Assembly: GCF_036365525.1 (NCBI RefSeq)
Contig: NC_090378.1
Span: 104,972,151-105,036,150 of the forward strand
Length of the DNA: 64,000 nucleotides
Direction of reading: 5' to 3'
Origin: Heterodontus francisci
Lineage: Eukaryota
The notes under the pieces were generated by a model. It made no database searches and had not been told where the DNA came from. It saw nothing but the letters and a program-made list of their open reading frames with translations. The position numbers and the translations under genes are program-made. Positions 1-64,000 of this stretch are shown one piece after another (positions within the stretch are counted from its first letter, which is position 1; every line of letters begins with the position of its first letter).

Positions 1-455
1 ACTGTCCTATGAAGAGAGATTGGGGAAACTGGGCCTGTATTCTCTAGCGTTTTGAAGAATGAGAGGTGATCTCATTGAAACCGACAAAATGCTTAAAGGG
101 ATAGACAGGGTAGATGCAGGGTAGATGTTTCCCCTAGTTGGGGAATCTAGAACCAGGGGACACAATTTCAAAATAAGGGGGAAGCCACTTAGGACAGAGA
201 TGAGGAGAAATTTCTTTATTCAGAGGGTTGTGAATCTTCGGAATTCTCTACCCCAGAGGGCTGTGGAAGCTCAGTCATTGAGTATGTTTAAAGTAGAGAT
301 TGACAGATTTCTAAATACCAATGACATAAAGGGATATGAGGATAGTGTAGGAAAAAGGCATTGAAATGGGTGATCAGCTATGATCGTATTGAATGGTGGA
401 GCAGGCTCGATGGGCTGAATGGCCTACTCCTGCTCCAATGTTCCTATGTTTCTAT
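1..455 (+). mobile_element. CR1 LINE 3' end
   Basis: ORF2 C-terminal peptide (TRGHNFKIRG..EMRRNFF..RVVNL.NSLP) and CR1 terminus gggctgaatggcctactcctgct followed by a short repeat. Confidence 0.9.
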
Positions 456-590
456 ATACATCTCGGACTCTACCTTCCCGAGTAGAAAACCCACACATTC
501 CTAACCGTTGAAGAATCAAGCAGACGGCAGATTGGTAAAGGGACATCAGAGACATGAACAGCACAACTGTAATGCAAAGAAATAGCTTAC

Positions 591-662
591 CTCACATGAC
601 TGGATGCAATGGATAAGGTGGGGGTCTGGGTGCCATTGCAGCATGCCTGTGCACACTATACT
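591..662 (-). CDS. PAPPA2: Pappalysin-2 internal coding exon (72 nt, end of CCP5)
   Basis: ttttgcag|AGT ATA...TGT GAG|gtaagc. Translation [24 protein letters not shown] vs recalled human PAPPA2 [24 protein letters not shown]; closer to PAPPA2 than to PAPPA. Phase 0 to 0. Confidence 0.96.
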
Positions 663-743
663 CTGCAAAAAAACAAAATGGTTATTTCTTTAGTAGAGTT
701 AACAAGAAAAACAGAACTTGCAGATTACACAAATAAAGAATGT

Positions 744-870
744 TCTTGCTTTTATATAACACATTTTATGACCACCCCCCCTCCCCCCAGGATGTCTCAA
801 AGCACTTCACAGCCAATGAAGTATTTTGAAGGTTATTCACTTTTATAATGTAGGAAATACAGCGCAACCA
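744..870 (-). mobile_element. DeuSINE (SacSINE1-like) tail fragment
   Basis: Same motif as 1435-1808 (tttatata..ca..ttt..ga...aggatgtctcaaagcacttcacagccaatgaagta). Confidence 0.65.
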
Positions 871-1808
871 ATTAACCAATTTTTCAACTCATGGTGGGCA
901 ATGAGATTTGGCAAGACATCTGTGACAAGGTGTTTCCTCCATTTACCCAGGCTGCAGCTCATTAAAAAGGGCTATTGTTGTGCTTTGAACCATCAAACAG
1001 ATGCTTTTGATCAAAGGGCAACTTATGGAACATTTCACATGTGCTATTGCACCCCCCCCCCCTCCCATCATGTCATTTGCCGCTGTTGCTACTAGTTACA
1101 GATGTGTTGCTCATCTATCTGCAGTTCCCAGTCAGACTCGCTGCCATCCTGGGCAATGTAGCATCAGGTTACAGTGATGGGTCTATCCAGATGGATCAAA
1201 GTTGCCGATTCAACCTGTCATTTGTCCTCCAAGGATTCGACAATTGAATAAAATGTGCTAGGGCTGAGACTCTGGGCTCCTGCTCCTGCTCACTGTGCAG
1301 CAAGTCCTGCAGGGCGACATGACTTGCCTAGGTCTCAACTGACGCCAGAATGGGGCTTGGATGTGATGCCCCTATTTTTGACAAATTTTGAACAATGCCA
1401 TTTTCCACTCACTTGATGCAATATTAAAAAAGAGAAGAAAGTCTTTCATTTATATAGCACCTTTTGCAATCTCAGGACATCACAAAATGTTTTACAGCTA
1501 ATGAAGTACTTTGTGAAGTGTACTCACTGTTGTTATATAGGAAACACGGCAACCATTTTGCACACAGCAAGCTTCCAAAAACAGCAATGCGACAATGAAC
1601 AGATAATCTATTTTAGTGATGTTGGTTGAGGGATAAATATTGGCCAGGACTTGGGTTGAATTCCGCTGCTGTTCTTCAAAACAGTGCCATCAATTGTTTA
1701 TATCCACGGAGAGGGCAGACAGGGCTGCAGTTTAATGGCTCATCCGAAAAACAGCACTTTCGACAGTACAGTGTTCAGCATTGTACTGGAGCATCAGCCT
1801 AGATTTTG

Positions 1809-3765
1809 AGAACATAAGAAATAGGAGCAGGAGTAGACCATATGGCCCATCGAGCCTGCTCCGCCATTCACTACGATCATGGCTGATCTTCGGTTTCAAC
1901 TCCACTTTCCCTCCCATTTCCCACATTCCTTGATTTCCTGAGAGACCAAAAATCTATCTATCCGAGCCTTAAATATATTCAATGATGGATCATCCATCTG
2001 GGGTAGAGAATTCCGAAGATCCACAACCCTTTCAGTGAAGAAATTTCTCCTTATCTCAGTCCGAAATGATTGTCCCCTTATTCTGAGACTGTGTCCCCGT
2101 GTTCTAGATTCCCCAGCCAGGGGAAACAATCTCTCAGTGTCTACCCTGACAAGCCCCTTCAGAATCTTGCAAGTTTCAATGAGGTCACCTCTTATTCTTC
2201 TAAACTCCAGCGTTATCGGCACAATTTACTCAGCTTCCCATCGTAAGACAACCCACTCATCCCAGGAACCAATCTAGTGAACATTCGCTGTACTGCCTCC
2301 AATGCAAGTATATCCTTCCTTAAATATGGAGACCAAAACTCTACACAGCATTTTGTTCACCTCCCAATGCTGGGCTCCGTGGTGGGTGGGGGTGCCGGAA
2401 GATCGGAGCGGCAACAGCCTACCACGGACCCCGACGCTGGGATTGCTGGGCCTGATCCTCCCAGCGGCAGGGAAGCTATGTGGCGGCCTCTCTGATGCTC
2501 TACGATGGGACCCTGGTTTAAATATTTAAATTAACTTTATGCATTCAATTAAATGAAATTCTCCACGATCTTACCTTCAGTTTTGGATCTTCAGCATGAT
2601 GGGTGGCGCTCACGCACCTTCACTTTCCCGCTCAGGGAAAGTTGGCACCACCAAGGTACAGAAGGGGGGGATCCCAGCATCTATAGAACAGTGGTGGGGG
2701 GGGGGGGGTGGGTGGTGGTGGGACAGGGTGAACTTTGCTTTTTCGTGTGGAGGGGAGGGGGTCAACTCTAATTTTAGTGTAGCGGAGGAACAAGGCAAAT
2801 ATGTATTTTCAGCGTAGTGGGGGAGGATGGGGGCAACTCTGCATTCTCTATGCAGGGATGGCAGCCCTTTAAAAATGGCGCCAGTGCCTGCGCAGAGACA
2901 GTTGACGCCAGTCATGGCATTGCCGAGGTCACCCCCGCCATGTGTGTTTGGGGGCGTGGCGACTGCCCTGCATAATCTAATGAGCCGCCGGGCTTAAGAT
3001 CGTGGCGGCGCTCAGCCCATGCGTGTCAGCCACCATTTTTTATGCCCGCCGCCAATGCCAGTGGCGGGAAAACAAAATTCAGCCCAGTATTTCAGGTGCG
3101 GTCTCACCAAAACCCTGCACAATTGTAGCAAGACGTCTTTATTCCTGTACTCCAATCCACTTGCAATAAAGGCCAACATGCCATTTGCTTTCTTAATTGC
3201 TTGCTGCACCTGCATGCTAAGTGTCTGTGTTCCTTATATGAGTACACCCTGAACACCAACATTTCCAAGTTTCACGACTTTCAAAAAACATTCTGCTCTT
3301 CCATTCTTACGATCAAAATGAATAACCTCACACTTTTCACATTATACTCCATTTGCCATCTTGTTGCCCACTCACTTAATCTGTCTATATCTCTTTGCAG
3401 CCTCTCTGTGTCCTCCTCACAGCTTACATTTCCATCTACTTTTGTATCATCAGCAAATTTAGATACATTACTCTCTGTCTCTTCATCTAAGTCATTATTT
3501 ATAGATTGCAAATAGCTGAGTCCCCAGCACTGCTCCTTGTCGCACTCCACTAGTCACAGCCTGCCAATTTGAAATGCCCCATTTATGCCTACTCTTTGCT
3601 TTCTGTTCGAAAACCAATCCTCTATCCATGATAATATATTACCCCCAACTCCATGAGCGTATTAACCTTTTGTGTGGCACCTTATCAAACGCCTTTTGGA
3701 AATCCAAGTATACTACATCTACTGGCTCCCCTTTATCTACCCTACTAGTTACATTCTCAAAAAAC
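1809..3765 (-). mobile_element. 5'-truncated CR1 LINE (RT/C-terminus), interrupted by a MITE at 2349-3084
   Basis: Minus ORFs with SKFADDTK, LQRDIDRL, LVRPHL.Y, RTRGHSL. 3' tail agaacataagaaataggagcaggagt at 1809. Confidence 0.9.
2349..3084. mobile_element. GC-rich MITE, Harbinger-like
   Basis: Right end aaaattcagcc; cag at 2346-2348 and 3085-3087 duplicates the CR1 target (tacacagta). Reverse-complement homologous to 59927-60790. Confidence 0.7.
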
Positions 3766-4214
3766 TCTGGAGTCGGACTTGAGTTCAGAACCTTCTGACT
3801 CAGTTGAGGGTGCTCTGACTGAGTCCTGACTAATACGGCTTAATGATTAAGCTATAATAATGCACAACTATATTCCGGTTTATTTCTGTGACTGTCTTGG
3901 TGAACCTACAGTTATCCTGCCATGCTGATGGCCATGCATGACACTGGGACCTGAATTTAAGAACTGCCCAGTGCTCTTGAATGGCAGAGATTAGAACTAC
4001 ATCTAGGTCCCGATATCCCCATTTTTCAAGAATAAGCCTCAATAATATAAGCTGGAGGAAGTCATCATGGATATCACAATCCTACCGTCACTCAACAACT
4101 ACATAGTTTGCAGTCCAGGGAGGGGCAATGGACAGCAATTAAAAGCTTAAACCCCCCAGGGGATTTTTTTCCCTCTCCCTAGACCACAGCTGCTGAAGCT
4201 AATACCTATTATGT

Positions 4215-4625
4215 GGGGATACTGAGGAAGCTGGGATTATTCTCCTTCAAAAAGCAAAGGTTGAGGTATTCAAAATGAAGAAGGGTTTTGATAGTGTACA
4301 TAGTCAGAAACTGTTTCCACTGGCGGGAGGGTCGGTAGCCAAAAGATACAGATTCAAGATAATTGGCAGACGAACCAGAGGGGAGATGAGGAGAGTTTTT
4401 TTATTTATGCAGTGAGTTATTATGATCTGGAATGTACTGCCTGAAAAGGAGGAGGAAGCAGATTCAATAATAACTTACATAAGAGAATTGGGTAAATATT
4501 TGAAAAGGAAAAATTATCAGGGTTATGGGAAAGATCAGGACAGATTGGATTACTTTTTTAAAGAGCCAGCACATGCACGATGGGCCAAATGGTCTCTTTC
4601 TGTGCTATTAGATTCTATGATTCTC
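4215..4625 (+). mobile_element. Old CR1 3' fragment
   Basis: gaagctgggattattctccttc...atctggaatgtactgcctgaaa...gatgggccaaatgg...ttctatgattct terminus. Confidence 0.8.
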
Positions 4626-5211
4626 TGATATCCACTGTCCCAGCTGTGATCAACCATCTCAGCACAGGCCAGAGATTACTATCCACCAACAGGAAGAACC
4701 AGCACATAAATACATTCCTGGAAATGGCCCATGGGATGATTCTACAACATCAGGAACTATGGAATTACAGAACCACTTTTAGTAATGCAAAGGGGAATCA
4801 AGATCAGCTTGCAGAAGAAAGGGGGTAGGGGGGAGGAAGCTGAAAGAAGGACATGGAGCACAACTGGCAGGGAAAATGTATCTGTTCGCTTGAATTTTGT
4901 AAGGACCTGTGAAAAATGGAACAGACACCATCACTTAAAAGAGAAACTTACACAAGTTGGACCAGGAACTTCCCTTGCAGGTCTTGTGTAAAGTTGGCCC
5001 CTATTACTGTGATTTATAACCTGGTGCTCATGTAATTCATACTGCACTTATTTCACATTCCAAGTGTCACTGCCCTACTGTGCTACAGAAAACAGTCATT
5101 TTCTTAACCCTGGGCTGTAAAGGATTCAGTTACACAGGGGCCAGTCAGGTACATTGACTTATATAACTGGGTTTGAATAAGTCTTGAAGTGCAGCCATCA
5201 CTATTGTTTTG

Positions 5212-5475
5212 TCAAAGGCCAACTCTGGTTGAACGCATTCCTGGAGGTTTCATCACATGCCCGCCCATCACCTTGCATAGTCAAATAGCCTATTTACCCA
5301 TTTCCAGTATTTCTATGATTAAAAAACAAAAGTATTCAAAGAAAATGAACAAAAAACACATAATTCCTTTTAGTGCCTCAATGATTTTTCTCCCGGGTTG
5401 CTCGCAGCAGTGCTCAGGATTTCAATCTTTGATTCCTGGAGACTCCAGGGCATTCCTGGAGAGTTGGAAACCCTA
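5212..5475. mobile_element. Possible small hAT-like MITE
   Basis: Ends approximately inverted (ggccaactctgg...ttcctggag / ctccagggcattcctggagagttggaaaccct), resembling AGGGTTGCCAAC termini. Confidence 0.4.
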
Positions 5476-7224
5476 CACAACCCGGAGTGGTACCTTTCTG
5501 GACAGACATCAGGAAAAAAATCCAACACGCTGCGCCAAAGAGAGAAACAGGACCGCGGGTCTTTATGTGGCATTTCTTAATGCAATTACCTCTCGCTGTG
5601 GTAGGGCTCCTAATCTCAAATGTATTACCCAAACAATTCTTAGGCCTAGTATTTTTGCTGGAAGCAGCAAGGGATATAGTGGGGGGGGGGGGGGGGTGAG
5701 GGGGACGAAGTTGCAGGATAGTTCTAGGAAATCTGTAGGCTCCACAGGGAATGAAAGAACAAAGCTGAGTTGCATTTCTGGCAGCATCCCATAACTGGGT
5801 GGCCTATGAACGGAGGCCCAGAAATGTACAGGACAGCAGTTGGCACTGGTCTGCATTGCTGTCCTGCAGTGTTAGACATTCAAAAATATAACACTACTTT
5901 TGTTACATTTCCTATAAATACAGCTGCAGCAAAGCGAGGAACTAATGATTCAGAACCAGTTCCAATAACTTGCTCTCACTCCACTGCTCTCAAACCAGTG
6001 ATGCGGTCAATACCTGTGGAAATCACTCAAAGGTTAATTGAAATCAAGGCCCACTTTGGGGTGGACATCTCACATAAAAAAAAACCTCTCTTCAACCTAT
6101 AGAACATGTGCCTACAAAATGGCCTTTTCTTTTTGATCCTCCAATTTTCTCCCTTTCTCTACTTACAGCACTAACTCATGTCGGAGTTTAGTTCTGCAGT
6201 CGACTGCCATCTCAACCATATAGCCATTTTCCATGCAACAGTGCTCTTTGACTTTGCAGGATATTGCAGTTGAGCTCAGCCCTCTCCTCATTTAGCACCC
6301 ACACACATGCACCTCCCAGTAAAAGTCATGGGACAGGGACTGGGGAACTCTGGATAGCGTTTGCCTTTCACAGTTCAGCATTCTGAGGCCTATCATGATG
6401 TCCTAGCTGAAATCAGCCAGGAAGGAAAGAGGCTGGGGATGGAACCTGATCATTTTTACACTGCACTGATTTATCGAGAGGCCAAAATCAATGGCCAAGA
6501 GGCTTATTTTTTTATCTAAAAGCACATTGGCACCTTTGTCTGTTGCAAATTTGCAAACTATTGAAATCCACTGTGCTTCTTGCACGTGAGAGTGAAGGCT
6601 ACTTGAGACTGCTTCCTTTCCAGGGAGGAAGAAAATGCTGAGTGTTTCTTGTGGAGACATTTTACCAGCTGTATTTCCAAACAAACACACACTTTGTTAC
6701 AGCATCACTGTTTACTGATTCACTCACTGATCTCAAATCCAGAATGGCTGCTGCAATATACATACAAACACAAGGAGAGGCAACTAACTGCTCAATCTAT
6801 ACTCCAGATGGCTTCAATCTAAGAACATACAGGTGTGCCCACTTTGATTCTAGAAGACTATTTCAAGAGACCAATTCCCATGTGCTGTTCCATTGGCTCA
6901 GTTTTCAATATGGAGACCCAGTGTGAAGATGTGCAGGATCAGTTACTCACATTTACTTTTTCTACTGTTGGCCTCAGTCCAACAGCAGAATTGCACAGCG
7001 AGTGATCCCATCAGTTCCTGGCACCTGGACTTGTGTACACTGAGGAGCACAGCGGCTGGAGAGAGTGCCACCCATTTGTAGTGGGGTGCACAGCATGACA
7101 TATCAAGCCCTCATAATCTCAGCAAGTCGTTACTGCTTTCACAAAGCAATTCACCACACTGCAACTGCCTCACTCTAAAGATGTGAATAAGGCAATTCAC
7201 AAGCTCCTCTCCTTTACCCAACAA

Positions 7225-7790
7225 ATAGGAACATAGGAGCAGGAGGAGACCATTCAGCCCTTCAAGCTTGTTCTGCCACTCAATTACACCATCGCTGATT
7301 TCTAACTCAACTCCATTTATCTGCCTTAGCTCCTTATCCCTTAATATCCTCACCCAACAAAAATCTATCAATTTCAGTTTTGAAATTTTCAATTGACCTC
7401 CAGCCTCAACAGCATTTTGGGAAGAGAATTTCAGATTTCCACTACCCTTTGTGGGAAGAAGTGTTTCCTGATGGCACTCCTGAATGCCTCATGTCCTGGC
7501 CTCTCCCATCACAGGAAATAGATTCTCTCTATCTAGTCTGTAAAATCTTTTAATCTTCAAACACCCCTTAATCTTTTATACTAAAGGGAATAATTTAAGA
7601 AACCTGGCCTCATGACTTAACCCTTGAAGCACCAACATCATTCTAGTGAGCCTGCACTGCACCACCTCAAAGGCCAATATAACCTTCCTGAGGTGTTGTG
7701 CCCAGAACTGAACACAATACTATATAACAGTAGCGTAATTTCCTCTCCTCTATATTCCTGATCATTGTGCCTTAAGCAATCTTCTTACTG
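7225..7790 (-). mobile_element. Old CR1 3' fragment
   Basis: ggaacataggagcaggaggagaccattcagccc tail plus degenerate ORF2 C-terminus on the minus strand. Confidence 0.8.
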
Positions 7791-8354
7791 TAAATGTCTG
7801 TACTGCAGAGAGGCAAATCATCATTCAGTCACTTCCCTACCCAACTTCATTCACTTTCTCCCAAGTCACATCCTCTGCCACTTGAGTTGTATCACTTTTC
7901 TGGCAGTGGTTCAAATAGGTAAGCTTGACAAGCAGTCCCTTAAGAGAGAGTTTTTTTGGAAGTTCTTTAAAGGTGAGTAAGGTAGAGTAGCTTTTGAAGA
8001 GGATCCCAGAAGGCAGGGGCACAGTGGCTGGAAGGATGGCCTTCAATGGTGGAGCGAAGAGCTCTAGTTAGGCTAATGTTGTTTACAAAGATGGAGATGC
8101 TACAAAGAAAGAATCAAAGAAATTGATCATCAAGGTGATGGAAACACAGATAAGGGGGGGGGGGGGGGGTTGCAAGTTGGGGCATAAGCAGGCAACATTT
8201 CATATGTGGCACAAAGCAATTTGAGGAGCAGCCTGGAAGCTCGAGCTTGACCAACATCCTGCGGTTGCTCATGATCGGATTCAGACGCAGAAGGGAGCCA
8301 GGGAGATTGATGGCTCCAGGAACAGCTGAACAAGATGGCTGCGATCTTTTATGT

Positions 8355-9025
8355 GTCAGCCATGGTTCAGTGGGTCGCATTCTCCTCTCCAGGTCAGAAG
8401 ATTGAGAGTTCACGTCCCATGCCATGTTCTACTTTAGAAAGTCAGTCGTTGAAGGTTATTGCTGAAGCCAACCTTTACTCAGTCTAATATTTATTTTCAG
8501 AGTGAAACATTACAAGCATACACTTCCTAATTCAACAATACCACAGTTTCAGTAAGTGTCTCTTTATATGTACTCAAGTGAAACCACAATTAATGCCCTC
8601 CATCTGCATAAATTAAATGCAATTGAAATACAATTAACACTCCAGAGACTTGAGCACAAAATCTAGGCTGAAAACCCATTGCAGTACTGAGGGAATGCTG
8701 CACTGTCAGAGGTGTCATCTCTCAGATGCAACATTAAACCAAGGCCCTATCTGCTGTCTCAGGTAGACGTAAAAGATCCCAGCACTATTCAATGAAGAGC
8801 AGGGAAGTCCTGGCCAACATTTATCCCTAACCCATCAGCAGTCGAACAGATTATCTTGCTTTTTCTCATTGTTGTTCGTGGGTCCTTGCTGTGAGCAAGT
8901 TGGCTCTCACTTTTCCAACATTACAGCAGTGACGACACATCAACAAAAAGTACTTTATTGGCCATAAAAGCATTTGGGATATCCCGAGATATTGAAATGT
9001 GCTAGCTGTATAAATGCTAGTTCTT
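8355..9025 (+). mobile_element. SacSINE1-like DeuSINE (head 8355-8419, body 8638-9025)
   Basis: tRNA-like head gtcagccatggttcagtgggt...gagttcacgtccca; body ctccagagacttgagcacaaaatctaggctg...; L2-type tail gtataaatgctagttc. Confidence 0.8.
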
Positions 9026-10109
9026 CCAAGTTCTTTCTTTGATAACATTGAGCTGTAGGAACTTTCTGATTATGCAGCACTAAATATCAAATGGCTGGCT
9101 GGATATACAGCATCAGCCTTGGAATCAATGGTAATGGTGCAATTGTCTCAACATACACTTGGAAGCTGAACCCTGTGCTTGCAACAGGCTGTATGAGCAT
9201 GAACAGAGAACATATTGGCAATGTAGTAACTTATCTGGTACAAGTAGGCATGGGACAACAAGGGTATGCGGCCATGGAAGGGACATTTTGGAGGGCACCA
9301 GAAGGTCAAGGATAGCCAAGAGGAACAATCAAGCTCTGGTTGCAGTCATACTGGATGACACGGATGGCTTTGAATAGGGCAGCTTAGTTTCTGGAGAGCT
9401 GGAAGGGAGATTGCAGTGTGCCTGTATAAGAAGTGATGCTCACATAGTTGAACGGCAAGAATTCAGACCTTGCAGAGACAGGCAGCAGGTTACATGTAGC
9501 ATGGTAATTTGAAGATACCAAAGTCCAGTGTGTTTCTTTCACCACAAACCACCCTCCGGCCCCACCACCCACGCCCAAGAAGGAGAACAATACTTGAAGA
9601 TACAAAAAAAAAACATAGGTAATATTCACAAGCATGGGGCCAGGATGGAAAAGTTGGAAAAGGGTTGAGGGGGCAAGTTGTAGGCTTCATGGAGGAAGCA
9701 AGATTAATGAGGAAAGGTAGTGTGTGAGGGTTGGAGGAGATAGGTGAGATGCTGAGTGCAGGGGCTAGAGAGGGAAGGGAGTTAGCAGTGGGTGGATGGA
9801 ACAGGGGATACAGAGAGTTCCTTCTATCTAGTACCAGAGGTGGTGATGGAAAATATGGGAGAGGGTGGATGAAGGCACTCCCTGGTTGGACCTTGGACCA
9901 GAAATTTGGAGTTCGGCAGGGACCTTCCTGACCACTGGAATGTGCACCTTCACTCTACTGCTGGAAGTCCGAGACCTGATGATTACTTGCCCTTGTTCTT
10001 CCTCAGATCCTCCTGTCACATATCTTCAGCACCCCTCTGCTGGGGAAGTGAAATTGGAGACCTTGAAGCCCTTCACTTCCCCACCAACCCCTCACTCATG
10101 ATAATGTTA

Positions 10110-10250
10110 ATGCTAAACGTATCAACAAGAGTAGGCCATTCAGCCCTTTCAACCCTGTTCCACCATTCAGTAAGATCATGGCTGATCTATACCTTACTTA
10201 CAGTTACTTGCCTTGGTTCCATATCCCTTAATAACCATGCCTAACAAAAA
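10110..10250 (-). mobile_element. CR1 3' tail fragment
   Basis: agagtaggccattcagccc...agatcatggctgatc motif. Confidence 0.7.
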
Positions 10251-10872
10251 CAACTTTAGGTGCAGGCCCAATGACATATTATGGTGGGAGCCCAGAAAAT
10301 CCCAGGGTGGGGCAGATCCCTGACATAACACGTGTTATTCTCTTGATCTTCTTTAAGATGGATGAGGAACTCAACTGTGTATCTGCAGTAAAGTGGAAAA
10401 TATACTCTCCTGTCTTTATGGCTTGCCTAACTTGTCTAACTCTGACCCTCTAAGCCACAGCTGATCTTTTCAATTCCACCAGTGCATCTTTCTAGGAACT
10501 GATCTTCCACATCATCAAACTGCTTCTCAGTTACAACTTAATAGGCTTAATGAATGTGCAGTTTCCAGGCTGTTCGGTAATTTTTTTTAAACAAAATAAT
10601 CTAGTTTCATCTCAAAATATCATAAAGAATGGAAGGAAAAGCCCTGGTCAAAAATACTCCAATTTTGTCACACTTCGATCTTGTTTTTAGAAATTGACCC
10701 TTTTCGGAGATTTGAACTTTGCTACAGATCCCGTACATTTTCCTTCCCAGCAGTGGGTTGTATTTTTTTTGTTGTTATTTGGTCTGTGCAATGTTTGAAG
10801 CTGCCAAAAGGCAATGATTTGCACTGTTAATTGTCAAGTTGATTTAGCTGAATTTTCCACCCTTCACTACTA

Positions 10873-11262
10873 GATATGGTGGCGTTGCTATTAGGTTACT
10901 GCAGTAATAATCCAGAGGTTTGAGCTAACAATACAGAACATGTGGGTTCAAATCCCACCATGGCAGTTTGATAATTTAAAGTCAGATTTTAAAACAATGG
11001 AAATAAAAAGCTGGTAATACTACCATGAAGCTGCCAGATTGTTGTTTAATTAGTTCACTAATGACTTGCTTCCCTTATCCAGTCTGGCCCACATGTGACT
11101 CCAGTCCCACACCAGTGTGGTTGACTCTGAAGTGGCCTCGCAAACTGTTCAGATGCATCAAATTATGGTTCAAGAAAGCGGTCCAGCACCATCTCCTCAT
11201 GACAATTAGGGATGGACCACAAATGGCAGCCTTGCCAGGTCCACATTCTGAAAATTATTTTA
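10873..11262 (+). mobile_element. Older tRNA-headed SINE of the Zenon-like LINE family
   Basis: B box ggttcaaatcc; body tagttcactaatg...acatgtgactccag; tail ggttcaagaaagcgg...caattagggatgg shared with the LINE 3' end. Confidence 0.75.
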
Positions 11263-11278
11263 TTTTTAGAATCCTCAC

Positions 11279-11388
11279 CTGCACCTTGGGTGGTTCCATC
11301 CAGTGCTCCATAGTGTCGGCAGTTATATTATTAGACAAAACCACTGCATCACTGGGGGGTATCACACACGATGGAATACACACAGAAC
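11279..11388 (-). CDS. PAPPA2: Pappalysin-2 internal coding exon (110 nt, CCP5)
   Basis: catttcag|GT TCT...GTG CAG|gtgagg. Translation (G)[36 protein letters not shown] vs recalled human [37 protein letters not shown]. Phase 1 to 0. Confidence 0.96.
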
Positions 11389-12406
11389 CTGAAATGATGA
11401 AACACATCCACAAATTGGGATCATGTTAAATGGTAGACACAAACATACACTGCAATAAGAATTTTGGCCCAATTACTACCATACTCTTTATCCCCTTCAT
11501 TTTTATTGATACAATATTATTGTAGCTATTATATACAAGAGATAATCTGGGTGTGGGACATACTGCTCTATGTTTTGATACATATCATTGGAAGACAAAG
11601 GCAGACAATTCAGGACTACTTCTCATATCTCTGTAAACACAACAATTATGGATGATCCCGAACACACTTATCTTCCAGATATAGAGCAAAAGCAAACAAG
11701 CTCAGAACCTGGAAGAGGGCAGGGAGCAGGAAAGATATGCCTTGGCTCATTTCTAGGTCCTGGATATTTTTGAGCCAGGTTGTGAATGTGATCAGGAGCT
11801 CATGTAAGAAAAATAGTGAAATGGGAGAAAGAAAAAAGTCAAACATGGCCTGGTTTTAACACAGTGAGACTGAGACAGTTTTGTATTGATAACCATTGTA
11901 TTTAAGGTTGGAATCAACAAGGGAACTGTATGGACCACAGCAGTCCCAGTGTGACCAGCTGGTGGTTTATATAATTGTTTAGTCCATAGAAAGACACACC
12001 CGATCAGTACATGGAACTTAACAGACTAAAACATTTACCATTTACTCCCATTATACCAACATGAAATATTATTGGTAATGGGCAGTACTTTCTACACTGT
12101 AGCTCCAAAGATCTAAATAGAATAAAAAGGAGATATTTGGCACCAAATTAATATCTTAAGCATTTGGCGCGGTGAGTATTACGTAATGCAACAAAACAGT
12201 TACAGCACAGAAGCTGATCATTTGGCCCAACAGGTCCAAGACATGACATGGTTCAAAAATATCCAGGACCTAGAAATGAACCAAGGCATATCCATCCTGC
12301 TTCACACGAACCTCCTCCCACTCATGTAATTATCTAAAACTTTCGTCCAGTTAGCCTAACATCTGTCATTGGGAAAAGGCTGAAAACAAATATTTTGGAA
12401 GTACTG

Positions 12407-14559
12407 GGCTGAATTTTGTGGAGGAGGCGGGACTCCCAGCGCTGGGCTGAAACGGCGGTGTGGTGGGGGGGGGGGGGTACCCCGCCTCTGACTTTTGGTG
12501 CCCCCGCGAAGCGATCCTCCAGTGTTTTGAAGGCTAAGTGTCCCCCATCAGGAACCCCGTCACTTTAAAGATGGGGAACCCGCCTCCAAGAGTGATGGCC
12601 ACTGCTGGTATTGCAGAGGCCTTGGACCCAGGCCCAGCACAGGAACCCCGCACATCAGGTAATTGAGGTAGCTTCACCAGGGCAAGTCCGGAAGGCACCA
12701 GGGAAGGGGGTTTGGGGTGGTGGTCATAACGCCAAGGGGGATAGGGTCCATATAGGTGCATTGTTTCCCAGCTGGGGCCCTCCATGGGCCACAGATTGCC
12801 CATGGAGGTGGGACCCCACCCCCCACCCAAACCTGCAGGGAGGGTTTTTTAAAAATTCATTCATGAGATGTGGGTGTCGCTGGTTACGCCAGCATTTATT
12901 GCCCATCCCTAATTGCCCTTGAGAAGGTGGTGGTGAACCGCCTTCTTGAACCGCTGTAGTCCATGTGAGGTAGGTACACCCACAGTGCTGTTAGGAAGGG
13001 AGTTCCAGGATTTTGACCCAGCGAAAGTAAAGGAACGGCGATATGGTTCCAAGTCAGGATGGTGTGTGGATTGGAGGGGAACTTGCAGGTGATGGTGTTT
13101 CCATGCATCTGCTGCTCTTGTCCTTCGAGGTGGTGGAGGTTGCGTGTTTGGAAGGTGCTGTCTAAGGAGTCTTGGTGCGTTGCTGCAGTGCACCTTGTAG
13201 ATGGTACACACTACTGCCACTGTGCGTCAGTGGTGGAGGGAGTGAATGTTTGTGGATGGTGTGCCAATCAAGCGGGCTGCTTTGTTCTGGATGGTGTCGA
13301 GCTTCTTGAATGTTGTTGGAGCTGAATCCATCCAGGCAAGTGGAGAGTATTCCATCACACTCCTGACTTGTGCATTGTAGGTGGTGGACATGCTTTGGGG
13401 AGTCAGGAGGTGAGTTACTCACCTCAGCATTCCTAGCCTCTGACCTGCTCTTGTAGCCATGGTATTTATATGGCTACTCCAGTTCAGTTTCTGGTCAATG
13501 GTAGCCCCTAAGATGTTGATAGTGGGGGATTCAGTGACGGTAATGCCGTTGAATGTCAAGGGGAGATGGTTAGATTCTCTCTTGTTGGAAATGGTCATTG
13601 CCTGGCACCTGTGTGGCACAAACGTTACTTGCCACTTATCAGCCCAAGCCTGGATATTGTCCAGGTCTTGCTGCATTTCTACACGGACTGCTGCAGTATT
13701 TGAGGAGTCGCGAATGGTGCTGAACATTGTGCAATCGTCAGCGAACATCCCTACTTCTGACCTTAAGATTGAAGGAAGGTCATTGATGAAGCAGCTGAAG
13801 ATGGTTGGGCCCAGGACACTGCCCTAAGGAACTCCTGCAGTGATGTCCTGGAGTTCAGATGATTGACCTCCAACAACCACAGCCATCTTCCTTTGCGCTA
13901 GGTATGACTCCAACCAGCAGAGAGTTTTCTCCCTGATTCCCATTGACTTCAGTTTTGCTAGGGCTCCTTGATACCATACTCGGTCATATGCTTGATGTCA
14001 AGGGCAGTCACTCTCACCTCACCCCTTGAATTCAGCTCTTTTGTCCATGTTTGAACCAAGGCTGTAATGAGGTCAGGAGCTGAGTGGCCCTGGCGGAACC
14101 CAAACTGAGCGTCACTGAGCAGGTTATTGCTAAGCAAGTGCTGCTTGATGGCACTGTTGATGACACCTTCCATCACTTTACTGATGATTGAGAGTAGACT
14201 GATGGGGCGGTAATTGGCCAGGTTGGACTTGTCCTGCTTTTTGTGTACAGGACATACCCGGGCAATTTTCCACATTTTGCCTCATTTTACAAGGTGCCCT
14301 CTCTGTGTGGCGGTGGCACCCCCCCGCTGCTGGTTAGATCCCAGCAGCAGCGGGAAGAGGCTCTTAAATGGCCGTTAATAGGCCACTTAAGGGCCTCAGC
14401 TGGCCTCTGGGCAGGAAGGTTATCGTCTGCCTAACCCACCCCTGGTAAGATCGCTTGGCGATGGGGTGGTGACAGACCATCCGTCCCCCACCGCCCATTG
14501 CAATTCTATGGGCCCCCCTGACTCCGACCTTGCCCCAGGGGTGCCCATAAAATCCGGCC
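12407..14559. mobile_element. GC-rich Harbinger-like MITE containing a LINE fragment
   Basis: Termini ggctgaatttt / aaaatccggcc, flanks ctg / cgg. Halves (12407-~12850, ~14278-14559) are homologous to 50048-50804. Confidence 0.75.
12855..14277 (-). mobile_element. 5'-truncated Zenon-like CR1-clade LINE
   Basis: Minus ORFs WKIARVCPVHKKQDKS..YRPISLLS, MFADDCT, SKSWNSLP...LKGN*, very similar to 36340-37780. Confidence 0.92.
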
Positions 14560-14998
14560 CGGTAGCAGGACATTTAGAAAATCATACTACAATCAAACAG
14601 AGTCAACATGGTTTTATGAAAAGGAAATTGTGTTTGACACATTTATTTGATGATGTAACGAGCAGGGTGGATGAAAGAGAACCAGTAGTGTATTTGGATT
14701 GTCAAAAGGTATTCGATAAGTTGTCACATAAAAGGTTATTGCACAAGATAAGAGCTTGGGTAATATATTAACATGGTCGAGGATTGGTTAACTAACAAAT
14801 AAAAAAAGAGACTTGGGTTAAATGGGTAATTTTTAGGTTTGCATGCTGTAACCAGTGGGATGCCACAGGAATCAGTGCTGGGGCCGCAACTATTTACAAT
14901 CTATATTAATGGCTTGGATGAAGGGACCGAGTGTATTGTAGCCTAATTTATTGATCACAAAGATAAAGAGCAAGGCAAAGTTGTGAGTAGGGCACAAA

Positions 14999-16125
14999 GG
15001 CCCATATTTTATGAGTGCCGCGTTCCCAACAGTCGGACTGGAAGTTGGCGTAACTTCAGCTTCAGCCCTATTTGCCATTTCACACCCGATTTTATCTGTA
15101 AATAAATCATGCGGCGAGGGGCACGGGAGACATGTGGGATCATATGGTGGGGGTCGCCTTTTATTGGTGGAACCCGCCATCACTGGTCCAAGCACCACAA
15201 TTACCACAGTTATAAAACATTCTGTGCTTGCAACTTCTAGGATCATCAGCCTTCCTTTCATTTAGGTGTCTTCAGGTTAACCTAAATTGAAGCTTTTACT
15301 TAATTCAAAATGTTTTTGCCTCCCTTATTTTGTGAAAGTCACCACCAACCTCACATCATTTACTTTCCCTGCAGCAAAAGTCAAATGTCAGCCAGTACCC
15401 TGAATTCGCCCCACAGATCCCCGATGTTGACAGCACTCATCCCTCCCTTTAGACCAATGTCCACTATCTTCTGACTGTAATGCTCCAATCAACCCACCAC
15501 CCACACAGCCGCCCACATCTAGCTTCAGCAGCAGTAGAAAAACATACACATCCTAGACGCTCCGCTCCTGCCTCTCCTGCTCCTCCATGCACCTGTTTGA
15601 CCCCACCTTTCCCGACCTGCATGCCTTGCCCTGATCTTCCATGTAGCCCACCCCACCATACCTTCGCTGCCATCCCCTGAGAAGATTCACCCTTGCTGGT
15701 GCCAAGCCTAGACAGCAACATCCATTCCAATGTGAGCCTGGAGGGAAAAACCCATTCCAACGCTGGCATTAGTTTTGCGAATGAGTTAAAGAGAGAACAG
15801 CAGAGACCTGAGACTCAACTGCACAAATCCGACTGCTACACACCATGGTAAAACAATTGTGAACCAGGTGGCACAGGAATATTGCTTGCCGTTCACTTAA
15901 TGTGGAAGGTAGGACTGAATTGTAACTATGCATAGGACAATGAGTATTCATGTTACTTAAATGAATGCAAAGCTGAAAGACGTCACTGTGCTGGGAGAAC
16001 CCCGGAACATCGACTTAATTTCTCTAAAATATTACACCATTGGGAATCCGAGAAAACAACTCCCGCCTAATTATATGACTCCACACGCTACCAAATCAGC
16101 TTTGGAAAGCCCATAAAATTCCACC
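14999..16125. mobile_element. Harbinger-like non-autonomous DNA element
   Basis: Interrupts CR1 at gcacaa|...|caaagaatctgc (caa duplicated). Right end cccataaaattccacc resembles the other MITE ends; left end is degenerate. Confidence 0.55.
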
Positions 16126-16153
16126 CAAAGAATCTGCAAAGGGATAGAGTTAG

Positions 16154-18062
16154 TATTGCTGAAAATAGAGACATGTTGTCGAAGCTTTTTGTCTTGCACT
16201 CATCAGGACAATCGCAAGGATAACAAATGTAAGGGAAAACAACAACTTAGACTGCATGAGAAGAGAGTGCTGATTGGTTGGCAAGTAAACTCTGATTGGT
16301 AGTGACGTTTCCATGGTGAATGCACCAGTTTTGGTGACTGACAGTTAACTACCATGCTTTGTTTGAAATTTAAACCAAGCAGCTTGACTCTGGTCAAGGT
16401 ATTGCCATGAGGAATGAACCAGCGAATGGCTGTCAATTACTTTGCTCAGATGAAACAGGCTCAATGTTTCTACATATTCTTTCTGTCTGCAAAGAGCAGG
16501 GCCCTGTGTATTAATATATGTCGCTTCCAGTATGCGCCACACTGCGAGCCCTACTGACAATCTTAAATTGGTTGTCAGTGTAATTCTTAGCACACTGAGG
16601 ATTATTTAGCAAATGTTGTCCAATCACAGAATCACATCTAATGTTGGACACTGTGTTTTGAGTTTTGCAAGCACGGACTGGTTGGGTACGGCCTGTACCT
16701 TGACTGTTGTGAACAGCAGAAGGGACATGTTGTTTGATATGATCCGTCAGTCTTTAGGACATAAGGCCTATAAACCTAGCATCATACTGGCATTGAAATT
16801 CATATATCACATTACTCATTTGTGTGACACATCTTAATGGGCTCCATCCTGCTCTCAAATTCACCTTTGAAATGGAGCAGTCAAATGAGCTCCTTTTCAT
16901 TGACGTACTGGTTGAGAAATCTGTTTAGGGGTTCTCTACCACAAACCTACCTTCACTGGTCAATATACATGCATTGGGATTCTTACAGTTCCACGCACTA
17001 TAAGATTGGTCTTATCAGCAACCTCGTAAATAGGGCCTGAGTCATTTGTTCACCATGCAAGCTTGATGCTGAAATAGGGTGAATCAAAGACATCCTGCCT
17101 GACAATGGCTACCCTGATCAGATCATTTCTCACTGTATATCGCGCAAACTTATGAACGTGCCTAAGGCCGTCATTTTCGGCCCTGAAAAATGCCCAGTCG
17201 ACCTCAGATTACCCTGGAAGGGTAATGTACCCCAAAAATGTGAGCAACAGGTGAAGCTAGCTGTTTCGCTCTGCTATTATGCAGTAGCAACACATGTGGT
17301 GTTCGCCACTAAGAGGATGCTGCCATCAAGCCAAAGAGATGCTCTGCCTACCACACAAATGAGTAAATGTGATATATGAATTTCAATGCCAGTATGATGC
17401 TAGGTATCTAGGTCGTATGTCCCAAAGACTGGCAGATCATATCAAACAACATGTCCCTTCTGCTGTTCGCAATGGGCAAGATACAGACTGTACCCAACCA
17501 GCCTGTGCTTGTAAAGCTCAAAACACAGTGTCCAACATTAGATGTGATTCTGTGATTGGACAACATTTGCTAAATAATCCTCAGTGTGCTAAGAATTACA
17601 CTGACAACCATTTTAAGATTGTCAGTAGGGCTCGGAGTGTGGTGCATTTGGGCGTACTGGAAACGACATATATTAATACACAGGGCCCCGTTCTTTGCAG
17701 ACAGAAAGAATCTGCACAAACATTGTGCCTGTTTCAGCTGAGCAAAATAAGTGACAGCCATTCGCTTGTTCATTCCTCATGGCAATACCTTGACCAGAGT
17801 CAAGCTGCCTGGTTTAAATTTCAAACAAAGCATGGTAGTTAACTGTCAGTCACCATAAACTGGTGCATTCACCATGGCAATGCCTCTACCAATCAGAGTT
17901 CACTTGCCAACCAATCAGCACTCTATTCTCATACAGTATAAGTTGTTGTTTTCCCTTACATTTGTTATTCTTGCTGTTATCTTGATGAGTGCAAGACGAA
18001 AAGCTTCGACAACATGTCCCCATTTTCAGCAATACTCAAGTTCTGTACTACTAAACGACTAT
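16154..18062 (+). mobile_element. Penelope-like element (RT thumb + GIY-YIG) with inverted 5' arm
   Basis: Direct part 16827-18062 encodes HLNGLHPALKFTFEMEQ..., YKIGLISNLVNRA, NGYPDQII and IYEFQCQ.DARYLG (GIY-YIG). 16154-16826 is an inverted copy of ~17352-18035. Confidence 0.9.
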
Positions 18063-18673
18063 TTGGATATAGATAGGTGAAGTGGGTGGGCAAAGTTTTG
18101 GTAGATGGAGTATAATGTGGAAAAATGTTTGATTATCCACTTTGGTCGGAAGAATATAAAAACAATATATTATTTAAATGTTGAGAGACTACAGAATGCT
18201 GTGGTACAGAGGGATCTGGGTATCCTTGTGCATGAAACACAAATAGGTAGCATCCAGGTAAAGCAAATGATTAGGAAGGCAAATGTAATGTTGGCCTTTA
18301 TTGCAAGGGGGATGGAATACAAAAGTAGGGAGGTTGTGTTACAACTGTTCAGGGCATTGGCGAGACCACACCTAGAATACTGAGCATAGTTTTGGTCTCC
18401 TTATTTAAGGAGGGATATACTTGCACTGGAGGCAGTTCAGAGAAGGTTCACTAGGTTGATTCCTGGGATGAAAGGGTTGTCTTATGAGGAAAAGGTAGAG
18501 CAGGTTGCAATATACTCAATGGCGTTTAGAAGAATAAGAGGTGATCTTATTGAAATGTATAAGATTCTGAAGGGGCTTGACAGGGCAGATACTGACAGGA
18601 GGTTTCCCCTCATGCTAGGGGGACAGTTTCAGAATAAGGGGTCTCCCATTTAAGACGGAGATGAGGAGGAATT

Positions 18674-18809
18674 CCTGATGAAGGGTCACTGACCTGAAAC
18701 GTTAACTCTGCTTCTCTCTCCACAGATGCTGCCTGACCTGCTGAGTATTTCCAGCATTTCTTGTTTTTATTTCAGATTTCCAGCATCTGCAGTATTTTGC
18801 TTTTATTAT
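18674..18809 (+). mobile_element. Short Penelope-type pLTR with minimal hammerhead ribozyme motif
   Basis: CTGATGA-agggtcactgacct-GAAA-cgttaactc core; 13-bp TSD atgaggaggaatt at 18661-18673 and 18810-18822. Confidence 0.8.
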
Positions 18810-19914
18810 ATGAGGAGGAATTTCTTCTCTCAGAGAATCATTAATCTTTGGAATTCTCTACCCCAGACAGCAGTAGAGGCTGGGTTATTGAATATATTCA
18901 AGGCTGAAATAGACAGATTCTTGAACTATAGGGGACTCAAGGATTATGGGGAACAAGGAGGAAAGTGGAGTTGAGCCAAGATCAGATCAGCCATGATCTT
19001 ATCAAATGCTGGAGAAAGCTCAAGGGACCATTTGGCCTACTCCTGCTCTTATTTCTCGTGCTCTTATTTAACTTCCCCTAAAATGCAATGACACTTTTCA
19101 CCTCAACTACTCCATGTGGTAGCAAGCTCCACATTGTAGCCACTATCCAAGTAAAGAAGTTACTCCTGAACTCCTTATTGGATTTGTTAGTGACTATCTT
19201 ATATTTATGACCCCTAGTTCTGAAAGCCCCACAAGTGGAAATGTCTTCTCTATGTCTATCCTATCAAACCGGTACAACCCCAGTTTTCTTTTTTCTACAA
19301 AAAAGCAACAGCCTGTTCAACCTCTAACACATTGTTGGTGACAGAAAATCAATCATTCCTTTTCTACGCAATATGTCTTCTCCTAAGCTGCCTACCTCTA
19401 TCGAGAATTTCAGATCAACAGGAGGTAAAAGAAAGATGCTACAGGTGTCCAAATACCACCTTTTATTGTATTTAAGGATTATGGAGCAAGTTAGCATGCT
19501 TTCCCTTTTAACACAAGGCACATAAAAATACCCACACTGGCAGATCTCACAGCAGCCCCCGTAGTTCAGAACACACCTCATCAGTAACTTTTGTAAAGCA
19601 CGTCCTTGTGTAGTGCTTTTGTTTTTATTACTGTTCCAAGCGATTTGCTGAATTAATGTTTACGTGGGCTATGGTACAAGGATTTGCAAATTAGCTATTC
19701 TTATCGGTAGTTCCTCGAAATTTTGATCCAAGCAGAACATTTTTTGGCAAACTAGCTAATTGTATATCAGGATGTGACAACACATTCAACCACTGTTTTT
19801 TTCCAGTGCACTTATTTGTATAAAAGTTGGCTGCTAGCATTTCATGGTGAGTGGACACCAAGCCACAGCTCACAGTTCTGCGTGCTTGACAGAAAATATT
19901 TATTTTTCAATTCT

Positions 19915-20220
19915 TTGTTTACTCCTCATTCCTGTGCTCCAATTCTGGCCACTTGCACATTCCCAGTTTTCCACACTCCACCACTGGCAGCCATGTTTTC
20001 AGCTGCCTAGACCCTAAAGCTCTGGAGCTCCCTCCCTAAACTTCTCCACCCTGCATTAAGTCGTTCCTTAAAACCTACCTCCTTGATCAAGATTTTTGTC
20101 ACCTGACTATTAATTCTTTATGTTGCTTGGTATCACATATTGCTTGATAGTACTTTTGTGAAGCACCTTGGAACATTTTACGATGTTAAAGGCACTATAC
20201 AAATGCAAGTGGCTCTTGTT
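19915..20220 (+). mobile_element. L2 LINE 3' end
   Basis: agctctggagctccctccctaaa...cttaaaacctacctccttga...gttaaaggcactatacaaatgcaag terminus, homologous to 46000-46400 on the minus strand. Confidence 0.75.
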
Positions 20221-20244
20221 GAAGGCAATGAGTCATATTTAGAA

Positions 20245-20642
20245 GGGGAGGCGTTGGCGTACTGGTATTGTCACTGGACTAGTAACCCAGAGACCCAGGT
20301 ATTGCTCTGGGGACATAGGTTCGAATCCCACCACAGCAGAAGGTGGAATTTGAATTTCAATTAATAAAATCTGGAGTTTAAAGCTAGTCTAATGATGGCC
20401 ATGAAACCATTGTGGATTGTTGTAAAAGCCCATCTGGTTCACTAATGTCCTTTAGGGAAGGAAATCTGCTGTCCTTACCTGGTCTGGCCTACATGTGACT
20501 CCAGATCCACAGCAATGTGGTTGACTCTTACATGCCCTCGAAATGGCCTAGCAAGCCACTCAGTTCAAGGGCAATTAGGGATGGGCGATAAATGCTGGCC
20601 TGGCCTGCGACGCCCACATCCCATGAATGAATAAAACAAAAA
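20245..20642 (+). mobile_element. tRNA-headed SINE related to the Zenon-like LINE
   Basis: A box tggcgtactgg (20255-20265), B box ggttcgaatcc (20318-20328), body matching the LINE 5'UTR, tail matching the LINE 3' end, A-rich end; TSD-like atttagaa/atttagga. Confidence 0.9.
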
Positions 20643-21144
20643 ATTTAGGATACAGTTCCACAGCTAAGTGACCTATGCTCTGTGAGTGTCTACACAGTCA
20701 GTCAGTTGGACATCGCATCAGCCCAATCCTGTCCTCATATTACATCCTCACACACACACAATCCAGAATCAATCACTGGATACCCATCAAGAGCAGGAAT
20801 CTTGACTAATTCTTCCCTTCTTCAGTCTAGCAAAGCTTCAGGCTAACTGTTGCAGGCAAGTCTACCATTTCCACAGTTAAGCAAACTCAGCACAGCCTTG
20901 GGATCAAACCTGGGACTTTCTGGCCTCTGTATCTTAGCTGTGAATGGGTCAGTGCTGTTACCTAGTGGTACAAAGGAACAACACCTGAGGCAGCGAAAAG
21001 ATTTAAAAAAAGATTCAAAGTCAGGTTAACAACTGCCAGAAATGCATTTCATTTCTCCTCAAATTCAGTTGTTATAGGATAGCTTCTAAAATTTGAGGCC
21101 TGCAAATCCCCTTGGTTTTTTGCTCCACATTAATGCACTACCTG

Positions 21145-21615
21145 AAAAGTATATTCAGTGGTAACTTTGAAAAAGAACTTCAGTTACATGGAAAGACTAG
21201 AGAAGCTGGGATGATTCTCCTTACAGCAAAGCAGGTTAAGGAGAGACTTATTCGAGGTGTTCAAAATTATGAAGGGTTTTGATACAGTAGATAAGGATAA
21301 ATCACTGGCAGGAGGGTTGGTGGCCAGAAAACAGAGATGTAAGGTAACTGGCAAAAGAATCAGAGGGAGATGAGGAGATTTTTTTTTTAAATTTAGCAAT
21401 TTGCACTGATCTAGAATTCACCGCCTGAAAGGGGGTGGACGCAGATCCAGTAATAACTTTCAAAAGGGAATTGGATAAGCACTTGAAAACAAGAAATTTG
21501 CATGGCTATGCAGAAAGAGCAGGGGAGTGAGTCTAATTGGAGAGCTCTTTCAAAGAGCCCACACAGGCACAATGGGCTGAATGGCCTCCTTCTATGTTTT
21601 ATGATTTTATGATTA
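21145..21615 (+). mobile_element. Old CR1 3' fragment(s)
   Basis: agactagagaagctgggatgattctcctt...gggctgaatggcctccttct...ttttatgattttatg. Confidence 0.8.
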
Positions 21616-22329
21616 AAGCATTTGAAATGAATAACGATGAAGTCCCTGGCACTTCTGCTCATTTTTATTTTAAGTAAGAACATTACTTCTCAGTGTCCCA
21701 ACACTAAAGGCCACCTATCCATTCTCTCAGCCAGGAATGCACACACAAGAAAAATACATCTTACAAGGAGGCCAAGAGAGGGCATTAAAAACAATACTTA
21801 GGAACAATAAAGATCAACAAAAGTCCTTTGCAGTCCTTTAAAAAATATCTGCTACTTAGCATACCATATAAAATAGGAATCTGGACATTCAGAGGACCGT
21901 GAATATAATCTTACTCAAAGTCTGTTTTAAATAAGTTGTTTAAATGAGATAGTATATTGGTTGAACTTACTCTGGTTTATTGCAGTTGTTAGCCTGTTTA
22001 AATAAGAGGGTTAAAAGTTGAATTTCACTTGAATGTGTTAAACAGTGAGGTACCAGAATGTTATGGTACTCATTACAATCTAGACAGTTGGTTATGACCT
22101 GCTACATGAATACTGCACAGGATTTTACAGCTTGCACACATTGTGCAGGTTATCAGATGTAATACACATCCAGGAGGGTGTCAGCTAACTCCTACCTCCA
22201 TAAGGATTTGGCTGCTTGCCAGGGAATATCAGGATCAGGATTGATAAGCTAAGTACCCCTGCACAAAATTCATGTGGAAAAGTGATATCTGCACTGTAGG
22301 AAAAATTAAAAATAAAGCCTAATAGAACC

Positions 22330-23360
22330 AGCAGACACATGGCGGATGAAATTTAACGCAGAGAAGTGTGGTGATACAGTTTGGAATGAAGATTTTGGAG
22401 AAGCAATATAAACTACATGGTACAATTTTAAAGGGGTTGCAGGAACAGTGGGACCTGAGGTTCACATACGCAAATCTTTGGAAGTGGCAGGACAAGTTGA
22501 TAAGGTCATTAAAAAGGCATACAGGATCCTTGGCTTTATAAATAGAGGCATAAACTAAGAAAGCAAGGCAGTTATGCTAAACCTTTATAAAAATAGGTTA
22601 GGCCTCAGCTGGAGTATCATGTCCAATTCTGGCTACCACATGTTTGGAAGGATGTCAAGGTCTTGGTGTGGTGCAGAGAATTACGAGAATGGTAGCAGCG
22701 ATGAGGGACTTCAGTTTTGTGGAGAGACTGGAGAAGTTGGAATTGTACTTACAGCACAGAAAGGGAAAAGGAGCTTTAATAGACGTGTTCAAAATCATGA
22801 TCAGCTTTGAAAGTGTAAATAGGGAAGTATCAGTAAGCAGAGAACATAGGTTTAAGGAAATTGGCAAAAGAACCAGAGGTGACATGAAGAGACTTTTTTT
22901 AAAACACGATGAGTTGTCACCATGGGAAAATAGGAATATAGGAACAGGAGCAGGCCATTTAGCCCCACAAGCCTTCTCTGCCATTCGATGAGTTCATGGC
23001 TGGTCTGCGACCGAACTCCACATACCCATCTTTGCTCCATATCTCTTAATGCCTTTGGTTAACAAAATCTATAAATGTCAGATTTAAAATTAAAACTTGG
23101 ATTCGCATCAGTTGCCATATGTGAAAGAGAGTTCCAAACATCTACCACCCTTTATGTCTATGATCTAAATTGAAAGGGTGGTGGATGCAAATTCAAAAGT
23201 TATTTTCCAAAAAGGAATTGGATAAATACTTGACGGGGAAAAAATGCAAGCCTAAGGGGAAAGAGCAGGGAAGTAGAACGAATTGGATAACTCTTTCAAA
23301 AAGCCAGCACAGGCACAATGGGCCAAATGGCCTCCTTCTGTGTTGTATGATTCCATGATA
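22330..23360 (+). mobile_element. Old CR1 3' region with an antisense CR1 tail (~22930-23160) inserted
   Basis: ORF2 C-terminal motifs on + and tail at 23320-23360; ggaatataggaacaggagcaggccatttagccc marks the minus-strand tail. Confidence 0.75.
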
Positions 23361-23419
23361 AGCTAAAGAGTTCAAAATAAACTACATGAACTAATCAAAT
23401 TGGTCAAAAGCAAAAGTAG

Positions 23420-24010
23420 TGGTTGATAAACCAAATGGCTACTTGCTTGGATCCTAGCAATTTAAATTGGACCGCAAAATGGGAATAATGCGTGTTTCAA
23501 ATTTGGGGGCAAATTATTATACATTTTGATAATGCAAAATATTTTTAGAAAGTTAGATGCATTTTCAGGTTTCTGGCAACCAAAGTTGGATGAAGTTACG
23601 CATATTGAATACTCTTCTGGGAGGTACAGTTCCTTGCCCTTTGGTATTGCTTCAGTTCAGGAAGTATATTACAAAAACATTCATATGATCTATGAGCATA
23701 TTGAAGGTGGCGACACATAGATGGATGACATAACAATGTGGGGTTCATCCAAAGAGGAACATGATGATAAGACTTAGGAATGTACTTCAAGTTCCTTTAA
23801 GAGTCAACCTGAAACTAAATAAAGATAAATGTGTATGTGAAAGAACTAAGCCGATCTCTGTTGGTGATGTCATCCTTAAAGTCTCAGCTGCTGTGCATGT
23901 GCCACGTCCACAGTACAAAAAAGACACGCAGAGACTCCACTGTATTGTCAAGTACTTGGATAATTCATGCCAATTATTTTGGAAAAGACTTCACTTCTTG
24001 AAAAACTATT
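23420..24010 (+). pseudogene. Degenerate Ty3/Gypsy reverse transcriptase fragment
   Basis: LDAFSGFWQ..L, GRY..LPFGIAS..EVY, (*)MDDITMWGSSKEEHD, NLKLNKDKC motifs in order, with stops and frameshifts. Confidence 0.8.
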
Positions 24011-24288
24011 CCTACATAATTGGTTCCAAGATGACTTCTGAGAATTCCCAGCCCCTCTCCAAAATGTTTTGCATCTGCTCAGTGATAACCCTTACCTTGA
24101 CATCTGAGAGGCAAGATATCAATTAGGACTTGCAGCTGCAAGTGCCAACTAATATCCTGGACTAGAGAATTCCTTATTACAGCCATGATGTTTCCATGTT
24201 GAACTTGCTCTCCCTTATCAGCTACTAGTTCCATGGTGTTAAAGCATTGCTTCTGGTTGCCCCCTGCATGTATTCAAGAATTGAATAC

Positions 24289-25217
24289 TGTTATGCTAGA
24301 CCCCCACCTGCCAAGAATGAGGCATATTAATTTCACCATATGGACATTACATTTCAAACTGTTGCTGAAGTGAAGAAAGGACTTGTTAAAAAAACCACCA
24401 GGCCTTTGGCTGGAAAAACATTTTTGCATACCAACATCCAGTGGTTGGAAGGACAAAGGGGCTATTCCCTGCTCCAATTTAACCCACAATGGACTTTGAG
24501 CGCCTGGCATTGTGTGCAAGAAGAGACATTCCAGGGTAGGCTAATACCAGAAAATCCACAAACAAACATGGTCAGACCAGCTAGTCACATGACTAACCAG
24601 CTTGGCAACCTGGGTTTTTCTTAATTGTACAAACAATTTGAACTCAGAGTGTCTGTTTTCTCCTGGACTGAAAAGACCTCTGCTGGCTGGCTCATCACAG
24701 CCTCTCCTGTCTGCTCCCATCTCTTTCTCATGAAACTCCAAATCCACTAAAGACACATGAACCCCAAGAGAGAAAAGTCTCCTACAGCGAATAAGGTTTA
24801 AGAAGAATACTGGACTCCAATGAAAAGCAAGACCTGCCTACAATCAAGGGCTTTACAGCGAGCTCAAAGAACAGTAACCAAAACCATCTTCAGATATTGT
24901 CTCAAACTTTTCCACTTTATTTCTTCTGCCCTTTTCTGTCTCTATCTGCATGTGTGTATCACGTATGCATGTTAGTGTGGGCGCGTTGCATATCTGTAGG
25001 CGTTAACCGAATTAAAGTTTAATAAAGTTCAACCTTTTTTCTTTAAACCTAAGAAAACCTGTTTGGCTAGTTTCTTTGCCTTATAATGGGAAGTTAGTGA
25101 ACAAGGATTCACCAAGGGGGAGTGAAAAACAGTGTGTTTAAAATTAAACCCTGTTACGGTAAGACCAGGTGAAGACTGAGAGGGAACCCTAGACACCTTT
25201 CTCACCTGGTCATAACA
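24289..25217 (+). mobile_element. Solo LTR (929 bp)
   Basis: TGTTATG...CATAACA termini; exact 4-bp TSD atac (24285-24288, 25218-25221); aataaa at 25021. Confidence 0.88.
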
Positions 25218-27534
25218 ATACCATGTTTGTCAATCCAACATTCTCAAAGGAGCTTCCTGGTTCTTCCTTCTATCACAATGGATGGTCACACCACTTGTCT
25301 TCCTGACCACCTCACTCTACCTGTGAGATGACCATCTCCTAAGTGTGTACTTCTGTAATCCCTCAGCTTCCTACATTCAATAGAACATCTCCAGTTGTTC
25401 TTCAAACTCAAGCTGATTTAACAAGTGGTCTTCCTGGACAAGAGGAGGTATCCGGGACTTACCATCTTGTACAAGAACCACACAACACCAGCTTTAGTTG
25501 ACCCTCATTTAACTAAACTGTTCTGTCCTAAAGATTTAACACATTCAAATATAAAATTTTAGGCCACAAAGTTCCTCAGAGTAGTTTCTGTTCCAGTGAG
25601 GTTACAGCGGCAGAGCTTGAACAGATCTGAGGAAATTCCTGGTCTTCACGATTTAACCAATCAAATTTATTTTTAGGTCAAATGTACATTACAGCTGATT
25701 TCTCTTGAGTTGACTAGTTGCTGATATACATCTTTGCTGGATGTCTTCCAACACCTCATTAAAATGGCTCATATTCTTATGCAGGTGATATGACTGCAAG
25801 GGGCATCATTATTAAGTCCATTCCTGTCCTCACCTGACTTTTACACAATGGTACATACAGCAAGGGCTTTTGCTTCTTCATCAACAGCAGCAACCCCAGC
25901 TTAAACCAGATTCCCAATATAGAGCCCCTACTGTCACCCTGGCTAAAATTAATTATCGCAGAATTAAACCTCGGACCTCCCTACTATATGACTTATTGTC
26001 TTAATCTGCTGAGCCATTAAAGGGCCATGAATTGTAGAAATTCTATTTTCCAACCCTAGACAGTGGAAAGCATTAATATAGTTGAGATTGGCAAACCAAC
26101 ATGGTCAATTTGGTTTTAATAGAGTGTAATTTTAACTTTGGGTGATATGGTAAATTGGGCGATAAACAATGCAGCTACCCATTGGACAGCACTCTCAATT
26201 TTCATCTCGATTGTTCCCCCCCCCCAAAAAATGCAGCAGGTATTTCTAGTTTTCTATCTCAGTGAGAGAGCAGCATATCTACGTGAACTCTTCCATTGTT
26301 TGGCAGTTACCTTTTCTCCTTCAGATTCCTGGACTCGACTCCATGGGCTTAGAGTGCAGGCTGGGGATCTGGCCCCTCCATCCCAACAATTGAGGAATGT
26401 GTTTGTGTGTGGGCAGGTCACAGGTGGGGCCCTGCACCCTACCAAAGTTCTATGGCACAGCCCGAAATATCACAGTGAAATCCTAAAAACTACCAGTTCA
26501 GGAACAGGTTTATTTGCACAGCACCATGATTAGCTGCACAACATCCTAGAGAGAGCAAATATAACATGCGGCAAGAAACAAAAGAATTAACCCACATGTT
26601 CCAGGTTGGCACAACTTACTGGATACCCAGCATGCTAGCAATAGGTGGACTTTGGCTGAGATAACTGGCGTAAATCTCCCATCTTTTACAGCCAGGGGTG
26701 CAATGAGGTTTTGCTCATGGAGAAAGTAGCACTTGCACTGTTGTGCCAAAGCAGCTGTTGTGTTCTCTCTGCCTGAACACCCAACTTACGAAAAACTGTG
26801 ATCTTATCATTTAGTTCATTTCTCTTGCCTTATCCTCTTTTTAAGCAAGATTGCAAAAAGGGTCAAGCTTGGTGTTAACCTAGTCACAACATCCTGATTT
26901 ACCTTCTCTTTGTCTACTTTTTTCTGCTTAGGTGATGTCCAGTACTGTGAACATGAGACTTTGATGAGACTTTCAATTAAAAAAGAAAGAGTGACTGGCT
27001 GATTAGCACCAGTCAGTGGTCAATATTGAGAAATGTTGTGGTGTGAAATCGGACTGAAAGAGCCCGCGTTCCTCCCATGCACAACACTGCCAACACTCAC
27101 TATACCCTTGCGAGATTTTTAAATGTGCATGCTTGAGTCTTTCTTTCTACATGCTTGAAACCAAGATCAATGATTATCCCATCTGCCTTGGCTGTTGCTG
27201 TCATGGCCACTTCCCAACGGAAACACTGACACAGTGTGTAATAAAGGGTACTCTTTTCTAAGGCATAATGCCAGTGCTTACCTCCAGAATATGAGAAGGA
27301 TTTTCAATTGGATTAAGTTTACATTTACATTGCTAGAGGCTAAGGGCCTGATTGTAACACACACCCTGGAACTCTGCTTCGTAACAATTGCCTTCCAAAT
27401 GTGACATTTGGAAGGCGATTCAAAGCTTTTAGTGAAAGCTTTCTGCTTAGATATCTATGCGCATTGCATCTGTGAACCTGAGAGGGCCCAATTAAATGAA
27501 AGAATAATAGAAATTATTTATGTATGTTCAATAC

Positions 27535-27667
27535 CTATTGCATGGCCATCAGCACACATGTACTCCACCAAGTTCAGCTCTGGAGGAGGAGGGCAATCTC
27601 CATGCACCTGCTCACACAGTGTAAAGTCTTCTGTCCAAGTGCCATCTTTAGTACAACGGGTGGGGTC
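27535..27667 (-). CDS. PAPPA2: Pappalysin-2 internal coding exon (133 nt)
   Basis: ttctatag|GAC CCC...GCA ATA G|gtattg. Translation [44 protein letters not shown](G) vs recalled human [46 protein letters not shown]. Phase 0 to 1 joins the neighbouring exons in frame. Confidence 0.95.
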
Positions 27668-27851
27668 CTATAGAAATCCAAATATAACAACAAGAGTTAA
27701 AGTCAATAACAGTGGCAACTATAAAAGTGTGAAATGTCACATGCTATCTCCCCATCCCTCTTTATCACATCTATTGAAGTGCTCTGATATCACTTGGCAT
27801 GTGTCTTGGGGTTGCACTACACACATAGCAACAAGGTAAGCTAACACACAG

Positions 27852-28051
27852 GACGGGGGGAGGAGGGCGAGCAGAAATGCATTTGCATAGCGTTGCTTCA
27901 AGCTATGCAGACTGATGTCAAACCCCGCCGGCCAGTCCCTGTGCAATGTCCTTCACTATCATCAATTAGAATGTTGTCTGCCCCATGGCTCTGTCTGCCC
28001 CCGGGGAATTGATGTAAGTTTGTGTAGTACCGCATAAACAAATTTCTCCCC
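27852..28051. mobile_element. Truncated Harbinger-like MITE inside the first minisatellite unit
   Basis: Right end aaatttctcccc; cag on both sides; interrupts aggtaagctaacacacag|...|cagg.tctc. Confidence 0.5.
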
Positions 28052-28065
28052 CAGGATCTCATTAC

Positions 28066-28813
28066 AAGGTAAGTTAACACACAGGCTCTCTCCAGCGGGT
28101 AGGGTAACACACAGGCACTCTCCAGAGGGTAGGTTAACACACAGGCACTCTCCAGCGGGTAGGGCAACACACAGACACTCTCCAGCGGGTAGGTTAACAC
28201 ACAGGCACTCTCCAAGAGGTAGGTTAACACACAGGCACTCTCCATGAGGTAGGTTAACACACAGGCACTCTCCAGAGGGTAGGTTAACACACAGGCACTC
28301 TCTAGAGGGTAGGTTAACACACAGGCACTCTCCAGGAGGTAGGTTAACACACAGGCACTCTCCAGAGGGTAGGTTAACAAACAGGCACTCTCCAGGAGGT
28401 AGGTTAACACACAGGCACTCTCCAGAGGGTAGGTTAACACACAGGCACTCTCCAGGGGGTAGGTTAACACACAGGCACTCTCCAGGGTTAAAGTTAACAC
28501 ACAGGCACTCTTCAGGGGGTAAGTTAACACACAGGCTCTCTCCACAGGATAAACTAACACACAGGCGTTCTCCACGGGGGTAAGCTAACACACATGCTCT
28601 CTTCAGGGGGGTTGGTTAACACACAGGCTCTCTTCAGGGGGTTTGGTTAACACACAGGCTTTCTTCAGGGGGGTTGGTTAACACAGGCACTCTCCGGGGG
28701 GTTGGTTAACACACAGGCTCTCTTCAGGGTGTAGGTTAACACACAGGCTCTCTCCACAGGATAAACTAACACACAGGCGTTCTCCACGGGGGTAAGCTAA
28801 CACACAGGCTCTC
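28066..28813. repeat. 30-bp minisatellite, ~25 units (aggttaacacacaggcactctccagagggt)
   Basis: Directly visible tandem array without unique spacers. Confidence 0.97.
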
Positions 28814-29842
28814 TGCATGACAAAGACATTAGAGAGAAAGCATCTTAGCCCAGAAAATCACGTGGAGCTAAGAAATAGCAAAGGACAAAAAACATTGGTG
28901 GGCCTAGTCTGTTGGCCCCCTATCAGTAGTTCTTGTTGGATTGACTATAAATCAGCAAAATTAGAAGAGCATGTAACAAGGGTAATGCAATAATCATAGT
29001 GGATTTTAATATTACAGACTGGGAAAACCAAGTTGGCAAAAGTAGTTTGGAAGATGAATTCATGGAATGCATCAGGACAGTTTTCCAGAACAAAATGTCA
29101 AGAAACCAACTAGCCAACAGGCTATTTTAGATCTAGGATTGTGTCATGAGACAAGTTAATTAGTAATCTTATAGTAAAGGATCTTCTGGGAACAGCACTC
29201 ATATAATCCTGTGTTGTAGCTTCACCAGGTTGGCACCTCATTTTTAGGTATTCCTAGTGCTGCTCCTGGTATGCTTTCCTGCATTTCTCATTGGACCCGG
29301 GTTGATCCCCTGGCCTGATGGTATTGGTAGAATGAAGGATATGCTGGACCATGAGGCTACAGATTGTGGTCGAATACAACTCTGCAGCTGCTGATGGCCA
29401 AAGCACCTCATGGATGCCCAATTATGAGCTGCTAGATCCGGTTTGAATCTATCTCATTTAGCACAGTGGTTGTGCCACGCAACATGATGGAGGGTATCCT
29501 CAGTGTGAAGACCAGACCTTGTCTCCACAAGTACTGTCACTCCTACCACTACTGTCACAGACAGATGTATGTGTGACAGGTAGATTGTTGAGGATGAGAT
29601 CAAGTTGGTTTTTCCCTCATGATGGTTCTCTCACCACCTGGCATGAGGTCTACAGAAGGGCAGCAAGTGGTAATCAGTAGGTTTCCTCGCCAATGTTTCA
29701 TCTGATGTCATGAGACTTCATGGCGTCCAAAGTCAATGTTGAGGATTCCCAGGGCCACTCCCTCCTGACTGTATACCATTGTGTCGCCACCTCTGGTTGG
29801 TCTGTCCTGCTAGTGGGACAGGACCTACCTAGGGATGGTGAT

Positions 29843-31452
29843 AAGAACATAAATAGGAGCTGAAGTAGGCCCTTAGGCCCCTCAAGTCTGCTCTGCTATT
29901 CAATAAGATCATGACTGATCTGATTATGGCCTCAATTCCACTCTCCTGCCTGCTCCACATAACCATTGACTCCCTTGTGGATCAAAAGTCTGTCTAACTC
30001 AGCCTTGAATATATTCAATGACCCAGCTTCTACTGCTCTGAGGTAGAGAATTCCAAAGATTAACAACCCTCTGAGAGAAGAAATTCCTCCTCATCTCCAT
30101 CTTAAATGGGAGATCCCTTATTTTAAAACTGTGCCGCTGAGTTCTAGATTCCCCCACAGGGGGAAACATCTTCTCAGCATCTACCCTGCCAAGCCCCCTC
30201 AGAATCACACATGCTTCAATAAGATCACCTCTCATTTTTCTAAACTCCATTGAGTATGAGCCCAACCTGCGCAACCTTTCTTCATAAGACAATCCCTTCA
30301 TCCCAGGAGCCAACCTAGTGAGCTGTCTCTGAACTGCCTCCAGTGCAAGTATATCCCTCCTTAAACAAGGAGACCGAAACTGTATGCAGTACTCTAGGTG
30401 TGGGTCTTACCAACACCCTATATAGATGTAGCAAGACTTTCCTACTTTTATACACCATCCCCTTTTCAATAAAGGCCAACATTACATTTGCCTTCCTAAT
30501 TGCTTGCTGTACCTGCATGCTAACTTTTTTTGTTTCATGTACGAGGACAGCCAGATCCCTCTATCCTGCAGCATTCTGTTGTCTCTCACCATTTAAATAA
30601 TATTTTGTTTTTCTATTTTTCCTATCAAAGTGGATAACTTGACATTTTCCCACATTATACTCCATCTGCCAGATTTATGTCAATCACATGACCTACCTAT
30701 ATCCGTTTGCAGACTCGCTGGGCTGCATTTTATGTTGTGACCGTAAAAATGGCAGTGCAGGCTTTACTCGGCAGACGGAGATCCGAAGGTGTGGGAGTGC
30801 CAGCCACTGGCACGAAAATCGCATCAGGATCAACGGCGGGAGCGGGTAAGTAATTAATTCATTACTTTTTATATATTAACATATTTAAATTTTGATGGCC
30901 AGGGGGCTGCCACAAGGCCTCGCCGCCACTGGCAATATGGGGCCGGGCCTTCCCTACGTCAAGGCCCATGGCTGGCCTCTCCCAGAGGCATTTTCTGGGC
31001 CCCCTGCAACAACCTCTGACGTAGAGGGGAGTCTGTAAAATTTGCCCCTCTGTGTCCTCCTCAAAACTTGTTTTCTCACCTACCTTTGTATGGTCAGCAA
31101 ATTTGGCTACAATACTCGTGGTCCCTTCACCCAAGTCATTAACATAGATCATAAATAGTTGAAGCCCCAGCACTGATCCCTGTGGCACTCCATTAGTTAC
31201 AGTTTTCCAACCTGAAAATGACCTATTTATCCTGTCTGTTTCCTGTTAGTTAGCCAATTCTCTATCCATGCTAATATATTACCCCCAACAACATGAGCTC
31301 TTACCTTGCATTGTAATCTTTTATGCGGCTCCTTATCTCATGCCTTTGGAAATCCAAATACACTACAATTACTGGTTCCCCTTTATCCACCCTGTTTGTT
31401 ACATCCTCAAAGAACTCTAATAAATTTGTCAAATATACATCCTCAAAGAACC
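29843..31452 (-). mobile_element. 5'-truncated CR1 LINE with MITE inserted
   Basis: Minus ORFs MPQGSVLGLQLF..KFADHTK, MQVQQAIRKAN, LWNSLP; tail aagaacataaataggagc at 29843. Confidence 0.9.
30721..31047. mobile_element. Short Harbinger-like MITE
   Basis: ggctgcatttt ... aaaatttgccc termini preceded by ctg; internal segment repeated at 32275-32355. Confidence 0.7.
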
Positions 31453-31477
31453 CCTCTGATGGAAGAGTCTGAAACAT

Positions 31478-31580
31478 TTATAACAGTGACTAACTTAAAG
31501 AAGAAGTACTTCATTGGCTGTAAAGCACTTTGAGACGTCCGGTGGTCGTGAAAGGCACTATATAAATGCACCTCTTTCTT
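31478..31580 (+). mobile_element. DeuSINE tail fragment
   Basis: aagtacttcattggctgtaaagcactttgagacgtcc...aaaggcactatataaatgca. Confidence 0.75.
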
Positions 31581-34093
31581 TTTTTAAAAAAATTGGCTGA
31601 AAGTCATACTCACAGAATTATACCTATGTCAAGCTGTTGATTGACTTGTCTGTGGGACAGCTCTCCCTATTTTGGCACAAGTCTCCAGATGTTAGTCAGG
31701 AGAACTCTGCAGGTTAACTGGACTGGGTGTGTCTTTGTCCGGTGCCTCAGTCGATGCCAGTTTTATTCTTATTAAACAATTTCATAGCAGTTTGATACAA
31801 CAGGTTATCTCAGAGGACAGTTAAGAATCTGGAGTGACATGCAGGTCAGAATGGATAAGGACGGCAGATTGCTTTCCCTGAAGGACATTAGTGACCAGAT
31901 GGGTTTTTACAACAATCCAAATGTTTCATAATCACCATTACTGATCCTAGCATTTTATTCCAGATTTACTTAATTCACTGAATTTAAATTCCCCAGGTGC
32001 CGTGGAGGGATTTGAACTCGTGTCTCCGGATCATTAGTCCAGGCTTCTGAATTACTAATCTAGTACCATATCCCTTCCAACCATAGCTAACTAGAGAAAT
32101 TAACAATCATATTACATGAAAGAAAGATGCTTGCAATACTGTCAAAAAGAGCAGTCAGCCTGAGGATTGGGAAGATTTTAGAAATTTCCAAAGGATGACC
32201 CAGAAATTGATAAAGAAAGAGAAAATAGAACATGAGAGTAAATAAGAAAGAAATATAAAGACAAATGTGAAAGTTGAGCGGCGGGGGGGCTGCCGCAAAG
32301 CCTCGCCGCCGCCAGCAATTTGGGGCCGGGCCTTCCCAGGGTCAAGGCCCATGGCAAAAATGTAAAATGGAAGAACTTAGCAAAGCTAAACAGGGGTCTC
32401 TTAGAGGCAGAGACAGGAGAAAATATAATGGGGAGTAAGGAAATGGCAGGCACGTTAAACAAATATTTTGCATCTATTTTACCAGTGGATGACACTAAAA
32501 ATATTCAGGAAATAGTGAACCATCTAATGAATGGGAAGAACTTTAAAATTACTAATAATTGGTCAAGAAAAATATTGCAGAAGTTCATGAGCCTAAAAGC
32601 TGACAAATGCCCAGGACTTGGTTGCCGTACCTCATATGGTTTTAAAAGAGGTGGCTTTAGAGACAGTGAATGCATTGGTTTTGATCTTCCAGAATTCTGT
32701 ACAATCTAGAACAGTCCCTGTGATTTGGAAGGGAGCAAATGGAACCCTGCTGTTCAAGAAAGGAGGGAGAGAGAAAACAGGGAACTATAGTCCAGTTAGC
32801 CTGACATCAGTAGTAGGGAAAATGCTAGAATCTACTATTAGGGACATGGTAACTGGGCACTTAGAAAATCACAATATGATTAGGCAGCGTCAACAGTTTT
32901 ATGGAAGGGAAATCATTTTTGACAAATCTATTAGAGTTTGCTGAGGATGTAAATAGCAGAATAGAGAAAGGAAGCAGTGGATGTGTATTTGGATTTTCAT
33001 GGCATTCGATAAAGTATCACACAAGGGGTTATTGTACAAGGTGAAGGCTCATGGAGTTAGAGAAATATATTAGCATCGACTGAGCATTGGTTAACAGACA
33101 GAAAACCGAGAGTAGAAATAAATGTGTAATTTTTGGGTTGGCAGGTTGTAACTAGTGGGGTGCTGCAAATCAGTGCTGGGGTCTCAGCTACTTACAATCT
33201 ATATCAATAACTTAGATGCAGAGACCGAGTGTAATGTATCCAAATTTGCTGATGATACAAAGCTAGGTGGAAAGGTAAGCTGTGAGGAGGGCACAAAGTG
33301 GCTGCAAAGGGATCGAGACAGATTAGTGAGTGGGCAAGAAAGTGGTAGATGGTGTATAATGTTTTGGAAATATGGAATTATTCGTTTTGGTTGGAAGAAC
33401 AAAAAAGCAAAATATTGTTTGAAAGGTGAGAGACTAGTAAATATTGGTATTCAGAGGGATTTGGGTGTTTTTTTACATAAATTATAGAAAGTTAACATGC
33501 AGGTACAGCAAGCAACAGGAAAGGCAAGTAAAATGTCAGCCTTTATTGCAAGGAAGTTGAAGTATAAGAGTAAGGAAGTTTTGCTGCAATTATATAGGGC
33601 TTTGGTGAGACTACACCTGGACTACTGCGTACAGTTAAAGTCTCCTTGCCTAATGAAGGATTCACTTGCTTCAGAGGGGGTGCAAAAAAGGTTCTCTAGA
33701 TTGTTTCCTGGGATGAGATGGCTGTCCTATGAGGAGAGATTGAGTAGAATGGGTGGATATTCTTTGGAATTTAGAACATTGAGAGGTGACCTCACTGAAA
33801 TGTATAAAATTCTTAGAGGACTTGACATGGTAGATGCCAAGAGGATGTTTCCCCTAGCTGGGGAGACTAGAACTAGGAGTCACAGTCTCAGGATAACAGG
33901 TCGGCCAACTAGAACTGAGATGAGGTGAAATTTCTTCACTCAGAGGGTTATGAATCTATGGAATTTTCTACTCAAGGGCTATGGATGTTCAGTTGTTGAC
34001 TATATTCATGACTGAACAGATTTTTGGACACTAAAACAAAAAACGAGGGAGATGTGGATAGGGCAGGAAAGTGGAATAGAGGTATTTGATCAG

Positions 34094-37000
34094 CCATGGC
34101 ATCAAGACAGCATTTGAACATGTATGGCATCAAGGAGCCCTAGCAAAACTGGAGTCAATGGGAATCAGGGAGAAAACTCTCCAATGGTTGGAGTCATACC
34201 CCGCACAAAGGAAGATGGTTGTGGTTGTTGGAGATCAATCATCTCAATCCCAGGACATCACTGCAGGAGTTCTTCAGGGTAGTGTCCTCGAAACCAACCA
34301 TCTTCAGCTGCTTCATCAATGAACTTCCCTCCATCATAAGGTCAGAACAAGGGGATGTTCGCTGATGATTGCACAATGTTCAGCACCATTCGCAATTCCT
34401 CAGATGATGAAGCAGCCAGAGTACAGATACAGTAAGACCTGGACAACATCCAGGCTTGGGCTGAAAAGTGGCAAGTAACATTCGTGTCACACAAGTGCCA
34501 GGCAATGACCATCTCAAACAAGAGAGAATCTAACCATTTCCCCTTAATGTTCAATGGCATTAAAATTGCTAAATCCCCCACCTTCAACATCCTGGGGCTT
34601 ACCATTGACCAGAAACTGAATTGGACCAGCCATATAAATACTGTGACTACAAGAGCAGGTCAGAGGCTGGTTCACTAATGCCTGTTAGGGAAGGAAATCT
34701 GCTGTCCTTACTTGGTCTGGCCTACATGTGACTCCAGACCCACAGCAATATGGTTGACACTTACATGCCCTCTGAAATGGCCTAGAAAGCCATTCAGTTG
34801 TATCCAACCGCTACGAGGTCAATAAAAAGGAATGAAACTGGATGGACCAACTGGCATTGACCTAGGCACCGGAAACGACAACGGCAAACCCAGCCCTATT
34901 GACCCTGCAAAGTCCTCCTTACCAACATCTGGGGGCTTGTGCCAAAGTTGGGAGAGCTGTCCCACAGACCAGTCAAGCAACAGCCTGACATAGTCATACT
35001 CACTGAATCATACCTTACAGACAATGTCCCAGACACTGCCATCACCATCCCTGGGTATGTCCTGTCCCACCAGCAGGACAGACCCACCAGAGGTGGTGGC
35101 ACAGTGGTATACAGTAGGGAGGGAGTTGCCCTGGGAGTCCTCAACATCGACTCTGAACCCCATGAAGTCTCATGGCATCAGATCAAACATGGACAAGGAA
35201 ACCTCCTGCTGATTACCATCTACCGCCCTCCCTCAGCTGATGAGTCAGTACTCCTCCATGTTGAACAGCACTTGGAGGAAGCACTGAGGGTGGCGAGGGC
35301 ACAAAATGTACTCTGGGTGGGGGACTTCAATGTCCATCACCAAGAGTGGCTCATTAGCACCACTACTGACTGAGCTGACCGAGTCCTAAAGGACATATCT
35401 GCTAGACTGGGTATGCGGTAGGTGGTGAGGGAACCAACAAGAGGGGAAAACATACTTGATCTCGTCCTCACCAATCTGCCTGCCACAGATGCATCTGTCC
35501 ATGACAGTATTGGTAGGAGTGACCACCGCACAGTCCTTGTGGAGACGAAGTCCGGCCTTCACATTGAGGATACCCTCCATCGTGTTGTGTGGCATTACCA
35601 CCGTGCAAAATGGGATAGATTTTGAACAGATCTAGCAATGCAAAACTGGGTATCTATGAGGCACTGTGGACCATCAGCAGCAGCAGAATTGTACTCAACC
35701 ACAATCTGTAACCTCATGGCCCGGCATATCCCCCACTCTACCATTACCATCAAGCCAGGAGACCAACCCTGGTTCAACGAAGAGTGCAGGAGGGCATGCC
35801 AGGAGCAGCACCAGGCATACCTCAAAAAAATGAGGTGTCAACCTGGTGAAGCTACAACACAGGACTATCTGCATGCCAAACTGCATAAGCAGCATGCGAT
35901 AGACAGAGCTAAGCGATCCCATAACCAACGGATCAGATTTAAGCTCTGCAGTCCTTCCACATCCAGCCATGAATGGTGGTGGACAATTAAACAACTAACT
36001 GGAGGGGGTGGCTCCACAAATATCCCCATCCTCAAAGATGGGGGAGCCCAGCACATCAATGCGAAAGATAAGGCTGAAGCATTTACCACAATCTTCAGCC
36101 AGAAGTGCCGACTTGATGATTCATCTCGGCCTCCTCCTGAAGTCCCCAGCATCACAGATGCCAGACTTCAGCCAATTCGATTCACTCCGCGTGATATCAA
36201 GAAACGACTGAAGGCACTGGCTACAGCAAAAGCTATGGGCCCTGACAATATTCCGGCAATAGTACTGAAGACCTGTGCTCCAGAACTTGCCACGCCCCTA
36301 GTCAAGCTGTTCCAGTACCGCTACAACACTGGCATCTACCCTGCAATGTGGAAAATTGCCCAGGTATGTCCTGTACACAAAAAGCAGGACAAGTCCAATC
36401 CGGCCAATCACCGCCCCATCAGTCTACTCTCAATCATCAGTAAAGTGACGGAAGGTGTCATCGACAGTACCATCAAGCGGCACTTGCTTAGCAATAACCT
36501 GCTCAGTGACGCTCAGTTTGGGTTCTGCCAGGGCCACTCAGCTCCTGACCTCATTACAGCCTTGGTTCAAACATGGACAAAAGAGCTGAACTCAAGAGGT
36601 GATATGAGAGTGACTGCCCTTGACATCAAAGCAGCATTTGACCGAGTATGGCATCAAGGAGCTCGAGCAAAATTGAGGTCAATGGGAATCAGGGGGAAAA
36701 CCCTCCACTGGCTGGAGTCATACCTCGCGCAAAGGAAGATGGTTGTGGTTGTTGGAGGTCAATCATCTGAGCTCCAGGACATCACTGCAGGAGTTGCTCA
36801 AGGTCGTGTCCTCGGCCCAGCCATCTTCAGCTGCTTCATCAATGGCCTTCCTTCAGTCATAAGGTCAGAAGTGGGGATGTTCGCTGATGATTGCACAATG
36901 TTCAGCACCATTCGTGACTCCTCAGATACTGAAGCAGTCCGTGTAGAAATGTAGCAAGACCTGGACAATATCCAGGCTTGGGCTGAGAAGTGGCAAGTAA

Positions 37001-38352
37001 CATTTGCGCCACACAAGTGCCAGGCAATGACCATCTCCAACAAGAGAGAATCTAACCATCTCCCCTTGACATTCAACGGCATTACCATCGCTGAATCCCC
37101 CATTATCAACATCCTAGGGACTACCATTGACCAGAAACTGAACTGGAGTAGCCATATAAATACCGTGGCTACAAGAGCAGGTCAGAGGGTAGGAATCCTA
37201 CGGCAAGTAACTCATCTCCTGACTCCCCAAAGCCTGTCCACCTTCTACAAGGCACAAGTCAGGAGTGTGATGGAATACTCTCCACTTGCCTGGATGGGTA
37301 CAGCTCCAACAACACTCAAGAAGCTCGACACCATCCAGGATAAAGCAGCCCGCTTGATTGGCACCCCATCCACAACCTTCAACATTCACTCCCTTAACCA
37401 CCAACGCACAGTGGTAGCAGTGTGTACATCTACAAGATGCACTGCAGCAATGCACCAAGGCTCCTTAAAAAGCAACCTTCCAAACCTGCGACCTCTACCA
37501 ACTAGAAGGACAAGGGCAGCAAATGCATGGGAACACCATCACCTGCAAGTTCCCCTCCAAGTCACACACCATCCTGACTTGGAACTATATTGCCGTTCCT
37601 TCACTGTCGCTGGGTCAAAATCCTGGAACGCTCTTCCTAACAGCACGGTGGATATACCTCCCCGAAATGGACTGCAGCGGTTCAAGAAGGCAGCTCACCA
37701 CCACCTTCTCAAGGGCAATTAGGGATGGGCAATAAATGCTGACATAGCCAGTGACGCCCACATCCCATGAATGAATAAAACAAAAATTCTGCAGTGAGTA
37801 ACTCACCTCCTGACTCCACTGTTCACCATCTACAAGGTACAAGTCAGGAACGTGATGGAATACTCTCCACTTGCCTGCATGGGTGCAACTCCAACAACAC
37901 TCAAGGAGCTCGACATCATCCAAGGCAAAGCAGCCCTCTTGATCAGCACCCCATCCACCACCTTCAACATTCACTCCCTTTACCACCAACGCACAGTGGT
38001 AGCAGTGTGTACCATATATAAGATGCACTGTAGCAACTCACCAAGTCTCCTTCGACACCACCTTCCAAACCTGCAACCTCTACCACCTAGAAGGACAAGG
38101 GCAGCAGATGCATGGGAACCGCCTGCAAGTTCCCCTCCAAGTCACACACCATCCTGACTTGGAACTATATCGCTGTTCCTTCACCGTCTCAGGGTCAAAA
38201 TCCTGGACCTCCTTTCCTAGCAGCACTTTGGGTGTACCTACCCCATATGGACTGCAGCGGTTCAAGAAGGCAGCTCACCACCACCTTCTCATGGGCAATT
38301 AGGAATGAACAAAAATGCTGGCAACGCCCACATCCCATGAACAAATAAAAAA
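34094..38352 (+). mobile_element. Truncated Zenon-like LINE (34094-34670 and 37790-38352) split by a longer copy of the same family
   Basis: AFEHVWHQG...RAGQRL| continues as |attctgcagtgagtaactcacc... through LMGN* and the tail. Confidence 0.88.
34668..37785 (+). mobile_element. Near full-length single-ORF CR1/Zenon-like LINE (APE endonuclease + RT), inactivated
   Basis: One frame (34939, 35422, 35638 and 37027 are in phase) with TNIWGL..LTES, YRPP, GDFN.HH, LDLVL, SDH, GPDNI, RPISLL, FADD, WNALP. In-frame stops at 35371, 35419, 35623, 36952. No ORF1; short 3'UTR. Confidence 0.93.
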
Positions 38353-38393
38353 ATGACCTTATTGAATCACAGAGCAGGCTACTCCTGCTCATA

Positions 38394-38745
38394 TTTAGTT
38401 TAGTTTAGAGATACAGCACTGAAACAGGCCCTTCGGCCCACCGAGTCTGTGCCGACCATCAACCACCCATTTATACTAATCCTACACTAATTCCATGTTC
38501 CTACCACATCCCCACCTGTCCCTATATTTCCCTACCACCTACCTATACTCGGGGCAATTTATAATGGACAATTTACCTATCAACCTGCAAGTCTTTGGCG
38601 TGTGGGAGGAAACCAGAGCACCTGGAGGAAACCCACGCAGACACAGGGAGAACTTGCAAACTCCACACAGGCAGCACCCGGAATTGAACCCAGGTCGCTG
38701 GAGCTGTGAGGCTGCGGTGCTAATCACTGCGCCACTGTGCCGCCC
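38394..38745 (-). mobile_element. V-SINE (HE1-like)
   Basis: Minus strand gggcggcacagtggcgcagtg...gggttcaattc head, V-domain tgtgtggagtttgcaagttctccctgtgtctgcgtgggtttcc, CR1-type tail with (ctaaa)n. Confidence 0.92.
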
Positions 38746-41700
38746 AGTGTTCTTATATGGTAAGCTAATGGACAGGCTTTCTCCACCATCCCCTCCCGTC
38801 AGATCTAAGGAGATCATTGGGCCAGCTCACTTCTACTGCAACAGGAAATCAGAGGATGTCTCACTCTGATGCCCAGCCAACCTGCCTTAAATGGGTGTGT
38901 CACTAGTGAATGCTTAAGAAACTGGACATGTAGATCAATGGAACAGCTAGTCAGCAGTGCTCTCAGTCAGGGCATGTTTTGTGGCATAGAAAATAACTCA
39001 GGGGTTAACAGGTCCTATGGAAACTCACCCTTTGAGACATTCACTTTCCCATCATGATATCTAATTGTACTCTGAAAGACCCTTGTGATTTTGGTCAACG
39101 ATTCAGAACATTTATCACTTTTCATTACGATATTTAGGTTGCGGAAATAATAAAAAATTGATTTATAGATACTAACCAACTCGAACTGGAACAGTAGTTA
39201 ATCATACATTTGGTGATGTAATTGTGATTCACAAAGATAAATAGAGGGCCAAGTAGCAGACATGCTGGGTTTTCATCCTGATGGTAGGACATCCTGAATA
39301 AGCTTCAATGTTCATAAACCAGACTGACTGACAAAGTTTTGACACCATAACAAGGCGCATGCTATGTGTTGAATGGGATCCAATCAGACTCGATTTCAAA
39401 TGCAAGGCAGACTTTTCTGATGAGTGGAGGAAGTTTAGCAAATGTTCCGTTTTCATTAAAGTGAATGTCAGTGTTGTACAATGGAATATCGTCCTACTTT
39501 AAGTATTCCCAGGTTAGAATTAAACTTTGCAGATAAGCTGTAGGATTTGTAAAGTTCTTCTGCACTGTCCACGCCTGGTACAGCACTACCCAAATACAGA
39601 ATAAAATGCCCCCATTCACTGCTCAACCTATCATTCCAAGGTCAGGTTCAGCGCATGTTAGATAAAGAGTAGGGTTCCCTCCTCATTGCGCAAATATGTT
39701 TTTGAAGGTCAGTCATGGAATGGGATAGATCCACAATAAAGCTCTCTGCACAGTCCCAAAGACATGCCTTACCCCAAACTCAGGACAGAACTCCAGCTGT
39801 TCCTGATGTGATATTTCCATTTCATGCTTTCTGAAATTACATTACCCAGAATTTTGTGCTAAGAGTTCACAAGCCTTAAAAACTGAGTTGAGACTCCCTC
39901 CCTCAAATCTATTTCATTTTGAATTCTTCCAATCATTATCCAGTAACTGAGTACGTGGCAGAACCACATGGTCATAAACCACTGCTGCGGGGGGTGGGGG
40001 GGGGTGACTGCTGGCCTGAGTATTACATGACCAAAAAATGACTATCTATTTCATGAGTGGGATAATACTCCCAGAGCCTGAAAAGTCTATTTATAAAAAC
40101 ACACTTACCAATCCTCCCCTGCCAGACAGGTAATTTGAAAGGAGTGATCATAACATTTACTTTAACCAGTTTAACATATCATTTTGCACAGCCATGAACA
40201 ATTTCAAATCCTTCAGTTGAACTTTCACTTCACATATTGTTCTGTGTTTGCACCAGTCTTACAGTACATGCTTGGTCATTAATTGGACAATGTTCAGCAT
40301 GTCTTCACAAGGAGACATCTTCATATGGTTTGATTGCATCCCTTCTTGAGAGCTTCCAGAAGGCCAGTGACTAGATACACAGTTGAGGGAGAACCAGCTG
40401 CTCAACAACGCATGGCATGCATGGATCAGATGGCACGCTGCCACCATTTCCTCTGCAGGACCTTCTCTAAAAGAACAACATTCAACCCGAAGTCTGCAAC
40501 ATACTAGGAGTAAGACACATAAGACATCAACACTGGTATCGCAGACCCTGCTGAAGAATGATAGGCACTTGCTTTATCAGGTAGCACATTGATATGGTCA
40601 ACTTGCATAATATTATGGAATTCAGTTGGGTACTACTGACATAGCAAATTGGCCCTCTGGTAATCCATTCATTACACTGGTACAGTGAAAATACAACTGG
40701 TGTCAGAAGATCTGGTATATGATGGACACGTACTAGACAATTAAAGTAAATATACTGCTGAATAATTTTAAATAATAAGCCCAGAAAACTTCACTTGTAC
40801 TCTGCAGGTTTCCTTTTGTCTTCTTCCATACTATACACTTATGTCCCATTTGACAAAGATGGCTGGTATGAGAGATGGAAGTCTCACACTGGTGCAGTAG
40901 GCGAAAGCAATCTCCTGCAGCTGGAGCTGAAGGGTACTTTTGGAGCAGAGTAGGCAGACCTTCACTCTCCAGTTAACTTTGCAATACCTAACCCAGGAGT
41001 GCTCTGTGCTGTCACCAGAGTGCCTGACATAGGATGCAATGCACCATTTCTCAGCACCAATGCCCCTCACACTTCGAGGACCCACATCTCACCAAAAGAA
41101 AAAAGACCCCCTACAGCTGCAGTAAGCATGGCACAGAGTGGCACTCTTGACAATGTAGATCTATGCTCGCAATCGATCTTAAAGCTAGGTTTAAAAAAAA
41201 TATAGTCTGCATGTGTCTTTTTAACCTAGCAAAACTCCAAGTTGTATAAACACACGGCAGACACATGTGGGCTGAAACAACACATTTTAATTATGGACTT
41301 TAGCAGGGAGAAACTTGGGTTCAGTTTCTGACAGGGATAGCTTCCTTGAGACCTCAGGACCAAGCCACAATTAGCATGAATCTACTCAGTTGCCATGCTT
41401 GCTGAAATGGCTAGTTCCTTTGGATTCCTGCCTGGGATGCCGTCTCCAAATGGCAATACTGCACGTGCATTTCGGTTCCAAACAGAAATCCAATAAAGCT
41501 TTAATTTTACAAACACAGGAAAGTGTCCTGCCCTAGGCATAATGAGTACACTGTGTTCCTTTGCAGTTGCCTTCCAGGAGTGTATCCTTAACACAAAGAA
41601 AAGGCAAAACCACACACAGTCTTCATGAACCTACTACAATTTGCCTACATGCTCAATTTTACCTTGATAATGTCAGGATGGTGTTCTGAGTGGCTGCCAT

Positions 41701-41849
41701 GACAGACATTATATTAACAATGTAAAGAATAAATTTAACCATCTAGTGCTCACTGCATACAGAAAGACAGAGTGCCTTACAAACAACTGGTTAGTGACTG
41801 GCCAAATAGAAGGCTGTTAAGTCGGCTTTATAACAACTACAACAATCAG

Positions 41850-44800
41850 TGTGATTCACAGCAACCACATCTGCAGTAAGCGTCCACAGCTCGAGGAGCT
41901 TCGGCTCAGAATGGATGAGCTGGAGGCCGAGCTATGGACACTGCGATGCATCAAGGAGGGGGAAGGTTACCCGGACATTTTGTTCCAGAAGGTAGTCACA
42001 CCCCATAGGATAGGGTCTTCTGATTTGGTCAGTGGTAAGGGACAGGAGAACGTGACTGCAAGTGAGGCAGGTAAGAGGATCGAGAAGGCAGAAGTGGAGC
42101 AGCCTCAGCATTTGCAATTGTCTAAAGGGTTGAGGTCGTTTCAGTTTGAATGGAAAAGAGTGGGGGCTGCAGGGTGGATGAGCAAACTGACCATGGCACC
42201 ATCGTACAGGAAGCCATTCAAGAGGGGGGAGTAAATAGGTATGTAGTGGTAGTCGGGGACAGTATAGATACCATTCTCTGCAGCCAAGAGCAAGAGTCCA
42301 GAAGGCTGTGTTGCCTGCCCGGTGCCAGGGTTCAGGACATCTGCTCAGGGTTGGATAGAAAATTGCAGTGGGAAGGGGAGGATCCAGTTGCCCTGGTCCA
42401 CGTGGGTACCAATGACATAGACAGGAGTAGGAAAAAGGTTCGGCATAGAAAGCATAAGCAGCTCGGGGCTGAATTAAAAAGCAGAACTTCAAAGGTAATA
42501 ATCGCTTGCTGATTACCTGAGCCACGAGCAAATTGAAGTAAGGTAAATAAGATTCGAGAGGTAAATGCGAGGCTCAAAGTTTGGTGTGGGAGAAATGGGT
42601 TTCGATTCATGGGGCACTGGCATCAGAACTGGGGACAGTGGGAGCTGTACTATTGGGACAGTCTTCACCTGAACTGTGCTGGGACCAATATTCTGGTGAG
42701 TTGTATAACTAAGGCAGTAGAGAGGGCTTTAAATTTAATAGTGGGGGCGAAGGATGAAGGGAGAGAAGATATGATAAATTAAAGAGAGAGGACAAGGCAA
42801 GGGAGCAAGGTAGTAATAAGGGAAATAATAATCAAAGCATGGCAAGGAACGGACAGAATATACAAAATTAAGAGTGTGCAAACGGCTAAGGCGAGAGGTT
42901 GTATAAATAGCAAAAAGACAGAACTAAAGGCTCTTTATTTGAATGCGCTTAACATTCGTAACAAAACAAATGAATTGATAGTTCAATTAGAAATAAATAT
43001 GTCTGATCTGATGGCCATTACAGAGACATGACTGCAAGATGACAAAGGCTGGGACCTGAATATTCAAGGGTACATGACATTTCAGAAGGATAGGAAACTA
43101 GGAAAAGGTGGAGGGGTAGCTCTGTTAATTAAGGATGGCATTAGTACAATAGAGAGAGGTGACCTTAGTTCTAAAAATCAAGATGTAGGATCAGTTTGGG
43201 TAGAGATAAGAAATAGTAAAGGTAGGAAGTCACTTGTGGGAATAGTTCATCAGCCCCCTAACAGCAACCACACTGTAGGACGGGGTATACAGGAAGAAAT
43301 AATGGAGCTTGTGAGAACGGTACGGTGATAATCATGGATGATTTTAATCTACAGATAGATTGGATGAATCAGATTGGCGAAGGTAGCCTGGAGGATGAGT
43401 TCATGGAGTGTTTTCGGAACAGTTTCTTAGAGCAGCACATTCTAGAGCCAATCAGAGAGCAGGCTACTCTACATCTGGTAATGTGAAATGAGACTGAATT
43501 AGTTAATGACCTCATAGTAAAGGCACCTCTAGGTAGCAGTGATCACAACATGACTGAATTTCGCCTTCAGTTTGACGATGTGAAGAGTGGATCTAAGACT
43601 AGCGTTTTGAACTTAAGGAAGGGTAATTATGAGGGTTTGAAGAGCTGGCTAAAGTAAACTGGGAAATTAGGTTAAGGGATAGGTCAGTAGAGATGCAGTG
43701 GTAGATATTTAAGGAGATATTGCATAACACTTAGCAAAGATACATTCCAGTGAGAAAGAAAGACTCTGGGGAAGGACACACCATCCTTGGTTAACTAAGG
43801 AAATTAAAGATCGTATCAAATTGTACAATTAAGCAAAGAGAAGTTGCAGGTCACAAGATTGGACAGAATATAAAAAACAGCAAAAAATGACTAGAAGAAT
43901 GAGAGAGAAATTAAAGTACAAGAGAAAGCTAGCTAAAAATATAAAAATGGGTAGTAAGAGCTTCTACAGGTATTTAAAAAGGTAAAAAAGAGTAAGTAAA
44001 GTAAGTAAAAACAAGAAATGCTGGAACCACTCAGCAGGTCTGGCAGCATCTGTGAAAAGAAAAGCAGAGTTAACGTTTCGGGTCAGTGACCCTTCTTCTG
44101 CTCCGAAACGTTAACTCTGCTTCACTTTTCACAGATGCTGCCAGACCTGCTGAGTGGTTCCAGCATTTCTTGTTTTTATTTCAGATTTCCAGCATCTGCA
44201 GTATTTTGCTTTTATATAAGTAAAGTAAGTGTTGGTCCTCTAGGGAGTGAGTCTGGGGAGTTAATAATGGAAAATAAGGAAATGGCAGAGGAATTGAACA
44301 GACCTTTTGCATCTGTCTTCACTGTAGTGGATACAAATAACATCCCAGAAATAATTGTGAATCAAGTGTTGAAAGGGAGGGAGGAACTTAAAACAATTAC
44401 CATCACCAGGGAAAAGTTACTGAGAAAATTATTAGAACTAAAAGCTGACAAGTCCCCAGGTCCTGATGGACTTCATCTTAGATTCTTAAAAGAAGTGGCT
44501 GCATTGGTTTTAATTTTCCAAAATTCTCTAGATTCTGGAAAGGTCCCATCAGATTGGAAAGTATCGAATGTAACTCTGCTGGTCAAGAAAGGAGGAAAAC
44601 AGAAAGCAGGAAACTACAGGCCAATTAGCTTAACATCTGTCATAGGGAAAATACTGGAATCTATTATTAAGGAGCTTATAGAAGGGCATTTAGAAAATCT
44701 CAATGCAATCAGGCAAAGTCAACATGTTCTGTGAAAGAGAAATCATGCTTGACTAATTCATTGGAGTTCTTTGAGGAAGTAACAAGCAACTTGGAAAAAG

Positions 44801-45997
44801 GGGAGCCTGTGGATGTGGTGTCCTTGCATTTCCAGAAGGCATTTGACAAGGTGCCACATCAAAGGTTACTAAACAAAATAAGAGCCCATGGTGTAGGGGG
44901 TAGCATATTAGCATGGACAGAGGATTGGTTATTTAACAGGAAACAAGAGTAGGCTTAAATGGGTTGTTTTCAGGTTGGCAAGCTGTAGCTAGTGGAGTGC
45001 CATAGGGCTCAGTGCTGGGGCCTCAACTATTTACAATCTGTATCAATGACTTGGAAGGGATAAAATGTATGGTTGATAAATTTGCTGATGACACAAAGAT
45101 AGGTTGGAGAGTAAGTTGTGAAGATGACATAAGGAGTCTGCACAGGGATATAGATAGGTTAAGTGAGTGGGTAAAAATTTGGCAGATGGAATATAATGTG
45201 GCAAAGTGTGAACTTGTTCACTTTGGCAGGAAAATAGAAAATAAACATATTATTTAAATGCAGAGGGATCTGGGTGTCCTCGCGCATGAAACACAAAAGG
45301 TTAGTATGCCAGGTACAGCAAGTGATTAAGAAGGCAAATGCAATGTTGCTGTTTATTGCAAGGGCAATGGGATATAAAAGTAGAGATGTTTTGCTACAGT
45401 TGCACAGGGCATTGGTGAGACCACATCTAGAGTACTGAGTACAGTTTTGGTCTCCTGACTTAAGAAAGGACATAATTGCATTGGAAGCAGTTCAGAGAAG
45501 GTTCACTTGAACGATTCCTTGGATGAGAGGCTTATCTTATGAGGAAAGATTGGACAGGTTGGGTTTGTATAAATTGGAGTTAAAAAGGATGAGAAGTGAT
45601 CTTATTGAAACATATAGGATCCTGAGCAGACTTGACAGGGTGCAAGTTGAAAGGATGTTTCCCCTTGTGGGAGAAACTAAAACTAGGGGATACAGTTTAA
45701 AAATAAGGGGTCTCCCATTTAAGACAGAAATGAGGAGAAATTGTTTCTCTTAGAAGGTCGTGAGTCTGTGAAACTCTCTTCCCCAGAGAGCAGTGAAGGC
45801 AGGGTTGTTGAATATTTTTAAGGCAGAGGTAGACAGATTCTTGACAAACAAGGCAGTCAAAGGGTAACGGGGGTAAGCAGAAAAGTGGAGTTGAGTCCAC
45901 ACACAGATCAGCTATGATCATATAGAATTGTGGAGCAGGCTCGAGGGGCTGAATGGCCTATTCCTGCTCCTAGTTCACATGTTTGTATGCTTGTATG
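41850..45997 (+). mobile_element. Near full-length CR1 LINE (ORF1 leucine zipper/SGNH esterase; ORF2 EN-RT), decayed
   Basis: LEELRLRMDELEAEL; VVVGDS..CLPGARVQD..HVGTND; GKGGGVAL; SPGPDG, YRPISLTS, AFDKVPH, FADD; 3' tail at ~45900-45997. Confidence 0.92.
44007..44216. mobile_element. Inverted (hairpin) Penelope-type pLTR insertion
   Basis: Arms ~44007-44081 and ~44103-44177 are near-perfect reverse complements; 14-bp TSD taagtaaagtaagt (43993-44006, 44217-44230); same family as 18674-18809. Confidence 0.85.
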
Positions 45998-46760
45998 CAA
46001 CGACTTGCATTTATATAGCATCTTTAAAGTGGTGAAAAACATCCAAAGATGATTCACAGAAGCATTATCAGACAAAATTTGACAGCAAGCCACTTGGTCA
46101 AAGAGGTTGGTTTTAAGGAGCATTTTTTGGAAGAAAGAAAAGTAGAGAGGTGGAAGGGTTTAGAGAGGTGATTCCAGATCTTAGGACCGTGGCAGCTGAA
46201 TGCACAGCTGTCATTGGTGGGGCAATGGAAATCAGGAATGCACAAGAGATCTGAATTGGAGGAGTGGCGAGATCTTGGAGGGTTGTAGGGTTGGAGGAAT
46301 TTACAGAGATAGGGAGGGATGAGCCCATGGAGTAATTTGCACACTAGAATGAGAATTGTAAAACTGAGGCATTGATGGACCGGGAGCCAATGTAGATCGG
46401 CAAGCACAGGGGTGATGGGTGGACATGACTTTTAGCAAGCGAGGTAAGTGGTATGATAAGACAGGGGTATCCAAGGGAAGATACAGTGGCTGAAGGAATG
46501 GCCACTGATGCTGCAGTGTAAAATGAAAACTCGGTGGGTGCCGGGAGGACCAGAGCTTGAGAAGATCGTGAGGATAGAGCCAGGGATGATGAGATAAGGA
46601 GGGATTTGAAGTTCAGGACAAGAATTTTCACATTGATTCTCTGGGATACAGGAAGCAGGGTGCAGCTTGATGAGGGCAAGGTTACGAGCACTTCAGGACT
46701 TAATGTGGGTGGGAACATGACCACAGCGTTCTGGGTGAGTTACAGTTTGTAGAGGGGGCA
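45998..46760 (-). mobile_element. L2 LINE 3' fragments
   Basis: ORF 46054-46407 LHWLPV...FTILIL..K.LHGL.PPYL...AFS..GPKIWN.L is an L2-type ORF2 C-terminus; tail acttgcatttatatagc. Confidence 0.8.
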
Positions 46761-48049
46761 AATAGGGTAACAGTCAAGGCAACTGTGACAAACTCCAGGC
46801 ACTCTTCTTGTGCACAAAGCTGGCAAAAACCTCCCAAGGTGTCCATAGGTGCTGACAACTGATGTCAGAGGCAGAAAATAAAGAACTCCTCTTTCTTTTC
46901 GACTCTCCAACAGTCCCAGGAAGCAAAAACAGCACACACCATTCCTAAAACGAAAGGCACCTTTACCTGGTCGCTCTCAGCTTGTGTGCTGCTGTCCAGT
47001 GACCGACTACCAAAACAAAAAGGTCGAGAGCGAGACACAAAATCTCACGCAGCAAAAATTTAAAACCTGCCCTTCTCTCTGGTTGCAGCTAGACTTTGCT
47101 TCAGAAATGACACTTTCCCCAAAAATCCAAATCACCAGAAGATCGTACAGTATCCTAGCAGAGTTTCGCGCCTCTCATCTCAACGTAAATCAAGCACCTT
47201 CACACCACAGTTTAACAACAATTTTTACATTGATGTGAAGCCAAAACCGTGTTGCCTTGACACATGGAAAGTATGAAATGTCCTCTTGTACAATCACACA
47301 CATACACAAATGCGCACCCCTGAAATACTCTGTTATACATATGAAATAAAAGGGGAGAAAAGCTGTCAGCCCCAATGATTACACTTTCCATTGGACAGTG
47401 CAACCTTGTCCTGGGTTAACACCTGGTGGAGACAATATAAACCTGTGCCAATTTTAGGCAAAAGCAGGGAATTCTTTCCTAGCTCTTGAAAACAATTAAG
47501 CAAATTCCAGAGTAGCTATGATGCATCACTTGGCCTGCTTAAATTAACCCTTTCCTCCTAGGCAGGACCAGAAATAACCATTGCCAACCATTAAGCCAGT
47601 CCCAAAGGTATCAGACCTTGCACCCACATTTACCTCCAATATCCTTCACTGTGCCAAAAATGTCTCCATCAGTCACTGAAAATTCTGTATTTTCTATCTC
47701 TCTACATAGGTTATTCTGTAGTTTAAAGCCTTTGCATGAAGTTATATCTTTGCTGTGTTTTTTACAATGTCAATTTGAACAACAGACAGCCTCTACATCC
47801 AAGATTAATACAGTGCTGGCCATCAGAATGGCCAAAATGGAATCAAACCTTGCTGTTATGACCTGGAATGGGGCCTGACCCCACAACATTCTGGATCAGA
47901 GGCAAGACTGTTAACAGTAAAGCAGGCTGAAATTATGGGATTGTTATTTAATATGCTTAAGTAGTGTTTTAAGACACATTCGTGACAGCCTTTCACATTG
48001 AGCTCTGCCAGTGTCTTGGCCAGCACTGATGCTGCAACTAACATCTCTA

Positions 48050-48215
48050 AAACAGGTAATTATTCAGCTGCTGTTTGTGGGAACTTGCTGAGTGTAAATT
48101 AGTTGCCGTGGTTTCCCTCGCATTGCAACAGTGCTTCAAAAGTGCTTAATTGGCTGTGAAGTGCTTTCTGATGTTGTGAAGATGTGAATGGCGCTATATA
48201 AATGCCTTCTTTCAG
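48050..48215 (+). mobile_element. DeuSINE 3' fragment
   Basis: gctgtttgtgggaacttgctg...aattggctgtgaagtgcttt...ggcgctatataaatgc. Confidence 0.75.
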
Positions 48216-49229
48216 TGGGGTTAAAGTCAATTAGATTGATCCCCAATAATCACTATCTTGCTATTTTACTGCACCTGGCAACTGACACTTTGCTGCAAAT
48301 TAAACTTGTCAGAATTTGTAATTGAGTGTAAATATTATCCAAATGTGACCTAATGCCTATTTTGTTATTTCCATTATAGCAGTTGGCATTAATATTAGCC
48401 TGGCTTAATGTCAGTTGTAAAATCTCCAATAATTCACGCTTTTCCTCTATGATTCATACATACATCTCGAGGAACAATGCCTCAAGAATGATCTGCGTGA
48501 AGCTTTTTTATTTTTACATTTAAATCTTGTTGTTTGATAACAAATACTTTTACATGTAAAAACTGGAGGAAGTATATTGAAACTAAACCCTTTATAAAAT
48601 GCCCATGGGAATAACATACAAACCATTAAAATAAAACTTTGAAATGTCAGGAGACACTGGTAGTTTAAGGCCACTTCATTCCTGTCCATTGTAAACCACC
48701 AATTTGCATCCCTCTCTTCAAACTGACAGCTGTCAGTCACTCAATGGAAAACTCACCCAATTGTGGTCCTTCCCAGCTCAAGCATTGCTGCATAAACATC
48801 AGCTGAGCAGGTCTCTGCAGCGAGAATATTCACAAGTGGGTCAGTAAGGGATTGTATAGAATGAGCTTCAGTCTGTGCGCAATGAGTCATTGCAGAGGGA
48901 CTTTTACCTGCATCAAAAACATGCCCCATTCTCCATCTCTCACCTTGGACAGTATAAATTCAGTCAACACGGACTGGGTCCTGCAGCAGACCTGCTGCCC
49001 AAAAGCTGCATGGAAGAAAAATCCAACCAGTGGGCCATTCCACACCACCATCTCCCCACCCCCCCACCCCTCCACCAACCCCCTCTTAACCTCCACCAAG
49101 TATAAACAAATGCCTCGTCAGCAATGATGGCAATCTGTTCTCAACTTCTATTTTAATTCACTGTAAACAAAGATAAATGACTCAAGAGTTGATTTAATCT
49201 CATCACTCAATGATCAATTAATGTCTTAC

Positions 49230-49398
49230 CTTTTCAGTGTGGTCATAGCAGTGAATAATACAGAGGCTGTCAAACTCAAAACCGTTGCTGCAGGTGTACA
49301 TTCCCTCAAAAACAGGAGGAGGGGGATCACATAGCACAGGGTCACAGCTACCTTCTTCCCAATGTCCACCTTCCAAGCACTGCAGTTTTAGGAACCTT
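49230..49398 (-). CDS. PAPPA2: Pappalysin-2 internal coding exon (169 nt, CCP/sushi region)
   Basis: Minus strand reads tttgtcaacag|A AGG TTC...GAA AAG|gtaagac. Translation [56 protein letters not shown] matches recalled human PAPPA2 [40 protein letters not shown]. Phase 2 to 0. Confidence 0.96.
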
Positions 49399-49659
49399 CT
49401 GTTGACAAAAATAGATTGTAAATTCTACAAAAATAAGGCTGAGAGCAAAACCTCCTACACTTGGTAAAATCAAGCGCTACCCCAAACAAAATACTGAATG
49501 ATGTTTTATATCCAACAGAATTGCTTGTTATCGCTCCACATATTCTACCCAATGAATTGTTCACCATCACTCACACTCTGTAACCCAATGGAACTGCTCA
49601 CCATCACTTATGCTCTAAGCCAATAGAATTACTTGGTTTAACACACACCAGCTCAATAG

Positions 49660-51110
49660 AATACACTTTTTGTGAAAATGTGCTTTCTGATTTCATCCCT
49701 AAATGGCCTAGCTCCAATTTTATGACTGCCCCCTTGTTTTGGTAATAGTTTATCTGTATCTACTTTGTTGAATCCTTTGATCAATTTTATTACTCGTCAC
49801 CTTTCTGACCTCAGGGGAATACAAACGAAGTTTAGGCAACCTGGTCTTATAACTTAACTCTTTAAACCGAATCTGTGCTGTACATCCTCCAAGGCCAGTT
49901 TATATCCTTTCTGAGATACACTGCTCTAAAACAGCATACCATTGTTGGAGTACGATATGCAACGTTTTTCTATAAATTTATCGTTGCATATCATCTTTAA
50001 CACTCTGTACCTCATGCCAAAAAAAAACTATTCCATTAACTATTAATGGCCTAATCCACTTTTTGTGCAGGAGGTGGGGTTCCCAGCGTCGGGCGGAAAA
50101 GATGGGGGGAGCCCTGCCTCGGCCTTTTCTCACTCCCCTGGTGGATCCTTCGTTGTTACGGAGGTGACGTTTTCGGTGCCAGGACCCCTGTCCCTTTAAA
50201 GATGGGGATCCCGCCTCCAAGAGCTGCCGGCCAATCACAGGGCTGGCAGCTCAGCAGTATCGGCACTGCCGGTACTGCAGACGCCTCAGATCCAGGCCCA
50301 TCTCTAGCACCCTGGACCTCAGGTAAGTGAGGCTGGGTTGCCAGGGCCATTCCAGAAGGCTCAGCGAGGGGGCGTCGGGGTGTTGGTCGTGAAGTCCGGG
50401 GAGCGGGGGGTGGTCCTGGGAGGTGCATTGTTTCCTGGCCAGCACCCTCAGTGAGCCACAGATTGCCCATGGAGGAGAGAGCCCACCTCCCACGCTTGCA
50501 GGGGGCGGGGAAATGTGCCTTGTTTTACAAGGCATCTTCCCTGCATAGCTGAGGGCCCCCTCCTCCCCGCCTGCCGCTGTTAAGATTCCAGTGGTGGGGG
50601 TAAGAGGCCCTTAAGTGGCCATGAATAGGCCACTTTAGGGTCTCAACTGGCCTCTGGGTGGGAAGGCCATCGTCGGCCTAACCCGCCCCCAAGAAAATCT
50701 CTTGGCGATGGACCCTCCAACCCCCTGCCCCCTCACCACCCATTGTGATTCTCCATGCTCCCCCACTTCCGACCCTGCCTCAGGGGAGCCCATAAAATCA
50801 AGCCCAACATGTTGATGTCAGTGTATTTTAAAACTGAACCCCCCCAAATCCCTCTGCTCTTCCACTTCACTTGGCCTTCCCCTGAAGTATAACAACTTTT
50901 ATTTTAAGCAAAATGTACCACCTCACAATTTCTGATGTTAAATTCCATTTGCCTATTTTGTGCCCACTACCCCCATATTATCAAAATTCTCTCCAGCAAT
51001 TTTCTTTGGCCCTCAGAACTATTTACTGTCCCTCCTATTTTACTACTGTGTGCAATTCAGTACACAACTGCCTCCAGCCCTCTATCCAAATCACTGATGT
51101 ACATAGTTTA
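49660..51110 (-). mobile_element. Highly decayed CR1 fragment interrupted by a MITE
   Basis: Degenerate CR1 motifs (tctgtatctac, tcctccaaggcca, aaattccatttgcc, tccaaatcactgatgta) on both sides of 50048-50804. Confidence 0.55.
50048..50804. mobile_element. GC-rich Harbinger-like MITE
   Basis: Colinear with 12407-14559 minus its LINE insert; right end cccataaaatcaagcc. Confidence 0.72.
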
Positions 51111-51929
51111 CAGAAGCAAACCAGATTTCAATTGGTAAATTCAAAGTACCAGCTACTCACTCGTATTTTATGATCAATTTTTATCTTTCTTATCTTACCA
51201 AACATCAGTTGAGGACATCAATTGGGCTCCAAAGGTCCTGCTTTGTTTTGGCAGCTCAGTAATGTCTGACTCATTGGAAGGTTGGGCTTGATTGCACCTT
51301 GGGCGCCTAAAACCCAATCTCCAGTACAGTGGATGTTTTCACTCCCTCTCCTTTTACTGTTCCTTCAGTATTTTAACAATCTCCTCTGGCACGACCATGA
51401 ACAAGGCTGATAGTGATCACCTACTAACATACTTCTGGATGGGTAGACTATAGCATTGAAGGTGCCCATGGATTAAACTATGTTATGGCATTTTCTGTGT
51501 GACAGAGTAGGGATTTAGAACCTGAATTTGGTGGGTGGGTGGAAAGAACATACTATTAAAAGTGCTTATTAGGTATACAAGTATAGGACTTATTGTGAAT
51601 ACAATGAACTGGGATTCAGTGTGACCAAGAGTAGCGTGCGACAAATTATTGATTGTGCAAGTCACAGGTTGAAGCCATTTGATATAGCTTATGTCAATGT
51701 ATCGCACATTTATAACCACTGTCAAAAAGATTTTTCATGAAATAGCATCCCTTGAAGTGATCGCTTGTTCTAACCAAGTCATTACTAGTTATTACCCCAT
51801 CAACATTCTTCTTCCAAATTTTACATCTCAGTCTATTCATATTTCTTACCATATTTTAATTGGTACATGGAGACTGGTGAGGTGATTTATACGAAGACCT
51901 TGTTGATAAAATGGTGCCTATTGCAGCAA

Positions 51930-53653
51930 TTTACAGCACAGAAGGAGGCCATTTGGCCCATCATGCCTGTGCCAGCCAAGAAACAGCTATCCACCTAATA
52001 CCACTTTGAGGCTCTTGACCTGTAGCTCTGTAGGTTATGGCACTTCAAGTGCACATCCAAGTCCTTTTTAATTGCAATGAGAGTTTCTGCCTCTATCACC
52101 CTTTCAGTCAGTGAATTCCAGACCCCACCACCCTTTGGGTGAAAGGATTTCTCCTCAACTAACCTTTAATTCTTCTGCCAATTACTTTAAATCTATGACC
52201 CTGGTTATTGGCCTCTCTGCGAAGGGAAATAGGCCCTTCCTGTCCATGTTATCTAGGCCGCTCAAAATTTTATACATCTCTCTTCAGCCTCTTCTGTTCC
52301 AAAGAAAACAATGCCAGCCTATCCAACCTTTCCTCATAGCTGAAATTCTCCAGTCCTGGCAACATCCTTGTAAATCTCCTCTGTACCTTCTCCAGTGCGA
52401 TCACATCCTTCCTGTAATGTGGTGACCAGAACTGTGTAAGATTTGATTCAGGAGTCACAGATTATCCAAAAAATGGGATCAAAGACATAGGTGCTTTTAA
52501 AGTAGTTTATTAAGAAGCAGAATTTAAATATGATGATACAAAAGCTAAATAGACAGAAAAGACATACGACCATGACAGGTTGAGCGGTTTACCGTTCCCA
52601 GATCGTACGGTGGGGCAGAACTGTGGTGGTAGTCTCTCCGACGGATGAGGCAGACAAGGTGTTGGTGTTCTCTTTGGTCCTCAGGATCCTCAGTCTTCTT
52701 GAGCTAACCAAATTGTTAGGCAGAAGCCAGCATAGACTCCACTTTGAGAAGCTCCCCTTCTTTCCTTCTGTCCAAAGAAGACTGACTATTTCCCTCCTGA
52801 GCGTTTATATGCTTTATATCTAAGGTCTAATAAGTGTCTCTTTGTCAATCACTTGTCCAACTCCAATCGCCCAATCATCAAGGGACAGGTACTCAAAGTA
52901 AACACCTCCCATGCCCATCACTCTGCCCCTGAAATCATCTTGTGGCTTATCGCTGGCTTGGTACCATTTGTAAACGTCTGCCAGACACTGTCTAGAGATG
53001 GTACGAGGCTCCATCTTGTCAACTTTGGGAATGTCTTGTTTCAGAGCCTGTGTTAGAGTCATGTCCTTGGCAAAGATAACAGGCCTATGCTGTCCTGTGT
53101 CTGTCAGCCCTGCAGACTGCTGTAGAATCTTTCCTATTTAGAGAGAGATAGAGCTATTTCTATAATATTCAATTCATTTTCTAAAGATTTCATAAGGTTA
53201 TTAGACATCCATTTCTTACAAGTGGATGCAATACTCTGGCTGTAGCCTATCCAGTGTTTTATACAGCTTTAGCTTAACTTTGCTGCACTTATACTCTATG
53301 GCTAATAAAGGAAAGTATTCCATATGCCTTCTTAACCACCAAGGTCCCTCTGTTGCTCTACACTTCTCAGTATTCTACCATTTATTACGTATTCCCTTGC
53401 CTTATTTAACCTCCCCAAATGTATTACCTCACACTTCTCTGGATTGAATTCCATTTGCCACTTTTCTGTCCACCTGACTAGTCCATTGATATCTTCCTAC
53501 AGTCTACAGCTTTCATTCTCACTATCAATCACAAGGCCAATTTTTGTTTCGTCTGCAAACTTTATAATCATGACCCTCTATATTTAAGTCTAAATCACTG
53601 ATCTGTCCTCCAAAAAGCAAGAAGCCTAATACTGAGCCCCACCGAACACCACT
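51930..53653 (-). mobile_element. CR1 3' fragment split by a solo LTR
   Basis: QFWSPHYRKDVIALEKVQRRFTRMLPG on minus; ggtgaccagaactg|LTR|agtggatgcaatactc continuity. Confidence 0.8.
52435..53220 (-). mobile_element. Solo LTR (786 bp)
   Basis: TGTAAGA...TCTTACA termini; 4-bp flanks actg/agtg (one mismatch); reverse-strand AATAAA (~52507) and TATA-like (~52804) suggest minus orientation. Confidence 0.78.
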
Positions 53654-53654
53654 T

Positions 53655-56600
53655 ACATATGAACATACATATGAATTAGGAGCAGGAGTAGGCCACTCGG
53701 CCCCTCGAGCCTGCTCCGCCATTCAATAAGATCATGGCTGATCTGATGGTAACCTCAACTCCATATTCTTGCCTACCCCCAAAAACCTTTCACCCCTTTG
53801 CTTATCAAGAATCTATCTACCTCTGCCTTAAAAATATTCAAAAAATCTGCTTTCACTGCCTTTTGAGGAGGAGAGTTCCAAAGACTCATGAACCTCTGAG
53901 AGAAAAAATTTCTCCTTATCTCTGTCTTAAATGGATGACCCCTAATTTTAAACAGTGACTCCTAGTTCTAGGTTCTCCCACAAGAGGAAACATCCTTTTC
54001 ACATCCACCCTGTCAAGACCCCTCAGGATCTTATATGTTTTAATCAAGTCGCCTCTTACTCTTCTAAACTCCAGCAGGTACAAGTTTAGCCTGTACAAAA
54101 TTTCCTCATAAGACAGCCCACCCATTCCAGGTATTAGTCTAGTAAACCTTCTGTGAACTGCTTCCAACGCATTTACATCCTTCCTTAATAAGGAGACCAA
54201 TACTGTACACAGTACTTCAGATGTCGTCTCACCAATGCCCCGTATAACTGAAGCATAACCTCCCTACTTTTGTATTCAATTTCCTTTGCAATAAATGATA
54301 ACATTCTCTTAGCTGTTTCTAATCACTTGCGGTGCCTGTATACTAACCTTCTGTGACTCATGCACTAGGACACCCAGATCTCTCTGCAGCTCAGAGCTCT
54401 GCAATCTCTCACCATTTAGATAAAATGCTTCTTTTTTATTTTTCTTGCCAAAATGGACAAGTTCACATTTTCCCACATTACACTCCATTTGCCAGATCTT
54501 TGCCCACTCACTTAACCTGTCTATATCCCTTTGTAGCCTTCTGATGACCTCATCACAACTTACTTTCCTACGTATCTTCGTGTCATCAGCAACCATACCT
54601 TCGGTCCTGTCATCCAAATCATTTATATAAATTGTAAAAAACTGAGGCCCCAGCACTGATTCCTGTGGCACACCACTCGTTACATCTTGTCAACCAGAAA
54701 ATGACCCATTTATGTCTACTCTCTGTTTTCTGTTAGCTAGTCAATCTTCTATCCATACCAAAATGTTACCCCCTACACCATGAGCTTTTATTTTCTGCAA
54801 TAACCTTTGATGTAGCACCTTAACAAATGCCTTCAGGAAATCTAAGTACAGTACATCCACCGATTCCCCTTTATTCACAGCACATGTTGCTTCTTCAAAG
54901 AACTCCAATAAACTGGCTAAGCATGATTTCCCTTTCACAAAACCATGTTGACTCTGCCTGATTACCTTGAATTTTTCTAAGTGTCCTGCTATAACATCAT
55001 TAATAATAGCTTCTAACATTTTCCCTATGACAGATGTTAAGCTAACTGACCTGTAGTTTCCTGCTTTCTGTCTCCCTCCCTTTTTGAACAAAGGAGTTAC
55101 ATTGGCCATTTTCCAATCTAACGGAACCTTCCCCGAAACTAGAGAATTTTGGAAAATTAAAACCAATGCATCAACTATCTCACTAGCCACTTCTTTTAAA
55201 ACCCTAGGATGAAGTCCATCAGGACCTGGAGACTTTTCAGCCCGCAGATCCAACGATTTTCTCAGTACCACTTCCTTGGTGATTGTAATTTTCTTGAGTT
55301 CCTCCCTCTCTTCCATTTCCTGATTTACAGCTATATCTGGGATGTTACTTGTATCCTCTATGGTGAAGACTGATGCTAAATTCATCTGCCATCTCCTTAT
55401 TTTCCATTATTAATTCCCCGACTCACTTTCTATAGGACCAACACTCATTTTGTTAACTCATCTTTTTCAAAATATCTATAGAAACTCTTACTGCCTGTTT
55501 TTATATTTCTAGCTATCTTTCTCTCGTACTCTAATTTTTCCCTCCTTATTAATCTTTTAGTCAGTCTTTGCTGTTTTTTTAATATTCTGTCCATCTTCTG
55601 ACCTGTCACCCATCTTTCCATAATTATATGCTTTTTCTTTAAGTTAGATACTATCTTTATAACTTTTTTAGTTAACCACGAGTGGTGGGTCCTCCCCTTG
55701 GAATTTTTCTTTTTCGTTGGAATGTATCTATTGTGTGTGTTCTGGCATTTCCCCTTAAATGTCTGCCTTAAACTTCAGCTCTATTGACCTATCCCTTAAC
55801 CTAATTTGCCAGTTCAATTTAGCTAGCTCTGCTTTCATGCCCTCATAATTTCCCTTATTTAAGTTTAAAATACTAGTCTTAGACTCACTCTTCTCTCCCT
55901 CAAACTGAACGTAAAATTCAATCATATTATGATCACTGCTGCCTAGGGGTGTCTTCACTATGAGGTCATTAATTAATCTTATCTTGTTGCACAATACCAG
56001 GTCTAGTATAGCCTGTTCTCTGGTTGGCTCCAGAATGTGCTGCTCTAAGAAACTATCCCGAAAATATTCTATGAACTCCTCATCTAGGCTATCTTTGCCC
56101 ATCTGATTTTTCCAGGTTGTATGTAGATTAAAATCCCCCATGATTACCACAGTACCTTTCTGACAAGCTCCCATTATTTCTTTCTTTATACTCCATCTTA
56201 CCACTTGGTTACTGTTAGGTGGCCTGTACACCACTTCCACAAGTGACCTCTTGCCTTTATCATTTCTCATCTCGATCCAAATAGCTTCTGCATCCTGTTT
56301 TCTGAACTTAGGTCATCCCTCTCTATTGCGTTAATTAATAATGATTAATTAACAGAGACACTCCTCCACCTTTTCCTAGCTTCCTGTTCTTCCTAAATGT
56401 CATGTAACCTTCAATATTCAGGTGCCAATCTATGCCATCCTGCAGCCATGTCTCTGTAATGGCTATCAGATTGTACTTATTTACTCCTATTTGTGCTATC
56501 AGTTCATCTGTTTTGTTTTGAATGCGACTTGCATTCAGATACAATGCCTTTAGTTTGTCCTTTTATTATTTTTGTAAGCCGTATCTGCTGATTTATTCTT

Positions 56601-57620
56601 AGATTTGTACTCTCTGCTTCTTCCTGTCACAGTCTGTTTATCATTGCGAATATTAATACCTTTTCTCTCTTGCCTTGTCTCTACTCTTTGATTTACAACA
56701 TCTTCCCAAATTTGATCCCTTGCCCCCACTATTAGTTTAAAACCCTCTCTACCTCCATAATTATGCAGCTCTCTGGAACACTGGTCCCAGCACAGTTCAG
56801 GTGTAGACCGTCCCAACAGTGCAGCCTCCATTTTCCCCTGTACTGGTGCCAGTGACCCACGAACCAGAACCCACTTCTCCCACGCCAGTCTTTCAGCCAT
56901 GAATTCATTTCTCTGATCTTATTTGCCCAATTTGCGCATGACTTTGAGGTTCTGCTTCTTAATTTGGTCCCTAGCTCCTCATACTAGCTATGCAGAAGCT
57001 CTTTCCTTGTCCTGTCTATATCGTTGGTACCTACATGGACCACAATGACTGGATCCTCCCCCTCCCACTGTAAGTTCCTCTCCAGCTCTGAGCAGATATC
57101 CTGAACCCTGGCACTGGGCAGGCAACACAGCCTTCTGGACTCTCACTCTTGGCCACAGAGAACTGTGTCTATCCACCTGATTATACTGTCTCCTACTACC
57201 ACTACATTCCTATTAACTCCCCCCGCTTGAATGGCTTCCTGTACCACAGTGCCATGGTCAGTTTGCTCATCCACCCTGCAGCCCTCGCTCTCATCTATAC
57301 AAGCTGAAAGAACCTCAAACCTGCTGGACAATTGCAAGGCCTGTGTCTGCTCCACTTCTTCCTTCTTGATCCCTTACCTGCCTCACTTGCAGTCACACCC
57401 CCCTGTCCCTGACCAAATTAGAAAACCGTATCCTATGGGGCGTGACAGCCTTCTGGAACAAACTGTCCAGGTAACTTTTCCCCTCTCTGATGCATCACAG
57501 TATCTGTAGCTCGGCCTCCAGCTCATCTGCTCTGAGCCAAAGCTCCTCGAGTTGCAGCCATGTTTGCCGTGGATCACACTGGCGTCCACCAGCTCTCACA
57601 TACTGCAGTTGCAACACTTG
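53655..57620 (-). mobile_element. Near full-length CR1 LINE (ORF1 + ORF2), decayed
   Basis: Minus ORFs [56 protein letters not shown]; same subfamily as 41850-45997. Confidence 0.92.
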
Positions 57621-58899
57621 AAACAGCATTCCAGTCAAATATGTCCCTCAGAACATTGCAATTCCCGAGTTGCTGGAAAGGTCTCGAGCGTGGGAAAATT
57701 TGTCCAATGGAGAACAGTCGGAAGCAAGTCAAAAGGCAAATCAACGCCTGTGATGGTTAAAACAAGTTGTCAGCCAAGAGCTGAGGCCAGGTGCTCAGTC
57801 ACAAAGCAATACATTGTACAGGTGAAACTAAGGACAGGGTTGAGTGAAAGGAATAATTAAAGAAAGTGTTTCTGTAAACCAGCAGCCTAAAGTAAAGTTC
57901 ATCTGATTTCACAGCAGCTGCACAGTCTATTACGCAACAAAATAATAAGCTTATTTCTAGGAATATGAGAGAAAGCTGGTCACAGATATATACTCTGCAA
58001 TCTGTTAAGAATTAGGAAAACCCAAAAGTCAAGAGCAATAATAAACATCCTAATCTCTGATCAATGATGGGATAAAATCCTAGGTACTATGTAACAAAAC
58101 CATCCCAGTAGAACCAACTGCAGAAAACTATGTGAACTGATTCTGATTTTACTGATGTCTTCACTTTGGTATGGATTTAACTAGTTCACTGGACTCACAG
58201 TAAATGGCTTACCTTTCTGCGATCAACAGAACTTTATCTTTCTCCCCGCTGTTCCTGCAAATTGCACCGTCCTTATCCCATTCAGGACTTTTCCTGTCTC
58301 CAAACTAACCTCCTCAGCCAGCAGCACTGGCCAACAAGCCAACAAGGAAGGAACTTCCTTGACAGCAGAGATTAAATCTGCCCCCCTCTGGATAGGAAAA
58401 CTGACACTTTTTCTAGAATTACTGGGTACAACAGGAAAGACACCATTCAGAGGCAAAATGCTTTGAATGCGAATCCAACTATTTATTTATAGAACTTTGA
58501 GTTATAATATTGGAGGTTGAGATTCTACCTTGAATGAGAATCCTAGTGATCTGTGGTTCAAGGGGAGAATTCAGCTCAAATACAAATCTAGTATTTCACC
58601 ATTAGAGCCATACTCCTCTGATCAGGAAGTTCCACTTTGCATTGAATGGGAGTTCGATACTGTAGTACCAGTAGCCCTCTGGACCAGAGTCCAGTTCTGG
58701 AGCACTACAGCTAAGTTTTTGCATTAACGGCATACGAGTGTACACGTCTATTACAGTCACATCTATACAGTCTATCACAGTCTATTACAAAATAACCAAA
58801 ATGTGAAGACATTTTCCTCAACTACACAACTTCCAAGGTAATGATATTGGCAGTACAAATGCATTGTGCTGCACAAACCTCCAGTAGTATATTAACTCT

Positions 58900-59230
58900 A
58901 TATCATCCTTTCTGTGTCCTCTAGATATCCACCTTTCAGCCAGTGGAAATAGTTTATCCCTATTTACTCTCTCAAAACCCCTCCCAATCTCGAAGACCTC
59001 TCTTAAATCTTCCCATAACTATCTCTGCTTGAAGGAGAACAATCCCAGCTTCTCTATTCTCTCTACATAATTGAAGCCTCTTATCCTTGGTACCACTCTA
59101 GCGAATCTCCTCTGCACCCTCTCCAAGGCCTTGACATCCTTCCTAAGTGTGGTGACCAGAAATGGACAGAATACTCCAGCGGAAATCTAACCTTTATTTA
59201 TAAAGAGGTAGCATAACAAGCTTGCTTTTT
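58900..59230 (-). mobile_element. Old CR1 fragment
   Basis: aaggagaacaatcccagcttctc...ctgcaccctctccaaggccttgacatccttcc...ggtgaccaga. Confidence 0.75.
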
Positions 59231-59926
59231 CTCTTTTTCAGTAAGGTACAAATACAGAGACACAGCACTAGACACGGATGAACGGACTATTGGCTCTTTG
59301 TCTTGACATCATGGAGGTAACTGTAACCCAGCCTGTTAGGTGGGAGCTAACAGGATCAGATCAGCTGCCCATTTTGTCTTTCCACTGACTGCGAGAGAAG
59401 AATATTGGGTGGGATGTAAATCGAGTGCTCAAACTATCCCCAATGTCTCTTTTTACTTAAGCTTAAATTTATGTTAAACATAGGACAGCGAGTAGGTTAT
59501 GGTCTAGATTCTCCTATTAGTGATCATGGAAGTGAAAGACAAGATTAAAGAACATAGGTGGAGCTGTTGAGAAGGCAGCAGCATATGCACAAGCACTGAG
59601 TGGGAGGGGGAAAGGGTGGGAGGGTGTAGGGGAGAGATGAGGGAGCTAAGTTTCCTTCCTCTGAAATTTTTTGGCGTAGTTATATTCCTCTCCCAAATCC
59701 GAGAATTGCCCCTGATGTTTCCCTTAACTTTCAGCATGCGAGTGCATCTATAGACAGCAGAACTGTTGAGGGCACTAACATGACCATCAGACTAAACGCA
59801 AAGGCTGATACTCAGATTATGCTTGCCCGTAGACCTTTATCACACAGTCGAACAGACACAGACGTGACCTAGCTCTAGGTAACTGCTGTCTGTCAAGCTG
59901 ATGAAAAGAAGGATCTAGAAATTCAG

Positions 59927-60790
59927 GGCTGAATTTTTTGTGCCCGCCGCTGAGCCACCGCAATCTTTCGTGCAGTGGCTCATTTAAATAGCCAGGGTGG
60001 GATGCCCCGATCACGTGCAAGGGCAGGCTGTCGGTCCCCGCAATGGCATCAGCTGCCTGTGCGCAGGCACTGATGCCGGTTTTAAAGGGCTGTCAGCCCT
60101 ACTGGGAAATTTTAATATTTAAAGGTGACATTAATAAAAATAAATACATTTCTTTTGCCCCTCCCACCCCCCAATAACAATTAAATTAATTATTTGCCCT
60201 TTCCACCCCAAAATCACTTACCTTTACAATTTGACCATCCCCCCCTAAAACTGCACAAACTTTCAACCACAACCCTTCCCACCATCCCCTACACCCATGA
60301 TGTTAACTTGGCCCCATTCCCCCCACCACACTGATAAACCTACCTCCCCATCCCCCCTCACCCCCTCCCCACCACCTCCCCACCAGTGTGGTGCCTCATT
60401 TCCCCGGATGGGGATCCTTTTTTTCCATTCATTCATGGGATGTGGCCAAAGCTGGCCAGGCCAACATTTATTGCCCAGCCTTAATTGCCCTTGAAAAGGC
60501 ATGGGAGCGCCGGCCATTGGGCTGAAGATCGCAGCGGGACATCAGGCAGCGACGTGAGTTTCATTAATTAATTCATTTTAATTTATTTAAATATTCAAAT
60601 TGGGGTCCCGCCACCGAGCGGCGGAGGGGCCATCACACGGCCTTGCCACTGCCGGTAATATTGGCTGGGCCCTCCCGGCGTCAGAGTGCGCGGCGGCCCT
60701 CTCCGAGAGGCATCTTCAGGCACCCACCCCTCCCCCGCCCCCCCCCCACCGCCAGGGAACCCAACACCTGGGGGAGAACAAAATCCAGCC
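59927..60790. mobile_element. GC-rich Harbinger-like MITE, with a Zenon-family 3' tail (~60418-60500, minus) inside
   Basis: Termini ggctgaatttt / aaaatccagcc, preceded by cag; inverted homolog of 2349-3084. Confidence 0.78.
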
Positions 60791-63381
60791 CTCAATGTCT
60801 GAAGTTCAAACCCTAAATATGAGGGTCTGAGGACACCTGATAACAGAAGAGACTATATATTTCAATCAAACTAAAGAAGCATGATGACAGCAAAATGAAT
60901 TGATAGTAATTAACCCAGGCAAACTGAATAGTGATACTGATTAGAGCTAGAGAGAGAAAGGGTTACAGGACAGGGCAGTGTGTTATCGATTACAGCAGCC
61001 CTCCCACCCCACTGGTTGGACATCCTCGTGTCTGTTTCAATGCTTTAGATTACAAGGCTCTCTTGTCTCCCTTTATCAAGGATCATTGGCCATTTCCATT
61101 CGGTGTACGTCTGCACTGTGTTAGAAGGAATGCCCCCCTGAAAGTCCGAGCACTTCACCCCCAGCATACCTCTTTATATTAAAAGCATATGCATGCTATA
61201 TAGTGTCTGGAAACCTCATTAATAAATGGAAATTTTGGTGGGAGATGTTGGTAAATATCCTACTTGTGATATTGCTCCCCGGCACTGGGTTCCAGGAACC
61301 TGCTCTTGCAATCAAACAGAAGGCAAAAAATAAAATCCATTTGCTGGAAGTCTTACCCAGTTCCCTCACCCCGCCCCCGCCCCCACCCCCATGACAGCAG
61401 CATCATCATCAAGTCACAAAGTTGACCAGCACCCCTTCACATGTCACAGCTTTGTACAATGAAACGCGAAAAAGGACAGTAAGGTCATTGTGGCGGAGAG
61501 AGTACAGAATTGAAGTATTTTCAGCCCTCCACTTTGTTCTGCTCCTTGCCAGGATGCTATCACAAAGTTGGGACACAGCTTCACAGATGGCAACAGTCCT
61601 CACTCAACTCTTAACATATGATCCCTGAAAGAACTATTCACCTGCAGTGGACACCTGCCAATTCAATTCCTCTGCCAAAGTCTATAAACAACTTCCATTG
61701 CTACAGCACCTTTCAAGCCACACACTCACATGCACGCACACGCATGTGCTCACACATGCATACATGCACACAATGCATTTCATTCTCTCTGTCTCTTCAC
61801 CAGAAAGCAGCTAATAGTGAAACCAGCTGCAGCATCCCAGTAAACCCAATACTCCAGGCAGGGACAATTATCTGTTAAGTCCTTACTGGGAGCGTAGAAT
61901 GTAGACATATGTGAGCATGTAACATCAAATACAAAACTTCAAAAAGCTGAGAAAAAAACTATACCTCGTTTAGAAAATTCCATCCAGTCACTTCTACAGA
62001 ATAAAATGAACACTACTTTGAATAAATCTTGTTTTGGGAATTGAATTGATTAAAAAAATATCCAAGATGAATGGGCCTAGGCTTTCACCCTCACCCCTCC
62101 TGGAGTATCTGAGGCAGTTTCCCACTGTTTGCCCTCTTGGAGCACTGGATGCAAGAGTTGCCTATTGTCCAGCATTCAGCATTCTGAATTGGACAGAGGA
62201 TATCCCAGGACAAAAGGTGAAGAGCACTCCCACAGCATGGTCATGCATGGAAAATCATTCAAAAAAAAACCATTCACTAGCCACCTCTTTCTTCCACTAA
62301 GTCAGGTCCAAAAGGAGGTACAAGAGACAGCGACAAGAGAAGCAGTGAGAGAAAGGGAAGAGGAAAGAGGGAGAAAGAAAGCTGGATATGTATTCACAAT
62401 TGTGGAGGTTTAATGCAGGGAGCACATGTTGGTAAAATTACTCCTTCTGTTGGCATTGGAAAAAACTAGCAGTCAAGATAGTGTTGTGAACCTGCATTAT
62501 AAATGGTTGAAGGCTTGACTGCAGGTGTCAGCTTTCACATTTCTAGCATCTATATCTGACGTTCTAGTTACCAGGTCAGCATAGACTCTCTCTTGCTGTA
62601 CTGACCTACATGATTCCATCACATCGTGGCCTGTACTACTCAAGAAGATTTCAGTGATAAAAGACCACTGACCTGTTTCTAGCTCACTCCGGTTCTTCAG
62701 GTACATTTCCCCTTGTCTTGGCATAAAGTTAGTACATTTTCTGCTTCAAACATTGAAGATCCAATGAATTGACCACAATCTTCGAGTGCAATCTCAATGC
62801 TAATGCCCCTGGGCCTACATCTGTGGCCCTGTATTTCACATTCTAATTCCATCTTGTGCCTGCAGCTCTCTTCTGATGCTTGGATGTGTGCTTTGTGTAC
62901 AAGAACAAATGAAAAGTTTCTCTTCTCTTCCTCGTCTTGCTTTCCAGTTCCATGTTTACTTTAAGTGTTGAATAGTATGGACTGCAGATGTCTCTGTGAA
63001 TTCATTCGTGCTGCAAAATGCTATCTGCCAATGATGGAAGCCTTCCCGCTGGCCAGAACTGATCTGACCAGTTGTCCTTATCTCTGGAATGGGATGATGA
63101 ATTAATACATAATGCACTGTATATTGTTCTGACTGAGATCTTGTAAAATGTGGGGAGTGACGTTAAACAACCTTCGCATTAGTGAAGACTTGCACGCTCC
63201 TGGATTGGGAATCCAACACTGTGCTGCAAGTCAATGACCCCTCTGCAACAGTTCAGCCAAGTGCAAAGTAGATCTGGTGCATTTAGCAGCACAAGCAGTA
63301 ACAAAGAAGACACTGTGCATGTGCAAACACTCAGATTCACACACACAAACAACAACTTGTTTTTAAAGCTACTTTAACATA

Positions 63382-63580
63382 TGTCATGCTAGGCCCCCAG
63401 CTGCCAAGAATCAGGCACATTAATTTTGTCATGAACATTGATTTTAAACTGTTATTGGAGTGAGGGGAGCACTTGTTGAACAGATCAGCCATGGCTGCAA
63501 GGGACGTTTGCATATTGGCAGATGGTGTTTGGAAGGACAAAGCAGCCATTCCCTGACATTCAACCCACAATGGACATTTG
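63382..63580 (+). mobile_element. 5' part of an LTR related to 24289-25217
   Basis: tgtcatgctaggcccccagctgccaagaatcaggcacattaat vs tgttatgctagacccccacctgccaagaatgaggcatattaat. Confidence 0.8.
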
Positions 63581-64000
63581 TGACCATCTCCAACAAAAGA
63601 GAATCGAACCATCTCCCCTTGACATTCAATGGCATTACCATCACTGAATCCCCCACTATCAACATCCTAGGGGCTACCATTGACCAGAAACTGAACTGGA
63701 GTAGCCATATAAATACCGTGGCTACAAGAGCAGGTCAGAGGCTAGGAATCCTGCGGCGCGTAACTCATCTCCTGACTCCCCAAAGCCTGTCCACCATCTA
63801 CAAGACACAAGTCAGGAGTGTGATGGAATACTCTCCACTTGCCTGGATGGGTGCAGCTCCAACAACACTCAAGAGGCTTGACACCATCCAGGACAAAGCA
63901 GCCCGCTTAATTGGCACCCCATCCATAAACATTCACTCCCTCCACCACCGAGGCACAGTGGCAGCAGTGTGTACCATCTACAAGATGCACTGCAGCAATG
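63581..64000 (+). mobile_element. Zenon-like LINE fragment, running off the window
   Basis: Near-identical to 37030-37450 (tgaccatctccaaca...gcactgcagcaatg). Confidence 0.92.

Follow-up and report, generated by a model that had tools for sequence, protein, structure and literature searches.

A Zenon LINE of sharks and rays with a tRNA-like head, few T-runs and no normal start codon: a likely RNA polymerase III transcript

We analysed a 64,000-nt stretch of the Heterodontus francisci genome, which is 6 Gb in size (contig NC_090378.1; hereafter the window). It holds copies of one LINE family, Zenon, and a related SINE. Their features are, in window coordinates:

12855..14277, minus strand: 3' half of another copy of the Zenon family
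20245..20642, plus strand: SINE, judged by its sequence an internal-deletion derivative of the LINE (A box 20255-20265, B box 20318-20328)
29200..29842, minus strand: older internal fragments of the family
31626..32072, minus strand: old 5' fragment of the family, with a decayed tRNA-like head, the 5'UTR and the first endonuclease codons
32008..32017, minus strand: B box of the old head
34094..34668, plus strand: RT-region fragment of another copy, adjoining the long copy
34668..37785, plus strand: dead, 5'-truncated copy of the young subfamily with an A tail, starting at about consensus position 192 and 95.7% identical to the consensus
34668..34800, plus strand: conserved 5'UTR core
34778..34792, plus strand: predicted anticodon-like hairpin with a 4-5 bp stem and a 7-nt loop, which bears one private change in this copy
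34810..34812, plus strand: candidate codon mimic, an in-frame codon complementary to the hairpin loop, just upstream of the inferred translation start
34810..37722, plus strand: single frame for an APE endonuclease and reverse transcriptase
35620..35623, plus strand: sole sense TTTT of the long copy, due to CpG decay that also makes a stop
37722..37785, plus strand: 3' UTR stem-loop and short A tail, common to the long copy and the SINE
37785..38353, plus strand: 3' fragments from other copies of the family
63581..64000, plus strand: fragment of the family that runs off the end of the window

The frame of the long copy is broken by six premature stops (34858, 34900, 35371, 35419, 35623 and 36952), and the first in-frame ATG of the consensus corresponds to 35638 in this copy. 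An earlier, sequence-only reading had listed 31602..37785 as a candidate LINE with a tRNA-like head fused to an endonuclease and reverse transcriptase (EN-RT) frame. One correction is needed: the head fragment and the long copy inserted separately, in opposite orientations, and a CR1 lies between the two. The parts were placed correctly: the B box (32017-32008), the decayed A-box region, the 5'UTR and the endonuclease start are all found on the minus strand between 32072 and 31626, the long copy starts at 34668 inside the same 5'UTR, and the SINE at 20245 carries the full head with both boxes. The counts of TTTT (T4) runs given in that reading were also reproduced. The long copy has a single sense run, at 35620, against 15 on the antisense strand, and none occurs in the other five family pieces listed there, in the head fragment or in the SINE; the five CR1 pieces counted in the window carry T4 runs on both strands. 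The run at 35620 does come from a CGA-to-TGA change, and the same consensus site is hit in three other copies. The closest named protein matches are fragments within Heterodontus and Heptranchias predictions (76-85%).

Judged by sequence, the element is the elasmobranch Zenon LINE, of the CR1 group, described by Stuart et al. (2026, PMC13343379). Over the first 400 nt it shares exact words with the published consensuses and is near-identical to them by eye. The elasmobranch set comprises Zenon-1 of CarCar, HypSab, RhiTyp and ScyCan and Zenon-1/2/3 of SquAca, elements which, like the one studied here, are about 3.3 kb long, lack ORF1, encode APE-RT and end in an A tail. All seven of these consensuses (four sharks, one ray) begin with the head, and inspection by eye found no TTTT in their first 400 nt. 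The three hagfish and coelacanth Zenons have other starts and, again by eye, T4 runs within the first 400 nt. Since all Zenons in that paper lack ORF1, with the head or without it, the loss of ORF1 is not diagnostic. The main text of the paper contains no occurrence of "tRNA", "Pol III", "polymerase III" or "start codon", and the head, the avoidance of T-runs and the missing ATG of the family are not described in it. The family is therefore known, while these three properties appear to be undescribed in the literature searched. That literature, covered mostly by listings and with Repbase and Dfam outside the search, likewise yielded no description of a coding LINE that RNA polymerase III (Pol III) transcribes.

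The linkage of head and open reading frame, which the sequence-only reading had based on one copy, is family-wide in the genome and recurs in the published shark and ray consensuses, so that the chance SINE-LINE chimera it had feared did not materialise. The head runs unbroken into the ORF (from consensus position 20 or less) in 25 of the 39 further copies selected through the endonuclease region, in six of 20 picked by the RT region (nine of those 20 lack the endonuclease start), in 13 of 40 picked with old queries, and in 13 of the first 20 exact-pattern matches, all on one contig. Exact patterns, whose counts are lower bounds, detected at least 6,625 LINE-type leader junctions and at least 1,825 SINE-type junctions in the genome. 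Moreover, nine of 21 full-length copies sit cleanly inside another repeat, whose halves are separated by -3 to +25 nt, which means that insertion takes in the head, the ORF and the tail at once; head, leader, ORF and A tail thus move together. Target-site duplications outside the head, proposed in the same reading as a check, were absent from the 15 full-length copies searched, where the matches seen were either short and non-flanking or due to a tandem repeat. The family is also present in assembled sequencing-run contigs of several organisms, an observation of presence and not of expression or of starts. A search with the old flank fragment returned matches to the young family only.

The window SINE consists of consensus positions 1-322 fused to the final ~70 bases; the hairpin is retained and the candidate codon lost. 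A sample of 34 loci bearing the LINE-type pattern gave three further deletion junctions; in L268, L271, L284 and L293 the sequence breaks off at 336-425 and picks up again at 3103-3181. Several deletion junctions favour descent from LINE to SINE, and by their sequences the local SINEs are shown to be internal-deletion derivatives of the LINE. They resemble the tRNA-headed bipartite SINEs of Kojima (2018, PMC5786205) in that the 400-nt SINE is made of the head, the LINE 5'UTR and the LINE 3' end. In the SINEs of that paper, however, the head was added to a non-autonomous bipartite LINE, and the donors listed there are only RTE and Vingi, whereas here the coding LINE itself bears the head and there are several deletion junctions. 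The lepidopteran Zenon with its SIDE Persaeus (PMC6740152) offers another parallel, a single-ORF Zenon that yields short, internally deleted, A-tailed copies; unlike the SINE studied here, Persaeus is described in that source without tRNA homology or a Pol III promoter. SacSINE1 and the Deu-domain SINEs of sharks (PMC5499810) are also tRNA-headed with a conserved body, but SacSINE1 differs from the present SINE by its L2-type tail and its Deu domain. We considered the leader as a possible Deu domain and found no resemblance by eye to the hagfish/AmnSINE1 Deu alignment of PMC7245038.

The head is a tRNA-Thr-like sequence with a 20-nt hairpin insert and contains internal A and B boxes. Among the three gene types sampled (Thr, Lys and Cys), it aligns best to the genome's tRNA-Thr genes, with z up to 8.0 against no more than 4.4 for Lys and Cys. 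ARAGORN made no tRNA call over the whole window and Rfam gave no match over 19500-38500; neither program calls the head a tRNA, and its T-arm scores weakly on the tmRNA model. Each box differs between the old and the young consensus at two of 11 sites, roughly as often as elsewhere in the head. The 5' ends of the copies are sharp, clustering at consensus positions 1-6, some 10 nt upstream of the A box; a short fixed distance from start to A box is expected of a Pol III type 2 unit. The base preceding the 5' end is a G in seven of 39 copies, against a background of 24%, so that there is no sign of an extra G, although the measure is weak. At the 3' end, the element has A tails of ~10 nt in the copies listed, and an AATAAA lies ~45 nt upstream of the tail. 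The T-runs that precede the A tail were considered as an encoded terminator. They vary from 1 to 10 in length, trade length with the A tail at a constant total and look post-insertional, for which reason we rejected them; these loci commonly carry T4-A4 tracts (61, against five in the reverse order). The element thus lacks the encoded 3' terminator of a type 2 unit, as many SINEs likewise do. No tRNA gene was found in 31 metagenome LINE loci scanned, and a scan of 65 metagenome LINEs for the box patterns gave one lone B-box-like match and none to the leader, in loci whose 5' ends may be missing.

The scarcity of T4, from which the sequence-only reading had argued for Pol III, stood only in part. 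The young consensus was taken as the majority of 27 loci together with the long copy of the window, all of them 94-97% alike to it. It measures 3.3 kb, with 20% T, no sense T4 and 15 A4 runs; 20 of the 28 copies behind it also lack T4. The old-subfamily consensus, built from 32 loci, has no sense T4 either, but it was piled on the young one and is 93% alike, so the two are not independent. Under codon-aware nulls, an absence of T4 falls within chance (P0 = 0.086 and 0.33), that is, the count lies within the codon-shuffled controls, and the significance of the pattern rests on the TTT and T-cluster statistics. All four TTT in the ORF are Phe codons. Codon junctions that form TTT number 0 against 9.97 expected in the young consensus and 0 against 9.85 in the old (0 of 5000 shuffles), or 0 against 6.6 under a CpG-aware null (P = 0.001), and windows with four T in 5 nt number one against 10.7 expected. 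Pyrimidine tracts are not depleted, only T clusters. When the junction dinucleotides are fixed in the null, the TTT signal is abolished (P0 = 0.17), and plain T|T junctions are themselves low (six against 11.1 expected, P = 0.04). The depletion is therefore largely an avoidance of T next to T, which leaves room for other causes, and the pressure may be on UU and not on terminators. Selection against terminators and near-terminators fits these sequences; so does an avoidance of UU for another reason.

The controls behaved differently from the Zenon consensus. A CR1 consensus of the same genome, for which 20 loci were treated likewise, is not depleted, with 12 T4 against 11.2 expected and 26 TTT-forming junctions against 27.6-29.9. 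For a more distant comparison, we used the 65 of 80 metagenome LINE loci that have an open frame of at least 400 codons with a match: all 65 ORFs contain at least one T4, and their junction ratio has a median of 0.99 and a lowest value of 0.61. One metagenome LINE locus among the controls, L215, headless or 5'-truncated, is also poor in T4 (one against 14). Changes shared by at least four loci (1 of 11 making a new TTT, against an opportunity of 9%) are too few to bear on selection against TTT.

The consensus frame spans 975 codons from stop to stop and matches Pfam PF03372, PF14529 and PF00078. Its endonuclease begins at codon 46, while the first in-frame ATG is codon 285. The ORF is open and protein-conserving across the subfamilies, and the leader core is as well conserved between them as the ORF (4.7% against 5.6% difference between the old and young consensuses). 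Upstream of the ORF lie ~310 nt of leader with no other long frame and with many short upstream ATGs; an out-of-frame ATG at consensus position 357 was rejected as a conserved start since it is ATA in older copies. Just before the ORF, a hairpin with a 7-nt anticodon-like loop is predicted with pair probabilities of 0.93-0.99. A 4-nt complement of the loop lies 12 nt past the hairpin stem, and its first three bases form an in-frame codon, which, in 40 of the 67 copies that could be measured, is found 114 nt upstream of a fixed landmark in the endonuclease. This combination, defined after the fact, occurs in 0.1% of leader shuffles. By eye, the frame is kept by four of the seven published elasmobranch consensuses and not by the three Squalus ones. 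In contigs of four other organisms, the loop and stem have no common variant save one compatible change, the linker varies and the candidate codon varies at its CpG only; the loop-codon pair shows no compensatory change there, so that this is constancy and not covariation. Indels between the codon mimic and the endonuclease gave no clear sign of frame preservation (multiples of three in 7 of 27 and 6 of 10 non-modal lengths), the leader folds no better than its shuffles (z of -0.5 and -0.8), and it matches none of the IRESs in Rfam.

The anticodon-like hairpin before the ORF, with its complementary codon in frame, hints, as a structural model, at IRES-like initiation. The candidate likeness is to the PKI of the dicistrovirus type 6 (IGR) IRES, which has an anticodon-like loop, a complementary codon downstream and a non-AUG frame. 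PKI mimicry is described for type 6 IRESs (PMC12221177), and such IRESs in non-LTR elements are raised in PMC3894237 as a possibility only. Unlike in those IRESs, the complement here is of 4 nt only, SLIV, SLV, PKII and PKIII were not identified, and the helix list of the leader gave no clear assignment for PKII/PKIII, L1.1, SLIV or SLV. That the hairpin and codon may act like a PKI domain is thus a tentative proposal, which we regard as possible and doubtful.

The tRNA-derived head, the avoidance of T-runs and the lack of a normal start codon together make it likely, as far as sequence can tell, that the family is transcribed by Pol III. On balance we favour a model in which the element is transcribed by Pol III from end to end, its RNA would end at a flanking T-run and the EN-RT would insert it without duplication. 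In vertebrates, a run of at least four T terminates Pol III, whose RNA is uncapped. TFIIIC and TFIIIB would use the boxes of the head, with a start ~10 nt upstream of the A box. Internal terminators would have been purged from source copies because, we propose, a source copy with one could not make full-length RNA, and transcription would, as in SINEs, continue beyond the encoded A tail until a T-run in the flank is reached. For the uncapped RNA, we predict translation from a non-AUG start that the structured leader defines. The EN-RT protein may then bind the 3' stem-loop and insert the element by target-primed reverse transcription without duplication. SINEs arise from the LINE by internal deletion. 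Retrotransposition of Pol III templates without ORF1p fits this model by analogy with the L1/Alu system, in which Pol III transcripts retrotranspose without ORF1p (PMC2666806), although it is not diagnostic.

The chief rival, to which we give a minority share, is a capped RNA made by Pol II from the head or leader region. Here the head would be a captured SINE or a tRNA-like 5' end serving as an ordinary internal LINE promoter, the avoidance of T would have another cause such as a U-rich or UU effect, and a near-cognate start would be reached by scanning or reinitiation. Such a transcript agrees with the general view of LINEs as Pol II units (PMC5786205), with boxes no better conserved than the rest of the head, with an AATAAA near the A tail, with the short upstream ATGs and with a depletion that is largely a T-next-to-T effect. 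It sits less well with the many copies whose 5' ends lie ~10 nt upstream of an intact A box without an extra 5' G, and with a depletion that spares polypyrimidine tracts and strikes T clusters alone; T-poor distant ORFs still have T4, and upstream ATGs in such number would hinder scanning.

A mixed life cycle, in which Pol III makes the inserted template RNA while the protein is translated from capped read-through RNAs that Pol II makes separately, strikes us as quite unlikely. It would explain the head, the sharp 5' ends and the purge of T-runs without cap-independent translation, the leader has no recognised IRES, and the thousands of copies (at least 6,625 exact leader matches) could supply read-through RNA. 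However, the ORF stays open and protein-conserving, which is more readily achieved when template and protein come from one RNA, and a read-through RNA made by Pol II would be just as devoid of an in-frame ATG. We hold it very improbable that the locus is a chance SINE-LINE chimera or that composition alone removed the T-runs. The absence of T4 is not significant alone, which suits the latter, but the depletion of TTT-forming junctions speaks against it, and chance is refuted for the linkage by dozens of independent copies and the consensuses of five other species.

Returning to Pol III transcription from end to end, its fullest form would make this autonomous vertebrate retrotransposon a Pol III gene throughout the shark-ray radiation, with an uncapped 3.3-kb RNA, purged terminators, start-codon-less translation through a tRNA-mimicking, dicistrovirus-like leader, and SINEs shed by internal deletion. 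As a whole, this picture drawn from sequence is an unlikely one. If it were true, a natural 3.3-kb Pol III mRNA would break the division by which LINEs are taken as Pol II units and Pol III RNAs as non-coding. It would also allow a direct test of the translation of uncapped RNA and of why ORF1 is dispensable, and it would reveal a way for SINEs to be born with a promoter that the LINE itself provides. A compact element with such properties would be of interest for RNA-based gene insertion. Even if its RNA is made by Pol II, the family would be a LINE with a tRNA head and no ATG, retained in both sharks and rays and undescribed in the literature searched.

The core of the leader that separates the tRNA-like head from the ORF of the LINE family Zenon (consensus 173-290; L067:997-1120) is covered far more deeply than either in contigs of other organisms, where many loose ends also mark its borders. 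Taken together, the deep coverage and the loose ends suggest that this core is shared with other repeats of higher abundance. Directly upstream of the endonuclease, a 13-nt deletion flanked by short direct repeats breaks the Zenon frame; it recurs at window 31755 and in L110, L116, L120 and L124, four loci selected with a query that itself carries the deletion. Its recurrence reflects either a hotspot or the mark of a non-autonomous subfamily.

Other repeats lie in the window:

Window 16152-16826 and 17352-18036: inverted repeat pair of 685 bp, 91% identity
Window 27898-28820: 30-nt units repeated in tandem, which give rise to open frames of 217 and 228 codons on both strands
Window 38380-38600: separate SINE with a CR1-type microsatellite tail, adjoining Zenon fragments

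The second arm of the inverted repeat overlaps a 159-codon frame (window 17363-17842). The SINE, which we take to be HE1-like, also splits several Zenon copies (L044, L096, L115).

Sense-strand T-runs are scarce in L215:345-2111, a distant metagenome LINE ORF: it has one T4 where 14 would be expected, and its TTT codon junctions reach half of the expected number. This ORF is 5'-truncated and lacks the end at which any Pol III head would lie.

At the 3' ends of Zenon copies (L031-L149; window 37776-37785) the A tails have a uniform length of ~10 nt and are converted to T-runs starting at their left side. Across the sampled loci, T4-then-A4 tracts outnumber A4-then-T4 tracts by 61 to 5, an excess that is a directional mutation bias. 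At the opposite end, the bases immediately 5' of full-length insertions are A/T-rich, and this flanking composition likely reflects a target preference of the Zenon endonuclease.
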